From the NCBI RefSeq assembly GCF_988242995.1, contig NZ_OZ547043.1: DNA of 64,000 nucleotides. One strand, 5' to 3'. The translations under genes were made by a program, and so were the position numbers. Below the pieces are notes generated by a model that saw nothing but the letters and a program-made list of their open reading frames with translations, was not told where the DNA came from and ran no database searches. Of this stretch, positions 1 to 64,000 are shown one piece after another; positions within the stretch are counted from its first letter, which is position 1, and the number at the start of each line of letters is the position of its first letter.

Positions 1-347
1 ATAAAACGTCATCGCTGCGTAAATCGGTATGCAGCGATCTCCTCACTCTTTTTAATTCTCCTCATTCGGCATTACCGTCATTACTTGTTTCAGGCATGCC
101 CGAGTGGCAAGTGCATAACCCGAGCGACAAACATCTCCAGAGCTGGTATTGCCGTCAGCTGCGTTCTGCACTGTTATTTCATGAGCCACGGATTGCGGCG
201 TTGCAGGTTAATTTGAAAGAAGCGTACTGCCACACTCTGGCGATCAGCCTTGAGATAATGCTGTACCACGACGATGAACCGCTAACGTTTGATCTGGTCT
301 GGGATAATGGCGGTTGGCGCAGTGCGACGCTGGAGAATGTCAGCTAA
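1..347 (+). CDS. iraD: Anti-adaptor protein IraD (YjiD), 3' portion only; gene starts upstream of the window
   Basis: Open frame runs from the window edge (translation from nt 3: [31 protein letters not shown], continuing into the ORF-track peptide [21 protein letters not shown]...); stop at 345-347; matches IraD C-terminus from memory. Confidence 0.8.
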
Positions 348-1251
348 GCACAATCTCCAGCTCGCGCAGTTCACGCCAGAAGCGTTCGGCAACGGGATTC
401 ATGCGGGTATTCATCCGGTATGCATAGGCCTGAATCGGGATCACCAGTTCGTCCCGATTCAGTACAACGAGCTTCCCGCTGCGAATTTCTTGTTGGATGG
501 CGTACTCCGGCAGCCAGGCAATCCCACAGCCGTCGAGGGCAACCTGCTTTAAAAGCTCGCTCATCGAAGAGACAAAAAAGGTGCTGAAACTTAACTCACT
601 GTGGCGCGTCAGGGTGCGATTAATCAATCGCCCCATGTAGGAGTTGCGGCTGTAATTCAGTAACGGAAAGTGTGGCTGCGCGAGGTTAAAAAGTGCTTCT
701 CCGTGTTCGTCACTGGCGCAGACAGGGAACAATTGAGATTCAAATAAGCGAATGTGGTCAAACGGCGCTTCCAGCAAATCTTCGTCGTGAAAGGAAAAAA
801 TACAGTCACTTTGCCCTTCACGCAGTTTATCGACCGCTTCATCGACATCAATAGCTTCAATTGCCCAGGTAAAGAGCGGCGGCATCTGGCTGATAATGGA
901 CGGTAACAGCCCGAGGGAAAGAGAGTGTGCAGCGGCTATCTTGATTTTTCGTTGCGCGTAATCGCTGCCGCCACGCAGCTCTGCCAGATTGCTCTCTAAC
1001 TGTTGCAACAGATGGCGGATCTGCGAATGGAAGATTTTCCCTTGTTCTGAGAGTTGCAGCGGCGTTACCTGGCGGTTAAACAATTCAACACCAATCGCCT
1101 GTTCCAGCGCACGGATGCGGCGGCTGAATGCCGGTTGCGAGACGTTGCGACTGACTGCCGCCTGGGAAAAATTGCGGCATTTTTCCAGGGTCAGAAAATC
1201 ATAAAGCCATTTGGTTTCAATATTATGCAAAATCGCACCACAGTCATCCAT
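340..1251 (-). CDS. hypT: LysR-family transcriptional regulator HypT (YjiE), hypochlorite-responsive
   Basis: 303-aa ORF; N-terminal LysR HTH ([31 protein letters not shown]); synteny with iadA. Confidence 0.85.
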
Positions 1252-1315
1252 TACGTTTTACTCTGTCAGCCGCCCTTGCGGGCATTCTACGTCCATTCGG
1301 GCGGCTGACAACCGT

Positions 1316-2488
1316 TTAAGCCGTTTCAAACGTTCCTTTCACGCAGGCTTTGCCGTCTTTGACCATCAGTTTGCCGCGAGCGTATACCTGCTCAATGCGC
1401 AGTTCTGGCGTCATGACCAGCAAGTCAGCATCATTGCCTGGCAGAATTTCGCCTTTCCCGGTCAGGTTAAGGAAACCGGCTACGCTACTGGTGAGCGGGC
1501 GCAGGGCATCGCTGATACTGAAATCATAGTCTTTGACCAGCACCTGCACGGTTTCCAGCAACGTTTCAAAACCGGCAACACCGATATGGGTTAAATTCCC
1601 TTCGTCATCGAAGAACGGCTGGCTACCGTTGCCGTCGGAGCTGAGGGTGACGCGTGCCAGCGGAATACCCGCCTGAACGGCGCGGGCAATACCTTCGGCA
1701 GGGGCGACCGGTTCGTCAATGCTGCTGGTGATATCGATGGTGCCGCCTTTGCGCGCGAACTCCAGCGCCTGCTCAAACAACGGTACGTTGCGGTTAACGT
1801 GGGTCGGCAGCAGCTTGCTGATCGGCACATCGCAGTTTTCCAGCAGGTCATAAATAGGCTGTAACGCCTTTTTACTGTCGCCCATGTGGAACACGGTGAC
1901 GCCAGGTTTACCGCCGAGCAAACCGCCAACGCGGGATTCTGCCGCCATATTGGCCAGGCGATAAACGTCCGGTGCGGCAGAACGGTGATCAGAGATGGCG
2001 CATTTCACGCCAATCACACGATCGATAATCGCCACGTCTTTTTCCACGGAACCCGTAATGGTGCGGGAAGGGACATGATAAGCGCCGGTCAGCATCCAGG
2101 CGCTGATGCCTTCTTCATTGAGCGCACGGGTCTTGGCGAGCAGGGATTCCGGGTGGCGAGAGATAGAGTCGGTGCCCAGCAGACCAACCACTGACGTGAC
2201 GCCCGCTTCCGTCAGGCGACTTAGCGCCACTTCCGGCGTGCGCGTCGTGGGACCTGCTTCGCCGCCACCGCCAATCAAATGGACGTGTTGATCAATAAAA
2301 CCTGGGCAGAGGATCTGCCCACTGAGATCGACAACCGTGCAGTTCGGTACAATGTCAGAAGGGATATTGCTGGCAACGGCGATAATTTTGCCGTTAGCGA
2401 CGAGGACATCGCAAATTCCCCGATCTTCCGGCGCATACAAATGCGCTCCCTGCAGCAGGGTAAAACCGGCTGCGGTATAATCAATCAT
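1316..2488 (-). CDS. iadA: Isoaspartyl dipeptidase IadA (amidohydrolase superfamily)
   Basis: 390-aa ORF; metal-binding HxH near N-terminus (IDQHVHLIGGGGE); matches E. coli IadA length and synteny. Confidence 0.9.
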   Translation of the reverse strand: MIDYTAAGFTLLQGAHLYAPEDRGICDVLVANGKIIAVASNIPSDIVPNCTVVDLSGQILCPGFIDQHVHLIGGGGEAGPTTRTPEVALSRLTEAGVTSVVGLLGTDSISRHPESLLAKTRALNEEGISAWMLTGAYHVPSRTITGSVEKDVAIIDRVIGVKCAISDHRSAAPDVYRLANMAAESRVGGLLGGKPGVTVFHMGDSKKALQPIYDLLENCDVPISKLLPTHVNRNVPLFEQALEFARKGGTIDITSSIDEPVAPAEGIARAVQAGIPLARVTLSSDGNGSQPFFDDEGNLTHIGVAGFETLLETVQVLVKDYDFSISDALRPLTSSVAGFLNLTGKGEILPGNDADLLVMTPELRIEQVYARGKLMVKDGKACVKGTFETA

Positions 2489-2500
2489 GGTAACTCCTTG

Positions 2501-2962
2501 TTAAACAATAAGCTGCATAACCCAGATCGACAGCAATGCGTTAATCACGCAGACCGTAATGATATGCGGGTAATATTTGGCATTCACTTCGGCTGTCCCC
2601 AGGCAGCGACCGACATTTTGCACCGGGTTGCCCATTAAATACATCGCGGGCAGTAAAACGGTGACATCGTGACCGGTTAATGCGCCAGCGGTTGCCAGAC
2701 TGGCGGCAACACCGACTGCGCCACCCATACTCATTAATGCGGCTAAAAGGACGGTTGCCGCTTCACCGGGTAATCCCCACAGCGCCATTACGGGTTCACA
2801 GATATGCCCCACCCAGTCGAGCAGGCCGGTAATTTTCAGCGCCTGAATGATGACAAACGCCATCACCACGTTTGGCAGCAGGTTGGTCGTGGCGATAGTA
2901 AAGCCACGGCGCGCGCCATCGATAAACATATCCATGACGTTTTTGCGGACCTGAGTTGTCAT
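2501..2962 (-). CDS. yjiG: Inner-membrane protein YjiG (SpmB-like nucleoside-recognition-domain half-transporter)
   Basis: 153-aa hydrophobic ORF; 4-nt ATGA overlap with yjiH stop implies translational coupling. Confidence 0.8.
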   Translation of the reverse strand: MTTQVRKNVMDMFIDGARRGFTIATTNLLPNVVMAFVIIQALKITGLLDWVGHICEPVMALWGLPGEAATVLLAALMSMGGAVGVAASLATAGALTGHDVTVLLPAMYLMGNPVQNVGRCLGTAEVNAKYYPHIITVCVINALLSIWVMQLIV

Positions 2963-3642
2963 GCTTGCGCTCCTTGCGTTGGGTTGCGACGTTCTTCGAA
3001 GTTAAGCCAGACGCGCAAAATGTTGGCTCCGACAAATTTAAACACCAGGATGACGGCTAAAGGTACGATTACGGACGTGCCCAGAAAGGCAAACACCGCG
3101 ACGCCGGAAGAGAAGTAGTTGGTGATGATGGCGCTACCGCTGGTTTGATATGCGGCGAAAATCACTTTATCGCGTTCGGTAATTTCACCTTCCTGCGCCA
3201 GCTCTTTGGTCATACCGGCGGCGGCATCGGTGTTTTGCAGGTTAGCGATCAGCGCCAGCGAGCAGATCCCAGGAATGCCCAACAACGGTTTTAGCACAGG
3301 TGTCATTAACTGCTGCGCGGCGCGTAATCCACCAAGACCATCGGTAATTGAAATAATCCCCAGAGAGAGAATGACTGACGGTGCCAGCTCCAGCGCAAAG
3401 AGAAAGCCATCTTTAGCCCCCGCGCCACCCGCGCCGCGAAATGAGGTGGTGGCTCCGTTCGCACCAGGCAGTTGCCCAAACGATCCGTTCAGAACGGAAA
3501 AATCAAAAACGCGCCACCAGCTGTCTGTTCCGGAAAAAACACCGGAAAAAAAGATTATGGTGAGAAAAAAGGCCAGATACCCTTTAATGCCCACTTTTTC
3601 TGTCGCCAGCTCCCCGGCTACAGCATCCCCTTGTTGTGTCAT
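2959..3642 (-). CDS. yjiH: Inner-membrane protein YjiH (SpmA-like)
   Basis: ORF-track 231 aa; start placed at the second Met (227 aa), which has an upstream GGGGA Shine-Dalgarno; hydrophobic membrane protein. Confidence 0.75.
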   Translation of the reverse strand: MTQQGDAVAGELATEKVGIKGYLAFFLTIIFFSGVFSGTDSWWRVFDFSVLNGSFGQLPGANGATTSFRGAGGAGAKDGFLFALELAPSVILSLGIISITDGLGGLRAAQQLMTPVLKPLLGIPGICSLALIANLQNTDAAAGMTKELAQEGEITERDKVIFAAYQTSGSAIITNYFSSGVAVFAFLGTSVIVPLAVILVFKFVGANILRVWLNFEERRNPTQGAQA

Positions 3643-3891
3643 AACAATCCCCATTGTTTTTTTGTGTTTGTGTGTTGCTTGAGCCAGGAAAATTCCTGGA
3701 ACTGAAAAACCTTATCAGCCATGTGGGTATGGGGAAAATGCAAGTATGTTTCTGGCTATGCGTTTTTTGCATAGCGGAAAAATTACGCTGTGTGGAAAAG
3801 GCTCTGCGCAGGATTGAGTTGCAGAAAATTCATAAACCAAGTGACAATGACATCAGTAAATAAAAACAGAAAATCCAGGGACGAAAACGAG

Positions 3892-4446
3892 ATGGCAAAG
3901 TACAACGAAAAAGAGCTGGCGGATACGAGCAAGTTTTTAAGTTTTGTCCTCCGACACAAACCGGAGGCGATTGGTATCGTACTGGACCGTGAAGGATGGG
4001 CGGATATCGATAAGCTCATACTTTGTGCCCAAAAAGCGGGCAAGCGGTTAACCCGTGCATTGCTGGATACTGTGGTTGCCACCAGCGATAAAAAGCGTTT
4101 TAGTTATTCCAGTGATGGTAGGTGCATCCGCGCGGTTCAGGGGCATTCGACTTCGCAGGTCGCTATTTCCTTTGCCGAAAAAACACCGCCACAGTTTCTC
4201 TACCACGGTACGGCAAGCCGTTTCCTTGACGAGATAAAAAAACAGGGGCTGATTGCAGGTGAGCGTCACTACGTACATCTCTCTGCTGATGAAGCAACGG
4301 CACGCAAAGTGGGAGCAAGACACGGATCGCCGGTTATTTTAACCGTCAAAGCACAGGAAATGGCGAAACGAGGCCTCCCTTTCTGGCAAGCGGAAAACGG
4401 GGTCTGGCTGACATCAACGGTTGCGGTTGAGTTTCTTGAGTGGTAA
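3892..4446 (+). CDS. kptA: RNA 2'-phosphotransferase KptA (Tpt1 family)
   Basis: ORF-track frame starts at GTG 3790, but the 184-aa product from ATG 3892 ([25 protein letters not shown]...) matches KptA; conserved Tpt1 HxSxD-like region ([15 protein letters not shown]). Confidence 0.85.
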
Positions 4447-4458
4447 GGGAAACTTCCC

Positions 4459-5637
4459 TCATGAAGTGACCACTTGTAGCTTAAATAATTGCACTGTGCT
4501 GATAAGCGCAGCAATAAACAACGCCGCCGCGCCGCAGAGAGTGGCGCTGGCAAGCGCCGATGTTCCATTGCTGAGCATACTGGTCAGCGCCGGGCCGAGG
4601 ATTTGCCCAATGCCGTAAATGAGCGTCACAAAGCCTAAAAGATTGAGATTTCCCGGTACGCTCAGTTGGCGGGCGATAGTCATCACCAGAGATGTCGTGC
4701 CCATAAAGGTACCGCCAAAACCAAGACTGCTGATGATAAGCAAGAGAGGCGAGTCGCTGGCGAGAGTAAGCAGCACACAGATAGCCTGCACCAGCAAATT
4801 CGCCGTCAGGCAGGGCAAAGCCCCCCAACGTTTTGCTGCCCATAGCCAGCCAAAGCAACCAGGCACAATTGATAAGCCGACTAACGTCCAGAGATGGGCG
4901 GTTAACAATGGTGAGCCTGCATCTTTCGCCATGAGCGGCAGGTAAGTCGCGACGATGATATAACCAAATCCCGCCAGGCCGTACAGAATAGCCAGTAACC
5001 ACCAGCTCATTATCTGTTGCTCCGTTTTTGCCAATGGCATTGGTGTGATGGCGTGTTTTTTCGAGGGCATTAAAAGCGTAAGTGCAATCAGCATCATGCC
5101 AGAAAGCGCCCCGGCGCCTTGCCATAACGTTTGCGAGGAGAGGTCAAAATGCAGGCCTGCCAGAACATATTCATTGCCCAGTGCGATGCCAATGCCAACG
5201 CCAGAAAACAAAGCTGCCAGCACAAAAGGATGGCGCGTGTGCTGCATAATCAGCGTCGAACCAAAAATCAGCATACCGGCGCTGGCGACACCCGCCAGGA
5301 CGCGAATCAATAACACCAGAATAAATGGCGGCAACCATGCCATTGCGAGGATCAACAACCCGCTCGCCAGGGCAGAAGCCAACAGAAATGGGCGCAGGCG
5401 CGATGGCTGGTGAAATGCGCCAAAAGAAAATAGCAGACTGCCAGCCAGATACCCCGCATAGTTGCCGCTGGCAATCCACGAGAGCTGGCTAAATGAAAAC
5501 GATCCTTCCGCCATCATGACGGGCAACATAGGCGTATAAAGGAAGCGGCCTAAACCCATACCTAAGGTCAGAACCAGCATCCCGAAAAGCGCGGTGCTGA
5601 AAGAAAAGCGTTCTACGGGATGCGTGGACGAAGGCAT
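4459..5637 (-). CDS. yjiJ: MFS-family transporter YjiJ
   Basis: 392-aa ORF, about 12 predicted hydrophobic helices; synteny. Confidence 0.85.
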
Positions 5638-5704
5638 GTTTAACCTTGTTTGTCATTTTTGTTGTTAACAAGTTAATAACAAAAAGGTGAAGCATGCCAG
5701 CCTG

Positions 5705-7657
<1,953 letters not shown>

Positions 7658-7660
7658 TCC

Positions 7661-8812
7661 TTACAGCATCTCAATAAAGGCCGCGACACGGGTACTGAGC
7701 TGCCCGACATCCGAGGTGGAGTAGTCTGTTTCAATAGCGATATAAGGAATGTTGTGCTGCTGGCGCACATGACGTTTAATCGCCAGCGATTCCACCGCGT
7801 AGGTATGGCACGCCTGCAAAATCACATCAACTACGCCATCGACCTGATATTCCTCCACCATCTGGCTGAGCATTTTCAGGCGCTGATCGTTCGGCGAAAC
7901 ACAGGAGCAGCCAATCGCCAGATATTTATCCGCCAGCGCGTCGTAGACATCGCCCGTTTCTGCCACGCATTGCTCGGTCGCTTTCGCCCCGGTGCAGTTT
8001 TCATAACCGACAACCCAGCCGCCATTCTCTTCAATCGCGCGCACCACTTTTTCTGCTGCGCCGCCAATCGGGCAGCCGGTGATTAAAATGCGCGGACGCG
8101 GGTCCAGTCGCTGGCCTTCTTCCCACTGCTGACGAACGCGGGCGGTCATTGCATCCAGTTCATTGATCAACGCCTCTTTATCGAACCGGAAGGTTGCGCC
8201 GTAAACCACTTTCAGAATGTCGCTGCCGCTAAGCGCCGGAGGATTTAACTGCCCAAGATGATAAAAATTAGCCAGTGCGCGACGTTCGCGGTTTTTCAGC
8301 GCAATGGCATCGCGCAGAGCATCTTCGCTAATCTCGTGCCCAAAACGTTCTTCTACCGTTTTTTGCAAGCGCAGCATCTCGGCTTTCCATAACGCACGCG
8401 AGGCATCGTCCTTAACGCTGTTGGGCAATTGCATCACATGAACAGGCTTAAACTCCGCCATGTATTCATACATTTTCTTTTTGCCGTCGCAGGTGGTTTC
8501 ACCGACCACCAGATCCGAAAAGTAGAAGTAGGGGCATTTATCGGTTTTGCCGAAGCCGTAGCTGCTTTTAATCAGCGGGCAGAGGTTGCGCGGCAGATCT
8601 TTCTCCGCTTCTTCAATGGTTTCATCAGAGGTGGAACAGAGCGAAACCACAACCGCACCGGCTGCCATCGGGATCTCTTGCGGCATAAAGGTGCAGTAAG
8701 TGCCAACCAGCGGAATGCCGCGCTCCTTGAGATCCATGACGGTGAGAAAGCCTGTCTGGCGAGCTTCAGAGAACTGATCGAAAATGGCGGGTAGATCGGT
8801 GACAAGTGACAT
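7661..8812 (-). CDS. yjiM: 2-hydroxyglutaryl-CoA dehydratase D-component-like protein YjiM
   Basis: ORF-track frame starts at GTG 8833; internal ATG at 8812 with a GGAAGGAAA Shine-Dalgarno gives 383 aa; HgdB-like family; 3-nt gap to yjiL. Confidence 0.85.
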   Translation of the reverse strand: MSLVTDLPAIFDQFSEARQTGFLTVMDLKERGIPLVGTYCTFMPQEIPMAAGAVVVSLCSTSDETIEEAEKDLPRNLCPLIKSSYGFGKTDKCPYFYFSDLVVGETTCDGKKKMYEYMAEFKPVHVMQLPNSVKDDASRALWKAEMLRLQKTVEERFGHEISEDALRDAIALKNRERRALANFYHLGQLNPPALSGSDILKVVYGATFRFDKEALINELDAMTARVRQQWEEGQRLDPRPRILITGCPIGGAAEKVVRAIEENGGWVVGYENCTGAKATEQCVAETGDVYDALADKYLAIGCSCVSPNDQRLKMLSQMVEEYQVDGVVDVILQACHTYAVESLAIKRHVRQQHNIPYIAIETDYSTSDVGQLSTRVAAFIEML

Positions 8813-8927
8813 GATTTTCCTTCCCCGTACCACGGGAGATAATGAAAAGAGGCCACATTATTACCATTCTTTTAGTATGGTTTATTTGATCTCTCTCGCG
8901 GTTAGCCACTTAGTTTTTCATGGATTT

Positions 8928-10208
8928 CTAAAAATTGCCGAGGGGGAACAAGGCCGGGAGCTGCGACAGCAAATATAAAATTAGCCCAATACAACCGCCA
9001 ACCAGCGTACCGTTGACACGAATAAACTGCAGATCTTTGCCGATATTTAACTCTATTTGCCGCGACATATCCCGCGCATCCCAGCTTTTTACCGTATCGC
9101 TGATGTGGCGCGTCAGGAATGCGGAAAACTCAGGCGCGACGCGGTGCGCGGCTTGTTCAAGATGACCATTTAACGACGCCCGCAAGGCATCATCGGCAAT
9201 TAACGTTTCGCCAAACCATTGACCCGCTCGTGCGATGCGTTCTTTCACACGAGAATCTTCACTGTTGATATCCACTTTCAGCCATTCCCGTAAATCCCCC
9301 CACAATTCACTGAGATAGCGATTAAAAGCTTCATCTTCTTTCAGATAGCTTTTTACGGCATCGGCTCGCGCTGCCATTTCCGGATCGTTTTTCAGCTTGT
9401 CGATCAGGGCGAAGGTGGCGCGATCAAACGCATGGCGGATCTGATGCGCACGATCGCGACTAATATCATCAAGCAAAGAATTCACCGCGTCAGAAACCAA
9501 CTCCGCGCTATGTTCGCCCAACCATTCGGTGGGGAGAATTTTGGCTTTCAGTGGATGCTCGCTCTCCAGCCAGCGAACAATTTGCTGGGCGATAAACTTG
9601 CGCGATTTATCGCGCTGGAGAAGGGCGATCAACTGTGCGATCAGCGTATCCAGCAGCACCTGATGACGATCGTTTTTGGTCATACTCTCCAGCATCAACG
9701 CACTGGTGCCGGAAAGATCGACCTTATCAATCGCCCGATGGACCGCGCGCTTAAGCAGGCGCTGAATACGCGCATCATCGGTAAGTTCGAGAAAACCGCT
9801 CATGATCTGCAACAGATGCTGACCAACGCGGCGGGCGTTTTCTGGCTGGCTAAACCAGTTGCCAATCAGCAACGCCGGTTCGTGGCGTCGAATCAATGCC
9901 ACCAGGGATTGAGTATCAAGAAATTTTTCCTGCACGAACTGGCCGAGATTTTCGCCAATCCGGTCTTTATTACGCGGGATAATCGCCGTATGGCGAGAAA
10001 TGATCGGAATCGGCACGCGGCGAAACAGCGCCACCACCGCAAACCAGTCCGCCAGCGCGCCGACCATCGCCGCTTCAGCAATCGCCTTCACGCCGCTCAC
10101 CCAAAAATTGGGCGGCAAAAACAGCGTAACGACAAAGGTAGCAGCGGCGATAAGCAGTAAAGAGAGCGCCAACCTTTTGGCGCGTCTGAGTTCGATGAGT
10201 TTATTCAT
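8928..10208 (-). CDS. yjiN: DUF445-family inner-membrane protein YjiN
   Basis: 426-aa ORF with N- and C-terminal hydrophobic segments; synteny. Confidence 0.8.
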
Positions 10209-10248
10209 AACGTTAAGAATAGAGCCTGACGGCAGGATCGCGCAAAAA

Positions 10249-11481
10249 TCACTGCTCCTCCACTAGCTCGGCTGCCTGATGCTGGCGCACGCGATTGAGC
10301 AATCCCGCCAGGGTGAAAACGACGATAACGCCCGCCACAACGGCTAACAGATGAAACGGCAAGCGACCGCCGTTAAACCATAGCCAGCGGCCGATTTCGA
10401 CCGAGACCGACATCACCATCAGGATCACCATATTTAGCGATGCGGAGACGGTCCCTTTCGGTAACTTATTGGAAAACAGCGTAAAGCGGAATAAGGTCGG
10501 GAAAATCAAACCAATCCCGAAAGCATACAGACTGGTGCCCAGCACCGACCACAGCCAGACGTGCGGCGACAGCAGATTGCCGACAATCAACAGCGAGAGG
10601 CCGACCAGTTGAATGGGTACGGCACGCCAGATAAACCGCGGTTCGGTCGGATCTTTAACAAAACGCGCCACGATGGCATTCGCAACAATCACCGCGCCGA
10701 ACACCGGAACCTGTGTCCAGGCGAACTGCGAAGTTGTTAAGCTGCCTGCATCGATAAGGATCACCGGCGAGACAGCCACCCAGCTCATCATCGGGATATA
10801 GCTTAAAGAGATGGTTGCTGCGCCAAAGAGGAACAGCCGATTGCAAAAGACATTACGAAAATCGCGCAAGACGCTTTTGGCGCTAAACGGAACCGCGCCG
10901 CGCTTCACCGTCTCTGGCATCGCCAACAGTAAGCCAACAAATGAGATAAAACCCATAACCGCAATGATGGCAAAAAGGACTTTCCAGTGCATAAAGTGCA
11001 TCAGAGCTGCGCCGGAAAGCGGGCCGATAATCGGCGCAATCAGTACGATGGAGGTGATAATCGCCATCAACTTGATCCCTTTTGTCTGTCCGAACGCCTC
11101 CTGCACCGTGACATAACCAACGGTGGCAATAAAACAGATACTGGTGCCCTGAATTGCACGCGCGATAAGAAACTGTGTCATAGACGTTGTGAACATTGTC
11201 GCGGCGCAGGCAAGGGTAAAAATTAGCGCCCCGGTAATCAGCACCGGCCTGCGGCCAATTCTGTCGGAAAGCGGCCCCAGCAGCCACTGTAACGCCATAC
11301 CGCCAGCAAGATAGAGACTGACGGCAGCAGGGGCCAGACTGACATCGGCATTAAAATCACGTACCACATTAATGATCCCAGGCTGGATCAGATCCGTCGA
11401 CAGATACGCAGCAAAGTCATACAAAATCAACGCCATCGGGAAAAACAGCGTGGCGGCATGGCGGGTAAAAAAACGTGGCAT
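10249..11481 (-). CDS. mdtM: Multidrug efflux MFS transporter MdtM (YjiO)
   Basis: ORF-track 443 aa; start at internal ATG 11481 (AAGGAG Shine-Dalgarno upstream) gives 410 aa ([26 protein letters not shown]...); 12-TM MFS. Confidence 0.85.
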
Positions 11482-11959
11482 AACAAACAACTCCTTGTCC
11501 GGAGAACCCCAACGGGGAAAACGAAATTCAATACCGTCGGTAATGACGAAAGGCAGGTGAGAAGGGCAACGAGACTGCAAATGTACTGAATTTCATGTAA
11601 TCAACCACACTGCCTGTGAACACACAGACAGAGAAATACTTTCTGACTTAGGGTCAGAATGTATAACGATTACAAATAGTCATCAGCACATTACACCTCT
11701 TGAATTGATGGGTTGCATAGAAAATATACACCTTAAGTGTAATTAAAATTTGCGGTTAATCAAAAGAGCGCGGTGGAAAGGGGAATATCTGCCGGGTACA
11801 GGACATGTAAAACGCGAGCTTGTTTCCGGAAAAATGTATCGTTTGCAGAAGAATAAAAATAGCCTGGAAAGCGCCTCGGGGAATGGGAAATTGCCGGGTG
11901 AGAATGGTTTTGTTAGTCGCTAAAGTCAGGCCATCTTTTTCAACAGGTGATGGATCGCC

Positions 11960-12874
11960 ATGACAAACTTCACGACCAGCACGCCGCATGATGCATTATT
12001 TAAAACCTTTCTCACGCACCCTGACACTGCGCGGGATTTTATGGAGATTCACTTACCTAAAGATTTACGTGAACTGTGCGATCTCGATAGCTTAAAACTG
12101 GAATCCGCCAGCTTTGTCGATGAAAAATTGCGGGCGCTACACTCCGATATTTTATGGTCGGTAAAGACCCGCGAAGGCGATGGCTATATCTATGTGGTGA
12201 TTGAACATCAGAGCCGCGAGGACATTCATATGGCCTTTCGCCTGATGCGCTATTCCATGGCGGTGATGCAGCGCCATATAGAGCATGATAAACGCCAGCC
12301 GCTACCGTTGGTCATCCCGATGCTATTTTATCACGGTAGCCGTAGTCCTTACCCCTGGTCCCTGTGCTGGCTGGACGAATTTGCCGACCCGACTACCGCA
12401 CGGAAGCTTTATAACGCCGCGTTCCCGCTGGTGGATGTTACTGTCGTGCCAGACGACGAGATTGTGCAGCATCGCAGAGTCGCCCTGTTGGAGTTGATCC
12501 AAAAGCATATTCGCCAGCGCGATCTGATGGGGCTTATCGATCAACTGGTAGTATTACTGGTTACAGAGTGTGCTAATGACAGCCAGATAACTGCGCTGTT
12601 AAATTACATTTTACTGACTGGCGATGAAGCGCGTTTTAATGAGTTTATCAGTGAACTTACCCGTCGAATGCCACAACACAGGGAGCGAATAATGACGATT
12701 GCAGAGCGAATTCATAATGATGGATATATAAAAGGGGAGCAGCGCATTCTTCGATTGTTGTTGCAGAATGGGGCGGATCCTGAATGGATACAAAAGATTA
12801 CCGGACTTTCGGCAGAGCAAATGCAGGCATTAAGGCAGCCCTTGCCTGAGCGCTATTCATGGCTCAAGAGCTAA
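11960..12874 (+). CDS. rpnD: Recombination-promoting nuclease RpnD (YhgA/transposase_31 family, PD-(D/E)XK), intact 304 aa
   Basis: Single uninterrupted 304-aa ORF ([36 protein letters not shown]...), the characteristic Rpn N-terminus; K-12 carries this locus as the split pseudogene yjiP/yjiQ (from memory). Confidence 0.8.
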
Positions 12875-12902
12875 TCAGAGACGGATGACAAACGCAAAGC
12901 AG

Positions 12903-13003
12903 CCTGATGCGCTATGCTTATCAGGTCTACATAACCCATTAAATATATTGAACTTTAAAGATTTTTGTAGACCTGGTCAGGCGTTCACATGGCATCCGGC
13001 ATG
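12903..13003. repeat. REP-type palindromic elements (pair) between rpnD and yjiR
   Basis: GCCTGATGCGCTATGCTTATCAGGTCTAC and a partner TGTAGACCTGGTCAGGCG...CATCCGGCATG; resemble the E. coli REP consensus. Confidence 0.6.
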
Positions 13004-13117
13004 AACAAAGCGTACTTTGCTTAATTCAGGCTGGAACGTGGCGATGACCCAGCAAAGATAAAACGAGTCACAGGTTATGCATGAGAGGAAATCAGGCGCT
13101 TCGCCGCTATTTCGAAT

Positions 13118-14530
13118 TTATTCCATTGCCCGATACACGGCCTCGCCAATTTGCTTCAGTGCTTCGCGATAGGTTTCGCTGAGCGGCAAAGCGCAGTTGA
13201 TGCGCAGACAATTACGGTATTTGCCGGAAGCTGAGAAAATCGAGCCTGCCGCCACCTGGATTTTCATGCGGCACAGCTGCCGCGCGACGCAGACCATATC
13301 GACCTGTTCAGGCAATTCTATCCACAGTAAAAATCCGCCTTTCGGGCGCGTAATACAGATTTCGCAGGGAAAATATTCCCGTATCCAGCAGGTATAAAGC
13401 GCCAAATTGCGCTGATAGATCTGCCGCATCCGCCGGATATGGCGATGATAGTGACCTTCCAGCACAAACGTTGCCGCCGCCATTTGCGTGGACGGCACAT
13501 TAAAGCTGCTGATGGCGTATTTCATATGCATCAGTTTATCGTGATAACGCCCCGGTGCGACCCAACCCACGCGCAGGCCTGGTGCAATACTTTTACTGAA
13601 CGAGCTGCACAACAGCACTCGCCCGTCGATATCCCAGGAATGAATGGTCCGCGGGCGCGGATACTCCGTCGCCAGTTCGCCATAGACATCATCTTCAAAA
13701 ATCACAATATCATGACGCTGAGCGAGAGAGAGAACGGCCCGTTTGCGCGCGTCCGGCATAATAAATCCCAGCGGATTATTACAGTTTGGCACCAGAATGA
13801 TGCCTTTAATCGGCCACTGTTCCAGCGCCAGTTCCAGCGCTTCAACGCTGATGCCAGTTTCTGGATCGGTTGGGATTTCAATCACTTTCACGCCCATGCC
13901 GCGCAGCATCTGCATCGAACCGTAATAACAGGGGGATTCGACCGCGACAATATCGCCCGGTTTACACACTGCCATTAACGCCAGCGACATCGAGTTATGG
14001 CAGCCGCTGGTGATGATGATGTCATCGGCGGTGACCACCGAGCCGCTGTCGAGCATCAGGCGGGCAATCTGCTCTCGCAATACTCGCTGACCGGCTAACA
14101 AGTCATAACCGAGAACGGTTTGCAGATTATGCTGCACCACCCGGCTTAGCTCCCGCCAAAGCGGTTTCAGGCTGGGCGCTTCGACATCCGGTGTGCTTTT
14201 GCTTAACGGAACAATGGAACTGTCGCTATGCGCCTCCAGCATATCCAGCACCTGATCCCACTGGGTAATTTCCACCGGGCGCTGCACCGGACGCGTCATC
14301 GGCGGTACTGGCGGCTGGGCTTTACGTTGTGCGACAAAATAACCCGAACGCGGCTGCGGAGTGATGAGCTTCATCGTCTCCAGCGTCTGATACGCCTGCT
14401 GCACGGTGCTGATACTGACGCCGTGCTCCTGACTTAAGCTGCGCACCGACGGCAATTTCTCCCCGTGACGATACAGCCCTTGCTCAATCCGCTCGGCAAG
14501 CAGAGTTGCCAGATGTTGATAACGCGTCAT
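13118..14530 (-). CDS. yjiR: MocR-type regulator YjiR (GntR HTH fused to PLP aminotransferase-like domain)
   Basis: 470-aa ORF; N-terminal GntR HTH (LPSVRSLSQEHGVSISTVQQAYQTLE); PLP-lysine motif SFSKSIAPGLRVGW. Confidence 0.85.
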   Translation of the reverse strand: MTRYQHLATLLAERIEQGLYRHGEKLPSVRSLSQEHGVSISTVQQAYQTLETMKLITPQPRSGYFVAQRKAQPPVPPMTRPVQRPVEITQWDQVLDMLEAHSDSSIVPLSKSTPDVEAPSLKPLWRELSRVVQHNLQTVLGYDLLAGQRVLREQIARLMLDSGSVVTADDIIITSGCHNSMSLALMAVCKPGDIVAVESPCYYGSMQMLRGMGVKVIEIPTDPETGISVEALELALEQWPIKGIILVPNCNNPLGFIMPDARKRAVLSLAQRHDIVIFEDDVYGELATEYPRPRTIHSWDIDGRVLLCSSFSKSIAPGLRVGWVAPGRYHDKLMHMKYAISSFNVPSTQMAAATFVLEGHYHRHIRRMRQIYQRNLALYTCWIREYFPCEICITRPKGGFLLWIELPEQVDMVCVARQLCRMKIQVAAGSIFSASGKYRNCLRINCALPLSETYREALKQIGEAVYRAME

Positions 14531-14706
14531 GCTGTATTCCTTATTTGGACCATACAGAGAGAAAAACCGGTACAGATGAGGCTAAAAAACCGGATGCAGA
14601 TGCTGTTTTAACCTGTCTGTATGTTAAATAAAACTAATATTTGCATCTGTATTGTGAACTGCCTGAAGGTGGATGATGAAGCCTCTGAAAGATGAGGAGG
14701 CAGCAG

Positions 14707-14871
14707 ATGGAATTTTACGAAAACAAAGCCAAAACGCCGTTTATCAGACTTGTGCAACTCTGGCAGGCGGTGAGGCGTTGGCGGCGGCAAATGCAGACCC
14801 GACGAGTGTTACAGCAGATGAGTGATGAGCGGTTGAGGGATATCGGGTTACGCAGGGAGGATGTGGAGTGA
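14707..14871 (+). CDS. yjiS: DUF1127-family small protein YjiS (54 aa); below the ORF-track size cutoff
   Basis: ATG at 14707 preceded by a strong GAGGAGG Shine-Dalgarno; product MEFYENKAKTPFIRLVQLWQAVRRWRRQMQTRRVLQQMSDERLRDIGLRREDVE; stop TGA 14869-14871. Confidence 0.7.
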   Translation: MEFYENKAKTPFIRLVQLWQAVRRWRRQMQTRRVLQQMSDERLRDIGLRREDVE

Positions 14872-15320
14872 GGGGGATATAGATTTATATATAATAAAAC
14901 GTTTTTATGTTGTTAAATTAAGTTATAAAAATTTTCCCGAGACAATTCATCAATAGGTATGGAGTGTACAGGAATATCTTCTTCACTAACCTCTTTAAAC
15001 TCATACTGATAACGGTCAAAAAACGCACAGTGATTACTTGTGTTTTTTGACTGACTTTACAACTCTCATTATTCGCTATTGTGCAGTTTCTCTAATTGTT
15101 TTATATCCTGGAATGTTAAATGTCAGCTACTGAATACTTTTTGATTGTTTGAGATTTATTTTCATTTGAAATTATAAAATCAGGTGATAAATGAGTTGTG
15201 ATTAATAGATGGTTGATATCATTTTTATCAAAAATTGATTTCTAGTATCGACCTTAAAAAATAGTTGTTGCCGCTTGGTTAATTATACGATATTTTGAAA
15301 AGTTTTCTTTCAAATTAGAA

Positions 15321-18300
15321 ATGTTGTGGGGTTTTGTTTTTGTATCTTTTATCTCTAAGGAGCTTGCTTTGGGTCAATCAGAATACATTTCATGGGTAAA
15401 ATGTACTTCCTGGCTAAGTAACTTTGTGAATCTTAGAGGGTTGAGACAACCGGATGGACGTCCTCTTTATGAATATCATGCAACCAATGCTGAATATAAC
15501 CAATTAACGCAGCTACTCTGTGCTGTTGGTCAATCACAATCTAATATATGTAATAGAGACTTTGCTGCCTGTTTTGTTCTTTTTTGCTCTGAGTGGTACC
15601 GCAGGGATTATGAACGGCAATGCGGATGGACGTGGGACCCTATATATAAAAAAATAGGGATTTCATTCACCGCCACAGAGCTTGGTACTATCGTACCGAA
15701 AGGGATGGAAGATTACTGGCTGCGCCCAATTCGATTTTATGAATCTGAACGACGTAATTTTCTCGGAACATTATTCAGTGAAGGTGGTTTACCTTTCCGG
15801 CTACTCAAAGAATCAGACAGTCGCTTTCTGGCTGTTTTCTCCAGGATCCTTGGACAATATGAGCAAGCAAAGCAGTCAGGTTTTTCTGCCCTTTCGCTGG
15901 CAAGAGCTGTCATAGAAAAATCAGCGCTGCCAACTGTTTTTAGCGAAGATACCTCTGTAGAACTTATCAGTCATATGGCTGATAACCTCAATTCCTTAGT
16001 ACTTACTCACAACCTAACAAATCACAAAGAACCAGTACAACAGCTTGATAAGGTTCACCCTACCTGGCGAAGCGAGTTTCCAATACCGTTAGATGATGAA
16101 ACAGGAACGCATTTTTTGAATGGACTGCTATGCGCAGCCTCTGTAGAGGCTAAGCCTCGACTACAAAAAAATAAGAGTACGCGTTGCCAATTCTATTGGT
16201 CAGAAAAGCATCCAGATGAGCTTAGGGTGATAGTATCTCTTCCTGACGAAGTTTCCTTTCCTGTAACTAGCGAGCCGTCAACTACGCGCTTTGAACTTGC
16301 CATTTATGAAGATGGTGAGGAAGTCTCTGGCCTTGGGCCAGCCTATGCTTCCCTGGAAAACAGACAGGCAACAGTTCGATTACGTAAAAGCGAAGTGAGA
16401 TTTGTCAGGCAAAATCCATCTGCAGGTTTGTCGTTAGTGGCTCGTGCTGGAGGGATGATTGTTGGGAGCATTAAACTTGATGACAGTGAAATTGCCATTG
16501 GTGAGGTGCCGTTAACCTTCATCGTTGATGCAGATCAATGGCTGTTACAGGGACAGGCCTCCTGCAGTGTGCGAAGCAGCGATGTTCTGATTGTGCTCCC
16601 TCGGGACAATAGCACTGTTGCTGGTTTTGATGGCCAATCGAGTGCAGTAAACGTATTAGGACTTAAAGCGCTACCTGTTAAGGGATGTCAGGACGTTACA
16701 GTTACAGCAAATGAAACTTATCGGATTCGCACCGGAAGAGAACAAATCAGCATCGGAAGGTTTGCTCTAAATGGAAAGCGTGCAAGCTGGGTTTGTCATC
16801 CAGATGAGACATTTATTGGTGTACCAAAAGTCATTTCTACACTACCAGATATTCAAAGCATTGATGTAACGCGTTACCTGAGCGGAATTTCAATTGAGCA
16901 ATGTCATATACAAGAGATGCTAGGGGCTCAATATCTTTCTATCCGTAATAGTAATAATGAAACGCTCTTGCGTCGCAAAATCGGTATCTTGCCTGCTGAT
17001 TTCAGTATTGAGATAAAAGGTGGAATGCACGCAAATGAAGGCACTATCGTAATCACCACACAGCATCCTTGTGTAGCAACACTTAAAGATAAAACATTGG
17101 AGGCTACACGTAAGCGTACTGAGGGGCGAACAGAGATACAACTCAAAGCGGAAGGGGTACCTCCGGCATTTATTACATTACAAGTTCTGCCTAATTTGGC
17201 GGCTGATACCATCGACATTGAGTTACCTTTCCCAGCTAAAGGCTGCCTTGCTCTTGATGTAAACGGACGTCCTCTGGATAAAAACATTACGCTGCATGAT
17301 CTGCTGGGTTCCAGAGCATTCCTGTTCTCCAGAAATGGTGAGCCGACAAAATATACATTGCAGTTGCATTTGCGCTCCATTAGTGGATTACAGGCATGGC
17401 ACGAATGGAGTTATACGGCATTGAGCGAGCGTCCTGTTGAATTGAATCTCTATAGTCTACGTGAACACATTGAAAATCTGATTTCACTTGAGGCAGGTAT
17501 TGATCAGGTTGTTGAGATGCGTATTACGGGGGCGGGTGTGGTCATGGCCTGGCAAATTCGTCGCTATAAATACAGCCTGCGCTATGATTATGAAAAAGAA
17601 CTATTACTCAGCCAGTCAGTGAACCATCGTGCTGGACAGATTCCTTCCCCCGTTATCATGCTGTTAAGTGAACCCGAGAGGAAATCCATTCCCTTAGCAT
17701 CAAGAATGAGCGAGGGAGTGCCTGTCGGTGAATATGAGTTGAGCTCAATCGTTAACAAAAACGGACCATGGTTGGTTGTTCCTAAACCGGGTGAAGAGAT
17801 GGCTTTTCGCCCCTGCTTCATTCGTGGCGAATCTTCGTTACCGGTAGAAGAAAGCAACATCCGCTCATTGCAGAAAGCGACCCAGCTTTTTAATCCACAG
17901 GCAGAAGTTAATACCATCACACGGGTTCTCGGACAGATGGCTAACGATCCTGCCCATTCCGGCTGGCAATTTATGCGTAGCCTGTACGATCAATTTGGTT
18001 ATTTACCGCTGGCAACCTTTGAAGTATGGCGTGCACTAGTGCAGCATCCGCAGGCATTGGCGATGTCGCTCTTCAAATTCGAAATGTCAGCAGAGTATCT
18101 GAGTCGTATTGAGAATGAGTTCCCTATTTTATGGGAGTTTTTCCCCATCTTTGAGATCAAAGCTGCATCTGAGCGTTTCAAATTGTTCCTGAGCCAAAAA
18201 GGTGCACCGGAGGAAACCCAGAAATTACTGGTTACCAATATGTTTCAACGGCTGGGGCTCGTGTTCCCGACATATGCCGATGAAATTGAGAAATGGTTAA

Positions 18301-18659
18301 GTAATGGATATCTCCCCCCGTCTATTCCTGAATCTTGTGTCCACGGGTGGTATCAGGAGCTCTTACGTGAGCACAGTGAAGCTCGCTGGCCTGAATACGG
18401 CTGCAAGCGTCTGTATAAATGGATGATGTCACAAAAAAATCCAGTGATTGGTATTAATCCTGACGCAAATCACCGCTATTCCGTGGCCTGGTTACCCGTC
18501 TTCGCCGCAGCGGTGGCAAGCGGAAATGCTTCTTTTGAATCTGTATTTGACCGTAAACCCGGTGCCGTATTTTTCCTGAGGCAAGTCAGGGATTTCGATT
18601 CCCGCTGGTTTAAGGCCATCTTCCAGTTCAGCCTGTTGCGTTATGTTGCTAAAAAATAA
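15321..18659 (+). CDS. yjiT: Large protein of unknown function (1112 aa); intact counterpart of the K-12 yjiT pseudogene; candidate DruH-like partner of the downstream helicase
   Basis: Uninterrupted 3.3-kb ORF with no motif I recognise; AT-rich 5' end; alternative in-frame TTG start at 15369 has a perfect AAGGAG Shine-Dalgarno; stop is 12 nt before the next gene. Confidence 0.8.
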   Translation: MLWGFVFVSFISKELALGQSEYISWVKCTSWLSNFVNLRGLRQPDGRPLYEYHATNAEYNQLTQLLCAVGQSQSNICNRDFAACFVLFCSEWYRRDYERQCGWTWDPIYKKIGISFTATELGTIVPKGMEDYWLRPIRFYESERRNFLGTLFSEGGLPFRLLKESDSRFLAVFSRILGQYEQAKQSGFSALSLARAVIEKSALPTVFSEDTSVELISHMADNLNSLVLTHNLTNHKEPVQQLDKVHPTWRSEFPIPLDDETGTHFLNGLLCAASVEAKPRLQKNKSTRCQFYWSEKHPDELRVIVSLPDEVSFPVTSEPSTTRFELAIYEDGEEVSGLGPAYASLENRQATVRLRKSEVRFVRQNPSAGLSLVARAGGMIVGSIKLDDSEIAIGEVPLTFIVDADQWLLQGQASCSVRSSDVLIVLPRDNSTVAGFDGQSSAVNVLGLKALPVKGCQDVTVTANETYRIRTGREQISIGRFALNGKRASWVCHPDETFIGVPKVISTLPDIQSIDVTRYLSGISIEQCHIQEMLGAQYLSIRNSNNETLLRRKIGILPADFSIEIKGGMHANEGTIVITTQHPCVATLKDKTLEATRKRTEGRTEIQLKAEGVPPAFITLQVLPNLAADTIDIELPFPAKGCLALDVNGRPLDKNITLHDLLGSRAFLFSRNGEPTKYTLQLHLRSISGLQAWHEWSYTALSERPVELNLYSLREHIENLISLEAGIDQVVEMRITGAGVVMAWQIRRYKYSLRYDYEKELLLSQSVNHRAGQIPSPVIMLLSEPERKSIPLASRMSEGVPVGEYELSSIVNKNGPWLVVPKPGEEMAFRPCFIRGESSLPVEESNIRSLQKATQLFNPQAEVNTITRVLGQMANDPAHSGWQFMRSLYDQFGYLPLATFEVWRALVQHPQALAMSLFKFEMSAEYLSRIENEFPILWEFFPIFEIKAASERFKLFLSQKGAPEETQKLLVTNMFQRLGLVFPTYADEIEKWLSNGYLPPSIPESCVHGWYQELLREHSEARWPEYGCKRLYKWMMSQKNPVIGINPDANHRYSVAWLPVFAAAVASGNASFESVFDRKPGAVFFLRQVRDFDSRWFKAIFQFSLLRYVAKK

Positions 18660-18671
18660 AAAGGAATAAGG

Positions 18672-21600
18672 ATGACTACACGCTATTTTTCGTCACTTAT
18701 TGAACAATCGTTGTCTCGTTCAACTGAAGCAACGCTCAGTATCATGGGCGTTACAAACCCGCAGTTGCGTGAACATCTCGCGCAGCAAATGGGGGCTGAT
18801 TGTGGGAAACCGGGCTCATTCCTTGCTTCTCCGGTATTCCAGCAAATGTTTGGCTGGAAGGAGTCAAACCACACGATGCGCAGTCTGACGGAAGGCAACG
18901 CATTGTTGAGCAAAGCAGTGGTTGATTCACTGGATGATCAGAGTAATGGCCGGTACCGATTTGGTGCTGACTGGAAGCCTTTTACACACCAGTTAGCCAG
19001 TTGGAAAGCTTTGCTGGAAAAGAAACATTCAGTGGTGGTAACCAGTGGTACGGGTTCAGGTAAAACGGAATGTTTTATGGTACCGGTGCTGGAAGATCTT
19101 TACCGGGAACTGCATGAAAATGGCAACAATCCGTTGGTCGGTGTCCGAGCCCTTTTTCTCTATCCATTGAACGCCTTGATTAATTCACAGCGCGAGCGTC
19201 TGGATGCCTGGACGCGTGGTTTTGGTACTGGGATCCGCTACTGCTTGTATAACGGAAATACAGAAGAGCTCCACGCAAAAATGAAAACAGTGCAGGATAA
19301 TAGACCAAATGAAGTCTTATCCCGTGAAAAGATGCGTCTGGAGCCAGCCCCGATTCTGGTGACCAACGGCACGATGCTGGAATATATGATGGTTCGCCAG
19401 GTCGACGCCCCGATTATCCAGCAATCCAAAGCACAAAAATCACTACGCTGGATTGTACTGGATGAAGCGCATACCTATGTCGGGTCGCAGGCCGCTGAAC
19501 TGGCACTCCAGCTGCGTCGTGTGATGACAGCGTTTGGCGTGACGCCAGATGATGTGCGCTTTGTAGCGACCTCTGCGACCATTGCCTGCAGCGACGCCGA
19601 AAAGCAGCTGAAAAAATTTCTCTCTGAATTATCCGGTATCCCGCAGGAGCGCATCGATGTTCTGGACGGAAGTCGGGTGATTCCTGAACTGGAACCATCC
19701 AAAAACGTTTCTGTTCCGTTAGACGAAATAGAGCAAATACCTGATCTGGATCTAAAAGATAAAAATGATAATAAAATTAAAGGGATAAGCCCTGAGCGCT
19801 TTTATGCGCTTACGCACTCCCCCGAAGCGCGTTACATACGTGAAATGTTGGTTAGCCAACCCAATCCAATGAAACTGGATGAGATGACGCAGCGGTTAAA
19901 TGCGCTGACAAAACAGCATTACAGCCAGCAGGAAGTACTGCGTTGGATCGATGTCTGTTCAGGGACTCAACCTAATGCAAAGGATCCCGCATTTCTTAAA
20001 GTCAGGGCGCATATCTTCCAGCGTAATACCCAAGGAATATGGGCTTGTGTTGATAAAGATTGCAGATTAAAGCACGGTACACCGCTCGAAAAAGGCTGGC
20101 CCTTTGGCTATGTGTATGTGAACCAGCGACAAAATTGTGACTGTGGAAGCCCTGTATACGAAGTTGCATTCTGTAATGATTGTAATGAGCCTCATCTTCT
20201 GGCGCAGGACAAAAAGGGCAAACTTGTCCAATGGGAAAATAAAGGTGGCGATGAGTTCTCCTTGCAGGATGAAGTACCTGTTGAACATGACACTACAGAG
20301 GAAAAAGTCGAAAAAGAGAACGGTTTCCTGCCTCCGTTGATTATTGCCGCAGGAGAGACCAGCGAGACAGGCTATACCCTACAACGCCTCGACCACCAGA
20401 CGCGCCGTATTGGCGTTATTAACAATGACAGCATTCCGCTGATTATTAATGATGTTGAACAGGTTTGTAGCGCCAGTGGCTGTGGCTACAGAGGCATGAG
20501 TGGGAAACAGCCCTTCCGGCGTGCACTATTAGGTGGGCCATTTTACGTTACTAATATCGTGCCCACCGTTCTTGAGTATTGTCAGGACTTTACCAGTGAT
20601 GAAGGCAAAGAGGGCGTCGGACCAGATTCGTTGCCAGGGCGAGGACGTCGACTCATTACCTTTACGGACAGTCGACAAGGTACAGCTCGAATGGCGGTGC
20701 GTATGCAGCAAGAAGCAGAACGCAGTCTCTTACGCGGAAGCGTAGTCGAAATTCTGAGCTGGCATCAACGGACGCAAACGTCCACGGCGCCGAATGCCAA
20801 TGCCGATCTGGAAAAATTAGCGGCCAGGGCAAAGCAAGCCCGTGAGCAGGCAGAAGAATATCGAAGCTGGGGAATGCCAGACCAGGCGAAATTGTCACAA
20901 GCACAGGCTGAACAGCTTGAACAGGCTTATCAGGCTGCAACCGGTGGAAAAGCAGCAACTACCCTGGTATCCCGCACCTGGACAGAAATGGTTAACGAGC
21001 TTAAAGATAAAGCCGATATCCGTGGCCCGGTACTGAAATATAACCACTATTTGCAGCCTGAAGTGTTTAATAAAAACGGCGGGCCACTAAAGCTTTCGGA
21101 AATGTTGTTGTTCCGGGAATTCATGCGTCGCCCTAAACGGACTAACAGCCTGGAAACACAGGGGCTGGTTCAGGTTGGTTACCAGGGGCTGGAGAAAATA
21201 CATAAGAGCCCCTTGCACTGGCAGGAAAAAGGATTAACGCTGGATGACTGGCGCGATTTTCTCAAGGTTACGTTGGATCTTTATGTTCGCGAAAGCAACT
21301 TCACACAGCTGGATGATGAGCTGAAAAACTGGATTGGTAGCCGTTTTTCATCAAAATTCGTCCGTAACCCGGAATCAAAAGATCCTGAAGATAATCAGAA
21401 CAGACGCTGGCCTCAAATTCGTAATGGCAACGTATCCCATCGTTTAGCGAAGTTACTGATGCTGGGGGCTGGATTCAAAACCGTCAATACGGCGACTATT
21501 GATATTATCAATACATGGCTGAAAGAAGCATGGGCCCAACTTACCGGACCACTTGCAGTACTGAAACCCGATGGCAACCGTTTTTATTTACCGAAAGAGC

Positions 21601-24600
21601 ATATGACTTTTTCTTTAATCACGGATGCCTGGATTTGCCCGGTAACCAATAAAATCCTGGATACGGCTTTTAAAGGCTTAACCCCTTATCTGCCCACCCA
21701 TATTTCGTTCGAGCATCTTACCCAGGCGCAATATGACACTTTTGTCGCGCAGAAAGTCACCATGCCGGAAATCTGGAAGCTGGATCGTTCACAGGAAGAC
21801 TACGCAGAGGGTCTGGCAAAAGCACGAGACTGGGTCAACAATGATCCGCTGATCGCACAATTGCGGTCGGAAAACGTCTGGACAGACATCAACGATCGTG
21901 TAGTGGAAGGCGGTTTCTACTATCGCACTGCCGAGCACTCTGCCCAGCAGTCGTCAGAACGCCTGCAAAGCTATGAAAAGATGTTCAAGAACGGGCAACT
22001 AAATGTTCTCAACTGTTCCACCACCATGGAAATGGGGGTTGATATTGGGGGCATTACTGCGGTGGTAATGAACAACGTTCCGCCACATCCGGCCAACTAT
22101 TTACAGCGCGCCGGGCGAGCCGGGCGTAGTAAAGAATCACGCGCGATCTCTTATACCCTATGCAAAGGTAACCCACACGACCAGCAGGTTTTTGCCAACC
22201 CACTCTGGCCATTTGAAACCATGATCCCGGCACCCATGGTCGCGATGAACTCCGCCCGACTGGTGCAACGTCACGTCAATGCATTATTACTGTCTGACTT
22301 TTTATGTAACGTTATTGGCGAAACCGATAAAGAGAAAACCAGCCTCGATAGCCTCTGGTTTTTCGGTGAAGATGACGGGCAGTCAAAATGCGAACGCTTT
22401 AAAGTCTGGCTGGAACGCCCGGTTCTTGATATCGACATGGCGCTGGAACGGCTGGTGAAAGGTACGGCGTTGCATGGCGCAAGAGCCGAACATCTGCGGG
22501 ATAAAACAATCAATGCGATCACCTTCCTGCAACAGCGGTGGCTCTCCGTTTATCGCGATCTCGTGACCCAGGAGCGTGAGTCGCAGCCGCAAACGCCTTA
22601 TCGTAAGCGCATAGAGCTGGAGAAGAAACGGCACTGTGGCGAGTATCTGCTGCGCGATCTGGCTGCCAGAACCTTCCTGCCGGGATACGGTTTCCCGACA
22701 GATGTAGTGACGTTTGATAACTTCACGATGGAAGATTATATCCGCGAAAAATCGCAGAAAAGTCGTGATAAAAAGGACCGTGAAGATAACGTCTCCCGTT
22801 ATAAAGGATTACCTTCCCGTAACCTCGGTGTTGCCATTCGTGAATATGCACCGGGAGCAGAGATCATTCTTGATGGTCGTGTCTTCCGCTCTGCCGGTGT
22901 CTCACTGCACTGGCACAACATTAATGCTGATACCAATGAAGCCCAGCGTCTGGATTGCGCCTGGCGCTGTCACAAATGCGGGACCATTGGCTATGAAGAG
23001 GGGATGAGCAGTTCCGGGATGCTCTTTTGCTCCAACAGCGCCTGCGGCGAAAAAATAACCATGGATAATCGCCGTCAGGTGTTGCAGCCTGCCGGGTTTG
23101 TCACCGATGCACACGCTCCGGTAACGAACAATATTGAAACCATGAAATTCGTCCCGGTTGTCCCCGCGTGGGTCTTTGTTAAAGCAGAGCCTGTACCGTT
23201 GCCTAACCCGCTAATGGGTTATATGGCTTCTGGGGCTGATGGGCATGTTTTCCAGCAAAGTTTGGGGGAAGGTGGACACGGTTATGCATTGTGTCTGAGC
23301 TGTGGCCGTGCGGAGTCGATGCTGAATGAAAATGATGCACCGAAAAGTATGGAAGCTCACTATCCACCGCGTCCGGGTAAAGCGGACCGCGACAGCCAGA
23401 ATCATCGTCTGATTTGCCCCGGTTCGACGGCACTCATGAAGAACGTCACCCTGGGCGCACTGGCGCGCACCGATGTCTTTGAAATGGTTCTGCGCAAACC
23501 GCAAAACGGCGAGTATCTGCCAGATAACACAGAAGAGGGGCGGATTGTCGCTATGACTCTGGCGGTTGCTCTGCGTCAGGCGCTGGCAGGCGTTCTGGGT
23601 ATCTCCGCCGCAGAACTCGGCTATTCTGTACGTCCGGTCAGACTGGAGGATGGGCAATCGGTATTAGCCGTTCAGCTTTATGATGTGATCAGCGGTGGTG
23701 CTGGTTTTGCCTCCAGCGCACCGGTACATATTGAAGCTATATTGCAGGGAATGGTGAAACAGTTAGGCTGCCGCCATTGTGATACTGCATGCAGTGAATG
23801 TCTGCTTGATTCCCAGACTCGCCACGATCACGATTTGCTGGATCGCAAAGTGGCGCTGGCTTGGCTTGGCGATGACTTCACGTATTACATCGGTTTACCG
23901 GATGAAGAGACATTCTCGCTGCCGGATGCCCGCTACTGCCCTGGCGCTATTGGCGATACGATTCGCCGGGCGATTAACGAAGGCGCTGAAAAGCTCACCC
24001 TGTGGATGACTGGCGCGCCCAATGAGTGGGATTTATACGGCCGTCAGTTCCGCGCGGCTATTCAGAGCTATCGGCTAAAAGACAACGTCGAGGTCGATCT
24101 TGTTATTCCTGCGGGAGTGGATGACCCAGACCTGTTGCATGAACTATCGCAATTTACTGCGCTGGGTGTGCGGTTGTGCCATGTTGAGCAGGAGCTGCAA
24201 TTACCGATTGTTGCCCAGGTCACCTTTGCCGATCGCGTGATGACGCTGGCCTCTCGCAGTCAGCAGGCAACGATTCCGGGGCCGGAGTGGCACCTGAATG
24301 ACGAACTGGTGGTGCGTAGTCTCGGTTATCAAACGGTAGAACTGAACGAGTTTATTCTGCCCGCTAAAGCCGCCAACGCTGTCGAGCGGGTCAAAGACAT
24401 TCAGATCCACAAACAGTTGAATGGACCACTTTCGCAGTTTGGGCAACGCTTCTGGGACGTGCTGTTTAACGACCATGAAGAAGCGCAGTCACTGATGAAA
24501 AACACGCGAATTACCGGCGTTCACTATACCGATCGCTATCTGCAAAACCCGGTTGCGCTGGCGTTGTTGGGATCAATTCTGAAACCGCTAAAAACAAAGC

Positions 24601-25016
24601 TGACCGATGGCGCTGAAGTGGCGCTGGATACGCTGTTTAAAGATAAAGATCGCCCCGGTAACCGGCCTTTCCATGACTGGATGAGCATAGCGGATTTTCA
24701 GGATTTCGCTGATCAGTGGTTTGCTGCTGCGCTGGGCAGGCCGATAGAACTGACGGTGTTCGATTCGCCGCGCGATATCCCTCACCATCGTAAACTGACG
24801 GTGACTTTTGAGGATGGTCAGGTATTGAAGATCCGCTTCGATCAGGGGATGGGCTACTGGCGCATCAACTTTGCATCGCAATGGCATTACTTTGATTTCC
24901 GCGATGACGTTTCTTTCCAGTTAGTCAAAATGGCTCAGGCCTGCAAGGAAGGGAATGTGGCCAACAGCGAAGAGAGCTGGGCAACGGATGTGCTGGTGGA
25001 GGTGATCGCCTCCTGA
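18672..25016 (+). CDS. yjiV: Giant SF2 (DEAH-type) helicase with Cys-ribbon modules (2114 aa); intact counterpart of the K-12 yjiV pseudogene; candidate DruE-like defence helicase
   Basis: AAGGAATAAGG Shine-Dalgarno before ATG 18672; Walker [10 protein letters not shown] (aa 124-132, nt 19041-19067); motif II VLDEAH (aa 262-267); motif [10 protein letters not shown] (aa 1145-1152); Cys clusters near nt 20046-20184 and CxxC...CxxC near nt 23292-23812. Confidence 0.85.
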
Positions 25017-25023
25017 TGATGTG

Positions 25024-25050
25024 CCGCTCCCGACGTCGTGTCGGGAGCGG
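25024..25050. terminator. GC-rich stem-loop between convergent yjiV (druE-like) and mcrC; possible bidirectional terminator or RNA-stability element
   Basis: 11-bp perfect stem CCGCTCCCGAC / GTCGGGAGCGG with a 5-nt loop; no clear U-tract on either strand. Confidence 0.45.
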
Positions 25051-25072
25051 TATTGTCTATAAAACTTACCGC

Positions 25073-26119
25073 TTATTTGAGATATTCATCGAAAATGGCG
25101 AGTAATTCTTGATGTATACACGGCCATTCCTGACCTAAATTGACGGTACACAGGCCAATATCGAAGCCATTAATTTTATAACGATGTTTCACTGCGGTGT
25201 CTACGTGGGGGTATATTAATAAACCCCCTATGTTTTCGCCATTTTCAGGTTTTAACGACCATAAGTAATTCATCAGTTGATAAAGATTTTGAGAGTGAAA
25301 TTTTTCTGAGCCCATTCGTCGTGAAAAAATGCTCTTATAGTATTTGGCGTCAACGATAAGTATTTTTTCTGATGAGCGAATGGTGATGTCAGTTTCCATT
25401 CGAGGTAACAAATTAAGTGACTGATCCGATATGCTCGATGCATCCCATTTTAAATAAGAGCGGGTTGTATTTGCAGACGTTAATTCACGGCGGCAAAATT
25501 CAAAAAGAAACTTTTGATAAAGTAATGACATCTCTTTTTCGTTTCTTTCAAAATCATAGAAACGGTAGTGTCCTTTGTTTTGACCTGGGATAGAATTATT
25601 GACGATGAACTTACAGACGCTGATAACAAATTTATAATAACGCGTGTTCTTTCCGCCATTCAGATAGCTGAAATGCTGCGGAGTTAAATGAAGAGTGCTA
25701 ATGCCCGGTAATTTTCTATAAAGTGAACGAGCTTCATCTCTGATGGTTGAGTTTAACTTTTCATGCTTAATTAACATGGCTAATGTGCTTTTTATAATTC
25801 GGTTAGCCAGCGTATCTTCATTAAGCAGATCAAAAGTACTGACGGTTTTCCCATGATTAAGATGGAAGCCGCGTATTGTTTTAGCAAACTCTATTCGCCC
25901 TTTGATGCCAGGAATGATCTCGGTATTAGGATTGTAATCAAGCTCAAGCCCTCGGCGTGAAAGCTGTAAAACCCCTTTATTTAATACATACCCCAGGATA
26001 TCAAGAAGATTGTTACCGGGAATGGCTTCAAGGTCGGCCTGCTTAATTTCCTGTAAATAACCCCATGCATAGGTAAGCATGTAATAGATATTACGGACAG
26101 GTATCACGGGCTGTTCCAC
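25073..26119 (-). CDS. mcrC: McrC, nuclease subunit of the McrBC modified-cytosine restriction system
   Basis: 348-aa ORF; its start overlaps the mcrB stop; AT-rich codon usage typical of mcrBC; matches McrC length. Confidence 0.9.
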   Translation of the reverse strand: MEQPVIPVRNIYYMLTYAWGYLQEIKQADLEAIPGNNLLDILGYVLNKGVLQLSRRGLELDYNPNTEIIPGIKGRIEFAKTIRGFHLNHGKTVSTFDLLNEDTLANRIIKSTLAMLIKHEKLNSTIRDEARSLYRKLPGISTLHLTPQHFSYLNGGKNTRYYKFVISVCKFIVNNSIPGQNKGHYRFYDFERNEKEMSLLYQKFLFEFCRRELTSANTTRSYLKWDASSISDQSLNLLPRMETDITIRSSEKILIVDAKYYKSIFSRRMGSEKFHSQNLYQLMNYLWSLKPENGENIGGLLIYPHVDTAVKHRYKINGFDIGLCTVNLGQEWPCIHQELLAIFDEYLK

Positions 26120-27498
26120 TATGAGTCACCTAATAATTTGTCGGCCCATATCTGTTGTTTATAGGGGTCATCAAAGAAATATTCTTCGAGTAAAGGGGCG
26201 ATATCCGTCATCACAATTTCCTTAAGCCATTGCGTATCAGGAGAGGTGCCATCTTCCAACCCGGAGCAGAAGTAACTATGCCCAATGCGGAATCCTTTCC
26301 CAAGGATAGTGGCCTCTTTGCTGATTTCCTGGTTTAACTCATTCATTTTTTGGCATAAAGACTCAACAAATGAAGGTTCTGCTTTTTTATTCAGTAAAAA
26401 ATTACGGAACTGTGGTGTATCAAAACCAGGCTCAATATCTATGAAAGAAAATCGTCTGCGCAGGGCATAATCAACAACGGCCAGAGAGCGATCGGCAGTA
26501 TTCATTAAACCGATAATATAAACATTCTCCGGGACATAGAATCGTTCTTCATCGTTTTCGGAATAGGTTAAGGGAACAGACCAGTTTTCACCTCGTTTAT
26601 CATGTTCCATTAACATCATCACTTCGCCAAATACTTTACTGAGATTGGCACGATTGATTTCATCTATAATAAAAACATACTTTTTCTCTGGCTGCTCTTT
26701 AGCTTGCTGACAAAAATTGTAAAATATGCCGTCTTTACGTCGGAAGCCGACGCCATTCGGACGATAGCCCTGTATAAAATCCTCATAGCTATAAGATTGA
26801 TGGAACTGAACCATATTGACGCGTTGCGGAGCCTTTTCTCCTGTCAGCAGGTAAGCCAGACGGCGTGCAACAAAGGTTTTTCCAACGCCGGGCGGCCCCT
26901 GGAGGATAATATTTTTTTTGATGGTTAATCGTTTGAGTATCGTCTCTATCGTGGTTTCAGGGATAAACAAATCATTTAACGCATCTTCCAGACAGTATGA
27001 TTCAGTTTTTGACATAGGTGGAATAACACTCTTGCCAGAATTAAATATTAATTTATAGTCGTTGATTATGTTGTCCAGCATGGAGGCAAACCGGGTATAA
27101 TCAAGACCCTGTGAGACTTTTTGGGAACAGGCGTAATAGGACTGTCCGTATTTTTTAGGATAAACACCTGAAGTTGTCTGGAAATACTCTGCGATTGTTT
27201 TAGGTATGTCTGAAGAGAACTGCCATTGGGCATGTGGTTTATTCGTGTCGCTTATACCATAAGCCAAAACCAACTCATCAAAATCTTTATAATAGAGAAT
27301 AACGGGATATATACCGTTAGAAACTTCCTGACCTTCTCCCAGAAATGCAAACCAGGGAATAGATGTAAAATTGCCATAACCGAAACTCACTTTTACTCGC
27401 AGGTTACGGTAAGACGTTGGATAATCTTTGGTGGATTGTGAACTTTTTTGCTGTGCTTGCTCAATAAATTTTTCAATCCAGGCTTGAATTGATTCCAT
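26119..27498 (-). CDS. mcrB: McrB, GTP-binding AAA+ DNA-binding subunit of McrBC
   Basis: Start at ATG 27498 (MESIQAWIEKF..., AGGAAGG Shine-Dalgarno) gives 459 aa; the ORF-track Met six codons upstream is the alternative; Walker A GPPGVGKT; in-frame internal Met162 (codon 27013-27015) matches the known McrB-s short form. Confidence 0.9.
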   Translation of the reverse strand: MESIQAWIEKFIEQAQQKSSQSTKDYPTSYRNLRVKVSFGYGNFTSIPWFAFLGEGQEVSNGIYPVILYYKDFDELVLAYGISDTNKPHAQWQFSSDIPKTIAEYFQTTSGVYPKKYGQSYYACSQKVSQGLDYTRFASMLDNIINDYKLIFNSGKSVIPPMSKTESYCLEDALNDLFIPETTIETILKRLTIKKNIILQGPPGVGKTFVARRLAYLLTGEKAPQRVNMVQFHQSYSYEDFIQGYRPNGVGFRRKDGIFYNFCQQAKEQPEKKYVFIIDEINRANLSKVFGEVMMLMEHDKRGENWSVPLTYSENDEERFYVPENVYIIGLMNTADRSLAVVDYALRRRFSFIDIEPGFDTPQFRNFLLNKKAEPSFVESLCQKMNELNQEISKEATILGKGFRIGHSYFCSGLEDGTSPDTQWLKEIVMTDIAPLLEEYFFDDPYKQQIWADKLLGDS

Positions 27499-27659
27499 AA
27501 GATGTGCCTTCCTCATTGCTAAGCCTCTATTATCGCTTTCGCAACGTACTGAAACAATAGATTTTTACTGCAAAAGGTGGTGGGTAAATATTTACTGAGG
27601 GGGAAAGTTTCTATTGAGTCAGTGGAAGGCTCCCGGTGGTTAACCGGGAGTAAACGCTG

Positions 27660-28001
27660 TTACGCGACTTTCTGTTTACCGGCAATCACTCCAATAAACG
27701 CCTGCACCTGCTTTTGTTTACGTGCCGACAGCTTGCACACCTGGCGCAGCGACTGCATCAGTTCGCTCTCTTCGACGGCGAGTGGTTGGGCGGTGAGGAC
27801 AATACAGCCTTCCATCACTTTGACATCTACCGCCGTGCCGGTGGTAAAACCGGCGGCTTCCAGCCACTGACCTTTCAGGGTGATGGCGGGAATACGGCTG
27901 TAATCCGGGTAGCGACTCGCATAACTCACGGTTAATTGACGGTTATTTGCCGGGGAGACTTCTGCTTCGAACGGTTGTGCAATAGAATGCATGTCAGTCA
28001 T
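27660..28001 (-). CDS. symE: SymE, SOS-induced toxin-like protein (AbrB-fold; YjiW)
   Basis: 113-aa ORF ([52 protein letters not shown]...); LexA-box-like site about 78 nt upstream. Confidence 0.85.
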
Positions 28002-28071
28002 GATTACTATTCCTTAGAAATAGGGATTGTGATTAGCGGTGCGGGTGTGTTGGCGCACATCCGCACCGCGC
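27995..28071 (+). ncRNA. symR: SymR (RyjC) cis-antisense sRNA opposite the symE 5' end; coordinates approximate
   Basis: Candidate -10 TAGAAT at 27983-27988 on the + strand inside the symE 5' coding region; transcript would cover the symE start codon and Shine-Dalgarno and end at a GC-rich hairpin (about 28035-28071); ends not verifiable here. Confidence 0.4.
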
Positions 28072-28078
28072 TAAATAC

Positions 28079-28094
28079 CTGGATATATCATCAG
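28079..28094 (-). promoter_or_regulatory. LexA (SOS) box-like operator upstream of symE
   Basis: CTG-N10-CAG palindromic 16-mer (bottom strand CTGATGATATATCCAG) about 78 nt upstream of the symE start; consistent with the known SOS control of symE. Confidence 0.6.
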
Positions 28095-28185
28095 TAAATA
28101 CCGGGAAAGTCCAGCTAAAAATAGAATAAAATGGGCAATTTCCGGAATGATTTAAATATATTTATGTGAGTTATGATTGGCGAGA

Positions 28186-28215
28186 AATAATAAAAAGCGC
28201 ACCGGAAAGGTGCGC
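28186..28215 (-). terminator. Rho-independent terminator downstream of hsdS
   Basis: Stem GCGCACC / GGTGCGC with GGAAA loop at 28197-28215, followed on the minus strand by a T-rich tract (complement of 28186-28196), 14 nt after the hsdS stop. Confidence 0.7.
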
Positions 28216-28228
28216 CAGAAAATAATGA

Positions 28229-29653
28229 TCAGAACTTTTTACGCGAGGCTTTTTTACCCCCGCTGGCTGCGCGCTCAGCTTTGATTTTCTCCAGCAACGC
28301 AGCGGCGCTGTTTTCTCCGCTGATTAAATCCGGGTTTTCGGCCCGCCACTGGGCGGTGAGTTCACCACGGAACGCTTTTGCCAGGATGGATTGCGTCAGG
28401 TTGTTGACGCGGGCTAAGGCGTTGTTGACCTGTTTTTCTATGGAGTCGGCGTAGGCGAAGAGTTGCTCGACGCGGCGAACGATTTCGTGTTGTTCTTCTA
28501 TAGACGGTAAAGGGACAAATGCATTTTTAAGATCTTTTAAATTTAATGTCTTTCTGGCGACCTCCTTAGATGACTGAACTAGCCATGTTTGCATAACTGG
28601 TGAACTTAACCATATATGGAGAAACATAGGAACAATAATCTTATATTCAGGAGATATTCTGGCAACGGCACGAGCGATATTAACATTTATATCTTCTCTA
28701 ACAATACCTATTCTACCTATAGCCCCAACAATTGTTACAAGAATGTCATTCTTTCGTACTTTGGAACGCTTATATTGTAAATCTATTTCCTTTGAAATTT
28801 TACGAAGATGATTTAAATCTACTTCACCATCGTTAATATCACAAACACGAATTAATTCTATACCGTCTTTTATATCATCTCCAGGTTGCACCACACCATA
28901 ACATAATGGTCTTTGTGTATTGATAATGTTATTCAAAATTGTTTCACTCCAGTCTTCTGGAATAAGGATTTTGTAGTTATCTAATTCAACTTTTTTTGTT
29001 ATAAAATCTTTATCTTCTTTGGTCAACCTACCAGTTACTGCCGCAGCCAACACCGCCTGACGAAAACGTTTCAGGATTTGTGGGATTTGCTCAAGGCGTG
29101 CTTTGGTGCTGTCTACCTGCGCCAGCAGCGTATCGAGTTTTTCAGCGATGATTTTTTGCTCGGCAAGTGGTGGCAACGGAAGTAGGGTATCTTGAAGTGT
29201 CCTGGAAGAAAGATGCTTTACAGTAACCGAGGACGTATTTGCATTGATTGCGGATAAATATCCTGGTAAGGCGTGATAGAAAAACCTTTTATTGTATTTG
29301 TCTTCCTGAACTTCAATTTTACATACTCGTTGATTTAACAGAGCTGGTTCTGAGCACCATATAGTTGCATTAAAATCACCATCCATTCCCACGATTAAGT
29401 CTTCGGGATATACCCAATATCCCTCAGGAATTTGACCCGAGTAATAAGTCGATGTATTACCTTTTAGAACATCACGAATTCTAATTAATGGTACACCATC
29501 TTTACGATTATTAAATTCTGACGACTTAAAAGCAAAACCGTTTGTGATGTTTGCTACGGAATCCATTGAAATACGTAACCAGCTATCATGGATTGAAAGT
29601 AACCCATTGATATTTTGCTCAATTAATTCTTTTGATGTTGAGTTGAAACTCAT
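28229..29653 (-). CDS. hsdS: Type I restriction-modification specificity subunit HsdS (474-aa allele)
   Basis: 474-aa ORF; GC-richer conserved N-terminal, central and C-terminal segments separated by two very AT-rich blocks (target-recognition domains); 4-nt overlap with hsdM. Confidence 0.9.
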   Translation of the reverse strand: MSFNSTSKELIEQNINGLLSIHDSWLRISMDSVANITNGFAFKSSEFNNRKDGVPLIRIRDVLKGNTSTYYSGQIPEGYWVYPEDLIVGMDGDFNATIWCSEPALLNQRVCKIEVQEDKYNKRFFYHALPGYLSAINANTSSVTVKHLSSRTLQDTLLPLPPLAEQKIIAEKLDTLLAQVDSTKARLEQIPQILKRFRQAVLAAAVTGRLTKEDKDFITKKVELDNYKILIPEDWSETILNNIINTQRPLCYGVVQPGDDIKDGIELIRVCDINDGEVDLNHLRKISKEIDLQYKRSKVRKNDILVTIVGAIGRIGIVREDINVNIARAVARISPEYKIIVPMFLHIWLSSPVMQTWLVQSSKEVARKTLNLKDLKNAFVPLPSIEEQHEIVRRVEQLFAYADSIEKQVNNALARVNNLTQSILAKAFRGELTAQWRAENPDLISGENSAAALLEKIKAERAASGGKKASRKKF

Positions 29654-31239
29654 TCCTTCACCCCACCAAACGCTTCTTCCAGCAACTGACGCTGTGCATC
29701 CGCCTCATCGCTCGCTCCCAGTTCACGTATCAGCGCATCCAGTTCGCCCAGCGCCTGTACCAGCTCGCCCATCGCTTCTGCCGCTAATACATCCGGCTCC
29801 GGCAGGTTGTCGGCATCAATGCTATCTTTATCTTTCAGCCAGGAGATATCCAGCGAATCGGATTTCGTGGTGCGGATCCACTCGCGGGTGAACTTACGCC
29901 AGCGGCTGGTAGCCAGGTGCTGGTCGGTGTTTTTGTTCTCTTCGCTGTCGGCAACTTCCGTCTCTTCGGCGTTAAAACTCCATTCCCCTTCGCTACGCGG
30001 GCTTAAACCGTGCGGATCTTCGCCATACACGCGCTCAAACGGCTGCAGATGCTCGTCGGTAAACGGCGTGCGTTTGCCGAAGCTCGGCATATTGGTACGC
30101 AGGTCGTACACCCACACATCATCGGTACAGTTCTTATCCTGATGCGGGTTCGCCACCGTCCCTTTGGTAAAGAACAGCACGTTCGCCTTCACGCCCTGCG
30201 CGTAAAAAATACCGGTCGGCAGACGCAGAATAGTGTGCAGATGACACTTATCCATCAGGTCACGACGGATGTCCGTGCCTTTGCCGCCTTCAAACAGCAC
30301 GTTATCCGGCACCACCACCGCCGCACGACCGCCGGGGTGCAGTGTTTCGATAATATGCTGCATAAAGCACAATTGTTTGTTGCTGGTCGGGTGAACAAAG
30401 GTACGGGTAATGTTGGTGCCTGCGGCGCTACCAAACGGCGGGTTAGTGGCGACAATATGCGCCTTCGGCAGGTTTTCACCGTCGCTACCCAGGGTGTTGC
30501 CCAGACGGATTGCGCCACCGTGGTCGAGGTTGCCTTCGATATCGTGCAGCAGGCAGTTCATTAGCGCCAGACGACGGGTGCCGGGTACCAGTTCGAGGCC
30601 GATAAACGCGCGGTGGATCTGGAAATCCTGCGTGTCGCCATCAAGGTCGTCCAGATCGTTAGTCTGCGACTTAACGTAGCGGTCAGCTTCAATCAAAAAG
30701 CCCGCTGTACCTGCTGCCGGGTCCTGCACCACTTCACGCGGCTGCGGTTTCAGCAGATGAATAATGGTTTTAATCAGCGGACGTGGGGTGAAGTACTGGC
30801 CCGCGCCAGACTTGGTTTCGTTGGCGTTTTTCTGCAACAGCCCTTCGTACATATCGCCGAAGTCATCGCGTGACTTACCGTGCGCGCCGTTGTACCAGTC
30901 CAGTGAATCCATATTGCTGACCAGTTCGGTCAACTGTTTCGGCTGGGTAATGGTGGTGTTGACGTTCTGGAACACCGCCTGCACCAGCTTTTGATTGTCG
31001 GCGCCCAGATGCACCAGCAGGTTACGGTAGAACTGCAACTGCTCCTGGCCGATGCGGGATTTCAGGTCATCCCAGCGGTAGCCTTCCGGCAGGTATTCCG
31101 CTTCCTGTCCGGTTTCTTTACACATTTTCAAAAACAGCAGCGAGGCGAGTTCATTGACGTAGTTTTGATAGGAAACGCCGCCATCGCGCAGGTTGTCGCA
31201 CAGTTTCCACAGCTTCGCGACCAGATCGTTATTGTTCAT
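29650..31239 (-). CDS. hsdM: Type I R-M N6-adenine DNA methyltransferase HsdM
   Basis: 529-aa ORF; catalytic NPPF motif (VATNPPFGSAAG); AdoMet-binding region. Confidence 0.95.
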   Translation of the reverse strand: MNNNDLVAKLWKLCDNLRDGGVSYQNYVNELASLLFLKMCKETGQEAEYLPEGYRWDDLKSRIGQEQLQFYRNLLVHLGADNQKLVQAVFQNVNTTITQPKQLTELVSNMDSLDWYNGAHGKSRDDFGDMYEGLLQKNANETKSGAGQYFTPRPLIKTIIHLLKPQPREVVQDPAAGTAGFLIEADRYVKSQTNDLDDLDGDTQDFQIHRAFIGLELVPGTRRLALMNCLLHDIEGNLDHGGAIRLGNTLGSDGENLPKAHIVATNPPFGSAAGTNITRTFVHPTSNKQLCFMQHIIETLHPGGRAAVVVPDNVLFEGGKGTDIRRDLMDKCHLHTILRLPTGIFYAQGVKANVLFFTKGTVANPHQDKNCTDDVWVYDLRTNMPSFGKRTPFTDEHLQPFERVYGEDPHGLSPRSEGEWSFNAEETEVADSEENKNTDQHLATSRWRKFTREWIRTTKSDSLDISWLKDKDSIDADNLPEPDVLAAEAMGELVQALGELDALIRELGASDEADAQRQLLEEAFGGVKE

Positions 31240-31439
31240 TGTAAGTTCCGTAAATTAAGCAGCGGCCCGCATGTTCGGGGCCGCAGAAGAAGAAATTGCC
31301 GAGGGTAATATACACAAAATCATTCAGATTGCATCAAGGCGGCAAGTGAGCGAATCCCCGGGAGCGTACAGAAGTACTTGACCGGGGTAAACGAGCGCAG
31401 CCAACGCAGAGGCAGCCTGAAGGATGAAGTGTATACGTG

Positions 31440-34400
31440 TCAGGCCAGCTCGTCCCAAATGTAATCGCTGAATTTATCGAGCAGGTTGTCGAGATTATCG
31501 TCAAAGGTTCTTTGCAGCATCGCCTTCCCGCCGCGACGGTGGAAGTTGCCGGTTTTGAAGACATCGTCGTCGAGCACCACTTTCTCTTTCAGCGCCTGCG
31601 CTAAACGATCGAGCCAGCTTAATTGCTCGCTGCTCCAGTCATTTTCGCCCTTAATGCGCGTCAGCGCGTGATCGACACGTTCCTCAAACGGTTTCAGCGC
31701 ATCGCCCACCGCAGCGCGGCGAATATGTCCAATCAGCCGGGCGGCGATATCTTCATTGCGCGTCTCTTGCCATGCTTTGCGCAGGGAAGATTCCTCAAAG
31801 TGCTGGCGGTCAAACCACTCCTGTAGCTCGACCAGCCCTTTACGGGTGAGATCGCGCGGGCGATTAATCACCGCCTGCAATGCCGGCTGTGCATTCGGGG
31901 AACGTTGCACCAGCGAGTCAAAGGCTTCGAGGAAATCCTGCGGCGTGTCGTAATCACCGTACAGCGATTTTACGCTCACCACTTCATCGTCGATATCGAG
32001 GAAGATCGGCGCATCATTCAGGTTGTTGATGTCGGTTTTCAGCTTTTCCAGACGGGCGATAAAGCCAGGTAGTTTGTTAAAGACTTCGGCGCTCCAGTGC
32101 GGCCCTTTTTCCCGCAGGCGCGAGGCGAAGCCGTTAAAGTTAACCCCCGCCGCGTCCTGGCATAGCTCATCCAGACGACGCACCTGTTTGTCTATCGTTT
32201 CGCTGCGGTCACGGTTAAACGTGGCCAGGCCGATGATGCGCTGGAGCTTCGCCACCAGTTGTTCATGGCTGTGCTCGGCAAAACTGCGGCCATCCGCTTC
32301 GGTGATTTTATAGGTTTCTGAATCGGTAATTTCGTTGACCAGCGTTTGCAGTTCCACCTTCGGACGCACCACCACCGGACGCATGGTGTCGACGCTCTCC
32401 AGCGTGCTGTAGATATCGACACAGTCGAAAATCTTAAAGCTGGTTTTATTCACCTCCGGGCATAAGCGCGTGGCGCGCCCTTTCATCTGCTCGTACAGAA
32501 TACGGCTGCGTACCTTGCGCAGGAACACGATATTACAGATCGACGGAATATCGACGCCGGTCGTCAGCAGGTCGACGGTGACCACGATATTGGGCAGCCG
32601 CTCTTTATTGAAGCGGGTGATCATGGTCTGCACTTTTCGCGCGTCTTTATCGGCATCACCGGTGATCTTGATGATCGCGTCGTGCTCCAGTTGTGGATAC
32701 TTTTTCTTGAACGCGGTACGCAGCTCTTCCACCACCATATCGGCATGGGCATTGGTGACGCAGAAGACCAGCGTTTTTTGTGACCCGGTCGGGTCAAGGT
32801 AGTTGGTGAGTTCGTTACAGACGGCGCGGTTAAACGCCGGGATCACCAGGCCACGGTTAAAGTCGGCGACCTCAAAATCCTGATCGTCTTCCAGGGTGTC
32901 GTTGATCACTTCCCCCTGCGGGCTGATGCGCTCAACCTGCTCGCCTTTGGAGAGATAAACCCCTTCCTGGGCGTTGCGGGTGGTGATCTGAATCGGCGGA
33001 TCCTGGTCGATCAGAAAACCGTCGATAACCGCGGTACGGTAGGTGTAACGGTAAACCGGCTCGCCGAAAATCTGCACCGTATGCAGAGCCGGGGTGGCGG
33101 TGAGAGCGATTTTTACCGCATCGAAGTGATCGAGAATACGACGGTAGGCAGAGACGTAATCCAGCTGACTGCGGAACTGTAGTTCGCCTTCGGTCTGCTC
33201 TTTATCGAGAATGTAGCCGCGATGCGCTTCATCGACGACGATACAGTCGTAACGGGCTACCGGCATCGGTTCATCCGATTGCAGGGTGCGTTTCACCAGC
33301 GACTGTACGGTGGCAACGTGAATTTTGGTGCTGTCTTCAGGGAATTTATCCGTCAGCCCTTTAATGTCGAAAATGCTGTTAAAGGTGTCGCCGTTAATAC
33401 GCGTATCTTCAAACGCGCCCAGCGCCTGTTCGCCAAGAGAACGGCGGTCGACAAGGAAGAGAATGCGTTTAAAACGCTGGGACTGGATCAGGCGGAACAT
33501 CATGGCAATTGCCGTACGGGTTTTACCGGTACCGGTTGCCATCGCCAGCAGGATCTCTTGTTGCCCCTTGACGATTGCCTTTTCAACCGCGCGGACGGCA
33601 TCTTCCTGATAATAACGCAGGCCCAGCTCACTCATGCCAGGGTTATCGGCAAACCACTGATTCTGTTTTTGCGGTTCGCTGCCGAGCATTTCCAGCAGCT
33701 CTTCCGGGCGGTGCCACTCGGGTAAGGCTTTCGACATATTGCGGGTATCACGCACGTCGCGATACCAGATGCCGCTTTTAATCTTCATCGCTGCGCGGTA
33801 TTCGCGCCCGTTGGTTGAGTAGCAGAAGGGGATTTTAAACCGTTGTTGGCCGCTGGTGTCCTGCCAGCTGGTTTCATACTCTGGCACCGCTTCATGCACT
33901 TCATCTGGTGAATAGTGCTCAAGCAAGGTTTCCCGCAGGAAGCCATTATCGAAACATTTACTGTAGCGATACGACTCATTGAGCTTGCCGGGAACGTCGA
34001 TATTTTTACGTTTCGCTTCTACCACCGCGATGGGTTTGAGACCGACAAACAGCACATAATCCGCAAAGCCCTGATTACCCGTTTCATCTTTCCCGGTCGG
34101 CCATTCGGCAATGGCTTTATTGACGCCGGGTTCCGGGCGCGCGCCTTTGGAGAAGCGCAGGGTTTTGCTATCGGCCTGCCAGCCTGCTTTACGCAGTTGC
34201 GCGTCAATCAGGAAGCGGCTCTCTTCTTCGCTAAGATTGAGTGTACGCTTGATGGCCTGATCGGTAATTTCTTTGTGGTAAGCCTTACGTTCCTGTTCGG
34301 TCTGCTTGGCCAGTTCCGCGTTCTTCTCGGCGAGCTGTGCTTCCAGTGCAGCAAGGCGAGCCTGGGTTTGCGCTTCGGTTTCCTGCTGCTTGCCTTCCAG

Positions 34401-34952
34401 AATGGCGATATAGCCGTTCAGGGCAACCAGCTTCTGCTGTTGTGCTTCGACTTCTGCCTGACTCTGCGCTTTTTCTCGCACCTGCTGTTCAAGCTGTTGT
34501 TTTAGCGTCAGCACTTCCTGGTGATAGAGGTTTTCACCACGTTCCGGCAACACAAACACCGGCACCGGGAAGTCATAATCTTTAGTGACCAGACGGTAGT
34601 ACCAGACAGCCAGGCGAAACCCGAGTCGCAGGCACATCTGGGCATCGTCGAGATCGTTATGATATTCGTGCACCGCCTGGTTACCAATGCGGCGTAATTT
34701 GTGGAATACAGAGAGAATGTTGTCATCAACGAAGGCGATTTTGCCGAGTTCGCGCAGGAGATCGTGTTGATTCTCACAAGGGGGGATGTTGAGTAACAGA
34801 CCAAGATGTTTCGCTGTGGCTTCGCCAAACATACGCATTTTAATCAGCGTCGTGTTGGGATCATCCGGGTAGTTATTTTCCGCCGCACAGGCGATGGCAT
34901 AGGTAAAGTCGTTGACGCCCTTCAGGAATTCAAAATTGGATTTATTCATCAT
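31440..34952 (-). CDS. hsdR: Type I R-M restriction endonuclease/translocase HsdR
   Basis: 1170-aa ORF; SF2 motifs (Walker A MATGTGKT, DEAH VVDEAHR); N-terminal nuclease region. Confidence 0.95.
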   Translation of the reverse strand: MMNKSNFEFLKGVNDFTYAIACAAENNYPDDPNTTLIKMRMFGEATAKHLGLLLNIPPCENQHDLLRELGKIAFVDDNILSVFHKLRRIGNQAVHEYHNDLDDAQMCLRLGFRLAVWYYRLVTKDYDFPVPVFVLPERGENLYHQEVLTLKQQLEQQVREKAQSQAEVEAQQQKLVALNGYIAILEGKQQETEAQTQARLAALEAQLAEKNAELAKQTEQERKAYHKEITDQAIKRTLNLSEEESRFLIDAQLRKAGWQADSKTLRFSKGARPEPGVNKAIAEWPTGKDETGNQGFADYVLFVGLKPIAVVEAKRKNIDVPGKLNESYRYSKCFDNGFLRETLLEHYSPDEVHEAVPEYETSWQDTSGQQRFKIPFCYSTNGREYRAAMKIKSGIWYRDVRDTRNMSKALPEWHRPEELLEMLGSEPQKQNQWFADNPGMSELGLRYYQEDAVRAVEKAIVKGQQEILLAMATGTGKTRTAIAMMFRLIQSQRFKRILFLVDRRSLGEQALGAFEDTRINGDTFNSIFDIKGLTDKFPEDSTKIHVATVQSLVKRTLQSDEPMPVARYDCIVVDEAHRGYILDKEQTEGELQFRSQLDYVSAYRRILDHFDAVKIALTATPALHTVQIFGEPVYRYTYRTAVIDGFLIDQDPPIQITTRNAQEGVYLSKGEQVERISPQGEVINDTLEDDQDFEVADFNRGLVIPAFNRAVCNELTNYLDPTGSQKTLVFCVTNAHADMVVEELRTAFKKKYPQLEHDAIIKITGDADKDARKVQTMITRFNKERLPNIVVTVDLLTTGVDIPSICNIVFLRKVRSRILYEQMKGRATRLCPEVNKTSFKIFDCVDIYSTLESVDTMRPVVVRPKVELQTLVNEITDSETYKITEADGRSFAEHSHEQLVAKLQRIIGLATFNRDRSETIDKQVRRLDELCQDAAGVNFNGFASRLREKGPHWSAEVFNKLPGFIARLEKLKTDINNLNDAPIFLDIDDEVVSVKSLYGDYDTPQDFLEAFDSLVQRSPNAQPALQAVINRPRDLTRKGLVELQEWFDRQHFEESSLRKAWQETRNEDIAARLIGHIRRAAVGDALKPFEERVDHALTRIKGENDWSSEQLSWLDRLAQALKEKVVLDDDVFKTGNFHRRGGKAMLQRTFDDNLDNLLDKFSDYIWDELA

Positions 34953-35139
34953 TGTTATTAATCCATTGCTGTGTGGGCCTGTCCAAATATTTAAGGCCCA
35001 TAACGCCTTATCTTAGCTTTCTGTACCTTTCCGGGCAATGACCACGGTCACAGCAACTGACTCATTTCTAACGTGTTCGTCTATTTTGGTAGTGTTATAG
35101 TAGCCGAAAAACATCTACCTGATTCTGCAAGGATGTACT

Positions 35140-36054
35140 ATGACGGTTCCTACCTATGACAAATTTATTGAACCTGTTCTGCGTTATCTGGCGACAAAAC
35201 CGGAAGGTGCAGCCGCGCGTGATGTTCATGAGGCTGCCGCGGATGCATTAGGACTGGATGACAGCCAGCGAGCGAAAGTCATTACCAGCGGACAACTTGT
35301 TTATAAAAATCGTGCAGGCTGGGCGCATGACCGTTTAAAACGTGCCGGGTTGTCGCAAAGTTTGTCGCGTGGCAAATGGTGCCTGACTCCTGCGGGTTTT
35401 GACTGGGTTGCGTCTCATCCCCAGCCAATGACGGAGCAGGAGACGAACCATCTGGCCTTCGATTTTGTGAATGTCAAACTTAAGTCACGGCCGGATGCCG
35501 TCGATTTAGATCCGAAAGCCGACTCTCCCGATCATGAAGAACTTGCAAAGAGCAGCCCGGACGATCGGTTAGATCAGGCGCTAAAAGAGCTTCGTGATGC
35601 GGTGGCTGATGAGGTTCTGGAAAACTTATTGCAGGTTTCTCCTTCGCGCTTTGAAGTCATTGTTCTGGATGTTTTGCATCGCCTGGGGTATGGCGGCCAC
35701 CGTGATGATTTGCAGCGTGTTGGCGGTACTGGAGATGGTGGCATCGATGGTGTGATATCGCTTGATAAACTTGGCCTGGAGAAAGTTTATGTTCAGGCAA
35801 AACGTTGGCAGAACACTGTAGGCAGGCCAGAATTACAGGCATTTTACGGCGCACTGGCTGGGCAAAAGGCGAAACGTGGGGTGTTTATTACCACTTCTGG
35901 ATTTACGTCTCAGGCGCGTGACTTTGCTCAATCCGTCGAGGGTATGGTGTTGGTTGATGGGGAACGCCTGGTGCACTTAATGATCGAAAACGAAGTAGGG
36001 GTTTCTTCACGTTTGTTGAAGGTGCCGAAACTGGATATGGACTATTTTGAGTGA
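35140..36054 (+). CDS. mrr: Mrr, type IV methylated-DNA restriction endonuclease
   Basis: 304-aa ORF; N-terminal winged-helix and C-terminal Mrr catalytic region; synteny next to hsdR. Confidence 0.9.
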   Translation: MTVPTYDKFIEPVLRYLATKPEGAAARDVHEAAADALGLDDSQRAKVITSGQLVYKNRAGWAHDRLKRAGLSQSLSRGKWCLTPAGFDWVASHPQPMTEQETNHLAFDFVNVKLKSRPDAVDLDPKADSPDHEELAKSSPDDRLDQALKELRDAVADEVLENLLQVSPSRFEVIVLDVLHRLGYGGHRDDLQRVGGTGDGGIDGVISLDKLGLEKVYVQAKRWQNTVGRPELQAFYGALAGQKAKRGVFITTSGFTSQARDFAQSVEGMVLVDGERLVHLMIENEVGVSSRLLKVPKLDMDYFE

Positions 36055-36060
36055 AATATC

Positions 36061-36091
36061 AGGCCGGATGCGGCTGCGCCTTATCCGGCCC
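36061..36091. repeat. REP element between mrr and yjiA
   Basis: AGGCCGGATGCGGCTGCGCCTTATCCGGCCC matches the REP consensus (GCCGGATGCGGCG...CCTTATCCGGCCTAC). Confidence 0.65.
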
Positions 36092-36099
36092 ATAACCCC

Positions 36100-37056
36100 T
36101 TACTTCCTCAACCCCGCAAACGCCGCCCGAATCTCTTCCTCCGGCAACTGAATCCCGATAAACACCATTGTGCTATGCGGTTTTTCATCGCCCCACGGGC
36201 GGTCCCAGTCGGCGCTGTAGAGGCGCTGGACGCCCTGGAACAGCAGGCGGTTAGGTTCGCCGTCAATCCACAGCATCCCTTTGTAACGCAGCAGTTTATC
36301 TGCCGATTCCAGCAGCAGGTTTTCCATCACCCGGGAAACTACGCTGATATCTACCGGGTAATCCAGTTCCACCACAATCGACGAAATATCGTTTTGTTTG
36401 TCCGCGATAAAGTGGAAACGCGGTTTGGTGCTGACGACATTCTCTTCCAGCATAAAACCGTTGGTGTTGAACAGCAGACCCAGGTCGATGTCGCCGTGGG
36501 TGACGGTGTAGACCGGTGCGCGGGCATTGATGCGTGCCAGACGTTCACGCAGTTTCTCTGCTTCGCCTGCGACGTCGGTTTTAGTCAGCAGAATACGGTC
36601 GGCGTAGCCAACCTGGGACTGGGCGATGGTGAACTGGTTCATCTGCTCATCGGCATGTACCGCATCCACCAGCGCAATCACGCCGTCCAGCAGGTAACGC
36701 TGGCATAAAATCTCATGGGAGAAAAAGGTCTGAATAATCGGGCCAGGATCGGCCATGCCGGTGCATTCAATGACCAGACGATCGAACTGAATATTGCCCT
36801 TGTCGAGATTATCCAGCAGGTCGAGTAGTGCGTCTTCCAGCTCGTTGGAGCGCGAACAGCAGATGCAGCCGTTGGTCAGCGTTTTGATCTGCGTGGCGCG
36901 GTCGCCAATCAGTTGATCATCAACGGAGACTTCGCCGAATTCGTTTTCAATCACGGCAATCTTGTAGCCGTGTTGTTCATTAAGAATATGGCGCAGCAGG
37001 GTGGTTTTGCCCGCGCCTAAAAAACCGGTGAGTAGGGTAACTGCAATCGGGTTCAT
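36100..37056 (-). CDS. yjiA: COG0523/CobW-family P-loop GTPase YjiA (zinc-binding)
   Basis: Start at internal ATG 37056 gives 318 aa (MNPIAVTLLTGFLGAGKTTLLRHIL); Walker A GFLGAGKTT; CxCC metal motif (GCICCS). Confidence 0.85.
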   Translation of the reverse strand: MNPIAVTLLTGFLGAGKTTLLRHILNEQHGYKIAVIENEFGEVSVDDQLIGDRATQIKTLTNGCICCSRSNELEDALLDLLDNLDKGNIQFDRLVIECTGMADPGPIIQTFFSHEILCQRYLLDGVIALVDAVHADEQMNQFTIAQSQVGYADRILLTKTDVAGEAEKLRERLARINARAPVYTVTHGDIDLGLLFNTNGFMLEENVVSTKPRFHFIADKQNDISSIVVELDYPVDISVVSRVMENLLLESADKLLRYKGMLWIDGEPNRLLFQGVQRLYSADWDRPWGDEKPHSTMVFIGIQLPEEEIRAAFAGLRK

Positions 37057-37066
37057 GCTCTCTCCA

Positions 37067-37270
37067 TTAACAACAGCGCATACCGCCTTTACCATCGCCG
37101 CCGTAGCGCGCGTTCTGGCGTTCGCGGAAGAATTCTTCATAGCTCATGTACGGCTTGTCGGGATGGTTGGTCTTCATATGCTCGACGTAGTTGTCGTAGT
37201 CTGGAATGCCAATCAACATCTTCGCCGCCTGGCCGAGATATTTTTTTGCCTGTCCTAAGTTACCAAACAT
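37067..37270 (-). CDS. yjiX: DUF466-family small protein YjiX (67 aa)
   Basis: 67-aa ORF ([58 protein letters not shown]...), immediately downstream of btsT. Confidence 0.8.
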
Positions 37271-37319
37271 AGTTCACTCTGATAAGAACAAAGCCCCGCC
37301 GAAGCGGGGCTAAACACGG

Positions 37320-39470
37320 TTAGTGGTGCGAAGAGATCTTCACGCCGCCTTCCGGGATTGGAACGTACGGTGTTTCTTTGTCAGTACGTTTGTCGCTGTT
37401 ACGCACCGCAAGCCAGGTTTTGAAACCGTAGAAGATGATGCTGTACACCACAATCAGGAACAGAATACTCAGGCCTGCGTTGGTGTAGTTGTTCACAACG
37501 ATGTGGTTCATGTTGGCAATCTGCTGCGCCGTCAGGTCAGTACCGTTAGCAATCTTCTCTTTGTACTGGCTTGCCATGTAGAAGAAGCCTTCCATCTGCG
37601 GGTTGGTGCTGAACAGTTTCAGACCCAGCGCCCAGGTGGTGCAGATAAGCAGCCATACAGCCGGAACAACAGTTACCCAGATGTATTGGGTGCGCTTCAT
37701 CTTAATCAGCACAACGGTGCCCAGTACCAGCGCTACGGCTGCCAGCATCTGGTTGGAAATACCGAACAGCGGCCACAGGCTCTTAACGCCGCCCAGCGGA
37801 TCGACCACGCCCTGATACAGCAGGTAGCCCCACAGACCCACACAGCCCGCAGTACCGATGATACCGGCAACCAGAGAGTCGGTTTTTTTCAGGAACGGGA
37901 TGAAGTTACCCAGCAGGTCTTGCAGCATAAAGCGGCCAGAACGGGTACCCGCATCCAGCGCGGTCAGGATGAACAGGGCTTCGAACAGAATACCGAAGTG
38001 ATACCAGAAGCCCATGTCAGCCATCGGCAGCACTTTGTGGAACACGTGAGCGATACCTACCGCCAGCGTTGGCGCACCACCTGCACGGTTCAGGACAGAA
38101 GGCTCACCAATGTCTTTCGCGGTTTGCAGGATCTGCTCTGGCGAAATCACGAAGCCCCAGGAGCTGACGGTCGCCGCCGCGTGTGCGGTAACGTCTTTCA
38201 GCTGCGCCATGATGATCGGCGCATTCTCGCCACCCATTTCATGCAGGTTAGGCATGGTAATGCCAAGGCCAGCAGGCGGGGTGTTCATCGCGAAGTAAAG
38301 ACCCGGTTCGATGATGGACGCAGCAACCAGCGCCATAATCGCCACGAAGGACTCCATCAGCATTGCGCCGTAGCCAATGAAACGCGCGTCGGTTTCGTTA
38401 GCCAGCAGTTTCGGAGTCGTACCGGAAGAGATCAGCGCGTGGAAGCCAGATACCGCACCACAGGCGATGGTGATGAACAGGAACGGGAACAGAGCGCCTT
38501 TCCACAGCGGGCCAGTACCGTCAATGTACTGGGTCATCGCAGGCATTTTCAGTTCCGGGTTCAGCACCACAATACCCAGCGCCAGGCCGACGATAACGCC
38601 GATTTTCAGGAAGGTTGCCAGATAGTCGCGCGGTGCGAGGATCAGCCACACCGGCAGCAGTGCGGAAACAAACGCATAGCCAATCAGCGCGAAGGTAATG
38701 GTGGTGTCTTTAAAGGTCAGTGCCGGACCCCAGTACGGATCGTGAGCAATCACGCCACCGAAGTAGATAGAGGCAACCAGCAGCACGATACCAATGACAG
38801 AGACTTCACCCACACGCCCCGGACGGATAAAGCGCATGTAGATACCCATAAACAGCGCAATCGGTACGGTTGAGCAAACGGTGAAAACACCCCACGGGCT
38901 TTCGGCCAGGGCTTTAACCACAATCAGCGCCAGGACGGCAAGGATGATGATCATGATTAAGAAACAGCCAAACAGCGCGATAGTCCCCGGTACTGGTCCC
39001 ATCTCTTCTTTGATCATCTCACCGAGAGATGCGCCGTTACGGCGAGAGGAGATAAACAGCACCATAAAGTCCTGTACCGCACCGGCCAGTACTACCCCCG
39101 CCAGCAGCCACAGCGTGCCAGGTAGGTAGCCCATCTGCGCGGCGAGAACCGGACCAACCAGCGGACCAGCACCGGCGATAGCGGCGAAGTGGTGACCAAA
39201 CAACACGTAACGGTTGGTCGGAACGTAGTTCAGACCGTCGTTGTTAATAACCGCAGGCGTCGCGCGCGTGGGGTCGAGTTTCATCACCTTCTGGGCGATA
39301 TACAAACTGTAGTAGCGATACGCCACCAGATACACCGACACAGAGGCGACCACGATCCACAGGGCGCTGACGTGCTCCCCCCGACGTAATGCAACTACCG
39401 CGAGGCAGAATGCACCGATGATTCCGAGAATCACCCAGGGTATGTGCTTGAATAGTTTTTTCGTATCCAT
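37320..39470 (-). CDS. btsT: CstA-family pyruvate/H+ symporter BtsT (YjiY)
   Basis: ORF-track 721 aa; start at ATG 39470 gives 716 aa (MDTKKLFKHIPWVILGIIGAF...); polytopic membrane protein. Confidence 0.9.
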   Translation of the reverse strand: MDTKKLFKHIPWVILGIIGAFCLAVVALRRGEHVSALWIVVASVSVYLVAYRYYSLYIAQKVMKLDPTRATPAVINNDGLNYVPTNRYVLFGHHFAAIAGAGPLVGPVLAAQMGYLPGTLWLLAGVVLAGAVQDFMVLFISSRRNGASLGEMIKEEMGPVPGTIALFGCFLIMIIILAVLALIVVKALAESPWGVFTVCSTVPIALFMGIYMRFIRPGRVGEVSVIGIVLLVASIYFGGVIAHDPYWGPALTFKDTTITFALIGYAFVSALLPVWLILAPRDYLATFLKIGVIVGLALGIVVLNPELKMPAMTQYIDGTGPLWKGALFPFLFITIACGAVSGFHALISSGTTPKLLANETDARFIGYGAMLMESFVAIMALVAASIIEPGLYFAMNTPPAGLGITMPNLHEMGGENAPIIMAQLKDVTAHAAATVSSWGFVISPEQILQTAKDIGEPSVLNRAGGAPTLAVGIAHVFHKVLPMADMGFWYHFGILFEALFILTALDAGTRSGRFMLQDLLGNFIPFLKKTDSLVAGIIGTAGCVGLWGYLLYQGVVDPLGGVKSLWPLFGISNQMLAAVALVLGTVVLIKMKRTQYIWVTVVPAVWLLICTTWALGLKLFSTNPQMEGFFYMASQYKEKIANGTDLTAQQIANMNHIVVNNYTNAGLSILFLIVVYSIIFYGFKTWLAVRNSDKRTDKETPYVPIPEGGVKISSHH

Positions 39471-39862
39471 AGTAAAACCTGGCATTTTACTCGTCGTCTT
39501 TTGGCTTACAGGTGCGGCAGCTGCGTTCGTTCACCCCTGTCACTTACTGTTGCAAGCTCCCGGGGATTCACTCACTTGCTGCCTTCCTGCAAACCAAAAT
39601 CCATAGAGTAATTTGTTAATCATAGGCCGAAGCCGTTCTAGGTTTGCGTTGCGTTTGAGGAGGTAAATTGACCGCTATCCTGCAGTGATGTTGCCAGAGA
39701 TACGCGCGCGTAAAGTAAGGTAAATAACTGAGTGGTTATTTTAGGGATGTAAGCGGTCAGGAATGGCGGTGAGCGGTTGGGCAAGAATTATTCATCGGGT
39801 GGATATGTGATTGAGATCACAATAAAAATGCCCCTTCGACGAATGCGTGAAGGGGCTGGAGC

Positions 39863-40375
39863 TTAAATCGCAGCTTCCATTTCCAGCATCACCGGATGGA
39901 AACGGCGTTTAAAGTAGATAAGTCCGTGACCTTCTGCACTGAGGATGATGTTTTTAATCTCCACCAGATACACCAGATGTGTGCCAATTGCCTGCACATC
40001 GCGGATCTCACCTTCAAGACTGGCCAGCGAACCTTTTAGCACCGGCTGCGCCAGCGGACCTTTTTGCCAGCATGAGAGGCTAAAACGCTCTTCCATCGCC
40101 ATGCCCGTCATGCCCGCGAAGTGGCGTGCCATCAGTTCCTGCTCATGGTTGAGGACGTTGACGCACAACTTGCCGTTGCCCTGAAAAACCGGGTTCATCG
40201 CACTGTTGGCGTTAATGCACACCATCAGCGATGGTGGTGTATCCGTGACCGAGCAGACGGCCGTTGCCGTAATCCCGCATTGTCCGGCGTCGCCCTCGGT
40301 GGTGATAATATTTACCGCTGCCGACAGGCTGGCCATCGCGTCACGAAAGCGCAGGCGTTGTTCATCTAATTGCAT
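39863..40375 (-). CDS. hpaC: 4-hydroxyphenylacetate 3-monooxygenase reductase component HpaC (flavin:NADH reductase)
   Basis: 170-aa ORF; flavin-reductase fold; directly downstream of hpaB. Confidence 0.9.
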   Translation of the reverse strand: MQLDEQRLRFRDAMASLSAAVNIITTEGDAGQCGITATAVCSVTDTPPSLMVCINANSAMNPVFQGNGKLCVNVLNHEQELMARHFAGMTGMAMEERFSLSCWQKGPLAQPVLKGSLASLEGEIRDVQAIGTHLVYLVEIKNIILSAEGHGLIYFKRRFHPVMLEMEAAI

Positions 40376-40392
40376 CTTAACCTCCTGCTGCG

Positions 40393-41955
40393 TTATTTCA
40401 GCAGCTTATCCAGCATGTTGATATCGTCGTTGTTGTGCAGGTGAGGCACAGTCCAGCCGTTCTGGTCGTATTCCGACAGGCAGCGATCAACCATCGCCAT
40501 CATCTTGTCCATATTGCCGGAGCTTTGTGCCTGGCGCAGACACTGCAGGCGAATCTCATCCTGGCTACCGGAGTAGTTGATTTCATACAGTTCGTGACGA
40601 CCACCAAACTCGCTGCCAATGGCATCCCACATCAGTTTGAGGATCTTGATGCGCTGGACGTGATCCATACCGTTCGAACCGCGCACATACTTCGCCAGAT
40701 ACTGGTCGATCTGCGGATTGTTCAGGTCACGGGCACTGGAAGGGAGATAGATCAGGCCACTGGTAACGTTGCGTTCGATAATGTTTTTGATCTTCGCGTA
40801 GGCCATTGGTGCCAGTACGCGATAGGTTTGCAGTGCGGCATGATCCGGTAAATAAGCCCCGTTGACCCACGGCGTCGCTTCAGAACACATCGAGTCACTC
40901 AATGCCCAGAAGGTGTTGCGCCACGCCACCACTTCACCGAGATCGGCCTGCACACCACGGAACTCCAGGGTGCCGGTACATTCGAGTGATTTTTTCAGCA
41001 GTGCCGTAATGAAGTCGAGTTTCACTGCCAGGCGCACACAGGCTTGCAGCGGATACATACGGGCGAAACCGCCTTCCATCGTCCAGCGACGGCAGCGATC
41101 AAAATCGCGGTAGATCAGCACGTTTTCCCATGGGATCAGCACGTTATCCATCACCAGAATCGCATCGTTCTCATCGAAGCGGCTGGAGAGCGGGTAGTCA
41201 TACGGTGAGCCGGTAGCACCCGCGACCATCTCATAAGAGGCGCGGGAGATTAATTTGACGCCATCGGCATCCATTGGCGCAACGAACATCAGTGCGAAGT
41301 CCGGGTTTTCGCCCATTACTTGTGCCGAGCCGAAGCCAATCATGTTGTAGTGAGTCAGCGCCGAGTTGGTGGCAACCACTTTCGCACCGCTGACGATAAT
41401 CCCGGCGTCAGTCTCTTTTTCCAGCTTGATGTAAACGTCTTTTACTTTATCGGTCGGCAAATGACGATCGATCGGTGGGTTAACAATCGCGTGGTTAAAG
41501 TAGAGGCCAGTTTCCTGAATACGGGTGTACCAGTTACGGGCGTTCTGCTCGAACTGACCGTAAAAGCCCGGATTCGCGCCCAGTGCGCAACCGAAAGCAG
41601 CTTTGTAGTCTGGGGTACGGCCCATCCAGCCATAGCTCAGGCGTGACCACTCAGCGATGGCGTCGCGTTGCTGGCGCAGGTCGTCGGCACTTTTCGCCAC
41701 GCGGAAGAATTTATGGGTATAGCCGCCGCTGCCGGTGTCGGTGTTCCAGCACAGAGAGTCCTGCATCTCCGGTTTGTGCAGTGCGTCGTACAGCTGGGCA
41801 ACAGACGCTGCCGCATTACGAAATGCCGGATGAGTGGTGACGTCTTTCACTCGCTCGCCATAGATATAGATCTCGCGACCATCCTGCAGGCTTTTCAGAT
41901 ACTCTTCCCCGGTGAACGGACGTTGGGTACTGGCGCGGAAATCTTCTGGTTTCAT
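40393..41955 (-). CDS. hpaB: 4-hydroxyphenylacetate 3-monooxygenase oxygenase component HpaB
   Basis: 520-aa ORF; two-component flavin-dependent monooxygenase family; matches HpaB length. Confidence 0.95.
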   Translation of the reverse strand: MKPEDFRASTQRPFTGEEYLKSLQDGREIYIYGERVKDVTTHPAFRNAAASVAQLYDALHKPEMQDSLCWNTDTGSGGYTHKFFRVAKSADDLRQQRDAIAEWSRLSYGWMGRTPDYKAAFGCALGANPGFYGQFEQNARNWYTRIQETGLYFNHAIVNPPIDRHLPTDKVKDVYIKLEKETDAGIIVSGAKVVATNSALTHYNMIGFGSAQVMGENPDFALMFVAPMDADGVKLISRASYEMVAGATGSPYDYPLSSRFDENDAILVMDNVLIPWENVLIYRDFDRCRRWTMEGGFARMYPLQACVRLAVKLDFITALLKKSLECTGTLEFRGVQADLGEVVAWRNTFWALSDSMCSEATPWVNGAYLPDHAALQTYRVLAPMAYAKIKNIIERNVTSGLIYLPSSARDLNNPQIDQYLAKYVRGSNGMDHVQRIKILKLMWDAIGSEFGGRHELYEINYSGSQDEIRLQCLRQAQSSGNMDKMMAMVDRCLSEYDQNGWTVPHLHNNDDINMLDKLLK

Positions 41956-42205
41956 GTCGACCTCTACAGTATTAATCGGAATACGATTGTTAATTTTGTG
42001 TGTTGTTTTTGTTATTCAATTGAAGCTTGCAGGGGCGATTACGGGAAGACACTTTTGGGACAATGGCTGGTACTTTTCAGGTCGGGTACGGTTTTGTGAT
42101 CGAGGTCGCTTTTAGCGATTTTTGACGTTACTAAATCCCCTTGCTCCAGGCGGAGAAAGGGGAATAGCAGGTGGTGCCTGGTTTCCCGTTAAGACTAAGG
42201 GATTT

Positions 42206-43096
42206 TCACGTCACAGGTACTTTTTTGGCACGATAAGCACTGGGCGAGCAACCGACTAAGCGATTAAAAAAGCGCGCAAAATAAGCTGGATCCTTAAAAC
42301 CGAGTTGCCAGGCAATATTGTTCACGGCGTTATCAGAAAACAGCAGCAGCCGCTTGGCTTCTCGCAGCTGCCTGTCGAAAATCAACCGTTTTGGCGGACG
42401 GTTGGCAAAGCGGCGGCAGATGTCCGTGAGGCGTGATTCGGTGATATGCAGTTCGTTAGCGTAATCCGGTACTGTCCAGTGCTGATGAAAATGGCTTTCA
42501 ATCAGCATATTAAAACGCTGGAACAGTTTTAATTCTCCGCGCATTCCGCTGGCGGCATGGTCGTCGAGTTTTGCGTTACGCAGCAGTAGGGTGAACACTG
42601 CCTGTGCCAGTAACGTCAGGGTGTGTTCCCGTCCAGGCAGTTGTTCTACCGATTCCCGCTCTATCAGTTGCCAATAGTGTTCCAGCGCCGCCAGTTCGTC
42701 GGGTTTATCTGCCAGTGACAGGCAAATCCCCGGCAGGCCGAAGGTTTCCCGAGTGCCCGGATAAAGAACTTCCAGCAGGGGCCAGATCAGATCTTCCCGT
42801 ACCGTCAACACATGACCGTCGGCGTCAGACTCCGTAATAAACGCATGAGGTACTGACGGCGGCGTCAGGACAAACAGGGGCGCTTCCACCGAGTAGCGAT
42901 GATCGTCAAGTTGTAGCTCAATCTGTCCGCTATTGAGGAAATGCATCTGAAAGTACTGTTCGTGGCGATGTGGCAGCATATGGCGGCCAAAAAATGCCGC
43001 CATGCGGGCGAACGACTGATAATGCACATCGTCCGTGCCCAGGCTTTCATCGTACTCTTTGCTGATATCAATATTGGCAATCTGACGGTCACACAT
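42206..43096 (-). CDS. hpaA: AraC/XylS-family activator HpaA of the hpaBC operon
   Basis: 296-aa ORF; C-terminal AraC-type HTH (NNIAWQLGFKDPAYFARFFNRLVGCSPSAYR); N-terminal cupin-like effector domain. Confidence 0.85.
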   Translation of the reverse strand: MCDRQIANIDISKEYDESLGTDDVHYQSFARMAAFFGRHMLPHRHEQYFQMHFLNSGQIELQLDDHRYSVEAPLFVLTPPSVPHAFITESDADGHVLTVREDLIWPLLEVLYPGTRETFGLPGICLSLADKPDELAALEHYWQLIERESVEQLPGREHTLTLLAQAVFTLLLRNAKLDDHAASGMRGELKLFQRFNMLIESHFHQHWTVPDYANELHITESRLTDICRRFANRPPKRLIFDRQLREAKRLLLFSDNAVNNIAWQLGFKDPAYFARFFNRLVGCSPSAYRAKKVPVT

Positions 43097-43105
43097 CGTC
43101 GTTCC

Positions 43106-44482
43106 TTACGGGGTCGCTCGCGGACGGGAGGACTGCATTGGAATCGCCCAGATAATCCCCGCACCAATCACCAGCAGCGCGGCAACAAACCACAATCCAC
43201 TGTTAAAGCTGCCGGTCAAATCTTTCAACCAGCCGATCATAAACGGACTTAACGCTGAACCAATGTTGCCAGTGGCGTTGATCACCGCAATACCGATCGC
43301 TCGTGCCCGCAGGCTGATGGACTGATCCGGTGTTGTCCAGAAAATCGCCATTGCGCTGAATGATCCGGTCGAAGCCATAATGATCCCCAGCATCTGGATC
43401 ATGTTGTGATCAGTTGCCGAAGCCAGTAACCAACCTGCGGCAGCGAACAAATAAGGAAGGGCGGTGTGATGCCTTCGTTCCTGGCGGCGATCTGAGTGAC
43501 GGCTCCAGTAGACCATCCCGAGAATGGTACAAATCTGCGGTACGGCGGCCAGCAGGCCGATGGTGATATTACTGCTGCCCTGATTAAAACTTTGCAGGAT
43601 CTGCGGTGTCCAGATGCTGATCGCACTAAGTGTGTTGGTCAGGCAGAAATACGCCAGGGTATACATCATCACCACCGGAGTGAAGATCTCCCGCCACATA
43701 CTGCGTTGTTGCATGGCGTGGTGGCTGATGGCTCCCTCTGGCTGAACCAGCGTCAGACGATCGTTATCCATCATCTCTTGCAGGCATTTTTTGTCTTCTT
43801 TCGTCAGCCACTTAGCTTTGTCCGGTGAGTCATCAAGCCAGAACCACACCATGACGCCGAGTAATACCGACGGGAAGCCTTCCAGCAAAAACAGCCACTG
43901 CCAGCCTTTTAATGCCATGACGCCATCCAGCGACAAAATGTAGCCGGAAACGATCGAGCCCAACGCTGTCGTTACCGGCATTGCTACCATAAACAAGGCG
44001 TTGGCACGGGCGCGGAAATAGGCCGGAAACCAGAAGGTTAAATACAGCAGAATACCAGGCAGAAAGCCGGCTTCGGTAATGCCAACCAGTATACGCAGTA
44101 CGTACAAGCTGGTGGGGCCAGTGGCAAACATGGTGGCAGTAGAGGCGATGCCCCAGAGCACCATGATGGTGGCGATCCAGCGCCGCGCACCGACAATACT
44201 CAGCATAATGTTGCTGGGAATGCCGAAGATGACATAAGCGGCATAGAACAGGGTGGTAGCGAGGCCAAACATGGTGGCGCTCAGACCGAGGTCGCGTCCC
44301 ATCGTGAGTCCGGCAAAGCCGATGTTGATGCGATCAAGGAACGAGAAGATAAACAGCACGAACAGAAAGACGATCAGGCGGCGAAACAGCTTCTTAATAA
44401 CCGCCTGTTGTCCGGCAGTCAGCGCTTTATGCTGATTCGCCGGATCGATACTCTCCGGTATGGCAGGTGAGGTGTCGCTCAT
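43106..44482 (-). CDS. hpaX: 4-hydroxyphenylacetate MFS transporter HpaX
   Basis: Start at internal ATG 44482 (GAGGAAG Shine-Dalgarno) gives 458 aa; MFS topology. Confidence 0.85.
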   Translation of the reverse strand: MSDTSPAIPESIDPANQHKALTAGQQAVIKKLFRRLIVFLFVLFIFSFLDRINIGFAGLTMGRDLGLSATMFGLATTLFYAAYVIFGIPSNIMLSIVGARRWIATIMVLWGIASTATMFATGPTSLYVLRILVGITEAGFLPGILLYLTFWFPAYFRARANALFMVAMPVTTALGSIVSGYILSLDGVMALKGWQWLFLLEGFPSVLLGVMVWFWLDDSPDKAKWLTKEDKKCLQEMMDNDRLTLVQPEGAISHHAMQQRSMWREIFTPVVMMYTLAYFCLTNTLSAISIWTPQILQSFNQGSSNITIGLLAAVPQICTILGMVYWSRHSDRRQERRHHTALPYLFAAAGWLLASATDHNMIQMLGIIMASTGSFSAMAIFWTTPDQSISLRARAIGIAVINATGNIGSALSPFMIGWLKDLTGSFNSGLWFVAALLVIGAGIIWAIPMQSSRPRATP

Positions 44483-44503
44483 TTTTCTTCCTCTAATGGG
44501 ATT

Positions 44504-44656
<153 letters not shown>

Positions 44657-45445
44657 TTAATACACGCCGGGCTTAACGGTCGTGGCCTGTGCGCCAAACC
44701 GTGCTGCCAGCGCTTCAGCGGCGCGGGCGAGCAGGGTGGTGTCAACGCCGACGGCGACAAACAGCGCGCCCAGTTCCAGATAGCGTTTTGCCAGTTGCTC
44801 ATTGGCGATCAGGATCCCCGGCGCTTTGCCCGCTTCGCGGATCTGCACGATCGCCTGCTCAATCGCGGCCTGTACTTCCGGGTGCTGTGGATTACCGGCA
44901 TAACCCATATCGGCGCTCAGATCCGCCGGGCCGATAAACACGCCGTCGACCCCTTCCACGTCCAGAATCTGCGGTAAGTTCTTCATTGCCTCACGCGTTT
45001 CGATCTGCACCAGCACGCACATTTGATCGTTGGCTTTTTGCAGGTAATCAGGAATACGATTCCAGCGCGAGGCTCGGGCCAGCGCACTGCCCACACCGCG
45101 AATACCGGCGGGGGGATAACGGGTGGCGCGTACCGCTTCACGGGCTTCGTCAGCGTTTTGTACCATCGGCACCAGCAAGGTTTGTGTGCCGACGTCCAGC
45201 AGTTGTTTGATTTGCACCGGATCGTTCCACGACGGACGTACCACCGGCTGGCTGGGGTAGGGCGCAATCGCCTGTAGCTGGGTGAGCACGGTTTGCACGT
45301 TATTCGGCGCGTGCTCACCGTCGATCAATAACCAGTCGAATCCTGCTCCGGCCAGTAACTCTGCGCTGTAGCTGCTACTCAGCCCCAGCCATAATCCGAT
45401 CTGCGGGCGGCCTGCTTTCAGCGCCGCTTTAAAACTGTTTTCCAT
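44657..45445 (-). CDS. hpaI: 2,4-dihydroxyhept-2-ene-1,7-dioate aldolase HpaI
   Basis: Start at internal ATG 45445 (AAGGAGAG Shine-Dalgarno) gives 262 aa ([21 protein letters not shown]...); HpcH/HpaI aldolase family; this removes the apparent overlap with hpaH. Confidence 0.85.
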
Positions 45446-45455
45446 CGTTCTCTCC

Positions 45456-46259
45456 TTAAACAAAGCGGCAGCTAATGGAGCCCATGTTGCCGTAATCGAC
45501 GTGGAAGGTGTCGCCCTTACGCGCCGGAACCGGGCGGGTGAACGAACCGCCGAGAATGATTTGCCCGGCTTCCAGTTGTACGTCATACGGTGCGAGTTTG
45601 TTCGCCAGCCAGGCCACGCCGTTTGCCGGATGATTCAGCACACCAGCGGCGACGCCGGTTTCTTCAATCACGCCATTGCGATACATCAGGGCGGAGATCC
45701 AACGTAGATCCAACTCATCGGGCTTAATGGGACGACCACCGAGGATCACCCCGGCATTGGCGGCGTTATCAGAAATGGTGTCGAACACTTTACGCGGGCG
45801 CTGGGTTTCCGGATCGATGTTGTGGCAGCGAGCGTCGATCAGCTCCAGCGCCGGGATCACATAGTCCGTGGCGTTGTAGACGTCGAACAGCGTGCAGTTT
45901 GGCCCACGCAGCGGTTTTGCCAGCACGAAAGCCAGCTCCACTTCAATGCGCGGCACGATAAAGCGATCGGTCGGGATATCGCTGCCATCGTGGAAGAACA
46001 TGTCATCCAGCAGGGCACCGTAATCCGGCTCGCTGATTTGTGAGCTGGCCTGCATCGCTTTCGAGGTCAGGCCGATTTTGTGGCCTTTCAGCGTGCGACC
46101 TTCGGCGATTTTCAGTCGAACCCATTCACGCTGCACCGCGTAAGCGTCTTCGATGGTGATCTCCGGGTAATCCAGCGAGATCGCGCGGATCTGTTCGCGC
46201 TGTTTTTCTGCCTGATCCAGACGCTGGGCGATCAGGGTGTGGGTGTGTTTATCGAACAT
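45456..46259 (-). CDS. hpaH: 2-oxo-hept-3-ene-1,7-dioate hydratase HpaH
   Basis: Start at internal ATG 46259 gives 267 aa ([20 protein letters not shown]...); hydratase/decarboxylase family. Confidence 0.85.
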
Positions 46260-46278
46260 AGCGATATCCTGTGGCATT

Positions 46279-46362
46279 GCCGGATGCGGCTGCGCCTTAT
46301 CCGGCCTACGGTGTACGGTTTGGGGTTTTGTAGGCCCGGTAAGCGCAGCGCCACCGGGCAAT
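46279..46362. repeat. REP pair between hpaH and hpaF
   Basis: GCCGGATGCGGCTGCGCCTTATCCGGCCTAC followed by GTAGGCCCGGTAAGCGCAGCGCCACCGGGCAAT. Confidence 0.65.
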
Positions 46363-46369
46363 CTGCGCG

Positions 46370-46750
46370 CTACTTAAACAATGCGTGCACGTTGTTTTGT
46401 TTAAAATTCAGCGTCGGATGCAGCTCTTCAATCTCAAACGACAACGCCAGCAGGCGGCTCTCCATCAGGGCGGCGAAGTGCGTTTTAATCAGTTCAAACA
46501 GCATTTCACCCGCCTGCTGACGGCTTTCCAGGCTGCGACCTGCGCCGATTTTCAACGTCATATGCACGAAGGCATAATCACGCTGCCCGTCGGCCATCTG
46601 CCAGGTATCGACCCAATGCACGCGGCTGCGAATACCCGCCAGCGGAAAAATACCCGTGGCTGCCAGCGTCGGATTCACTTTGGCGAACAACCCCGGCAGG
46701 TCGGCTTCTTCGCGGATGTTGTCACTGCATTCAACGATAAAGTGCGGCAT
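46370..46750 (-). CDS. hpaF: 5-carboxymethyl-2-hydroxymuconate isomerase HpaF
   Basis: 126-aa ORF ([22 protein letters not shown]...); TAG stop. Confidence 0.85.
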
Positions 46751-46759
46751 AAAACGTCC

Positions 46760-47611
46760 TTACGCGGGAAGCGGGAAAACAGCGTTAACCTGACCGGTGC
46801 CAGAGCTTGGGAATAGCTCGGTGATAAACTCCACCTTGCCGTCGTATTTATCCCAGCCGAGCATCCCCAGCAGCATCACCGTGTCGTGCATATTGCCTTC
46901 GCCGTAGCAGTAGTCGGCGTACTCCGGCAGCATATTGCAGAACTCTTTGAACTGGCCTTCGCGCCACAGCTTCACCACGCGCTCATCCATCTGGCGGTCG
47001 AACTCGCGGGTGTAGCTGTTCATCCCTTCTTCCGCTCGCTGATCGTCAATAAAGCGGTGCGATAACGAACCGCTGGCAAGGACCGCCACGGTGCCGTCGT
47101 ACTGTTCGATCGCTTTCAGAATCGCCTCGCCCAGCTTGCGGCTGTCGGCAAAATCGTGAACAGTGCAGAAAGCTGAAATGGAAACCACTTTGAAGTGCTT
47201 GTCTTCATTCATGTAGCGCATTGGCACCAGCGTGCCGTATTCCAGTTTCAGGCTGGGAATGTTGTGCGCTTTTGCCCGCACGCCGAGCTTTAAGGCTTCA
47301 TCGGCAATAAGCTGCCCCAACTCCGGGTTGCCCTCGTAGTTGTAGGTCATATCGCGGATAAAATGCGGCAGCTCGTTGCTGGTGTAGACGCCTTCAAAAT
47401 GGTCTGCACAGTTGATGTGATAAGCACTGTTGACCAGCCAGTGGGTATCGAAAACGATAATGGTATCGACGCCCATTTCCCGGCAACGCTTGCTGATCTC
47501 TTTATGCCCGTCGATCGCGCCCTGGCGGCAACCGTGGTTTTTCCCTGGCAGTTCAGAGAGATACATCGACGGTACGTGCGTGATCTTGGCGGCTAACGCT
47601 AACTTACCCAT
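46760..47611 (-). CDS. hpaD: 3,4-dihydroxyphenylacetate (homoprotocatechuate) 2,3-dioxygenase HpaD
   Basis: 283-aa ORF; extradiol dioxygenase family; synteny inside the hpa meta-cleavage operon. Confidence 0.9.
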   Translation of the reverse strand: MGKLALAAKITHVPSMYLSELPGKNHGCRQGAIDGHKEISKRCREMGVDTIIVFDTHWLVNSAYHINCADHFEGVYTSNELPHFIRDMTYNYEGNPELGQLIADEALKLGVRAKAHNIPSLKLEYGTLVPMRYMNEDKHFKVVSISAFCTVHDFADSRKLGEAILKAIEQYDGTVAVLASGSLSHRFIDDQRAEEGMNSYTREFDRQMDERVVKLWREGQFKEFCNMLPEYADYCYGEGNMHDTVMLLGMLGWDKYDGKVEFITELFPSSGTGQVNAVFPLPA

Positions 47612-47612
47612 A

Positions 47613-49079
47613 TCAGACTCCCCATTTCGGAATTGGATGGTCGCCCATGGAAATGCAGACGTTCTTCATTTCCGCGAACACTTCGAAGCTGTACTCACCG
47701 CCTTCACGCCCGGTGCCGGAGGCTTTTACGCCGCCAAATGGCTGGCGCAGGTCACGCACGTTCTGGGTGTTGACGAACACCATGCCAGCTTCAATGCCAC
47801 GCGCCAGGCGTAACACTTTGCTGACATCCTGTGTCCAGATGTACGACGCGAGGCCGTACTCCACGTCGTTTGCCAGACGTAAGCCTTCGGCTTCGTCTTT
47901 AAACGGCAGCAGGCAGGCGACCGGCCCGAAAATCTCTTCCTGGGCGACTCGCATACGGTTATCAACGTCTGCCAGCACGGTTGGGCGCAGGAAGTTGCCG
48001 CCTTTCAGGTGCGCAGGCAGGTCGGACGGTTTATCCGGGCCGCCCGCCAGCAGGGTTGCGCCTTCTTCAATGCCGAGACGGATATAGCCGGAGACTTTTT
48101 CCCAGTGCTGCTGGCTGATAAGCGCGCCAACCTGGGTATTCGGATCGTTCGGATCGCCCACGCGCAGACGGTTGGCGCGTTCGGCAAAGCGTTTAACGAA
48201 TTCCGGGTAGATGCTTTGCTGAATAAAGATGCGCGAACCGGCGGTGCAGCGTTCGCCGTTGATCGAGAAGATGGTGAACAGGGCGGCGTCCAGCGCGCGT
48301 TCAATATCAGCATCTTCAAAAATCAGCACCGGCGATTTACCGCCCAGTTCCATGGAGTATTTTTTCAGCCCGGCGTTTTTCATGATGTTGCGCCCGGTCG
48401 CCGTACCGCCGGTGAACGACACGGCACGCACGTCATGATGACGGACCAGCGCATCGCCTGCGGTTGCGCCGTAGCCCTGTACCACGTTCAGCACGCCCGC
48501 CGGAATACCAGCTTCCAGCGCCAGCTCACCCAGGCGGTCGGCGGTCAGCGGGGAGAGTTCCGACATTTTCAGTACCGCGGTATTGCCCAGCGCCAGACAC
48601 GGCGCGACCTTCCAGGTGGCGGTCATAAACGGCACGTTCCACGGTGACACCAGTGCACAAACGCCTACCGGCTGCACCAGCGTGTAGTTGAGCATCTTGT
48701 CGTCGACCGGATAAGTCTTGCCGTTCATCTGCTGGCAGACTTCCGCGAAAAATTCAAAGTTGTGAGAAGCGCGTGGGATCAACACATTTTTGGTCTGATG
48801 GATCGGCAGGCCCGTGTCCGCGGTTTCCATCGCGGCGATCTCCGGCACGTTCTGGTCGATCAGATCGCCCAGACGGCGCATCAGGCGCGCGCGCTCTTTC
48901 ATCGGCAGATTGGCCCATTTCGGGAACGCCTCTTTCGCTGCCGCTACCGCCTGATTGATCTCCGCTTCACCGCCGGAGGCCACATCCGCCAGCACTTCAC
49001 CCGTTGCCGGATTGGTAGTCTGGAAGTAGTCGTTACCTGCAACATTTTTACCGTTGATCCAATGATTTACTTTTTTCAT
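47613..49079 (-). CDS. hpaE: 5-carboxymethyl-2-hydroxymuconate semialdehyde dehydrogenase HpaE
   Basis: 488-aa ORF; aldehyde dehydrogenase family with catalytic Cys/Glu regions; start overlaps the hpaG stop (ATGA). Confidence 0.9.
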   Translation of the reverse strand: MKKVNHWINGKNVAGNDYFQTTNPATGEVLADVASGGEAEINQAVAAAKEAFPKWANLPMKERARLMRRLGDLIDQNVPEIAAMETADTGLPIHQTKNVLIPRASHNFEFFAEVCQQMNGKTYPVDDKMLNYTLVQPVGVCALVSPWNVPFMTATWKVAPCLALGNTAVLKMSELSPLTADRLGELALEAGIPAGVLNVVQGYGATAGDALVRHHDVRAVSFTGGTATGRNIMKNAGLKKYSMELGGKSPVLIFEDADIERALDAALFTIFSINGERCTAGSRIFIQQSIYPEFVKRFAERANRLRVGDPNDPNTQVGALISQQHWEKVSGYIRLGIEEGATLLAGGPDKPSDLPAHLKGGNFLRPTVLADVDNRMRVAQEEIFGPVACLLPFKDEAEGLRLANDVEYGLASYIWTQDVSKVLRLARGIEAGMVFVNTQNVRDLRQPFGGVKASGTGREGGEYSFEVFAEMKNVCISMGDHPIPKWGV

Positions 49080-50365
49080 TTCGCTGTTTCCTCACTCACA
49101 ATTCGGTTCACCAGGCGGCCCACGCCTTCTACTTCCACCACCACTTCATCGCCAGGCACCACGTCAGATAAGCCTTTTGGTGTGCCGGTGGCGATCATGT
49201 CGCCCGGATTCAGGGTCATAAATTCGCTTAAGTAGGCGATCAGGAAGGACACGCTGAAGATCAGATCGGCGGTGGTGCCTTGCTGGCGTAACTCGCCGTT
49301 GACGAAGGTGCGAAGGGTCAGATTATGCGGGTCCGGGATCGCCTCTTTCGGCACGATGGTTGAAAGCATCGGCGTCAGTCCGTCGCGGCTTTTGACCCGC
49401 AGGTTAGGGCGGTAGTAGTTTTCCAGATAGTCGCGAATGGCGTAGTCGTTACACACGGTGTAGCCCGCGACATAATCCATGGCATCGGCTTCGCTGACGT
49501 TACGCGCCTGTTTGCCAATAACTACCACCAGCTCCGCTTCATAGTGCATGTATTCAATATTGTTTGGACGCACGGAGGTCTGGTTATCGCCAGTGAGGGT
49601 ATTTGGCGCTTTCAGGAACACCAGCGGTTCTTCCGGTGGCTTAAATTCCAGTTCGCTGGCGTGGTCGGCGTAGTTCAGGCCGAGGGCAAACAGCGTGCCG
49701 TGCGGGTGTGGCTGCGTTGGGAAGCTCTTGCGCGTGGTCACTTCACGTTCGTCCACTACCGGATTTTCCAGCGGCGGGAAACCTTCTGCGAGAACACGAA
49801 CGCGATCGCCTGGCTGTATTTCCACGCGCGCCTGTGGCGTGCCGAGCAGAATGGCGTCGCCTGGATTCAGCGTGGCAAATTCGCTCAGGGCGCTCAGCAA
49901 CTGCGCGGCGTTACGTTGTAAATCGGCGGTATTCCAGTGATCGGCAGGACGCCCGTTGATCTCGGTATAGATGGTCAGATTATCGACATTGCTGAGAGCC
50001 ACGGTTTCGCCAATGGGGCAGAATCCATCACGACATTTTGCTTTGATTGCCGGGCGGTAAAAGCTCTCTTCCGGCAGGCTGACGTCGTTAGCCAGCGCAT
50101 ATCCGGCGATGTACTCTGCCGCATCTTCTTCACGTACTTTCGTCGCCGTTTTTCCCACAATCAGCGCAACAGTCGCACCGCTCAGTACCTTTTCACCCTG
50201 TGGAAAGGGAATCGGTTCACCGCAACCAATCACCGTATTGCGCGGTTTAATAAACCAGACCGCAGTTTTAGGCGGGGCTTTGTAGGGGGATTGCTGGAAC
50301 GCTTCCTGCCATGCATCAAGTTGGCTGCGATGGTTCAACGCTACGGCGAAGATAGTGCCTTTCAT
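49076..50365 (-). CDS. hpaG: Bifunctional isomerase/decarboxylase HpaG (duplicated FAH-fold)
   Basis: Start at ATG 50365 (GAGGAG Shine-Dalgarno) gives 429 aa (MKGTIFAVALNHRSQLDAWQ...); internally duplicated sequence. Confidence 0.9.
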   Translation of the reverse strand: MKGTIFAVALNHRSQLDAWQEAFQQSPYKAPPKTAVWFIKPRNTVIGCGEPIPFPQGEKVLSGATVALIVGKTATKVREEDAAEYIAGYALANDVSLPEESFYRPAIKAKCRDGFCPIGETVALSNVDNLTIYTEINGRPADHWNTADLQRNAAQLLSALSEFATLNPGDAILLGTPQARVEIQPGDRVRVLAEGFPPLENPVVDEREVTTRKSFPTQPHPHGTLFALGLNYADHASELEFKPPEEPLVFLKAPNTLTGDNQTSVRPNNIEYMHYEAELVVVIGKQARNVSEADAMDYVAGYTVCNDYAIRDYLENYYRPNLRVKSRDGLTPMLSTIVPKEAIPDPHNLTLRTFVNGELRQQGTTADLIFSVSFLIAYLSEFMTLNPGDMIATGTPKGLSDVVPGDEVVVEVEGVGRLVNRIVSEETAK

Positions 50366-50390
50366 TACCACTCCTCGGATTCGATCATTT

Positions 50391-50414
50391 TAATCATTAA
50401 TATGTTAATGATTA
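50391..50414. promoter_or_regulatory. Perfect inverted repeat in the hpaG-hpaR intergenic region; candidate HpaR operator
   Basis: TAATCATTAA-tatg-TTAATGATTA (10-bp arms, 4-bp spacer) about 26 nt upstream of the hpaG start; a related half-site (ATTAATGATT) lies near the hpaR start. Confidence 0.5.
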
Positions 50415-50636
50415 CTTTTATTCCCGATTGCGTAGTTTGGCAAAAGTAAGTGATGTAAATGTGATCTAATTAACAAACTATTTACATTTAAAGATAATAA
50501 AATATTAAATATCAGCAAGTTAACAAAACATGCTCAATTTTGATAAAATGAAGAATTGCAGGGGCAGCGCAGTCCCGGTAACGTGATGATTAACTGTTTC
50601 TATATTAATGATTTTGAATTTTTCAGGGGAAAGATA

Positions 50637-51083
50637 ATGCACGACTCTCTAACCATTGCGTTGCTCCAGGCGCGAGAAGCGGCGATGAGTTATTTTCGCC
50701 CAATCGTTAAACGGCATAATTTGACTGAGCAACAGTGGCGCATCGTGCGTATTCTGGCGGAAAGCCCATCAATGGATTTTCACGATCTGGCGTATCGCGC
50801 CTGCATTTTGCGCCCAAGCCTGACCGGGATCCTTACGCGGATGGAACGCGACGGTTTAGTGTTGCGATTAAAGCCGATCAATGATCAGCGGAAGCTCTAT
50901 ATCTCGCTAACCAAAGAGGGGCAGGCGCTGTATAACCGCGCTCAGACACAGATTGAAGAAGCCTATCGGCAGATTGAAGCTCAGTTTACTGCCGAGAAAA
51001 TGCAACAGTTAACCCATCTGTTAGAGGAATTTATTGCTCTGGGCAATTCCCGACAAGAAGCCATCCCGGGCGATAATGAATAA
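50637..51083 (+). CDS. hpaR: MarR-family repressor HpaR of the hpa meta operon
   Basis: Start at ATG 50637 (AGGGGAAAG Shine-Dalgarno) gives 148 aa (MHDSLTIALLQAREAAMSYFRPIVKRHNLTEQQWRIVRILAESP...); MarR winged HTH. Confidence 0.85.
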   Translation: MHDSLTIALLQAREAAMSYFRPIVKRHNLTEQQWRIVRILAESPSMDFHDLAYRACILRPSLTGILTRMERDGLVLRLKPINDQRKLYISLTKEGQALYNRAQTQIEEAYRQIEAQFTAEKMQQLTHLLEEFIALGNSRQEAIPGDNE

Positions 51084-51144
51084 CTTTTTAGTATCTGATA
51101 ACCAGCGCCTGGTTTTTCCATGGATGGCGGGTTACACCTTTTCA

Positions 51145-51171
51145 TAAAGTTTTTGCTTTCCAGGCCGAAAA
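51145..51171 (+). promoter_or_regulatory. Sigma-28 (FliA) class III flagellar/chemotaxis promoter of tsr
   Basis: TAAAGTTT, 11-nt spacer, GCCGAAAA: a near-perfect match to the sigma-28 consensus TAAAGTTT-N11-GCCGATAA, about 30 nt upstream of the tsr ATG. Confidence 0.65.
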
Positions 51172-51201
51172 TCTTGCATCGGTCCACAGGAAAGAGAAAC
51201 C

Positions 51202-52866
51202 ATGTTAAAACGTATCAAGATCGTGACCAGCTTACTGCTGGTTTTGGCCGTTTTTGGCCTTTTACAACTGACATCAGGCGGTCTGTTCTTTAATGCCTTA
51301 AAGAATGACAAAGAAAATTTCACTGTTTTACAAACCATTCGCCAGCAGCAATCCACGCTGAATGGCAGCTGGGTCGCGTTGTTGCAGACGCGTAACACCC
51401 TCAACCGCGCGGGTATCCGCTACATGATGGATCAGAATAATATTGGTAGCGGTTCAACCGTTGCTGAGCTGATGCAGAGTGCCAGTATTTCGCTGAAACA
51501 GGCGGAAAAAAACTGGGCGGATTACGAAGCGTTGCCGCGTGACCCGCGTCAGAGCACCGCCGCAGCGGCAGAGATCAAACGTAATTACGATATTTATCAC
51601 AATGCGCTGGCGGAGCTGATCCAACTGTTAGGTGCAGGCAAAATCAACGAGTTCTTTGATCAGCCGACCCAGGGATATCAAGACGGTTTCGAGAAGCAGT
51701 ATGTGGCTTACATGGAGCAAAACGATCGGCTCTATGATATCGCCGTCAGCGATAACAATGCCTCCTACAGCCAGGCGATGTGGATTCTGGTGGGCGTGAT
51801 GATCGTCGTACTGGCGGTCATCTTCGCCGTCTGGTTCGGTATTAAAGCCTCGCTGGTAGCGCCAATGAATCGCCTGATTGACAGCATCCGTCATATTGCA
51901 GGCGGCGATCTGGTGAAACCGATTGAGGTGGATGGCTCTAATGAGATGGGGCAACTGGCAGAGAGTTTGCGCCATATGCAGGGAGAGCTGATGCGTACCG
52001 TCGGTGATGTGCGCAACGGGGCCAATGCCATCTATAGCGGTGCCAGCGAAATCGCTACCGGCAATAACGATCTCTCTTCGCGCACCGAGCAACAGGCCGC
52101 TTCGCTGGAAGAGACGGCAGCCAGCATGGAGCAACTGACCGCAACGGTGAAACAGAACGCCGAGAATGCGCGCCAGGCCAGCCATCTGGCGTTAAGTGCT
52201 TCTGAAACGGCGCAACGCGGCGGCAAAGTGGTAGATAACGTGGTGCAGACTATGCGCGATATCTCCACCAGTTCGCAGAAAATCGCCGATATTATCAGCG
52301 TAATTGACGGCATTGCCTTCCAGACCAATATTCTGGCTTTGAACGCGGCGGTTGAAGCAGCGCGTGCGGGTGAGCAAGGGCGCGGTTTTGCGGTGGTTGC
52401 GGGAGAAGTGCGTAATCTGGCCCAGCGTAGCGCTCAGGCGGCTCGTGAAATTAAAAGCCTGATTGAAGACTCGGTGGGGAAAGTGGATGTTGGCTCTACG
52501 CTGGTCGAAAGCGCCGGGGAAACAATGGCGGAGATTGTCAGCGCCGTGACCCGCGTGACGGACATTATGGGCGAAATTGCTTCTGCTTCTGATGAGCAGA
52601 GCCGTGGTATCGATCAGGTTGGCTTAGCGGTTGCTGAGATGGACCGGGTAACTCAACAGAACGCCGCGCTGGTGGAAGAATCTGCCGCTGCCGCCGCCGC
52701 GCTGGAAGAGCAGGCCAGTCGCCTGACCGAAGCTGTGGCAGTGTTCCGGATTCAGCAACAGCAGCAACAGCAGCGTGAAACATCGGCTGTGGTAAAAACC
52801 GTGACGCCAGCTGCGCCGCGTAAAATGGCCGTGGCAGATAGCGAGGAGAACTGGGAAACATTTTAA
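51202..52866 (+). CDS. tsr: Serine chemoreceptor Tsr (methyl-accepting chemotaxis protein I)
   Basis: 554-aa ORF; two TM segments, HAMP, conserved MCP signalling domain, C-terminal NWETF pentapeptide; sigma-28 promoter upstream. Confidence 0.95.
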
Positions 52867-52877
52867 TCGCCATGAAA

Positions 52878-52907
52878 ATGCCCGATAAGCAAAATGTTAT
52901 CGGGCAT
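52878..52907. terminator. Stem-loop between convergent tsr and lgoT; possible bidirectional terminator
   Basis: 11-bp stem ATGCCCGATAA / TTATCGGGCAT with an 8-nt loop, 12 nt after the tsr stop and 8 nt after the lgoT stop. Confidence 0.5.
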
Positions 52908-52914
52908 AAGGAGA

Positions 52915-54276
52915 TTAATCTTTACGTGGGTCGTTGATCGGCTGACGAACCAGGAAGATGTACGCCAGTGCCCCCGCTGCGGTGACGCAACCGCAGATGA
53001 TTAGTGCCAGACGGAATGAGTGGGTGGTATCAACAATAAAACCAGTAATGATCGGCGCAAAAGAGGCGCAGATGAAGCTGGCAAAGTTCTGGATACTGCC
53101 CACCGACGCAGTCATGCGAGAAGCAACTGCGACGTGGATCAAGCCCCAGCAGGATGTTCCGGCAAAGTGAATACAGAACAGTGCCATGCCAATCAGCAGA
53201 ACCGCCGTCATGGATGTTGTCGCTTGTGGTACTATCAGCGTAAAGGCGGCAGAACAGAACATCCCGGCAATAATGCAGATCTTACGGCTTTTAATCGGAG
53301 CCATTCCCCCTTTGACCAGCCAGTCAGTAACGTAACCGTTGACCAGCATCCCGGCAGCCCCAAACAGGAAAGGGATAGCCGCCATCAACCCTGTGCTTTT
53401 TAAATCCAGGTTATAGGCTGTTTGCAGGTAACCAGGAAGCCAGGCCAGATACAGCCACGCAGTGTAGTTGATGCCACTGAATCCGAGCATCATTCCCCAC
53501 ATTGTACGGTTACGGAACAGGCTGCGCCATTCGGCAAAACTGAGCGGATCTCGGCGGGCATTGACGCTACCTGCATTGAGATAAGCTTGTTCAACGGCAG
53601 TCAGTTCTACGTGCTCGCGGTTGCGATAGAGCATATACCAGCCGATGGCGAGAAAAATCCCCAGTACACCAATGGTAATAAACATCCCGCGCCAGCCCAT
53701 CACCAGCATCATCGCCGCCAGAATCGGTGGGCTTACGGCAACGCCAATGGTAGAAGCTGCGTTGAAGAAGCCCATCGGGCGTCCGCGCTCTTTGATGTTG
53801 AACCAGTCGTTAATGACTTTTACACCGCATGGGTTCATCGGCGCTTCACCAATCCCCATACCGATACGCACCAACACGAACTGCGTAAAGTTGTGCACCA
53901 TGCCAGACATTGCCTGGAACAGTGACCAGAAGAACATCCCCAGTCCCAGCATCAGGCGTGGGCCTTTACGATCCAATAGTGGGCCGCAAGGAAGTTGCGC
54001 AATCCCGTAAGCGAGTGAAAACACGGAGAGCAAAGCGCCGATTTCGGTGGCACTTAATCCCAATTCTTCACGAATCGTTAAATTTGCTACCGACAGCGAA
54101 CTGCGGTCGAGATAATTGATTACCGCCGCAAAAAATAATAACAACATGGCGGTGGTTTGAATGCGTTTAATTCGGGTACTGCGTTGAACTAATCCATCTG
54201 GTGGCACGGGAATATCTGCCGACGAAGATGGAGTAAATGAAGAACGCGGATCGAGGGTGATATTTTCTTTTTCCAC
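52915..54276 (-). CDS. lgoT: MFS transporter LgoT (YjjL), probable L-galactonate/H+ symporter
   Basis: 453-aa ORF; MFS anion:cation symporter-like; synteny with lgoR and lgoD. Confidence 0.85.
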   Translation of the reverse strand: MEKENITLDPRSSFTPSSSADIPVPPDGLVQRSTRIKRIQTTAMLLLFFAAVINYLDRSSLSVANLTIREELGLSATEIGALLSVFSLAYGIAQLPCGPLLDRKGPRLMLGLGMFFWSLFQAMSGMVHNFTQFVLVRIGMGIGEAPMNPCGVKVINDWFNIKERGRPMGFFNAASTIGVAVSPPILAAMMLVMGWRGMFITIGVLGIFLAIGWYMLYRNREHVELTAVEQAYLNAGSVNARRDPLSFAEWRSLFRNRTMWGMMLGFSGINYTAWLYLAWLPGYLQTAYNLDLKSTGLMAAIPFLFGAAGMLVNGYVTDWLVKGGMAPIKSRKICIIAGMFCSAAFTLIVPQATTSMTAVLLIGMALFCIHFAGTSCWGLIHVAVASRMTASVGSIQNFASFICASFAPIITGFIVDTTHSFRLALIICGCVTAAGALAYIFLVRQPINDPRKD

Positions 54277-54490
54277 GCCGGACTCCTGTATTTATAATTT
54301 TAATTGTTTACGTAATTGTGAATTACGCAAGGTTGACATTAACGGCAGGTTAAAGTTTTAGGACTTTACTACCGCTCACAAAAAAATTTTTAGTCGACTG
54401 ATTGTGAGCATAGGTAAGCGGGAATTTCCCGGTATTTATCTTTTGATAAAACCGTGCACCCGCTAATAGTTTGCTGTTTTTAATCCGTAC

Positions 54491-55405
54491 TTAATGAGCA
54501 TAACGCGTGTTCTCATTAATGGATCGAATCATTGATTGTTTAGCTGAATTCAAATGGTTACGGAGCGCAAGGGTGGCATCAAGGTCACTGCGGCAAATCA
54601 GAGCGCTGAGAATGGTCATATGCTCATCGACGGCAATGATATTGCGCTGTTTAAGATCGCTTTCGTCCCATTGATAGTGAAAATGAAAGATGACTGAGAT
54701 GATCTCAAGCGATTGATCAAAAAAGATATTGTCGGCAGCTGAAAGCAGTAAGGAGTGAAAATCTCTGTCAAGTTGCGAGAACATGCGAAAGCTATTGCCG
54801 ATGTTGTCACGCAGTAGCCGATGACGTTCGAGCATGGTTTTCGCCTGCAGCCAGCGGGGATCATGATCAGGCAGGTTGAGAAAGTGCTGAAGTGAATGTG
54901 TTTCGAGCATTTCGCGTAGCTCAAACAGCTGCTCGGCGTAGGATTGATCGAATTGCTTCATGCTCCACTGGCCGCGTTTTTCGCTTTGAATAAGATTATA
55001 ACGGCCGAATTTTAAAAGATATTCTCTTACAACCACCGGGCTGACACCCGCGGCCCGAGCCAGTTGCAGTTCAGAAAAAGTTTCCCCAGGGCGTAACTGA
55101 CGCTGGTTTATCATCGTGAAAAAAGCCTGCTCAAACACTTTGTTTTGTTCACTCATTGAAGCGGTAGTACAGGCGAAACCGTCATCATGGTCAGGTTTAC
55201 GCGCAATAACATAGTCGTTTCCAACCTGCGTTAAGACGCCGCATTCGCGTAAGTGGCTGAGAATATGACGCACTGTTGTGCGGCTGATGTTGTACATTTC
55301 CGCCAGCGCACTTTGCGATGGAAGTGGGGAAGGGATATGACCCCGCGCCATATCATCAATGACCTGGTTAATCACATTGTGGCGTAAATTTTGTGAACGA
55401 CTCAT
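54491..55405 (-). CDS. lgoR: Transcriptional regulator LgoR (YjjM), GntR family
   Basis: 304-aa ORF; N-terminal HTH (LAEMYNISRTTVRHILSHL); synteny. Confidence 0.85.
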   Translation of the reverse strand: MSRSQNLRHNVINQVIDDMARGHIPSPLPSQSALAEMYNISRTTVRHILSHLRECGVLTQVGNDYVIARKPDHDDGFACTTASMSEQNKVFEQAFFTMINQRQLRPGETFSELQLARAAGVSPVVVREYLLKFGRYNLIQSEKRGQWSMKQFDQSYAEQLFELREMLETHSLQHFLNLPDHDPRWLQAKTMLERHRLLRDNIGNSFRMFSQLDRDFHSLLLSAADNIFFDQSLEIISVIFHFHYQWDESDLKQRNIIAVDEHMTILSALICRSDLDATLALRNHLNSAKQSMIRSINENTRYAH

Positions 55406-55543
55406 ATTTTCCTCCTTGTGAGTCCATTAAAACCCGATTTAAAACATTTTTATGCGTGTGTTTTCACAAAACAGATTTTCCGTTCCGCTGCCATTTTTCA
55501 TTTTCATTGATATCTAAGGCAACAAAAAATGGAGAGCCGAATC

Positions 55544-56566
55544 ATGTCTACGATGAATGTTTTAATTTGCCAGCAGCCGAAAGAATTAGTCTGGAAACAA
55601 CGCGAGATACCTATTCCGGGTGACAATGAAGCATTAATAAAAATTAAGTCTGTCGGGATTTGCGGTACCGATATTCATGCCTGGGGTGGAAATCAACCAT
55701 TTTTTAGTTATCCACGTGTTTTAGGCCATGAAATATGTGGGGAGATTGTTGGGCTGGGTAAAAATATTGCTGATCTTAAAAATGGTCAGCAAGTTGCTGT
55801 GATCCCTTATGTTGCCTGTCAGCAATGCCCGGCGTGTAAAAGCGGGCGTACCAATTGCTGTGAAAAAATTTCAGTCATTGGCGTGCATCAGGATGGCGGT
55901 TTTAGTGAGTATTTGAGCGTGCCGGTGGCGAACATTTTGCCCGCAGACGGTATTGACCCGCAGGCGGCCGCATTGATTGAACCTTTCGCTATTAGCGCTC
56001 ATGCGGTGCGTCGCGCAGCCATTGCTCCCGGCGAGCAGGTGCTGGTGGTCGGGGCGGGGCCAATCGGTCTGGGCGCGGCGGCAATCGCTAAAGCCGATGG
56101 CGCACAGGTGGTGGTGGCGGATACCAGTCCGGCGCGCCGTGAACATGTGGCAACGCGTCTGGAATTACCTTTACTGGACCCGTCAGCCGAAGATTTTGAC
56201 GCGCAGCTACGGGCGCAGTTTGGTGGTTCGCTGGCGCAGAAAGTGATCGACGCGACAGGTAATCAACATGCGATGAATAACACCGTGAATTTGATTCGTC
56301 ACGGCGGCACGGTGGTATTTGTCGGCCTGTTTAAAGGTGAGTTGCAGTTCTCCGATCCGGAATTCCATAAAAAAGAAACGACGATGATGGGCAGCCGCAA
56401 CGCCACGCCGGAAGATTTCGCTAAAGTCGGTCGACTGATGGCAGAAGGGAAAATCACTGCCGACATGATGTTAACCCATCGCTATCCGTTCGCCACGCTG
56501 GCAGAAACCTACGAGCGCGATGTGATTAACAATCGTGAGTTGATTAAGGGTGTAATTACTTTCTGA
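55544..56566 (+). CDS. lgoD: L-galactonate 5-dehydrogenase LgoD (YjjN), Zn-dependent MDR family
   Basis: Start at ATG 55544 (GGAGAG Shine-Dalgarno) gives 340 aa; zinc-ligand GHE motif and Rossmann GxGxxG (VVGAGPIGLGAA). Confidence 0.85.
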   Translation: MSTMNVLICQQPKELVWKQREIPIPGDNEALIKIKSVGICGTDIHAWGGNQPFFSYPRVLGHEICGEIVGLGKNIADLKNGQQVAVIPYVACQQCPACKSGRTNCCEKISVIGVHQDGGFSEYLSVPVANILPADGIDPQAAALIEPFAISAHAVRRAAIAPGEQVLVVGAGPIGLGAAAIAKADGAQVVVADTSPARREHVATRLELPLLDPSAEDFDAQLRAQFGGSLAQKVIDATGNQHAMNNTVNLIRHGGTVVFVGLFKGELQFSDPEFHKKETTMMGSRNATPEDFAKVGRLMAEGKITADMMLTHRYPFATLAETYERDVINNRELIKGVITF

Positions 56567-56593
56567 TAAGGCGAGATTATTAAAGTTGCCATG

Positions 56594-56627
56594 CAGCGTC
56601 CGGGGAAGTGTTGGGCGCTGTTTTTTT
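56594..56627 (+). terminator. Rho-independent terminator downstream of lgoD
   Basis: Stem CAGCGUCC / GGGCGCUG (one G-U pair) followed by a 7-T run, about 28 nt after the lgoD stop. Confidence 0.55.
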
Positions 56628-56644
56628 CTGTTTCTCAATGATGT

Positions 56645-56695
56645 TTTGTAGGCCGGAGAAGGTGTGTAGGTCGCACCTTATGCGACCTACACATC
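56645..56695. repeat. REP-like palindrome immediately downstream of opgB
   Basis: GTAGGCCGGAGAAGG followed by a perfect 11-bp hairpin TGTAGGTCGCA-cctta-TGCGACCTACA. Confidence 0.5.
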
Positions 56696-56704
56696 AGTCA
56701 GGAA

Positions 56705-58996
56705 TTACCCTTCACGTTCCACAACTTTAATTTCCACCATGCCGATCCCGAGCTTACGCGGCGAGTGTCCGAGGATATTCCCTTCGTTGGTTGAGACAGG
56801 TTCCGGCGGCACAATTACCAGTGTGTCGGCATCGGTTGGGTTATCGAAATGCAGTGTGGTGGTGGTTACTTCATTGCCCAGCACAAGAGTTTGTTCTTCA
56901 TTGCCTACGCGTACCGGAATAGGACGGCTGGCGTTATTGCCGTATGCTTTGGCGGTAATCACCAGGTCAAATTTCTTCGGCAGCGGATGCTTGTACTCGA
57001 TTTTTACTTCATCGCCCAGCTGAGCGTTGGACCAGCGGCCCCACGACTCCGGACGGGAAATCCCGCTAAACTGTTTCACCTCTTCTGGCGCACCGGCGAC
57101 GTTGAAGATGAAACTGTCGGCTTTGTAGCGAATATCGTTATCAACAATTTTCAGCGTATCGACATTGCTTTTGTAACGCGCCATGTCGATGACCGTATCT
57201 TTAAATGCCGTTTTGCCCTTCCACATTGTTTTATCAACATGCTGGACAATTTGCTGACCGCCAAGCTGCCCCTGCGAGACACACCAGTCGGTGGAGAGTG
57301 CCAGTTCCGGAGCCCAGAGTTGTGCCATCTTATAGCAACGGTCAACCCAGACGAAATTGTCGCGTGGAGCGAAATCGGCCAGCTGGAAACGCAGCGGTGC
57401 TGAGTATTCGCTTTCCGGCAGCGGTTCCACGCGTTTGTCTGAAACCCGCAACAGCAGCGGCAAACGGAAATGGCTACCCGAGAAGGCAATCATGTTTTTC
57501 TGCTGGTCGATGGTGAACTCTTTCATCTCTTTAGGGAATTTCCACAGGCGGATGATATCCGGCTTCCACGCCAATGTTTTCTCTTTGATATTGAGGAAGA
57601 TTTCCGACATCGACTGCCCGGATAAACTGCTACGACCAAGTCCGAGATAGTTATCGCCACCGAGAATGTCCAGCACCGTCGCGCCGTTATCCATCGTGTT
57701 ACGCTTCACTGCCAGCGTCTCTTGCTGCGGCTTGTCGCCACGAATGACAAAAAACAGGTTATTGCGATCCTGCTTATTAAGGTATTTCCACGCCGTGTTG
57801 TTCATCGCTAAATGGTCAGAAGAGACGACGATGACGGTATCTTTAAACCACGGTGACGCTTTGATTTTGTTGATAAACGCCGCGATATTCTCCTGGCTGC
57901 AACTTACCGCGCTGAATGACTGGTTCGGCTTACCGTCAAAATCATATTTTTTGCGGTTACAGGTACGCGAGATAAAACCATCCGGGTGATGGGTATCGAC
58001 TGTCAGGGTAAACAGTGAGAATCGCTGACCTGAGCGGGAAAGCTCTTCAAACTTTTTCCACGCTTCATCGAGAACGGTATCGTCGTAGAATCCCCAGTCG
58101 TTGCGATAGTGCGGGTCGGCCACCACGCTTTTCAGCTCTTCTGAGCCGTATAAGTGGTCGAAGCCATGCGACTTCAGGAACACATCTTTACCGGCAAAAC
58201 GCAGATTCGCGCCCTGCACGAAATAGTTCTGATAACCCGAGTTTTTCAGGATATCGCCCAGACAGATGTTCTGCGGGAAGAAGCTGGAGACAGAGGCGGA
58301 GGCGTTGCCTTCAAAGGGGGCAAACAGCGGTATGCCGCACTGAGAAGCCACCATGCCCGCAATCGTGTAATCCGTTCCTGGCAGCTGCTGCGTGTGGCTG
58401 AAATCCAGGCCTTCATTTTTCAACGCGCCCAGTTCAGGCGTGAGATCCGGGAAAGCTTCGTTATCAAAATAGGTCCGCTCGAGACTTTCGCCGTAGATAT
58501 AAACCAGGTTGAGTTTCGGGTCAGGGATAGTTTTCGACGGCTCTTTATAATAAGCCGCAAAGTCCGGGTCGCCATCGCGTGACTGGGATTTCACCAGTTC
58601 CGTTATCTGACGAAATGCCGGGCTGGCGTCCACCGAACCCAGCGCCAGTAAGAGCGCCAGCAGGCTGTAACCAAAATGGTGCGGATGATGGCGACGACGG
58701 CGCAGGATCCAGCCCAGCGCACCGAACACCGCTGTCAGCCCCAGCACAATGCCGATACCCGGCAGGATGTATTTGCTGACGCCAGCACCGGTCAGGCTGT
58801 TGGTTAAGGTATAGAGAACCGCGTCGTTAATACCATCGCCAGTAAAATAGTCGCTGGCAAACAGGGTGATATTTAAAACGACAAATAGCCCCAGCACCGT
58901 TAATGTGGCTGCAAACCACCAGGTGTTACGTCCCGCTTTCCATGCGTAAATCAGCACAGAGGCGAGAAAAAGGGCGAAAGAGAGTAGTTCTGACAA
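56705..58996 (-). CDS. opgB: Phosphoglycerol transferase I OpgB (MdoB)
   Basis: 763-aa ORF; N-terminal TM helices and sulfatase-like periplasmic domain. Confidence 0.9.
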
Positions 58997-59249
58997 CGGG
59001 CGATCCTCACTAAACCGGGCCGTTTAGCCAACGTTTAAGCTTTTTGAGAAGCACAATGTAATGGCGTCGCCATATTGCTGCAATTCTAGTGTCAAAAAAA
59101 TGCGATGTTGTTAGGAATTAGTTTATAAACAGACTTTTTTGATCGCGGTCGCTTCCCGTGTAACAGGGGGAAAACCGTCCAGGAGCAGGGAAAAGGGCAG
59201 GAGAGAGCCGCGTCAGCCGGGTAACAGCTAAAACGCGGCGTTTCGCGGT

Positions 59250-59747
59250 TCAGGAAATGAAGTTCAGCCCCTGCTTTAACACCAGATCGCAGGCTTTGGT
59301 TTTCACCTTTTCTGCCAGCGGAGTCGTTCCGATGTTATCCAGATTGAGTTGCTGACCATCTTTGGTTTTCAGCAAACCCTGAATGCCATCCAGATAGTTG
59401 GTGTCTTCTTTTTGCTCTTCACTGTTCAGGCCCAGCTTTTCCAGCACCTGGTTCTTGATGTTTTCGGCATCGGTTACCGACGCCAGCTTTTGCTTCGCGC
59501 AGTATTGCAGAATGCCTGCGGCGTTGTTCATGTTATCTGCGCTTAAGGCCTGGTTCCCGCTGCTAAGCAAGTTAGTTAATGACGCGAGCGACCAACCGCC
59601 TTCCTGTGTCGTGCTGTTTTGGTTGCCAAGTTCGCTGGCGGCGCTGGAGAGCGCATCTTTCCAGGACGCAGCATGCACCCCGGTGGAAATTAATGCGCTG
59701 GCGGCAATGGCACAGCACAGAAGATGTTTAACAGTTTTCATCATCAT
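59250..59747 (-). CDS. yjjA: DUF2501-family secreted protein YjjA
   Basis: 165-aa ORF with N-terminal signal peptide (MMMKTVKHLLCCAIAASALISTGVHA); start may be the second Met. Confidence 0.75.
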   Translation of the reverse strand: MMMKTVKHLLCCAIAASALISTGVHAASWKDALSSAASELGNQNSTTQEGGWSLASLTNLLSSGNQALSADNMNNAAGILQYCAKQKLASVTDAENIKNQVLEKLGLNSEEQKEDTNYLDGIQGLLKTKDGQQLNLDNIGTTPLAEKVKTKACDLVLKQGLNFIS

Positions 59748-59792
59748 TAATCAAGGTGGAATTGTGTCGCAGTATACCGCCAGAAACGGGGA

Positions 59793-60530
59793 TTAATACT
59801 CTTTACCTGTTACCCGGCTACGGTAGCTATCCCAGTTGAAGATCACCCACAAACTGTTACCCAGGCGCATACGGTCCATCACGCGTTCGCCCAGCAACTT
59901 GGTCATCTCTTCCATATTACTGTTGGTCAGCATCCCGGTTGGGCGTTTGGAAGAAGAGCGGCGATCGACGATCTGGTTGATGATCACTTTTTCGTATTTC
60001 GATTCGGTCTGCACGCCGATCTCATCGATCACCAGCAGATCAACGTTGCTCAGATCGTTAAGCAGTTGTTCTTCACTGGTACCGCTATTCCTGAAGGTAT
60101 CTTTCATCGCCGACATAATATCGGCCACGGTGATGATCAATACGGATTTACCGCGTAGCAGCAGCTCGTTGCAGATTGCCGCCGCCAGATGGTTTTTGCC
60201 GGTTCCTGGCTTACCAGAAAAGATGAAGCTGGCGATGTTGCCGTCAAACTCTTCGACGTACTGGCGCGCTTTGCTTAACGCATTCATCTGCCCTTCACAC
60301 TCAACGCGATAGTTCTCAAAGGAGCAGTTCTGATGCAGTGGCCGAATACCGGAGCGGTTAAAGGTGCGCTGCATTTTCATCGCCCGATTTTCACGTTCGA
60401 GAGCGGCGGAGCGGATCGCTCCTTGTTCTTTCTGCCAGGCCAGTAGCTCTTCACCCGTTTTGAATGCAGGTTTGATATGGGCAGGCATCATTTTTTGCAG
60501 GCGTTGCATCAGGTCGCCAACGTTTTTCAT
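59793..60530 (-). CDS. dnaC: DNA replication helicase loader DnaC
   Basis: 245-aa ORF; AAA+ Walker A (GKPGTGKNHLAAAI); 2-nt gap after dnaT. Confidence 0.95.
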   Translation of the reverse strand: MKNVGDLMQRLQKMMPAHIKPAFKTGEELLAWQKEQGAIRSAALERENRAMKMQRTFNRSGIRPLHQNCSFENYRVECEGQMNALSKARQYVEEFDGNIASFIFSGKPGTGKNHLAAAICNELLLRGKSVLIITVADIMSAMKDTFRNSGTSEEQLLNDLSNVDLLVIDEIGVQTESKYEKVIINQIVDRRSSSKRPTGMLTNSNMEEMTKLLGERVMDRMRLGNSLWVIFNWDSYRSRVTGKEY

Positions 60531-60532
60531 CG

Positions 60533-61072
60533 TTACCCTCTGAATCCTGGTGGAATTTGGCTGTCAGGTTCGCTGACCGTATTCACATCTCGTTTCGGCA
60601 GTCCGCCGTTGCTGGCACGACCGATTTGCAGGCTGCGCGCCAGTTTTTGTTGCCACTGCACATGGTGAAAGACTTTACCTTCCGCCTGCCAGTAGGCAAT
60701 GAATGAGGCCAGTTCTTCGGTGGTCACCGGCTCTCTTAGCGCCACGCCCCATAGCGCCGCCAGGCGGATAAAGTCGGCATCGGGTTGCCAGTCCGGATAC
60801 ATGGCGAATTTCCCCATGGGGACAGCAACGGGAGCGGCTTGCGGTTCCTGATAGAGTTGATCGTCCAGAGCGACATCGCTTCCCGGACGCGCCAGCTTTT
60901 CTTCCAGCGCCAGCAGTTCAGCCAGGCGTGCAGGCGTGACGGCATAAAACGCCGGGGCATTGTTAGCAAATACGGCAACCACACCGCCTTCAGCTTTTGC
61001 CAGAACGGTTTGGTGATCGTGTACCAGGGCGTCAATACCAACGACGTCCGGGGTCAAAACTCTGGAAGACAT
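60533..61072 (-). CDS. dnaT: Primosomal protein DnaT
   Basis: Start at ATG 61072 gives 179 aa ([26 protein letters not shown]...); operon with dnaC. Confidence 0.9.
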
Positions 61073-61178
61073 ACTGTTTCTCAAATATGGAACGATGAAC
61101 GAGAAGGGAGATAACTTTTATAGTAACACACGGAGGAGAGGAGGCTGTCTCTCATCCGTGTGCTTAAGCGAGGCAATT

Positions 61179-62413
<1,235 letters not shown>

Positions 62414-63031
62414 AACTCGCCCTTTGTCATAGACGTGCTGCGTATTGTTCAGATAATGAGAATCCATTTGTATCATGAAGCACGGTTGTTTTGCGGTAGG
62501 TTAAGATCAAAATTGCGCTGATTAATCCTGGTTATCGGGACAAGCTCGGTGATAAAAAGCGAATTATCTCTCGCCGCAAACAAACTATCACATGAATATT
62601 ATCACTATAATGAATTTATTGTTTGGCCTTTACGAATCAGGATAATAGATAACCGGGCACGTTTTTTAATGTTAACAAGTTAAAACCATCAGATTTCATT
62701 GAATAAATATTGGTTGTGTGATTTTTCATTCTGCGGGAAGGGATATCATTTAATTATAAATTAAATGAATGTGATTTCTGTTTTTCATTAAGTATTCCTA
62801 ACAACTTAATGTAGATATTTTAAATGTCTCCAGGCTATTTCACCAGGTTATCATTTGATGCTAACCTTCTGACACATGCAGTGGAGTTGTTGTGCAGCAG
62901 GAGTATGCTGATATGAAAGTGAATGCTAAGGATAATTTATTCGCTTAATCTATTAATTTGCTGGAAACATTTAAGGAATGAATATCCTGAATAAACCATC
63001 ATGATTTTTAGACAGTGGATGTGGAGGAAAT

Positions 63032-63757
63032 ATGTTGCCAGGATGCTGCAAAAATGGAATTGTTATCAGTAAAATACCTGTTATGCAAGCAGGGTTAAAA
63101 GAGGTCATGAGGACTCACTTCCCTGAATATGAAATAATATCCAGCGCCTCTGCGGAGGACCTTACCTTATTACAATTACGTCGTTCCGGATTAGTCATTG
63201 CTGATTTAGCCGGTGAAAGTGAAGATCCTCGTTCTGTTTGTGAACATTATTATTCTTTAATCTCACAATATCGGGAAATTCACTGGGTTTTCATGGTGTC
63301 ACGCTCCTGGTATTCCCAGGCAGTAGAATTGCTCATGTGCCCTACGGCGACGTTATTGTCTGATGTTGAACCCATTGAGAATCTGGTCAAGACCGTACGT
63401 TCCGGCAATACGCACGCAGAGCGTATCAGCGCCATGCTGACCTCTCCGGCAATGAATGAAACTCATGATTTTAGCTATCGCTCCGTCATTCTCACTCTTT
63501 CAGAGCGCAAGGTACTGCGGCTATTAGGTAAAGGATGGGGCATCAACCAGATAGCTTCGTTGCTTAAGAAAAGTAATAAAACTATCAGCGCCCAAAAAAA
63601 CAGTGCGATGCGTCGACTGGCAATTCACAGCAACGCTGAAATGTATGCATGGATAAATAGCGCGCAGGGTGCAAGAGAACTTAACTTGCCTTCTGTTTAT
63701 GGAGATGCCGCAGAATGGAACACAGCCGAATTAAGAAGAGAAATGTCGCACTCATAG
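63032..63757 (+). CDS. yjjQ: LuxR-family transcriptional regulator YjjQ
   Basis: 241-aa ORF; C-terminal LuxR/FixJ HTH ([41 protein letters not shown]); long AT-rich leader. Confidence 0.8.
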
Positions 63758-64000
63758 AAAAATGCGTCATGAGCAGTATCGGTATTGAGAGTTTATTCAG
63801 AAAGTTTGCGGGTAACCCTTATAAGCTCCATACCTATACCAGTCAGGAGTCATTTCAGGATGCCATGTCGCGGATCTCATTTGCGGCGGTCATTTTTTCT
63901 TTTTCTGCCATGAGAAGTGAGCGCAGAGAGGGATTATCTTGCCTGACTGAACTGGCGATTAAGTTTCCGCGTACCCGGCGTTTAGTTATTGCGGATGATG
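63715..64000 (+). CDS. bglJ: LuxR-family regulator BglJ, 5' portion (runs off the window end)
   Basis: ATG at 63715 in a different frame from yjjQ, overlapping its last 43 nt; translation [41 protein letters not shown]... stays open to the window end. Confidence 0.8.

Follow-up and report, generated by a model that had tools for sequence, protein, structure and literature searches.

In Escherichia coli K-12, mcrB and its short product McrB-S (b4346; NP_418766.4, YP_010051217.1) form the closest described system to the locus reported here. The gene encodes two proteins, McrB-L and McrB-S, which are identical save for the 161 N-terminal residues missing in McrB-S (PMC2993543). The two products have been reported at 51 kDa (McrB-L) and 33 kDa (McrB-S) (PMC3874153), and the DNA-recognition domain comprises residues 1-161 of McrB (PMC3424535). 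The short form, also written McrBS, is produced by internal initiation (PMC12707154) and is involved in modulating activity (PMC2993543). Reviews describe McrB-S as drawing McrC into complexes that are unable to bind DNA. When overexpressed, McrBS takes McrC away from the active complex, and the restriction of T4gt is suppressed by five orders of magnitude (PMC12707154). Knowledge of this modulation in K-12 dates back to 1989-1998. McrB-S sets the strength of McrBC restriction on methylated DNA, and this has a bearing on cloning hosts and on the entry of phages and plasmids.

The genes infB (IF2-alpha/beta), clpB (ClpB-93/79) and mrcB (PBP1b) resemble mcrB in that one open reading frame (ORF) gives rise to two products with a common C-terminus. 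Their short forms, like McrB-S, are without the N-terminal domain and co-assemble or compete with the long form. McrB-S differs from these in that it titrates a separate partner subunit, McrC, and in that its internal start is not accompanied by a strong Shine–Dalgarno (SD) sequence.

Two ribosome-profiling preprints (bioRxiv 10.1101/520783, 10.1101/511675) interchange the gene names mcrB and mrcB, and text mining for internal initiation in mcrB would be misled by them. In the Weaver 2019 preprint, the form “MrcB” appears with a citation of Ross 1989, which deals with mcrB. The “mcrB” given as a verified internal start in the Meydan 2019 Ribo-RET preprint is a typographical error for mrcB, as the legend says mrcB and the accompanying citation is Broome-Smith 1985 on PBP1b; the entry is therefore no evidence for an internal start in mcrB.

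The mcrB gene of the window and its internal ATG

The window analysed here is a stretch of 64,000 nucleotides of contig NZ_OZ547043.1 (assembly GCF_988242995.1). The longest ORF in the mcrB frame runs from 27516 to 26119 on the minus strand and has a length of 465 amino acids. From the annotated start onward the product has 459 amino acids, and its RefSeq name is McrB. It contains the Pfam domain MrcB_N (PF12102) at residues 22-104, scoring 28.7 bits where the cut-off is 25, and the AAA_5 GTPase domain (PF07728) at residues 196-350, with 111 bits. In searches of the PDB, the McrB-N structure 3ssc aligned to residues 1-163 (E = 2e-102) and the full-length K-12 McrB chain 6ut6 to residues 1-459 (1031 bits). 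The identity to the K-12 structures 6ut6 and 7vsr is 97% at the protein level, end to end. Directly downstream lies mcrC, the ORF of which matches Pfam McrBC (PF10117) at 93 bits and has a GTG start codon that shares 1 nt with the stop codon of mcrB. By these matches, the gene is assigned as mcrB, from the McrBC system of E. coli, which is a type IV (modification-dependent) restriction system; the allele is of the B type. Since the K-12 protein, which has been characterised, is 97% identical, the window McrB would be expected to carry out GTP-dependent cleavage of RmC-containing DNA. The coordinates of the features are collected in Table 1.

Table 1. Features of the mcrB locus, in coordinates of the window
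Feature	Coordinates	Strand	Basis or detail
mcrB full-length CDS (McrB-L, 459 aa + stop), B-type allele WP_000443948.1	26119..27498	-	ORF list, RefSeq start, Pfam, PDB
Codons 1-161, N-terminal 5-methylcytosine-binding domain (McrB-N), missing from the short form	27016..27498	-	PDB, PMC3424535, Pfam
Internal in-frame ATG, codon 162, probable McrB-S start codon	27013..27015	-	Sequence; corresponds to YP_010051217.1 start
Probable McrB-S CDS, 298 aa + stop, AAA+ GTPase and McrC-binding part	26119..27015	-	897 nt
AAGAG, a weak SD-like motif with a 13-nt spacer to ATG162	27029..27033	-	Best anti-SD duplex -2.7 kcal/mol
Most AU-rich 25-mer of the mcrB CDS, AACGACUAUAAAUUAAUAUUUAAUU, 88% AU	27039..27063	-	Sliding-window composition; -48..-24 from ATG162
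Weak sigma-70-like match TGGACA-16-TAAATT, candidate internal promoter, unsupported	27050..27077	-	9/12 matches
Shine–Dalgarno AGGAAGG of the main start	27507..27513	-	Anti-SD duplex -8.5 kcal/mol
Upstream in-frame ATG, 465-aa form MRKAHL-MES..., probably not the main start	27514..27516	-	Sequence, ORF list
mcrC, nuclease partner, 348 aa, GTG start	25073..26119	-	Pfam McrBC PF10117, RefSeq annotation

The window allele is 100% identical to mcrB of BL21-AI and strain 2452, among others, and an mcrB match is present in only 598 of 5,426 complete E. coli genomes. The identity to K-12 mcrB is 97.1%, with 42 differences over 1398 nt and 15 amino acid differences over 459 residues. Nine of the 15 substitutions lie in the N-terminal domain and six in the part common to McrB-S. 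Two of them, L37V and A59V, lie in McrB-N at or beside the listed DNA contacts (Ser38, Glu58, Ala59 and Ser60), and DNA recognition by the B-type enzyme may differ slightly from that of K-12. The two loci have the context hsdS-symE-mcrB-mcrC in common, and K-12 likewise possesses the internal ATG at codon 162, the main ATG with its SD sequence and the 1-nt overlap with mcrC.

An earlier note on this DNA had claimed that an in-frame ATG at codon 162 would leave a product of 298 amino acids from which the DNA-binding domain at the N-terminus is missing. The codon was found at 27015-27013 of the minus strand, codon 162 when counted from 27498, and 298 codons remain before the TAG at 26121-26119. 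The codon lies at the boundary between the DNA-binding and the GTPase domain. The N-domain constructs in the PDB (the 3ssc family) align to residues 1-163, while the McrB delta-N chain 6hz4, from the cryo-EM structure of the McrBC complex solved with McrC, aligns to residues 162-459; codon 162 therefore lies exactly at the boundary chosen by structural biologists. The solved delta-N assembly with McrC is effectively one of McrB-S with McrC.

An in-frame ATG is by itself unremarkable and is no more than chance gives. There are 10 in-frame ATG codons in mcrB from the annotated start onward and the Met content is about 2%, so that an ATG within a linker of approximately 15 residues is not surprising. 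ATG162 is meaningful because it lies in the interdomain linker and within a stretch matching K-12, for which annotation and documentation of the short product exist. The K-12 reference (NC_000913.3) carries a second CDS under mcrB with the product name “mcrB-S” (YP_010051217.1), which starts 483 nt (161 codons) into mcrB and ends at the common stop; its start corresponds to position 27015 of the window. From -66 to +65 of the internal ATG (CDS nt 418-548, with the ATG at nt 484), the window and K-12 do not differ at any base. As none of the 42 differences falls within nt 418-548, the whole internal initiation region matches K-12.

The correspondence to the known McrB-s form that the earlier note had drawn is thereby borne out, as alignment to K-12 mcrB, which the note had proposed as a check, places the internal ATG at the same codon 162. 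The role in modulating McrBC activity that it had attributed to this form agrees with the reviews, for K-12 (PMC2993543, PMC12707154). It is very probable that the window mcrB encodes McrB-L and McrB-S in one frame, as in K-12. This interpretation is supported, and already known, because of the K-12 reference annotation and the reviews; McrB-S is a known feature that is already in the reference annotation.

By analogy with K-12, ribosomes that initiate at ATG 27498, with its strong SD sequence, would produce the 459-amino acid McrB-L, in which the 5mC-binding domain is joined to the AAA+ GTPase. Independent initiation at ATG 27015, within the interdomain linker, would yield the 298-amino acid McrB-S, which consists of the GTPase and McrC-binding part alone. 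This short form would still assemble into GTP-dependent rings and bind McrC, with no binding of DNA. As McrB-S binds McrC but not DNA, McrC would be titrated into inactive complexes, and the level of restriction would be set by the ratio of McrB-L to McrB-S to McrC. For this allele, synthesis of the short product and titration of McrC are carried over from the K-12 literature and should be read as predicted.

The finding matters mainly for annotation. In the B-strain records examined, including that of BL21, only the long CDS is present and mcrB-S is unannotated, whereas the K-12 reference has both. On the basis of homology, the short form could be added to B-type records.

Two database matches of similar size were observed alongside. 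A cluster of 298-amino acid proteins (P0013), equal in length to McrB-S and of 96% identity, has 214 member sequences from contigs of at most 1.7 kb, and Q47375 (match P0025), an old entry from E. coli under the name “33kD protein (put.)”, has 294 amino acids and 82% identity. Neither constitutes independent evidence of expression.

Initiation signals at the internal ATG

No canonical SD sequence is found 5-10 nt before ATG162; the best pairing is that of AAGAG, with a spacer of 13 nt. In a scan of anti-SD duplexes, the SD strength at ATG162 (-2.7 kcal/mol) did not stand out from that at the remaining internal Met codons of mcrB. The predicted accessibility of the region from -18 to +12 is average, with a rank of 180 among 450 codon positions. 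The sole initiation feature that stands out near ATG162 is the AU-rich tract. It is this upstream tract, rather than an SD sequence, that may help to recruit the ribosome to ATG162. The McrB-S start is not recognisable from its ribosome-binding signals.

The weakness of these signals bears on a second route to the same protein, in which McrB-S is translated from a shorter transcript of its own, initiated at a promoter inside mcrB, with ATG 27015 still serving as the start codon. If the leader were short and unstructured, the weakness of the SD sequence would be of less consequence, and the sigma-70-like match TGGACA-16-TAAATT (27077-27050) is situated 35 nt upstream of ATG162, inside the AU-rich tract. 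However, the match covers only 9 of 12 positions, and the promoter-like hits in the region number six, which is below the mean of 7.8 in shuffled sequence. A literature search for transcription start sites of an internal mcrB promoter returned nothing relevant. Reviews (including PMC12707154) describe an internal translation start, and two independent sites of translational initiation are named in the title of the primary paper. A separate transcript thus appears unlikely, and internal initiation on the mcrB message is preferred.

The start of the long form

The main start is ATG 27498-27496 on the minus strand, where the earlier note had placed it with exact coordinates, and it is preceded by AGGAAGG at 27513-27507 with a spacer of 8 nt. 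The anti-SD duplex at this ATG (-8.5 kcal/mol) is the strongest among all in-frame starts. A single base in the spacer before the main ATG differs between the two alleles, a C in the window and a T in K-12. The mcrB genes of K-12 and BL21-AI in RefSeq both begin at the ATG equivalent to 27498. An SD-like motif precedes the main start in all three orthologues compared, in the form of GTAAGGGA in one and TAAGGAG in two.

The earlier note had listed ATG 27516, six codons upstream, as a third possible start. It is a real feature of the ORF, indeed its first ATG, but it is the less likely start on account of the orthologues, the position of the SD sequence and the 459-amino acid form in RefSeq and the PDB. 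Were it the true start, or an additional one, the long form would have 465 amino acids (MRKAHLMES...) and three products would be possible. A plausible SD sequence, AGAGG (27528-27524), precedes this codon at a spacing of 7 nt and pairs at -5.8 kcal/mol. Both ATGs are kept in K-12, in the divergent E. coli allele E7-1N7 and in an orthologue of 88% identity, and one representative of a protein-database cluster (P0001) is the 465-amino acid form. Against this, the stronger AGGAAGG (-8.5 kcal/mol) sits between the two ATGs, where it serves 27498, and it is a protein of 459 and not 465 amino acids that is found in RefSeq for K-12 and B and in the full-length PDB chain 6ut6. In the syntenic 88% orthologue (L006), the AGAGG of the upstream ATG is lost while the SD sequence of the second ATG is retained. 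In the orthologues of 74% (L008) and 70% (L007) identity, an MQS start preceded by TAAGGAG follows two to four codons after a TAA in the same frame. Initiation at ATG 27516 is accordingly improbable, and the orthologue comparison favours ATG 27498 as the main start.

Conservation of codon 162 and the surrounding genes

The conservation of the internal start was assessed in an alignment of 33 proteins of the same two-domain architecture, with 44-97% identity to the window protein. Met is present at column 162 only in the window protein and in the representative of the K-12-type cluster; it is found in none of the 31 more distant homologues of the same architecture, including the syntenic 88% orthologue. 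The linker around this column is hypervariable and rich in indels. Orthologues of McrB in other Enterobacteriaceae (DUF3578/MrcB-family; for example Enterobacter hormaechei, Citrobacter and Klebsiella) have the same two-domain architecture, with mcrC directly downstream and a 1-nt overlap. They differ in that no Met is present at the 162 position and in that the linker is of another length and sequence.

The comparison at the DNA level, which covered three of these orthologues, revealed no AUG, GUG or UUG at the equivalent linker site. In the 88% orthologue (L006), which has the context hsdM-hsdS-mcrB-mcrC-helicase, codon 162 is AAT and no AUG, GUG or UUG is found between codons 141 and 177. 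The 74% (L008) and 70% (L007) orthologues likewise have no start at the equivalent site. The syntenic orthologues of 70-88% identity have no Met162, and the short form therefore seems to be confined to the E. coli lineage. Comparison with the 31 homologues, in which Met162 is not conserved, lends no support to an isoform that is required for function outside E. coli.

These observations, together with the weak SD sequence and average accessibility, are what might be expected if ATG162 were an ordinary internal Met codon in this strain, with no significant short product and with any 33-kDa species arising by proteolysis in the flexible linker, but the region from -66 to +65 is without base difference from K-12, where the internal-initiation product is documented and annotated, and identical translation signals should act alike within one species, which makes this the least probable reading of all, and initiation at ATG162 by far the better one.

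Within E. coli, the site is well kept. The 40-mer from -20 to +20 around ATG162 has at least 99% identity in 563 of the 585 detectable E. coli copies. In E7-1N7, the most divergent E. coli allele examined, ATG162 is kept despite six substitutions in the preceding 22 nt. Seven substitutions in all are clustered around the ATG in this allele (L005 959-991, equivalent to window 27037-27005), and the changes are G155D, K156E, S157R, two silent Pro changes and T165N. The predicted SD pairing at ATG162 is -6.3 kcal/mol in E7-1N7 vs. -2.7 kcal/mol in the window allele, and this rise suggests that the output of McrB-S may vary from strain to strain. From these comparisons, the chances are evenly balanced that the McrB-S start is a young innovation of the E. 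coli lineage and not a general property of McrBC, in which case the self-titrating modulator would be a recent regulatory add-on whose strength is still varying between strains. Only two points of this analysis are mildly new: ribosome-binding signals do not reveal ATG162 as a start, and its conservation does not extend past E. coli-type alleles.

The genes that surround mcrB were also recorded. The symE gene (SymE_toxin, 113 amino acids; 27660-28001, minus strand) is located directly upstream of mcrB, as in K-12, and the antitoxin sRNA SymR (27996-28072, plus strand; Rfam RF01809, 93 bits) lies antisense over the 5′ end of symE. Beyond these, the ORFs at 28229-29653, 29650-31239 and 31440-34952 (all minus strand) and 35140-36054 (plus strand) match hsdS, hsdM, hsdR and mrr of strain 2452 in size and order, and the immigration control region of the window therefore appears complete. 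In BL21-AI, hsdS is interrupted by IS1, whereas it is intact in the window. IS1 also cuts mcrC in strain 2452, whereas the window has an mcrC ORF of 348 amino acids. The window is therefore derived from neither of these two records.

On the other side, an intact Druantia type III pair (15321-18659 and 18672-25016, both on the plus strand) is convergent with mcrC. An ORF of 1112 amino acids (15321-18659, plus strand) matches DruH3 (PADLOC, 1830 bits). An ORF of 2114 amino acids (18672-25016, plus strand) with the domains DEAD, Helicase_C and MZB matches DruE3 (2692 bits). Whereas the DruE homologue is intact in the window, K-12 and BL21-AI carry it as a truncated pseudogene.

Follow-up and report, generated by a model that had tools for sequence, protein, structure and literature searches.

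The 64-kb window analysed here, meaning the whole 64,000-nucleotide stretch of contig NZ_OZ547043.1, carries a symE gene whose start region is overlapped on the opposite strand by the small RNA SymR and preceded by a LexA-type (SOS) box. The symE coding sequence occupies positions 27660..28001 on the minus strand and encodes a 113-aa SymE protein of the AbrB/MazE fold, an assignment drawn from the open reading frame (ORF) list, Pfam and identity with the E. coli K-12 protein. The product matches the Pfam family PF08845 (SymE_toxin) with E = 1e-21 and 77 bits against a cutoff of 29, and it shares 94% protein identity with K-12 SymE, from which seven amino-acid substitutions separate it. No matching model for SymE was found in PADLOC.

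The genes around symE are read from the same strand and are taken from the ORF list. On one side lie mcrC (25073-26119, minus strand) and mcrB (26119-27516, minus strand), the latter encoding an AAA_5/McrB-type protein according to Pfam. On the other side lie hsdS (28229-29653), hsdM (29650-31239) and hsdR (31440-34952), all on the minus strand, with the hsdS product recognised by Pfam as a type I specificity subunit. A sequence-only reading of this DNA had placed symE between mcrB and hsdS, and these coordinates bear it out. The mechanical mcrB ORF begins six codons before the RefSeq-style start (MRKAHL-MESIQ...), and its true start here is probably at 27498, because the RefSeq mcrB coding sequence measures 1380 nt (459 aa) in both K-12 and strain 2452.

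An intrinsic terminator of hsdS, found by the terminator scan as an 8-bp stem followed by TTTTTATTATT (28196-28216, minus strand), sits between the hsdS stop codon (28229) and the symE promoter region and so parts the hsd operon from symE. At the far end of symE, a 7-bp GC-rich hairpin (CTCCCGG, a 7-nt loop, CCGGGAG) lies at 27630-27650 on the minus strand, 9 nt past the stop codon; it is without a U-tract, and the terminator scan made no call on it. The wider neighbourhood also holds an intact Druantia type III defence pair (15321-25016, plus strand), directly upstream of mcrC. It is composed of DruH (1112 aa; 15321-18659, plus strand; PADLOC 1830 bits) and DruE (2114 aa; 18672-25016, plus strand; PADLOC 2692 bits), the latter with DEAD, Helicase_C and MrfA Zn-binding domains in Pfam. 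The K-12 counterparts of these two genes are the pseudogene yjiT and fragments annotated as 'DEAD/DEAH box helicase', also pseudogenes.

The locus is almost certainly the orthologue of symE/symR of E. coli K-12 and stands where that locus normally does in the immigration control region, flanked by mcrB and hsdS; control by LexA, SymR and Lon is presumed by extension from K-12. It is therefore not a new locus: symE/symR is already known and was characterised in 2007, and the copy described here differs from that of K-12 by ordinary allelic variation alone. Alignment to the K-12 locus, which the sequence-only reading had proposed as a check, gives 95.1% DNA identity over the full interval with the same gene order, mcrC-mcrB-symE-hsdS-hsdM-hsdR. 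The K-12 locus, symE (yjiW)/symR (ryjC), belongs to the same families (RF01809 and PF08845) and has the identical TAGAAT hexamer in the SymR promoter, the same distance from gene to LexA box and the same hsdS terminator upstream. Compared base by base, the SymR -10 element, the ATG region and the hsdS terminator are conserved, and the stem of the 3' hairpin has one substitution. What sets the two loci apart is the seven amino acids, one LexA-box base, the sequence of the Shine-Dalgarno (SD)/SymR loop and that one base of the 3'-hairpin stem. Among 5426 complete E. coli genomes, 2872 match the mcrB-hsdS interval, and symE is annotated in all of the matches. The proposal that a toxin lies inside the restriction cluster thus stands as to position, though this position is the normal K-12 one, already noted in reviews of the immigration control region (PMC12707154), and not a new placement; the label 'toxin' is contested, as discussed below.

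SymR is a 77-nt cis-antisense RNA to the symE leader, SD sequence and start codon, and lies at 27996..28072 on the plus strand. It was identified by a match to the Rfam family RF01809 that covers model positions 1-77 of 77 and scores 93.1 bits against a gathering score of 61 (E = 2e-18). In a scan of the 64-kb window with all Rfam families, it is the single match above threshold. Neither this match nor that of SymE to its Pfam family could plausibly arise by chance. The full-length match identifies as SymR the candidate antisense RNA that had been suspected over the symE start. SymR spans the symE ATG (27999-28001), the SD sequence AAGGA (28011..28015, minus strand; 9 nt before the ATG, as read from the sequence) and about 70 nt of the leader. 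K-12 SymR is likewise 77 nt long and starts 6 nt inside the symE ORF, as it does in the window.

The promoter of SymR lies within the symE coding sequence. Its -10 hexamer, TAGAAT, is read directly at 27983-27988 on the plus strand, within symE codons 5-7, and ends 7 nt before the SymR 5' end (27996); the -10 element named in the sequence-only reading is thereby upheld in both position and strand. The hexamer is TAGAAT or TACAAT in 34/34 loci, though the overlapping codons shift from His-Ser to Asp-Cys. In K-12, two synonymous mutations in the SymR -10 abolish the RNA (Kawano 2007, PMC1891008), and these mutations presumably hit the hexamer TAGAAT. A possible weak -35 element, TTCTGC, lies at 27960..27965 on the plus strand, 17 bp upstream of the -10; it is a poor match to TTGACA and is offered with low confidence from reading the sequence. 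The consensus promoter scan called neither this -35 nor the SymR promoter as a whole.

SymR folds into two strong hairpins, in agreement with the description by Kawano 2007 (PMC1891008). The minimum free energy (MFE) of the 77-nt RNA is -41.4 kcal/mol, with z = -7.2 relative to shuffled sequences. According to the Rfam consensus structure and the MFE fold, the 5' stem-loop (27996..28034, plus strand; Rfam positions 1-39) presents in its apical part the sequence antisense to the symE SD. The GC-rich hairpin that had been placed at about 28035-28071 is found in the fold as the SymR 3' hairpin, with 15 pairs, including G-U pairs, and a 4-nt loop at 28036..28069 on the plus strand. When variants of this 3' hairpin are compared with the Rfam consensus structure, both-sided compensatory changes occur at 8/14 pairs and 98% of cells are paired; in 500 shuffles, neither the count of pairs with a both-sided change nor the covariation score was ever reached. 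The SymR strand is more stable than its complement in 27/27 variants, by a mean of about 12 kcal/mol, and its conserved G-U pairs would be A-C mismatches if read on the opposite strand. Given the better folding of the SymR strand and these conserved G-U pairs, the structure is tuned for the antisense RNA.

The 3' hairpin was also considered as a canonical intrinsic (Rho-independent) terminator of SymR. This was rejected: no U-tract follows it, the next bases being GCUAAAUACC, and the terminator scan gives no call there. It is a structural or stabilising hairpin rather than a canonical terminator. In the ST131-type alleles (ST131 and U12A), the central 6 nt of the hairpin (28050-28055) are exactly inverted, from CGCCAA to TTGGCG on the symE strand; the inversion falls within the palindrome, and the stem stays intact.

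The LexA box, TACTGATGATATATCCAGGT, lies on the symE strand at 28077..28096 and is assigned from its consensus match, K-12 orthology and conservation. Its CTG-N10-CAG core, CTGGATATATCATCAG, occupies 28079-28094, and 78 nt separate the near edge of the core from the initial A of the symE start codon (28001), in agreement with the operator position given in the sequence-only reading. The bare CTG-N10-CAG motif was rejected as evidence for the box, being common: the 64-kb window holds 26 copies where about 14 are expected. It was therefore replaced by a 20-mer score against the consensus TACTG(TA)5CAGTA (PMC6590174), with dinucleotide-shuffled windows as background. TACTGATGATATATCCAGGT matches this consensus at 14/20 positions, ties for the best score in the window and has A or T at 8/10 spacer positions; 0.08 sites as good and with an intact core are expected per shuffled window. 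The score alone would be moderate evidence for a LexA box, and orthology and conservation appear to be the stronger support. An equally good match, TTCTGCTTTTTTATTCAGTA (14/20, with intact CTG..CAG), lies at 26377-26396 within the mcrB coding sequence. K-12 and strain 2452 carry the same bases there, and the match is probably a coincidence of the coding sequence.

The box differs from the K-12 yjiW/symE box by one base next to CAG, reading TACTGATGATATAT[C]CAGGT here, with [A] in K-12. The C form occurs in 13/14 E. coli alleles, K-12 being the exception, and E. whittamii also has C. Nucleotide diversity in the box is low, with pi = 0.02 in 14 E. coli alleles taken across the similarity ranking (a small, non-random sample); this is among the lowest values in the module and compares with 0.065 at four-fold degenerate sites. 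Of the 33 loci with enough upstream sequence, 31 keep the CTG-N10-CAG core intact; of the remaining two, one is a symE pseudogene that is truncated and the other has TTG in place of CTG. The AT-rich spacer within the box has another sequence in diverged loci, for example TACTGGTTAAATTTACAGGT.

The K-12 box belongs to the listed SOS regulon (PMC6590174, PMC11228462). Its heterology index (HI) is 7.9 (PMC11228462), which we grade as mid-to-weak. In a 2024 RNA-seq study, symE was weakly induced, 1.5-fold by AZT, and its expression was LexA-dependent (PMC11228462). SOS control of symE is thus probably modest, given the index of the K-12 box and the 1.5-fold rise with AZT.

In K-12, the LexA site overlaps the symE promoter (PMC3874152), and a comparable arrangement is suggested here by alignment across genera. 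A conserved CTGGAC (28109..28114, minus strand), with TGGACT (28108-28113) as an alternative register, is the probable -35 region of symE, its promoter role being deduced from the alignment. CTGGAC, CTGGAT or TTGGAC is present in 32/34 loci, at a fixed distance of 19-20 bp on the upstream side of the CTG in the LexA box. The probable -10 element is TGATAT (28085..28090, minus strand), inside the LexA-box spacer and at a 17-bp spacing from TGGACT in the alignment; Raoultella-type loci have TAAATT in its place. The putative symE promoter would then consist of TGGACT, a 17-bp spacer and TGATAT, with a transcription start site near 28078 and a leader of about 77 nt, so that SymR would pair with nearly the whole symE leader. 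The consensus promoter scan did not call this proposed promoter. Its sole hit, TCGCCA-17-TATATT (28183-28155, minus strand), was rejected as a conserved symE promoter because it is absent from the O157 and ST131-type loci, which share the LexA box and CTGGAC.

Diversity within the module is concentrated in one short segment. A hypervariable 6-nt patch (28013..28018), identified from allele diversity, coincides with the apical loop of SymR and the 5' part of the symE SD region. In the same small, non-random sample of 14 E. coli alleles, its pi reaches 0.55, about 8 times the value at four-fold sites (0.065), and the mean over the module is 0.07. No other 6-mer of the module is as diverse, and 0 of 100,000 random draws of six four-fold sites reach a pi of 0.55. 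The 7-nt segment between the hairpin arms (28012-28018) occurs in 7 versions among the 14 alleles, and in many more across genera, and is flanked by the arms CTATT and AATAG, which are invariant in the E. coli alleles. The window has TCTAAGG as its SD/SymR loop, whereas K-12 has CCTGGAG. A purine-rich SD core (GGAG, AGGA, GAG or GGG) is nonetheless present in every allele. The segment from the ATG to the SymR start has a pi of 0 in these 14 alleles and is, together with the LexA box, the least diverse part of the module. The haplotypes of the loop patch were considered as mutual inversions of one another, and this was rejected by inspecting them by eye.

Three sources of the loop diversity are conceivable: a mutational hotspot, recombination that moves old alleles around, and selection that favours distinct recognition loops. 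We tentatively raise, as an unlikely reading, that the patch is under diversifying selection or is a mutational hotspot, and that the loop acts as an allele-specific code that insulates SymR/symE pairs from one another or tunes SymE translation strain by strain.

The comparison covered 34 loci. When one genome per species was scanned with a plain pattern, the module turned up in 20 further genomes, among them Pantoea, Raoultella, Kosakonia, Kluyvera, Leclercia, Pseudocitrobacter, Silvania and Escherichia whittamii. The search pattern required the 5'-hairpin arms and the ATG, so conservation at those positions in these genomes is not independent evidence; all other positions could vary freely. 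Some of the SymE proteins in the further genomes are visibly far more diverged than those of the E. coli alleles. In the E. coli loci L003-L013, a type I hsd operon always directly precedes symE, with hsdS or hsdR as the adjoining gene and with different hsd families, and the other neighbour of symE varies among mcrB, a gene of the STY4851/ECs_5259 family, GmrSD and yjiS. Where yjiS is the neighbour, the C-terminus of SymE differs, reading ...SSKTPR instead of ...AGKQKVA. E. coli IH5 (L014, 1494-1694) has a 3' symE fragment alone, annotated as a hypothetical pseudogene, which adjoins an antirestriction gene and IS21 remnants and stands outside the usual context of the immigration control region.

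The regulation of the K-12 module provides the framework for interpreting these features. Kawano, Aravind and Storz described in K-12 a 77-nt RNA, RyjC, renamed SymR, that lies opposite the 5' end of yjiW (symE) and has its promoter inside the ORF (PMC1891008). They also reported a LexA site for K-12 symE and its induction by mitomycin C (PMC1891008). Loss of SymR through the -10 mutations was accompanied by a rise of about 3-fold in symE mRNA and of more than 7-fold in SymE protein. The RNA is very stable, outnumbers symE mRNA about 10-fold and acts without a need for RNase III or Hfq, and Lon degrades SymE (PMC1891008). SymR covers the SD, and its main effect is a translational block (PMC4147584, PMC3874152). 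Deletion of symER in K-12 produced no visible phenotype (PMC1891008).

Transferred to the window, these data suggest several layers of control. LexA bound at 28077-28096 would overlap the symE promoter and keep symE transcription low until DNA damage inactivates LexA. SymR would be made constitutively from the promoter inside symE codons 5-7 as a stable RNA with two hairpins, and is predicted to match, with perfect complementarity, nearly all of the symE leader, SD and AUG included. Pairing between SymR and symE mRNA would block translation and modestly lower the mRNA level, and Lon would remove the residual SymE. For the strain in the window, expression of the module, binding by LexA, induction in the SOS response, the block on translation and turnover by Lon are all expected from orthology and conservation with K-12.

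By its features, the module is of the SymE/SymR type I kind. It has a SymE_toxin domain, an opposite-strand SymR, overlap of the SD and start codon, and a SymR promoter inside the ORF; its RNA has the two-hairpin architecture (fold z = -7.2), with covariation shown for the 3' hairpin. Its LexA operator combines CTG-N10-CAG and an AT-rich spacer with conservation and orthology to a K-12 SOS-regulon site. The hallmarks of a classical hok/sok-like type I toxin-antitoxin (TA) system, namely a small hydrophobic membrane toxin and an antitoxin RNA that is unstable, are missing, SymE being a 113-aa protein with a DNA-binding fold, and K-12 SymR being stable and SymE labile. SymE/SymR is an acknowledged atypical member of the type I TA systems (PMC4147584).

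The SOS-controlled type I pairs tisB/istR-1 and dinQ/agrB of E. coli likewise combine repression of a gene by LexA with a small RNA that blocks translation of that gene (PMC4147584). Their toxins are small hydrophobic membrane peptides, whereas SymE is a soluble 113-aa AbrB/MazE-fold protein. SymR further differs from their RNAs in being a true cis-antisense over the 5' end and stable, while SymE is Lon-labile (PMC4147584, PMC1891008). In hok/sok, Sok is unstable and acts via the upstream mok reading frame; in contrast, SymR is very stable, covers the SD and AUG directly, is present at about 10-fold over its target and does not require RNase III or Hfq (PMC1891008, PMC3874152).

Several other explanations of these features were weighed. 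The hairpin at 28036-28069 might not belong to an antisense RNA but act mainly at the DNA level or on the sense strand, for example as a structure in the symE mRNA leader or as a block to transcription running on from hsdS. The region is indeed near-palindromic, it has a weak minus-strand Rfam match of 20 bits, and the strand complementary to SymR also beats shuffled sequences in folding (z = -5.2). Against these stand the full-length plus-strand match of 93 bits, the G-U pairs that would become A-C mismatches on the other strand, and the greater stability of the plus strand in every one of the 27 variants. In addition, hsdS already has its own canonical terminator further upstream of symE (28196-28216), and SymR has been detected experimentally in K-12 (PMC1891008), which leaves the sense-strand explanation scarcely plausible beside an antisense RNA hairpin. 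That symE/symR is real but its LexA-like box decayed or arose by chance, with SOS control lost, is highly improbable as well. Both half-sites are non-consensus beside the core (CTGA...CCAG), the bare motif recurs 26 times in the window and the 20-mer match of 14/20 is one fewer than in K-12, where the box is already mid-to-weak by its HI of 7.9 and induction is weak (PMC11228462). However, the C variant is the majority form, carried by 13 of the 14 E. coli alleles and by E. whittamii, the box ranks with the segments of lowest diversity (pi = 0.02, in the small allele sample), and CTG and CAG are preserved across genera while the spacer varies. Several validated SOS boxes end in CCAG, which also counts against a decayed box. 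A functional coupling of symE/symR to the neighbouring type I restriction system, for example in limiting or answering damage from self-restriction, would go beyond mere sharing of a hotspot. It could account for the hsd operon of varying type I family that in E. coli always stands just upstream of symE while the other neighbour changes, and for the hsdS 3'-end remnant found upstream of symE in the Pantoea loci. Yet in Raoultella, Leclercia and Kosakonia, no hsd gene was detected in the at least 2 kb available upstream, in a search with E. coli reference proteins only. The terminator between hsdS and symE also speaks against coupling, as does the view of Kawano 2007 (PMC1891008) and the EcoSal review (PMC12707154) that mobile elements are co-located in a defence island, and deletion of symER has no known phenotype (PMC1891008). 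We consider such coupling very unlikely.

The activity of the protein itself is the most contested point. Judged from the K-12 protein, SymE is harmful when overproduced, and its biochemical activity is disputed. As originally proposed, and in line with the RefSeq product name 'endoribonuclease SymE', the protein would be an endoribonuclease-type toxin: once induced in the SOS response, it would associate with ribosomes and cleave mRNA, and SymR would serve as a classical type I antitoxin. This reading agrees with the co-purification of SymE with ribosomes and with the lower protein synthesis and greater RNA decay seen on overproduction (Kawano 2007, PMC1891008). Thompson et al. 2022, as summarised in PMC11894785, found no RNase activity and no RNA cleavage by SymE, but non-specific DNA binding and nucleoid compaction. 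SymE has a MazE/AbrB DNA-binding fold (Pfam; PMC11894785), and a stable SymR paired with a labile protein is the reverse of classical TA logic (PMC1891008). The endoribonuclease reading is therefore doubtful, and as the activity of SymE, non-specific DNA binding with nucleoid compaction is at present better supported than RNA cleavage. The match to the known SymE with cis-antisense SymR and a LexA-type box, which the sequence-only reading had proposed, is supported by Rfam, Pfam, K-12 DNA and protein identity and gene order.

For annotation, the analysis provides coordinates for SymR and its -10, for the LexA box and for the SD and likely promoter of symE. In the genomes compared, the RefSeq annotation includes symE and omits symR. 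Two caveats apply: the label "endoribonuclease toxin" is disputed, and the SymR hairpin is no canonical terminator. Kawano 2007 (PMC1891008) mentions 14 symE copies in Erwinia, and, if the hypervariable loops do act as insulating recognition elements, they would matter in genomes with many symE copies.

Follow-up and report, generated by a model that had tools for sequence, protein, structure and literature searches.

The DNA analysed here, hereafter the window, is a stretch of 64,000 nucleotides from contig NZ_OZ547043.1 of the NCBI RefSeq assembly GCF_988242995.1, with an overall GC content of 0.509. It carries the gene order mrr-hsdR-hsdM-hsdS-symE-mcrBC, which is syntenic with that of both Escherichia coli K-12 MG1655 and REL606. 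The mrr gene (35140-36054; Pfam Mrr_cat and Mrr_N) is followed by hsdR (31440-34952, minus strand), which encodes the translocase/endonuclease subunit of 1170 aa (Pfam ResIII, Helicase_C, HSDR_N and EcoEI_R_C), and by hsdM (29650-31239, minus strand), which encodes the m6A methyltransferase subunit of 529 aa (Pfam N6_Mtase, E = 2.7e-94). The gene immediately downstream of hsdS is, as it is in K-12, the toxin-like symE (27660-28001, minus strand), accompanied by symR, the antisense RNA of symE, at 27996-28072 on the plus strand (Rfam RF01809, 93 bits). The remaining two genes are mcrB (26119-27516, minus strand; Pfam AAA_5) and mcrC (25073-26119, minus strand; Pfam McrBC). Both are AT-rich throughout (GC 0.403 for mcrB and 0.385 for mcrC, against 0.51 for the window), and the mechanically called open reading frame of mcrB comprises 465 aa compared with the 459 aa annotated in K-12.

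Adjoining mcrBC is an intact Druantia type III pair, consisting of DruH (15321-18659, plus strand; 1112 aa) and DruE (18672-25016, plus strand; 2114 aa, a DEAD/Helicase_C/MZB helicase), both of which were detected by PADLOC with E = 0. The corresponding position is occupied by yjiT and a yjiV pseudogene in K-12 and by a truncated helicase pseudogene in REL606. Considering that the pair is intact here and absent or decayed in these two strains, the source strain keeps a defence system that both laboratory lineages have lost.

The subject of the present analysis is hsdS, which was described in an earlier note, prepared from the letters of the window, as a gene of 474 aa at 28229-29653. An open reading frame of 1425 nt with an ATG start, encoding 474 aa plus a stop codon, indeed occupies exactly this interval; it is read from the minus strand, a detail missing from the note. 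The reading frames of hsdM and hsdS overlap by 4 bases at the junction ATGA, which contains the stop of the former and the start of the latter, and hsdM and hsdS of K-12 are arranged likewise. The encoded protein contains two Pfam Methylase_S (PF01420) stretches (E = 7e-34), matches the PADLOC type I specificity models (Specificity_I, E = 1e-204), and shows an internal repeat in BLASTP. It thus has the tandem Methylase_S-type target-recognition domains of an HsdS subunit, with a conserved helical region after each, and it is encoded alongside hsdM and hsdR genes that are both intact and retain their motifs.

By similarity to K-12, which was used to define all segment boundaries, the gene can be partitioned into four segments, all on the minus strand. 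The N-terminal target-recognition domain, TRD1 (aa 1-160; 29174-29653), has a GC content of 0.36 and a GC3 of 0.29, and it is followed by a central conserved region (aa 161-211; 29021-29173; GC 0.53, GC3 0.51), a helical spacer common to EcoKI. The C-terminal target-recognition domain, TRD2 (aa 212-389; 28487-29020), is the most AT-rich of the four (GC 0.32, GC3 0.20) and precedes a C-terminal conserved region (aa 390-474; 28232-28486; GC 0.56, GC3 0.67). The two AT-rich blocks that had been taken for the recognition domains therefore do correspond to them, with coordinates that lay within about 20-50 bases of the similarity-defined boundaries.

The allelic gene of K-12, which encodes the HsdS of EcoKI, occupies the same locus and shares the four-part layout. 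Its product is 464 aa long, as the earlier note had stated, and hence 10 aa shorter than the HsdS of the window; the latter owes its extra residues to an extended N terminus and to indels within the recognition domains. Overall, the two proteins share 41% amino acid identity, so that the possibility of their being identical, which had been named as grounds for abandoning a specificity other than that of EcoKI, does not apply. The identity is distributed very unevenly along the protein: TRD1 and TRD2 reach 19% and 24%, against 90% and 98% for the central and C-terminal regions, and the corresponding DNA identities to K-12 hsdS are about 48% and 49% for the first pair and about 90% and 96% for the second. 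The central region comprises 51 aa in both proteins, with no indel between them. Both target-recognition domains are, by sequence comparison, unrelated to those of EcoKI, and a specificity different from EcoKI is accordingly upheld. The rest of the system is nearly alike in the two cases: the conserved regions of HsdS are near-identical, and HsdM and HsdR are 96.4% and 98.9% identical, respectively, to their K-12 counterparts at the amino acid level. Together with the succession of variable, conserved, variable and conserved regions and with the allelic position beside mrr and mcrBC, these similarities place the system in type IA, the EcoKI family, in which the difference between the two alleles lies in the two recognition-domain cassettes.

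The base composition of hsdS is clearly mosaic. When GC counts of the recognition domains were compared with those of the conserved regions, the difference was highly significant (chi-square 52.5, p = 4e-13), and the AT-richness of TRD2 is equalled by only 0.5% of the 525-bp stretches of the window. Apart from TRD2, stretches of this kind (GC of 0.32 or less over 525 bp) are confined to two places in the window, 14789-15594, just upstream of and into the start of druH, and 62550-63103, which is mostly the gap between two divergent open reading frames (61643-62476 on the minus strand and 63032-63757 on the plus strand). Three GC-richer conserved segments had been proposed within the gene, and two of them, the central segment and the 3' end, are found as described. 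The third, a conserved GC-rich 5' end, was looked for and is absent: the first 54 nt of hsdS have a GC content of 0.28, and the N terminus shares with EcoKI HsdS only Met-Ser. Its absence agrees with the published layout of S subunits in the EcoKI family, in which variable and conserved regions alternate twice and no conserved region precedes the first variable one (PMC3874165).

The earlier note had further taken this mosaic to imply a specificity other than that of EcoKI. Such an implication does not hold, because K-12 hsdS displays the same mosaic, with GC contents of 0.37, 0.48, 0.35 and 0.55 in the four successive segments. AT-rich recognition domains combined with conserved regions of normal GC content are characteristic of the entire allelic family, the K-12 allele among them, and the difference in specificity resides in the sequences of the recognition domains and in gene length, not in the compositional pattern. 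Mosaic composition was for the same reason rejected as a marker of the EcoBI allele, the K-12 profile being identical in kind.

The same compositional contrast might alternatively be attributed to a recent foreign insertion or recombination event specific to the source strain. The GC content (0.32-0.36) and GC3 (0.20-0.29) of the recognition domains, which are far below the window GC of 0.51, and the similar AT-richness of the adjoining mcrBC would be in line with such an event. Against it, the K-12 allele matches this pattern segment by segment, about 100 complete genomes of varied host origin carry the identical allele, and the flanking DNA is syntenic with that of K-12 and REL606, to which it is 93-99% identical. 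From these three observations it follows that the AT-richness is old and shared, and an insertion peculiar to this strain is considered very unlikely. Any foreign origin of the AT-rich domains predates the spread of the EcoBI allele.

That the allele is indeed EcoBI emerges from comparison with E. coli B and its derivatives. The complete 1425 nt of hsdS are 100% identical, in one piece, to the gene of the E. coli B derivative AS19, as well as to the hsdS of numerous natural isolates obtained from humans, pigs, turkeys and milk. In BL21(DE3) and its relatives, hsdS is split by an IS1 element and matches the window gene with 100% identity in two pieces. When the junction was rebuilt, 720 nt were found to match before the 768-bp IS1 and 713 nt after it, with an overlap of 8 bases; BL21 hsdS is therefore the window gene interrupted after codon 240, within TRD2. 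The hsdS of REL606 (REL606 extract 6001-7425) differs from the window by a single base, C656T, which results in the substitution T219I in TRD2. Separate searches with the individual domains revealed that TRD1 is 100% identical to the window in ATCC 11303, B-DolR and B-StaR, and TRD2 in B-RalR and B-StaR. Since other B derivatives are 100% identical to the window gene in these domain searches, T219I is private to the REL606 lineage. In addition, the exact HsdS protein is found on at least 1000 public contigs, and among the names that its sources give is 'Type I restriction enzyme EcoBI specificity subunit'.

Taken together, the protein encoded in the window is that of E. coli B as represented by AS19 and by BL21 minus its IS1, with REL606 one residue away, and it shares with the EcoBI HsdS of that strain its sequence, length, locus and operon layout. 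The length of 474 aa that the earlier note had tentatively given for EcoBI is borne out by the same matches and by the EcoBI source name. These data indicate, with a probability of about 0.95, that the window gene is the EcoBI allele of hsdS, encoding the specificity subunit of a type IA system at its usual chromosomal locus, and nothing in the sequence contradicts this assignment. It might still be argued that the allele specifies a new sequence, neither that of EcoKI nor that of EcoBI. Before the comparison with E. coli B, the difference in length (474 vs 464 aa) and the divergence of the recognition domains were the only arguments for such a view; the chance that it is correct is now negligible, as neither recognition domain carries any substitution relative to the B derivatives with the EcoBI sequence, the protein is identical to their HsdS and bears the EcoBI name in public sources, and the 100% identity already refutes a novel specificity.

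The two departures known from the B lineage, T219I in REL606 and the IS1 insertion in BL21, are both missing from the window gene, and the HsdM of the window carries a substitution (T352A) relative to B-lineage HsdM. The best 22-kb matches of the window are natural isolates, with 99.9% identity. Given that DruH and DruE are intact where REL606 retains a truncated helicase pseudogene, the window does not come from the B lineage itself.

HsdM and HsdR are 99.6-99.9% identical to their REL606 counterparts. HsdR contains the motifs GTGKT (at 474) and DEAH (at 574), differs from that of REL606 by one residue, and occurs in exactly this form on at least 1000 public contigs. HsdM contains DPAAGT at 173 and NPPF at residue 266, and T352A is its single difference from BL21 HsdM. 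Considering that hsdM and hsdR are intact, the EcoBI system is probably active in the source strain. Alternatively, an allele with the EcoBI sequence might belong to an inactive system, for instance owing to T352A or to lack of expression, in which case the strain would show neither EcoBI methylation nor EcoBI restriction. The rarity of this HsdM variant speaks for such a case: residue 352 is Ala in the window and Thr in BL21, REL606, WL297 and K-12, so that none of the other four strains compared has A352, and the identical protein was found on one public contig only. However, in 2okc, a homologue of solved structure, Ala occupies the corresponding position within the same GVKANVLFF context, on the basis of which T352A is judged to be probably neutral. 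Furthermore, all three hsd genes are full length with intact catalytic motifs, the spacers between hsdR and hsdM and between hsdS and symE share 99.5-99.6% identity with REL606, and, judging from restriction-modification systems in general, loss of modification with HsdR intact would be counter-selected. An inactive system is consequently regarded as unlikely, and we infer both the specificity and the activity of the EcoBI system in the source strain from identity to the characterised enzyme.

EcoBI recognises TGA N8 TGCT and EcoKI recognises AAC N6 GTGC (PMC3874165 Table 1; PMC2490747). In S subunits of the EcoKI family, each variable region independently specifies one half-site; in the StySQ hybrid, recognition of the 5' half-site came from the N-terminal domain and that of the 3' half-site from the C-terminal one (PMC3874165). 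By analogy, TRD1 of the window protein is expected to read the 5' half-site TGA, and TRD2 the 3' half-site TGCT. The conserved helices of HsdS pair in antiparallel orientation and thereby set the spacing between the recognition domains (PMC3874165). The window protein would likewise form two globular recognition domains, each followed by a conserved helix, with the antiparallel helix pair fixing the distance between them, so that TRD1 placed on TGA and TRD2 on TGCT would select the bipartite site TGA(N8)TGCT. The longer spacer of EcoBI (N8, against N6 in EcoKI) can be accommodated without altering the central region, since the methylated adenines are separated by an interval of 8 in EcoBI and EcoKI alike (PMC3874165 Table 1), which fits the equal length of the central region (51 aa) in the two proteins. 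One HsdS together with two HsdM subunits is predicted to methylate one adenine in each strand of TGA(N8)TGCT, and the addition of two HsdR subunits would yield an ATP-driven translocating endonuclease that cuts DNA with unmethylated sites. A sequence search of solved structures returned none of EcoBI HsdS; the matches were the EcoKI model (2y7c/2y7h) and remotely related S subunits of archaea or bacteria.

EcoBI was among the first two restriction enzymes to be characterised, and the organisation of its hsdS gene has been known since the 1980s. The gene in the window is therefore a textbook allele that was already known, and its identification adds no new biology. Its value lies in correct annotation: the source strain would be expected to methylate and restrict at TGA(N8)TGCT and not at the K-12 site, which is relevant to the introduction of DNA into this strain by transformation or conjugation and to the interpretation of its methylome. 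No report of a methylome with the EcoBI motif was found in the open-access literature. Within the window, the EcoBI site occurs 7 times compared with about 7.8 occurrences expected from base composition, and the EcoKI site 16 times compared with about 8; in this small sample there is no sign of avoidance of the resident EcoBI site.

With regard to distribution, 5426 complete E. coli genomes were covered, of which about 925 contain the conserved regions of type IA hsdS. The EcoKI allele was detected in 429 of the 5426 and that of EcoBI in about 101-107, and laboratory strains inflate both numbers. In a plasmid-based survey, 4 of 26 clinical strains possessed EcoBI isoschizomers (PMC2490747). 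The two recognition domains of EcoBI, when counted separately, occur in 114 (TRD1) and 107 (TRD2) of the 5426 genomes. In seven complete genomes, a TRD1 roughly 97% identical to that of EcoBI is joined to an unrelated TRD2. One example is E. coli WL297, whose HsdS (WL297 extract 3001-4389) comprises 462 aa and has a TRD1 that is 95.6% identical to EcoBI TRD1 at the amino acid level. Both of its conserved regions are common to EcoBI, whereas its TRD2 is unrelated to those of EcoBI (23% identity) and EcoKI, and its predicted site therefore shares with EcoBI the TGA half only. These findings tentatively raise the possibility that AT-rich recognition-domain cassettes circulate as independent modules among the type IA loci of E. 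coli, and that the seven WL297-like genomes might encode an uncharacterised specificity of the form TGA-N(x)-other. Natural reassortants of the WL297 type parallel the StySQ hybrid made in the laboratory.

Follow-up and report, generated by a model that had tools for sequence, protein, structure and literature searches.

An apparently functional hpa catabolic cluster in the multi-allelic btsT-tsr interval of Escherichia coli

This study focused on the interval between btsT and tsr in a 64,000-nucleotide stretch of DNA from contig NZ_OZ547043.1 (the window). The reading we favor, with a probability of roughly 0.8, is that this interval holds an intact and functional hpa cluster, a long-resident and non-mobile occupant of an old, multi-allelic hotspot. 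The catabolic cluster is itself already known, and its presence is a correct but ordinary observation. Growth on hydroxyphenylacetates by strains B, C, and W, and not by K-12, is textbook E. coli biology, and the cluster of strain W was reportedly described by Prieto, Diaz, and Garcia in 1996. HpaBC is in wide use as a biocatalyst, and 3- and 4-hydroxyphenylacetate (3-HPA and 4-HPA) arise in the gut as tyrosine and flavonoids are broken down. The cluster's junctions have now been placed precisely: it exactly fills the space between a pair of core promoters, and the slot would represent an ancient, multi-allelic hotspot common across the Enterobacteriaceae, an example of accessory gene turnover without mobile elements.

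Eleven hpa ORFs, all full length in the ORF map, lie between the two core genes. The left flank, btsT (37320-39470, minus strand), specifies a pyruvate/H+ symporter of 716 aa; it is so named in E. coli ECC-1470 and K-12, and its sole NCBIfam match was the CstA paralog model at 1012.8 bits, under the 1188-bit cut-off. The right flank, tsr (51202-52866, plus strand), is annotated as such and encodes the serine chemoreceptor (NF011615, 1225.3 bits). Nearest to btsT is the hpaBC operon (39863-41955, minus strand) for the two-component 4-HPA 3-monooxygenase, comprising hpaC (39863-40375; flavin reductase; NF012030, 385.6 bits) and hpaB (40393-41955; oxygenase; TIGR02310, 1109.6 bits). The genes for the AraC-family activator of hpaBC, hpaA (42206-43096; TIGR02297, 390.3 bits against a cut-off of 274.65), and for the MFS 4-HPA permease, hpaX (43106-44482, start as in RefSeq; TIGR02332, 893.7 bits), follow on the same strand, as does the homoprotocatechuate meta-cleavage operon hpaGEDFHI (44657-50365), with hpaI at 44657-45445, hpaH at 45456-46259, hpaF at 46370-46750, hpaD at 46760-47611, hpaE at 47613-49079, and hpaG at 49076-50365. 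Divergent from these ten is hpaR (50637-51083, plus strand), specifying the MarR-family repressor of the meta operon (TIGR02337, 201.1 bits against a cut-off of 121.2). All eleven proteins, including the six of the meta operon, scored above the curated cut-offs of their NCBIfam equivalog models and aligned end to end.

Gene order and orientation matched the RefSeq annotation of ECC-1470, to which positions 36113-54000 of the window aligned without gaps and where the same eleven genes are annotated; the region was 99.7-99.8% identical to its best genome matches. This alignment, together with the translations, revealed no frameshift or internal stop in any hpa gene. The first-pass annotation had listed eleven intact hpa genes in this order, and the ORF map, equivalog scores, and ECC-1470 alignment all bear it out; the missed frameshifts that it had named as grounds for doubt were found in none of the genes. 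These eleven genes, ordered and oriented identically, also make up the hpa cluster of E. coli W, that of E. coli B (PMC7201708, PMC3446290), and the hpc genes of E. coli C. The W, C, and B clusters, with hpaBC, hpaA, hpaX, hpaGEDFHI, and a divergent hpaR, likewise lie between btsT (yjiY) and tsr, and differ from the window in nothing more substantive than strain-level SNPs.

Following the published pathway of strains W and C, 3- and 4-HPA would be imported via HpaX and hydroxylated by HpaBC to 3,4-dihydroxyphenylacetate, after which HpaD, E, F, G, H, and I would open the ring by extradiol cleavage and process the product to pyruvate and succinic semialdehyde. HpaA would activate hpaBC, and HpaR would repress the hpaG operon. 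The control region between hpaG and hpaR (50366-50636) is AT-rich (GC 0.46) and contains the region's three top-ranked sigma-70-like matches, but counts in the consensus scan for sigma-70 promoters and terminators were not above shuffled expectation, and these matches are of descriptive use only. HpaG shares 427 of 429 residues with the crystallised HpcE of E. coli C (PDB 1GTT), HpaB matched PDB 6QYH across residues 1-520 and 6EB0 also over its full length, and HpaI matched 2V5J and 4B5X. Residue 379 of HpaB is arginine, as in BL21(DE3), and this residue has been reported as permitting the use of 3-HPA (PMC7201708). From this genotype, the source strain should be able to use both 3-HPA and 4-HPA, and the cluster apparently encodes a complete and functional homoprotocatechuate pathway of E. 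coli.

Homology to K-12 extended to 39485, was found again at 39616-39776 (weakly to 39821), and resumed at 51141, so that the cluster-specific DNA spans approximately 39823-51140. The btsT promoter region common to hpa-less strains (39616-39821, minus strand), delimited by sequence comparison, was 93% identical to K-12 over 39616-39776 and 86% identical to EDL933 through 39822. Within it are direct repeats, ACCGCT[C/T]A (39750-39757 and 39770-39777), and a CRP-type palindrome, TGTGAttgagaTCACA (39806-39821), which, in light of the published regulation of btsT (yjiY), we take to be putative BtsR and CRP sites, respectively; both features are conserved between btsT and tsr in 17 other species. 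The left edge of the cluster-specific DNA is the intrinsic terminator hairpin after hpaC (39830-39856, minus strand), read from the sequence as GCCCCTTC...GAAGGGGC and then a T-run on the minus strand. At the right edge is a 57-bp spacer after hpaR (51084-51140), and homology to K-12, EDL933, and E. albertii restarts at 51141-51144. Immediately beyond, at 51145-51171 on the plus strand, tsr has a promoter of the sigma-28 (FliA) type, TAAAGTTT-N11-GCCGAAAA, also read from the sequence and named for its agreement with the sigma-28 consensus. It is common to all slot alleles, and is kept in K-12, EDL933, L090, and 17 other species. The hpa cluster would fill a spacer that has no function of its own and is flanked by core promoters facing outward, the putatively CRP/BtsR-controlled promoter of btsT and the sigma-28 promoter of tsr. 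These limits differ from the island boundaries initially drawn at 39486-39862 and 51084-51201: the first of these stretches consists instead of an ERIC element, the conserved btsT promoter, and the hpaBC terminator, while the second is cluster-specific only at 51084-51140, positions 51141-51201 being the tsr promoter and leader common to K-12. A scan of 36000-55000 against Rfam found no family at its gathering score.

The ERIC/IRU repeat (39487-39611, minus strand), which had gone unrecognised within the left boundary stretch, is 125 nt long and lies in the 5' leader of btsT, between the btsT promoter and the start codon and 16 nt upstream of the latter; it is not part of the hpa cluster. Elements of this class are imperfect palindromes of about 127 bp that recur several times in a genome, within intergenic DNA that is transcribed, and the repeat at 39487-39611 agrees with this description, including the central inverted repeat. 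The ERIC core, GTGAATCCCCGGGAGCTTGCA, was present at 39551-39571 with zero mismatches, the ERIC1R and ERIC2 primer sequences each matched at 19 of 22 bases when compared by eye, and the element folds into a long imperfect hairpin (-61.7 kcal/mol, z = -6.6). Copies occurred at a median of 8 places per genome among 5425 E. coli genomes; at this site the element was absent from K-12 and EDL933, and E. coli ATCC 8739 has a copy identical to that of the window. Within the cluster, two REP (BIME-type) palindromic units of repeat families D4 and D6 occupy the hpaX-hpaI spacer (44541-44637) and a third unit lies in the hpaH-hpaF spacer (46293-46312). The stretch at 44541-44637 alone matches every E. 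coli genome, K-12 included, at many places.

In K-12 MG1655, btsT and tsr are separated by 377 bp, and the sole match to the hpa core was a 70-bp REP repeat. The earlier statements that K-12 lacks hpa, with btsT next to tsr, and that the source strain is not K-12 both hold. Slot content was surveyed in 5426 complete E. coli genomes: 2063 (38%) carried hpa, 2752 had the K-12-type empty slot (also found in E. albertii), 363 had an AT-rich insert of 776 bp (as in O157:H7), and 194 had a D-amino-acid cluster, either alone or together with a hydroxyproline cluster. Across Escherichia there are at least five alternative contents, those seen being hpa, empty, the O157 insert, D-amino-acid, hydroxyproline plus D-amino-acid, and a TRAP transporter, and the break points of every allele fall at the same pair of promoter edges. 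Alleles of hpa within E. coli differ by up to about 3%. One Escherichia sp. (MOD1-EC7003) retains a 113-bp 3' remnant of hpaC beside btsT. A search of the K-12 spacer (73-133 bp) found no residue of the hpa ends, so K-12 did not arise from a window-like allele by simple deletion. A gradient of divergence from K-12 toward the junctions, sought as a sign of old balanced polymorphism, was not seen in the coding flanks of the window (96-100% identity per 200 bp), and only the promoter stretch was lower, at 93%. The two btsT promoter haplotypes were about equally distant from outgroups.

The slot today is a multi-allelic hotspot. Chromosomal hotspots, or regions of genome plasticity, that have no mobility genes are described in E. 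coli pan-genome studies, and the btsT-tsr interval resembles them, with several unrelated gene sets found between the same outer break points of one core-gene interval in related genomes. A description of this slot as a hotspot was not found in the searchable literature, nor was a paper dealing with hpa, yjiY, tsr, and K-12 together. In E. coli 2017-02-2CC, identity to the window ends at 39839, in the loop of the terminator hairpin, with a different gene cluster beyond. This junction suggests that recombination within terminator hairpins common to several clusters may have given rise to some slot alleles.

Outside Escherichia, hpaC to hpaE, with order and orientation unchanged, directly adjoined btsT on its upstream side in 15 species from six genera: Raoultella, Klebsiella (K. 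oxytoca complex), Citrobacter, Enterobacter, Lelliottia, and Pseudocitrobacter. In most of these only the btsT side was visible, the loci ending about 10 kb upstream; Enterobacter asburiae showed the full collinear arrangement of btsT, hpa, and tsr, with tsr next to hpaR as in E. coli. DNA identities of the clusters were 80-88%, similar to those of the flanking core genes. Pairwise DNA divergence of hpa genes correlated with that of btsT (Pearson 0.73-0.88) and the core neighbor yjiA gave 0.84, with similar mean distances, the species pairs being non-independent in both cases. There were also differences: K. michiganensis has two genes in place of a single hpaG, the identity of hpaX drops to about 70% in some species, the right-hand neighbor of the Klebsiella cluster is a D-amino-acid cluster, and in Pseudocitrobacter four additional genes precede tsr. 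Directly adjacent btsT and tsr genes, about 300-415 bp apart, are widespread as well, including in Salmonella arizonae and diarizonae, many Citrobacter, Kosakonia, and Phytobacter, and the spacers of these empty alleles did not align between genera.

Several other explanations were weighed against the favored one. A cluster that is present yet cryptic or non-functional in the source strain seems very unlikely: substrate range can shift by single substitutions, as with HpaB R379C in REL606 (PMC7201708), but HpaB of the window keeps Arg379, no gene has a frameshift or stop, the proteins are near-identical to crystallised, active enzymes, and many genomes have promoter regions 99.7% identical to those of this cluster. 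A recent genomic island, brought into an E. coli lineage by a mobile element, is scarcely credible. It would account for the presence of hpa in only 38% of genomes and for its position adjoining a hypervariable restriction (immigration control) region, and a strain-variable, 11-kb accessory block between conserved core genes is what classical tRNA-linked, integrase-bearing islands look like. However, ARAGORN found no tRNA or tmRNA gene in the 64-kb window, no integrase or recombinase ORF lies between btsT and tsr (every ORF of at least 80 aa there is either an hpa gene or contained within one in a different frame), and no direct repeats bracket the cluster, the only candidate (D1) showing 65% identity over 31 nt, all as the first-pass annotation had supposed. 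Nor is there any compositional deviation, GC content being 54.8% for hpa, 55.9% for btsT, 54.4% for tsr, and 54.2% for yjiA. The cluster is not a member of that class, and it has accumulated E. coli REP units, shows up to 3% allelic diversity within the species, and sits at the orthologous position in other genera. With the same slot filled in at least six other genera and with co-divergence of hpa, btsT, and yjiA, 'inserted island' is not its best description. Equally hard to credit is the loss of hpa through a deletion specific to the K-12 lineage. K-12 does lack the cluster, and loss from an hpa-bearing ancestor has been suggested (PMC7201708), but the same empty junction occurs in 2752 genomes, in alleles down to about 94% identity, and in E. 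albertii, and, in published data, none of the tested avian isolates of phylogroups B2 and G had hpaB (PMC12444784). The empty state of K-12 is one old, widespread allele rather than a K-12-specific event, so that of the original proposal, an old insertion or a deletion in the K-12 lineage, the age of the event stands and the deletion is too narrow.

The origin of the slot is a separate question. Judging from the comparisons between genera, it was probably already filled by hpa in an ancestor that E. coli had in common with Klebsiella, Enterobacter, and Citrobacter. Deletion, and homologous recombination via the conserved flanks, would since have removed, replaced, or restored its contents. The converse is that the empty slot is ancestral, that an early enterobacterial lineage acquired hpa between btsT and tsr in a single insertion, and that homologous recombination via btsT and tsr has since carried it across genera and among E. 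coli phylogroups. This appears unlikely but is far from implausible, as the widespread adjacency of btsT and tsr leaves room for one early insertion. Many genera have empty spacers in which the promoter elements are conserved, that of K-12 contains no hpa remnant, and exchange does occur, since hpaI-hpaE of Pseudocitrobacter and E. coli share 90-96% DNA identity while btsT shares 86-87%. Pseudocitrobacter aside, however, hpa divergence equals flank divergence, which requires that hpa was inherited vertically or that every transfer brought the flanks along; moreover, an hpa-less Escherichia species has an hpaC remnant, and the failure of empty spacers to align between genera is as expected after independent losses. 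A further reading, which we put forward tentatively and think somewhat less likely to be right than wrong, is that the spacer between the CRP site of btsT and the sigma-28 promoter of tsr is a family-wide cassette slot without mobility genes, in which an ancestral hpa/D-amino-acid/hydroxyproline composite was differentially trimmed and a presence/absence polymorphism has outlasted species boundaries; a composite btsT-hpa-D-amino-acid-tsr arrangement, the expected parent of a hybrid terminator such as that of 2017-02-2CC, was not seen among the records inspected.

Collinearity of the window with ECC-1470, in which penicillin G acylase is next to yjiA, was considered and rejected, as the window carries an mcrBC-hsdSMR-mrr restriction region instead.

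The interval between the core genes btsT (37320-39470, minus strand) and tsr (51202-52866, plus strand) contained eleven intact genes for 4-hydroxyphenylacetate catabolism. The ORF map placed hpaC (39863-40375), hpaB (40393-41955), hpaA (42206-43096), hpaX (43106-44482), hpaI (44657-45445), hpaH (45456-46259), hpaF (46370-46750), hpaD (46760-47611), hpaE (47613-49079) and hpaG (49076-50365) on the minus strand and hpaR (50637-51083) on the plus strand. All eleven products scored above the curated cut-off of their own NCBIfam equivalog model, with end-to-end matches, and the RefSeq annotation of E. coli ECC-1470, the best match of the hpa part, lists exactly the same eleven genes. Its alignment to 36113-54000 showed 57 mismatches and 0 gaps, and this, with the full-length model matches, leaves no overlooked frameshift in the hpa genes. 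HpaG was identical to the crystallised HpcE (PDB 1GTT) at 427 of 429 residues, and HpaB and HpaI matched solved E. coli structures over their full length. HpaB also carries Arg379, the residue reported to permit use of 3-hydroxyphenylacetate (3-HPA) besides 4-HPA; E. coli B, C and W are reported to grow on HPA, and K-12 is reported not to (PMC7201708). The first-pass annotation, which had proposed a complete cluster at this site, was correct, but the finding is an ordinary one, of a known catabolic cluster in a known position and absent from K-12; its boundaries, a missed repeat element and its evolutionary framing needed correction.

In the K-12 reference MG1655, btsT and tsr lie 377 bp apart and the sole match to the hpa core is a 70-bp REP repeat, confirming that K-12 lacks hpa at this site. 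The cluster edges were set by aligning the K-12 spacer to the window with BLAST and by direct reading of the sequence. K-12 homology runs up to 39485, is interrupted at 39486-39615, continues over 39616-39776, weakens while reaching a CRP-type palindrome (39806-39821), and returns at 51141, so that cluster-specific DNA spans approximately 39823-51140 (11.3 kb); K-12 has in its place 73-133 bp of unrelated, AT-rich spacer. The boundary segments proposed earlier, at about 39486-39862 and 51084-51201, were misplaced. The left edge is the predicted intrinsic terminator of the hpaBC monooxygenase operon (39830-39856), directly after the predicted btsT CRP site, while the right edge lies 4 nt ahead of the -35 element of a predicted tsr sigma-28 promoter (51145-51171; consensus match TAAAGTTT-N11-GCCGAAAA). 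The palindrome and promoter, called against the consensus sequences, are both conserved across 19 btsT-tsr spacers.

The extra 130 bp relative to K-12 (39486-39615) is an ERIC/IRU repeat lying outside the hpa cluster, which had gone unrecognised. The element (39487-39611, core at 39551-39571) folds into a very stable 125-nt hairpin (z = -6.6; -61.7 kcal/mol). It lies within the 5' leader of btsT and stops 16 nt short of the start codon. ERIC copies number a median of 8 per genome, and a copy at least 95% identical to this one was present in 2055 E. coli genomes, nearly equal to the number of hpa carriers (2063); E. albertii, without hpa, has ERIC at the same btsT site, together with a K-12-type spacer. 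In E. albertii NBRC 107761 (locus L007, 9163-9563) that spacer and the sigma-28 promoter are retained despite an internal deletion of tsr, of which only ~340 bp at the start and ~140 bp at the end are left. Another ERIC-core match in the window, differing at 2 positions, is found at 31350-31370, just past the 3' end of hsdR.

Across 5426 complete E. coli genomes, the btsT-tsr slot held hpa in 2063, a K-12-type empty junction in 2752, an AT-rich 776-bp insert with a 180-aa ORF in 363 (O157:H7 and relatives), and a five-gene D-amino-acid cluster in 194, together accounting for 5372 genomes. A 10-kb hydroxyproline cluster adjoins btsT in some of the last group. The slot, which lies between two core promoters, has at least five alternative contents, hpa among them. 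The 8-kb hpa core was found in 2019 genomes at 97.1-100% identity, and K-12-type empty alleles range down to ~94% identity. In avian isolates, phylogroups A, B1 and C are reported to carry hpaB and phylogroups B2 and G to lack it (PMC12444784). In O157:H7 EDL933 (L003, 3400-4175) the insert has 35% GC, and the only Pfam hint for its ORF is a below-threshold TnsA-like N-terminal match (E = 0.068). The hydroxyproline-type cluster (4-hydroxyproline epimerase, FAD oxidoreductases, DHDPS-like protein, aldehyde dehydrogenase, APC permease and AraC regulator) occupies the slot in Escherichia sp. E1V33 (L005, 1-9650) and, stacked with the D-amino-acid cluster, in E. coli LR-58-1 (L091, 3889-19686).

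By every test run, the hpa cluster is not a mobile island. The ORF map showed no integrase between btsT and tsr, a tRNA scan found none in the 64-kb window, and a repeat search found no direct repeat pairing the two cluster junctions, as the first-pass annotation had noted. GC content was 54.8% for hpa, 55.9% for btsT and 54.4% for tsr. The only cluster parts matching hpa-less genomes are REP/BIME palindromic units in the hpaX-hpaI (44541-44637) and hpaH-hpaF (46293-46312) spacers, which occur at a median of ~21 places per genome.

The cluster is also conserved and orthologously placed in several other genera. Among 80 BtsT loci (one genome per GTDB species, 10-kb flanks, neighbours classed by tblastn), 15 species had hpaC through hpaE immediately upstream of btsT and arranged as in E. 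coli: Raoultella (4), the Klebsiella oxytoca complex (3), Citrobacter (3), Enterobacter (2, besides a third locus that ends within hpaC), Pseudocitrobacter (2) and Lelliottia (1). Enterobacter asburiae shares the whole btsT-hpa-tsr arrangement of the window in collinear order. Pseudocitrobacter has four genes between hpaR and tsr, and K. michiganensis has the D-amino-acid cluster after hpaR, no tsr there, and hpaG as two genes of 210 and 254 aa (L085, 8611-10004) rather than the fused, bifunctional 429-aa enzyme of E. coli. In Salmonella arizonae and diarizonae, many Citrobacter, Kosakonia, Phytobacter and others, tsr adjoins btsT. DNA identity of the hpa genes to the window (~80-88%, excluding a divergent hpaX variant) equalled that of btsT and yjiA (81-88%), and hpa-gene distances correlated with those of btsT (Pearson 0.73-0.88, against 0.84 for the core neighbour yjiA; 120 non-independent species pairs).

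These patterns suggest, with a probability of about 0.6-0.7, that hpa resided in the slot before Escherichia split from the Klebsiella/Enterobacter/Citrobacter lineages, and that hpa-less states would have arisen by loss or replacement. The main alternative, of rather low probability, is that the slot was ancestrally empty and received hpa in one early insertion, later spread via flank recombination; in its favour, empty spacers are equally widespread, and the K-12 spacer holds no hpa remnant. The earlier choice between an old insertion and a deletion in the K-12 lineage is better framed as an ancient, multi-allelic hotspot, given the empty junction in 2752 of 5426 genomes and the orthologous placement in other genera; a K-12-specific deletion is contradicted, as is a recent island insertion.

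In Escherichia sp. MOD1-EC7003 the last 113 bp of hpaC lie beside btsT, followed by a TRAP transporter. Compared over window 39800-39865, the D-amino-acid-cluster allele of E. coli 2017-02-2CC (L090, 6380-6440) shows full identity as far as 39839, a position in the loop of the hairpin that terminates hpaC; beyond it come a second arm peculiar to this allele and then the D-amino-acid cluster. The hybrid terminator suggests that the allele arose by deletion or recombination between terminators, and is the remnant expected from a deletion between two similar terminators of a composite hpa and D-amino-acid ancestor, an arrangement not found among the E. coli records inspected.

Pseudocitrobacter is an exception to the matched divergence, with hpaI-hpaE at 90-96% DNA identity to E. 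coli versus 86-87% for btsT; btsT, yjiA, hpaC, hpaA and hpaX reach only 82-87%, and HpaE of P. vendiensis and P. faecalis (L046, L049; also L087) shows 99-100% protein identity. Because hpaI-hpaE identity exceeds that of btsT, the meta-cleavage operon hpaGEDFHI looks like the product of a later, comparatively recent inter-genus exchange, in either direction. Beyond the slot, the yjiS-yjiA interval of the window (14872-36112) is occupied by a complete 'immigration control region', comprising yjiT, a 2114-aa DEAD/DEAH helicase, mcrCB, symE, hsdSMR and mrr, while ECC-1470 has only penicillin G acylase there, and the window is thus a haplotype mosaic relative to sequenced strains.

Follow-up and report, generated by a model that had tools for sequence, protein, structure and literature searches.

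We found that the glutamine run near the C-terminus of the Escherichia coli serine chemoreceptor Tsr is encoded by a genuine in-frame tandem repeat with a 9-bp unit, and that the copy number of this unit varies among E. coli strains. The repeat was studied in a window of 64,000 nucleotides, which is the whole stretch of DNA that was analysed. In the window, the tract reads CAG CAA CAG CAG CAA CAG CAG and follows the formula (CAGCAACAG)n+CAG with n = 2, whereas other strains carry n = 1, 3, or 4 (the alleles are referred to below by their number of glutamines as 4Q, 7Q, 10Q, and 13Q). As a whole, we considered it likely that the 9-bp ladder was produced by slippage or recombination, with n = 2 as the probable ancestral state and a mild or neutral effect predicted for the tether on which the run lies.

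The identity of the gene was addressed by annotation, domain content, and comparison with K-12. The RefSeq matches were all annotated as tsr and were placed between hpaR and lgoT. Pfam domains were assigned to the window Tsr as TarH at residues 1–176 (E 9e-55), HAMP at 217–263, and MCPsignal at 327–484 (E 2e-62); thus, the protein showed the Tar-type periplasmic ligand-binding domain, the HAMP domain, and the signalling domain of a methyl-accepting chemotaxis protein. The window gene and tsr of K-12 strain DH1 were orthologous, with 17 SNPs over 1,656 ungapped sites, and the last 188 residues of the window protein were identical to K-12 Tsr (PDB 6S1K) save for a 3-residue gap in the glutamine run. 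The DH1 gene is 1656 nt long, encodes 551 aa, and carries CAG CAA CAG CAG (4Q) at this position, with flanks that are otherwise identical. A preliminary description of the locus had set the 554-aa reading frame against a length of 551 aa for K-12; these lengths were confirmed, and a single 9-bp unit accounts for the whole difference. The reading frame ends in the pentapeptide NWETF, which follows a non-conserved linker, and W551, E552, and F554 were invariant across a set of 81 orthologues (80 Tsr proteins from other Enterobacteriaceae plus that of the window). From orthology we infer that the window Tsr senses serine and binds CheR and CheB through its pentapeptide. The features are collected in table 1.

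Table 1. Positions of tsr, its polymorphic repeat, and the C-terminal tether in the window.
Feature	Position	Strand	Basis
tsr coding sequence, 554 aa plus stop; serine chemoreceptor	51202..52866	+	Open reading frame, RefSeq annotation, Pfam, identity to K-12
Non-conserved C-terminal tether, I517–E549, 33 residues (30 in K-12)	52750..52848	+	Conservation over 81 orthologues; K-12 boundaries from PMC4692393 and PMC10561060
Polymorphic tract (CAGCAACAG)x2 + CAG, Q518–Q524	52753..52773	+	Sequence, Tandem Repeats Finder; alleles with n = 1–4 sequence-verified in other E. coli
Unit copy 1 (CAGCAACAG)	52753..52761	+	Sequence, Tandem Repeats Finder
Unit copy 2 (CAGCAACAG), missing in K-12	52762..52770	+	Comparison with K-12; loss of copy 1 and loss of copy 2 are indistinguishable
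Codons of the NWETF pentapeptide, CheR/CheB docking site	52849..52863	+	Sequence; orthologue conservation

The seven-glutamine run of mixed CAG and CAA codons was already recognized in the preliminary description, and direct reading of the sequence confirmed its position and its frame within the 554-aa protein. The unit, on the other hand, had been taken for a trinucleotide, which did not hold. The top call of Tandem Repeats Finder gave a period of 9 with the unit CAGCAACAG, 2.4 copies, and 100% matches, so that at least two copies stand head to tail, and the period of 3 appeared as a secondary call with 78% matches. We gave virtually no credence to the explanation that the run is not a real feature, being instead a chance series of glutamine codons, an error of assembly, or an element of nucleic-acid structure. 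The pattern (CAR)7 occurred once in the 64-kb window and in none of 100 dinucleotide-preserving shuffles, which argues against chance, and an assembly error is at odds with the recurrence of identical alleles across thousands of complete genomes obtained independently and across replicate assemblies. Folded as DNA, the tract did no better than shuffled sequences (z = +1.46), and hairpin propensity was absent; on this result, we discarded the idea that the repeat acts as a DNA hairpin or in another structural way.

Two other features of the 3' part of tsr were recorded. An antisense open reading frame of 102 aa (52565..52873, minus strand), which covers the 3' end of the gene and reads the repeat as CTG and TTG codons, was dismissed as a mechanical reading frame in a highly conserved gene. 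A second small repeat, CTGCCG x 3.2 at 52682–52700 of the window, encodes AAAAAA at residues 495–500; these alanines were invariant or nearly so over the 81 orthologues, unlike the glutamine run, and no length variation of the alanine run was seen among the sequences examined.

We determined the allele frequencies in the 5,382 tsr-bearing complete E. coli genomes and observed four lengths. The two-unit allele of the window (7Q, 554 aa), which is also found in ST131, O157:H7, 5132, and 12089, was carried by ~4,078 genomes (75.8%). The one-unit allele (4Q, 551 aa; K-12 DH1, SH21PTE31, 33E, and APEC E123) was carried by ~1,222 genomes (22.7%), with K-12 and BL21 among them, and this count is inflated by K-12 and BL21 derivatives, as the collection is skewed to clinical and laboratory strains. 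The longer alleles were rare: 72 genomes (1.3%) had three units (10Q, 557 aa; for example AF16, HS, LF82, KSC64, 94-3024, and Es_ST80), and three genomes had four units (13Q, 560 aa; Z1323HEC0355, RM14723, and A13). In cumulative terms, the run reached at least 4Q in 5,375, at least 7Q in 4,153, and at least 10Q in 75 of the 5,382 genomes, with thresholds under which any 5Q allele would be counted as 4Q, any 6Q or 8Q allele as 7Q, and any 9Q allele as 10Q; the 7 genomes outside the first count were 5'-truncated alignments. No allele longer than 13Q was found in the 5,382 genomes. When the allele sequences were compared, all four shared identical flanks of 18 nt on the left and 30 nt on the right, and thus differed by whole units. 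Among the ~360 matches listed, no length fell off the 4/7/10/13 ladder. A search of metagenomes for 22–30-nt tracts likewise gave no off-ladder length, with five contigs that all carried 30-nt tracts, and no tract of 31–61 nt was found in the metagenome contigs scanned. The length polymorphism that had been suspected was therefore borne out, and strains do not all share the 7Q form. The sole interrupted repeat seen was on a metagenome contig (ERZ772818 NODE-24, positions 1692–1748), where one CAG>CAT change in a run of 10 codons gives QQQQQQQQHQ.

The collection comprised 5,426 complete E. coli genomes, of which 5,382 had the 3' region of tsr. In the query for counting, an over-long repeat was appended to the 100-nt left flank, such that the alignment stops where the repeat of the subject stops, and the query lengths were set so that a count at 80% coverage splits adjacent alleles. 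An earlier count anchored on the right flank seeded in only 3,663 of the 5,382 genomes, because several lineages carry SNPs in the 32-nt right flank. Another earlier count with a 60-nt left-flank anchor missed 236 genomes, and 7Q alleles with a SNP on the 5' side reached just 79.8% coverage. Allele-specific queries with full flanks were avoided, because gapped or joined alignments would give the wrong alleles 100% coverage. The 3' region of tsr was unmatched in 44 of the 5,426 genomes, in which the gene may be lost or disrupted. Three matches to this region lay on plasmid records of the same collection.

We addressed the history of the repeat with a tsr gene tree that comprised 19 alleles from E. 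coli, was rooted with outgroups, and was built on 1,656 ungapped sites (85 variable), and on which copy number was treated by ordered parsimony. The 4Q allele was observed in three tsr clades and the 10Q allele in four. In particular, the window (7Q) differed from HS and KSC64 (both 10Q) by a single SNP over the 1,656 sites, Es_ST80 (10Q) differed from RM14723 (13Q) by 5 SNPs, and E200139 (7Q) and TW10828 (4Q) both belonged to the genomes that most resembled the window across 24 kb, with an identity of 99.7%. The tree required ~9 unit steps (bootstrap range 7–11) versus 3 if each state arose once, a step count that is not a rate because rare alleles were deliberately represented in the choice of strains. 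As near-identical tsr haplotypes differ in copy number, the pattern argues for repeated gain and loss of units. Intragenic recombination may mimic some of these events; because the tree is short and tsr may recombine, some recurrences could represent allele transfer and not new slippage. We proposed that whole 9-bp units would be gained or lost by slipped-strand mispairing, or alternatively by recombination between the 12–30-nt direct repeats of the array, and that each step would add or remove QQQ while leaving the reading frame intact. The copy number was constant in four assemblies of HS, in three of strain 8178, and in many K-12 derivatives; since replicate assemblies keep their copy number, the slippage rate appears to be low on laboratory timescales, and the locus does not behave as hypermutable.

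The direction of change was examined in the orthologues and at the root of the gene tree. The modal length of Tsr was 554 aa, found in 48 of the 81 sequences with the window included, and the lengths ranged from 551 to 557 aa, plus one of 569 aa. In the 80 Enterobacteriaceae orthologues, the longest glutamine run within the last 60 residues did not exceed 3, and the usual motif was FRI-QQ(E/D/T/A)QQ-(R/K)-x-(R/H)-(E/D). The outgroup scan gave no representative of E. coli, E. fergusonii, or E. albertii, and its nearest outgroups were two Escherichia genomes (L010 and L013). These carry IQQTQQRQHEALPVVKT and IQQAQQRQHEALPVVKT, both in proteins of 554 aa, the length of the 7Q form, and their motif IQQ(T/A)QQRQHEALPVVKT is equal in length to the 7Q form as well. 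Parsimony required 9 unit steps with a 7Q root versus 10 with a 4Q root, and the best root state was 7Q in 78 of 100 bootstraps and 4Q in the other 22. The sequence of the 7Q allele also contains a 12-nt direct repeat through which misalignment could remove a unit; in 4Q, just 3 nt of repeat are left to seed a duplication. Thus, because 7Q is the majority form, 554 aa is the modal length, and the 7Q root is favoured, and also because a deletion from 7Q would have the 12-nt repeat at its disposal, we proposed that the ancestral state of E. coli was probably n = 2, that the tract of K-12 and BL21 has contracted by one unit, and that the window represents the standard form.

The preliminary description had read the direction the other way, with the 4Q of K-12 as the reference state and the 7Q of the window as an expansion of three codons by trinucleotide slippage. 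This reading is unlikely, and its view of the window as an expansion relative to K-12 is probably wrong. It is true that 4Q and 7Q differ by exactly three glutamine codons, and those 22 bootstraps with a 4Q root speak for it. A route through a short form is also possible: the outgroup QQAQQRQHE would become the 4Q-like QQ-QQR--E by one substitution and two small deletions, and a later 9-bp duplication would then yield 7Q, which would make 4Q the older allele. However, beyond its share of 76% of the genomes, 7Q was the form carried by the ST131, O157:H7, and window-like lineages among the tsr backgrounds that we examined; the modal orthologue length and the more parsimonious root likewise stand against a 4Q start, and a 9-bp duplication from 4Q would have to be seeded by its 3-nt direct repeat. 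Slippage by single trinucleotides is further contradicted by the ladder itself, on which all lengths seen were spaced by 9 bp and not by 3 bp. An ancestral two-unit tract with contraction in the K-12 and BL21 lineages thus remained our preferred reading.

The position of the run within the protein was defined by the 81-sequence alignment. Conservation was near-complete up to F515, R516, and I517, then collapsed, and came back only at R540, K541, and N550–F554. This agreed with the placement of the run between the signalling body and NWETF in the preliminary description. Because conservation stops at I517, the glutamine run is the first segment of the CheR/CheB tether. Residues past 517 have been treated as non-conserved (PMC4692393), and the tether of K-12 Tsr has been counted as 30 residues from I517 (PMC10561060). 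On this count, the tether has 30 residues in 4Q, 33 in 7Q, 36 in 10Q, and 39 in 13Q. As the run sits between I517 and NWETF, the one effect that can be predicted for it concerns the chain by which CheR and CheB are kept close to the methylation sites. With engineered Tar tethers of 22, 29, 34, and 46 residues, the peak of tethered CheR shifted linearly by 0.128 +/- 0.048 nm per residue, and methylation-site distances step by ~1 nm (PMC10561060). These Tar data make the influence on CheR/CheB tethering that the preliminary description had suggested plausible. By extrapolation from Tar, one unit would move the tethered CheR peak by ~0.4 nm. This step is smaller than the spacing of the methylation sites, and we therefore expect the difference between 4Q and 7Q to be mild or neutral and 13Q to alter the kinetics of adaptation modestly at most. 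The shorter tether of Tsr has been argued to suit its closer methylation sites (PMC10561060); the tether of the 7Q majority, with 33 residues, nearly equals that of Tar, with 34.

Two other readings of the variation were weighed against this expectation of a flexible tether with small effects. One is that the run extends the C-terminal methylation helix, such that each unit would add ~0.45 nm of semi-rigid stalk and would shift the anchor of the tether and not the length of its coil. In the AlphaFold2 monomer model, a helix from 394 to 528 continues straight through Q518–Q524. Polyglutamine placed after a helix propagates helicity in a length-dependent manner, which also counts for this reading. 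However, the model is weak, with a mean pLDDT of 68.8 overall that falls from 64 at residues 511–520 to 47 at 521–530 and below 35 beyond, and it represents a monomer, whereas the protein is dimeric. Conservation, moreover, stops just before the run, and the C-terminus of Tar and Tsr is described as an unstructured linker in PMC7390727 and PMC10561060 (the former citing Bartelli and Hazelbauer 2011 and Li and Hazelbauer 2006 for a tether made of an unstructured linker plus NWETF). We therefore regarded the helical extension as doubtful. The other reading is that copy number is a tuning knob under selection, because tether length sets the reach of CheR and CheB and different niches settle on different lengths; the 30/33/36/39-residue series would then be naturally selected for the kinetics of serine adaptation. 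The changes are recurrent and always in frame, two alleles occur at appreciable frequency, and in Tar the length of the tether measurably alters CheR positioning and adaptation precision (PMC10561060). Against these points, no association of alleles with host or source was visible among the matches listed, in which each allele came from humans, livestock, and the environment. The predicted step is small, and beyond the run the tether shows little sequence conservation, with orthologue lengths that vary by a few residues. In addition, K-12 with its 4Q allele is fully chemotactic. Such selection thus seems quite improbable to us. If it did operate, the K-12 Tsr of nearly all work would be a minority short-tether variant, most E. 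coli would have a Tsr tether of 33 residues that is essentially equal to that of Tar, and the argument that matches tether to methylation sites (PMC10561060) would rest on an atypical allele.

The repeat can be compared with several known systems. The tether studies on Tar and Tsr concern the same protein segment, as the glutamine run opens the ~30-residue chain counted from I517 in K-12 Tsr (PMC10561060), but they used K-12 receptors and engineered deletions and insertions in Tar, whereas the series described here is natural, belongs to Tsr, and comes from a DNA repeat. The tract resembles the coding tandem repeats used for bacterial typing (MLVA) in its short unit, its whole-unit variation, its homoplasy on the gene tree, and its preserved frame; it differs in having very few copies (1.3 to 4.3 units) and in its apparent stability in laboratory lineages. 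We did not find the run as an MLVA locus in the searchable literature. Phase-variable contingency loci also involve repeat-mediated change in an environment-facing gene. The tsr unit, however, is a multiple of three; all four alleles give full-length Tsr proteins of 551, 554, 557, and 560 aa, with no shift of frame or promoter spacing that would turn expression ON or OFF, and hypermutability is not evident. With such a unit, the tract is not an ON/OFF contingency locus. Finally, eukaryotic CAG/CAA tracts likewise encode polyglutamine of variable length in mixed codons, but in tsr the 9-bp unit carries the CAA along, the run has 4–13 glutamines, there is no hairpin propensity, and the product is a bacterial enzyme tether.

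The 7Q sequence itself is already known, with thousands of copies in RefSeq and one in a solved structure. Chain A of PDB 3ZX6, an Af1503 HAMP–Tsr chimera, matches positions 52300–52863 of the window over its residues 154–341 with the 7Q run and with the substitutions A>T and E>G within the tether; because it carries the 7Q allele, the Tsr part of this structure is not from K-12. A literature search that extended to the journals outside most subscription titles gave no description of the repeat polymorphism, the 9-bp unit, or the allele frequencies. The run is a fresh example of a familiar kind of feature, the in-frame coding tandem repeat, in a protein that has been studied intensively. Quantitative studies of Tsr have relied almost entirely on the K-12 allele; if the tether is longer by 3 residues in three quarters of E. 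coli, and by 6 or 9 in some, then K-12 numbering and arguments from tether length miss the typical allele. The alleles also provide a natural, isogenic-like length series in which the tethered-enzyme model of adaptation can be tested without engineered sequences, and the tract is a clean 9-bp marker that divides E. coli tsr haplotypes. Our understanding of chemotaxis is unchanged by these results, and the phenotypic effect is expected to be small.

The neighbourhood of tsr differed among strains. Directly upstream in the window lie hpaR (50556–51083, plus strand) and the hpa (4-hydroxyphenylacetate) operon, which reaches to ~40000, and many strains have the same arrangement; at the K-12 DH1 locus, hpaR was absent from the 242 nt upstream of tsr. 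Downstream, positions 52867–54276 of the window comprise an intergenic segment and lgoT, which encodes an MFS transporter on the minus strand, as also in K-12, O157, and ST131. In ~865 of the 5,382 genomes, for example LF82, 5132, 12089, and SH21PTE31, similarity to the window ended ~9 nt past the tsr stop codon, and genes for a TRAP transporter permease were found instead. Several alleles of the glutamine run occurred in both of these downstream contexts.

Follow-up and report, generated by a model that had tools for sequence, protein, structure and literature searches.

Divergent spacer and overlapping bglJ start at the yjjP/yjjQ-bglJ locus of a non-K-12 Escherichia coli

Two genes encoding LuxR-type regulators, yjjQ and bglJ, lie at the end of the stretch of DNA analysed here (64,000 nucleotides, hereafter the window), where they follow a long AT-rich region and overlap one another in different reading frames. 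This arrangement raises the questions of what the AT-rich region represents, whether bglJ genuinely starts within yjjQ and, if it does, at which level the expression of the two genes is coupled.

The locus and its AT-rich divergent spacer

The last 2.4 kb of the window was identified as the E. coli yjjB-yjjP / yjjQ-bglJ locus (Table 1), with 98.8% identity to K-12 MG1655 over this length, and megablast matched the locus in 5424 of 5426 complete E. coli genomes, each annotated with yjjP, yjjQ and bglJ. The locus, its silencing and its operon structure are already known and were published in 2008. The first-pass annotation had placed the bglJ ATG 43 nt inside the 3' end of yjjQ in another frame, and these coordinates proved exact, the RefSeq K-12 annotation showing identical geometry (yjjQ 2933-3658 and bglJ 3616-4293 in locus L001, with a 43-nt overlap). 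In full, bglJ encodes 225 aa, the first 95 codons of which are inside the window.

Assignment of both proteins to the LuxR-type regulators was borne out by Pfam, where the GerE helix-turn-helix (HTH) domain (PF00196; cut-off 23.5 bits) was detected above the cut-off at residues 153-206 of YjjQ (32.5 bits, E = 6.6e-8) and residues 152-203 of BglJ (47.5 bits). YjjQ orthologues were 62-98% identical. The closest solved relative of BglJ, by sequence profile and by Foldseek, was its partner RcsB, and the invariant BglJ residue Ser62 aligned with the RcsB phospho-acceptor Asp56; because Ser62 replaces the phospho-acceptor Asp, BglJ was regarded as an atypical, non-phosphorylated receiver, consistent with the reported phosphorylation-independent activity of BglJ (PMC5025477). 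The N-terminal domains of YjjQ and BglJ showed no detectable similarity to each other in BLASTP or hhalign comparisons, and an alignment of the two paralogues was discarded as support for the bglJ start since only the HTH domains align.

Table 1. Coordinates of the features of the yjjP/yjjQ-bglJ locus, numbered from the first nucleotide of the window.
Feature	Position	Strand	Description
yjjP	61643..62413	-	ORF, 256 aa; ThrE-family exporter subunit (Pfam ThrE, E = 3.7e-69; RefSeq annotation); divergent neighbour
Divergent yjjP/yjjQ regulatory spacer	62414..63031		618 bp, AT-rich, GC 0.343
Most AT-rich core	62600..62830		GC 0.273; likely H-NS nucleation zone, as suggested by composition and literature
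IS1A target site in natural isolate LZSFT34	62625..62634		Target duplication; apart from the insertion, LZSFT34 matches the window at 100% identity
Conserved upstream block TAAGTA..CTAA..TAATnTAGATATTTTAAnTGT	62789..62827	+	Nearly invariant columns in 20-species alignment; candidate regulator-binding site
MarA box gcatcaaatgataac	62847..62861	-	Exact match to marbox of ETEC H10407; sequence conserved mainly within Escherichia
Candidate sigma-70 promoter of yjjQ-bglJ, CTGATA-17-GATAAT	62908..62936	+	Consensus scan; predicted, not mapped; -10 within conserved island
yjjQ Shine-Dalgarno GGAGG	63023..63027	+	TGGAG invariant and next G nearly so in 20 species; 4-5 nt from ATG
yjjQ	63032..63757	+	ORF, 241 aa, from ATG 63032; LuxR/GerE-type HTH regulator
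bglJ ribosome-binding site TATGGAGA	63698..63705	+	Core GGAG 63701-63704; within yjjQ codons Y223-G224-D225; invariant in 25 genomes
bglJ	63715..64000	+	ATG 63715-63717; LuxR/GerE-type partner of RcsB; gene runs past window end
Overlap of bglJ 5' end and yjjQ 3' end	63715..63757	+	43 nt, out of frame
yjjQ stop TAG	63755..63757	+	Formed by BglJ codons I14-E15 (A-TA G-AA)
Internal Met19 codon of bglJ	63769..63771	+	Invariant; 11 nt after yjjQ stop; alternative non-overlapping start, rejected

The start codon of yjjP, on the minus strand, ends at 62413 and so forms the left edge of the spacer. A longer yjjP start at 62476, giving a 277-aa ORF, was considered and rejected. This extension was not conserved, being interrupted by in-frame stops and indels in several Citrobacter species as well as in Escherichia sp. 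E1V33; because other species break the extension but keep MQTEQ, the short start was taken as correct. The spacer would measure 555 bp (62477-63031) if yjjP used the long start. The abstract of the 2008 description of the operon is said to speak of a '555-bp intergenic region' and to put H-NS in the middle of the spacer, with the promoters towards either end.

The description of the DNA before yjjQ as about 600 bp of AT-rich sequence held on both counts, since the spacer is 618 bp long with a GC content of 0.343 against 0.509 for the whole window; 0.8% of all 618-bp segments were equally AT-rich, and the others were all located in a variable restriction/defence island. The further term 'tract-rich' was correct in absolute terms (42 A-tracts per kb in the spacer vs 19 per kb in the window) but did not hold beyond composition, as the 26 A-tracts observed compared with 21.7 +/- 3.4 in shuffled sequences (p = 0.13); enrichment of W-runs in the spacer was likewise not significant beyond composition. 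Allowing up to two mismatches, the published 10-bp H-NS motif of high affinity, TCGATAAATT, had two weak hits and no enrichment. The spacer was present in 5423 of the 5426 complete E. coli genomes, and a yjjP/yjjQ spacer of 440-700 bp with a GC content of 0.33-0.41 was conserved in Escherichia, Citrobacter and Salmonella enterica subsp. arizonae.

Published work agrees with the proposal that the region belongs to the H-NS-silenced promoter type. The title of Stratmann et al. 2008 names H-NS as the repressor and LeuO as the activator of a yjjQ-bglJ operon, a conclusion repeated in PMC5025477, PMC3950696 and PMC2646131; papers citing that study report that the divergent yjjP gene is also H-NS-repressed, and genomic SELEX identified an H-NS site together with an RpoD holoenzyme site in the yjjP/yjjQ spacer (PMC3946193). 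In this literature, H-NS is described as coating the 618-bp spacer with its divergent yjjP and yjjQ-bglJ promoters and silencing both units under laboratory conditions, and silencing as being lifted by LeuO or by insertions that break the AT-rich tract. During evolution in the mouse gut, IS1, IS2 and IS5 repeatedly inserted at -111, -185 and -256 relative to the yjjP ATG, and these insertions raised yjjP expression and were adaptive (PMC5094792); the IS1A target site of the natural isolate LZSFT34 falls in the same zone. Another isolate carried an IS1-associated deletion extending from the 5' end of yjjP into bglJ. Disruptions of the spacer were rare, with at least 80% of the spacer intact in 5410 of 5423 genomes, a figure that is a bound rather than a full count of IS insertions.

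The term 'leader', applied to the same region, fared less well, and a divergent promoter/regulatory spacer is the description we prefer. Our consensus scan located a candidate sigma-70 promoter at the same site (62908-62936) as the yjjQ-bglJ promoter CTGATA-17-GATAAT predicted from RpoD genomic SELEX (PMC3946193), and when the 260 bp in front of yjjQ were aligned across 20 species, the -10-like GATAAT fell within the island of strongest conservation, AAGGATAAnnAATTC. The marbox listed in Table 1 lies under a MarA ChIP-seq peak in the yjjP/yjjQ spacer of ETEC H10407 (PMC5684230). A transcribed long 5' leader of yjjQ, with regulation at the RNA level through a riboswitch, sRNA target or attenuator, would fit a region that is long and partly conserved, and 'leader' was the word chosen in the earlier annotation; however, the promoter candidates and the conserved -10-like island lie just 95-125 bp from the yjjQ ATG, a search of 62200-64000 gave no Rfam match at E <= 1, and the divergent yjjP promoter must also be accommodated in the spacer. 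In addition, another group took the segment -73..+1, counted from the yjjQ ATG, to be the promoter of yjjQ, placing Ptet there to drive the operon and overexpress BglJ (PMC9678765), and yjjP was the gene scored as affected by the IS insertions 360-500 bp upstream. Because promoter candidates are found near the ATG, the yjjP promoter shares the spacer and no Rfam family was matched, the region was interpreted as a divergent regulatory spacer, and a long leader appears extremely improbable.

Comparative and structural evidence for the bglJ start

The bglJ start was analysed in a comparative set of 25 genomes from four genera, with one genome per species, in which the syntenic yjjQ-bglJ pair was present in Escherichia spp., E. 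albertii, about 20 Citrobacter species, S. arizonae and Intestinirhabdus. Escherichia has an overlap of 43 nt, Citrobacter and Intestinirhabdus have one of 40 nt, and that of S. arizonae spans 52 nt. Two in-frame ATG codons, at 63715 and at Met19, were kept in all 25 orthologues, so that a start at 63769 (Met19) has to be weighed, in which case the genes would be separate and the annotated 43 nt would reflect an ORF called too long. Long overlaps between genes on the same strand are often annotation errors, and the curated NCBIfam equivalog for BglJ (207 positions, 383 bits) aligned only to residues 19-225, that is, it begins at Met19.

The sequence in front of each candidate start argues for 63715 instead. 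No Shine-Dalgarno sequence was found before 63769, whereas the arrangement TATGGAGA-N9-ATG was invariant, the yjjQ frame reading it as Y223-G224 and E228-W229. The corresponding yjjQ codons, TAT-GGA and GAA-TGG, showed zero synonymous variation across the 25 genomes; the 13 yjjQ codons before them, including 10 for invariant residues, each varied at the third position (0.4-1.3 bits). The Shine-Dalgarno and AUG at 63701-63717 are thus frozen at yjjQ synonymous sites, which in these alignments is direct evidence that the Shine-Dalgarno sequence and start codon of bglJ are selected at the level of the RNA.

The stretch between the two ATG codons evolved as protein-coding sequence in the bglJ frame. 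For the nine codons scored of the 18 preceding Met19 (R9 to C17), per-site entropy at the three bglJ codon positions was 0.22, 0.00 and 0.75, a coding signature which persisted in the 11 nt past the yjjQ stop, a stretch that is coding in no other frame, and seven upstream BglJ residues (N10, V11, A12, L13, E15, K16 and C17) were invariant. In an AlphaFold2 model derived from the aligned orthologues, BglJ adopted a (beta-alpha)5 receiver-like fold with strand beta-1 formed by residues 9-14, residues 1-20 having a pLDDT of only 61-66, and RcsB aligned with the model over its full length (Foldseek E = 4.5e-8). On this model, initiation at Met19 would remove the central strand of the fold. The BglJ-RcsB sequence profile had an offset of +5, and extrapolation of this offset to the N-terminal segment of BglJ, which was thereby matched to RcsB NVIIADDHP, placed Met19 opposite RcsB Ile14, where helix 1 begins. 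The invariance of Met19, which by itself would favour a start there, can be attributed to this equivalence with RcsB Ile14, a structural reason. The comparative and structural evidence taken together supports ATG 63715, overlapping yjjQ, as the true bglJ start, and initiation at Met19 in its place is very improbable; Met19 may nevertheless serve as a minor internal start.

The yjjQ stop is formed by BglJ codons I14-E15, and in S. arizonae, where these codons are GTC GAA, the TAG is lost and YjjQ is 4 codons longer, ending in a TGA that abuts Met19. The BglJ frame therefore dictates where YjjQ ends. The YjjQ tail was variable after W229, and both this variable tail and the position of the stop are taken as passive consequences of the coding sequence for the BglJ N-terminus.

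Transcriptional and translational coupling of yjjQ and bglJ

The overlap had been taken to imply coupled expression of the two regulators, a claim that stands for transcription and falls short for translation. The two genes lie on the same strand with no intergenic gap, their synteny is conserved in four genera, and no promoter-like or terminator-like site was found on the plus strand inside yjjQ (63032-63757), in agreement with the co-transcription described in the literature. Translational coupling, in contrast, need not be invoked, since bglJ possesses an invariant Shine-Dalgarno sequence of its own in an unstructured context. Folding of the RNA revealed no masking hairpin at the bglJ initiation region, whose predicted folding was weaker than that of shuffled sequences (z = +1.41 over 131 nt and +1.63 over 66 nt), and the weak, absent or sequestered downstream ribosome-binding site associated with obligate coupling was not a feature of bglJ.

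A reading in which the overlap enforces translational coupling, with BglJ made only or mainly through translation of yjjQ, either by unmasking of the bglJ start or by termination and reinitiation 40 nt upstream, has some points in its favour: the overlap and relative frame were conserved in four genera, and the two proteins are co-encoded paralogous regulators. Against it, the bglJ Shine-Dalgarno sequence is strong as well as its own and invariant, and an initiation region less structured than its shuffled counterparts leaves nothing to unmask. Back-scanning over 40 nt after termination is inefficient, and insertion of mini-Tn10 upstream of bglJ is enough to make BglJ constitutive. When LeuO activates the operon in its native form, little functional BglJ results (PMC5025477), a hint of limits after transcription that would suit obligate coupling. 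On balance, we consider enforced translational coupling unlikely. The same shortage of BglJ for target activation under LeuO (PMC5025477) could also be explained if the overlap set the ratio of the two proteins, with ribosomes on the YjjQ tail transiently occluding the bglJ Shine-Dalgarno sequence and AUG and so capping BglJ relative to YjjQ even in the unsilenced state or, as a variant, with Met19 acting as a minor start for a BglJ isoform lacking beta-1 that titrates RcsB; this proposal, in either form, we regard as improbable.

The reading that we consider very probable as a whole combines a silenced divergent spacer, a single mRNA, a bglJ start at 63715 and independent initiation. The literature describes one shared mRNA carrying yjjQ and bglJ. 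The bglJ ribosome-binding site (UAUGGAGA, followed by 9 nt and AUG) is embedded in the last conserved yjjQ codons, in RNA predicted to be unstructured, and from these two features we infer that most BglJ arises from ribosomes initiating independently on the common mRNA. Coupling would then operate at the level of transcription, and ribosomes finishing yjjQ might at most modulate initiation at bglJ.

Significance and comparison with known systems

Among the loci under the control of BglJ-RcsB and YjjQ are bgl, leuO, flhDC and capsule genes, and both the silencing of the operon and the balance between YjjQ and BglJ bear on lifestyle switches of E. coli and on virulence in APEC. The additions made here are modest, comprising comparative and structural support for the overlapping bglJ start and the constraint that the bglJ ribosome-binding site places on yjjQ synonymous sites. 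Confirmation of the start is useful because the curated NCBI family model begins at Met19.

The pair resembles genuine overlapping genes in that the overlapping start and its ribosome-binding site were conserved and the extension evolved as coding sequence. Like canonical translationally coupled pairs (ATGA or TAATG, overlaps of 1-4 nt), yjjQ and bglJ overlap on the same strand within one operon; unlike them, they share 43 nt, and bglJ has a strong Shine-Dalgarno sequence of its own in unstructured RNA, the opposite of the features of obligate coupling. BglJ shares a GerE HTH and a receiver-like domain with the auxiliary FixJ/NarL-type regulators of RcsB (RcsA, BglJ, MatA, GadE), and departs from FixJ/NarL-type receivers with a phospho-acceptor Asp in carrying Ser at that position. 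Among H-NS-silenced, LeuO-antagonised systems, bgl, leuO and the cas operon likewise have an AT-rich regulatory region, are silent in the laboratory and are activated by LeuO or IS insertion, whereas the silenced unit here encodes two regulators and is divergent to a second H-NS-repressed gene, yjjP. The closest system is the K-12 yjjQ-bglJ operon itself (Stratmann, Madhusudan & Schnetz 2008, J Bacteriol 190:926; Venkatesh 2010; Salscheider 2014), with the same locus, gene order, 618-bp spacer and 43-nt overlap. Compared with K-12, the window represents a strain variant, a non-K-12 E. coli with an hpa cluster and Druantia, in which the spacer differs by a few SNPs, including position 63003, where G in place of the K-12 A changes a -10-like CATAAT to CATGAT.

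Anti-phage genes and strain identity

Two large ORFs matched the DruH3 and DruE3 models of PADLOC at 1830 and 2692 bits, respectively; together they make up a full Druantia type III anti-phage system, which has inserted into the variable region. At the 5' edge of this system lies an island (about 14.7-15.8 kb) with a GC of 0.30, where the window is at its most AT-rich. The mcrC/mcrB, hsdS/M/R and mrr genes (approximately 25073-36054) make up an immigration-control region, within which the remaining AT-rich islands are found (about 25.2 kb and 28.4-29.1 kb). The yjjP-yjjQ spacer of strain Res13-Lact-PEB08-01 is identical to that of the window, and the two strains differ across about 14.5-37 kb. 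The presence of the hpa cluster indicates that the strain from which the window derives is not K-12.

Coordinates and strand of the features described in the text
Feature	Position	Strand	Remark
DruH3 and DruE3 ORFs	window 15321-25016	+	1112 aa and 2114 aa; PADLOC matches
mcrC/mcrB	window 25073-27516	-	immigration-control region
hsdS/M/R	window 28229-34952	-	immigration-control region
mrr	window 35140-36054	+	immigration-control region
hpa cluster	window about 39.5-50 kb		after the immigration-control region
Terminator-like hairpin followed by T-run	window 63866-63897	+	within the bglJ coding sequence, codons ~51-61
Codon for BglJ residue 62	L001 (K-12 RefSeq annotation) 3799-3801		beyond the window

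The yjjP-yjjQ spacer and a possible yjjQ-proximal promoter

At window positions 63000-63005 the sequence reads CATGAT, compared with CATAAT in K-12, Escherichia sp. E1V33 and E. whittamii; the latter hexamer, lying 26-31 nt 5' of the yjjQ ATG, agrees with the -10 consensus at five of six positions, and the difference is a polymorphism within a candidate proximal promoter. An alternative, longer yjjP ORF of 277 aa, starting at 62476 and adding the stretch 62414-62476 (- strand), is open in E. coli, whereas in other species stops or indels interrupt it; were yjjP to begin there, the spacer would measure 555 bp. The Stratmann 2008 abstract reportedly gives a spacer figure of 555 bp.

The spacer of the natural isolate LZSFT34 carries an IS1A (window 62625-62634; 2536-3302 of its locus, L002), located in the zone of adaptive IS insertions known from mouse-gut evolution experiments. 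In isolate PS3Tanimalfeces2, an IS1-associated deletion has removed the 5' end of yjjP, the spacer, yjjQ and the 5' end of bglJ.

Integrity of yjjQ and bglJ, and features of BglJ

In nature, yjjQ can be lost while bglJ is kept. A premature stop cuts yjjQ to 145 codons in E. coli SCPM-O-B-8794, and C. amalonaticus AUH_CA_2023_1 has an intact bglJ and a disrupted yjjQ. Two contig ends of the E. albertii type strain each hold part of bglJ. The BglJ fragment in the 'Streptomyces sp. DH24' assembly, 99% identical to E. coli and found on a 436-bp contig of 1x coverage, is almost certainly E. coli contamination.

The curated BglJ equivalog model NF008548 (NCBIfam) has Met19 (window 63769-63771) as its first position and thus omits 18 conserved N-terminal residues, which are modelled as forming strand beta-1. 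The terminator-like hairpin within bglJ is probably a chance match, because its T-run encodes VIFSF. In the alignment with RcsB, residue 62 of BglJ falls opposite the phospho-acceptor Asp56; all 23 BglJ orthologues have Ser here, and the receiver domain of BglJ is therefore degenerate.
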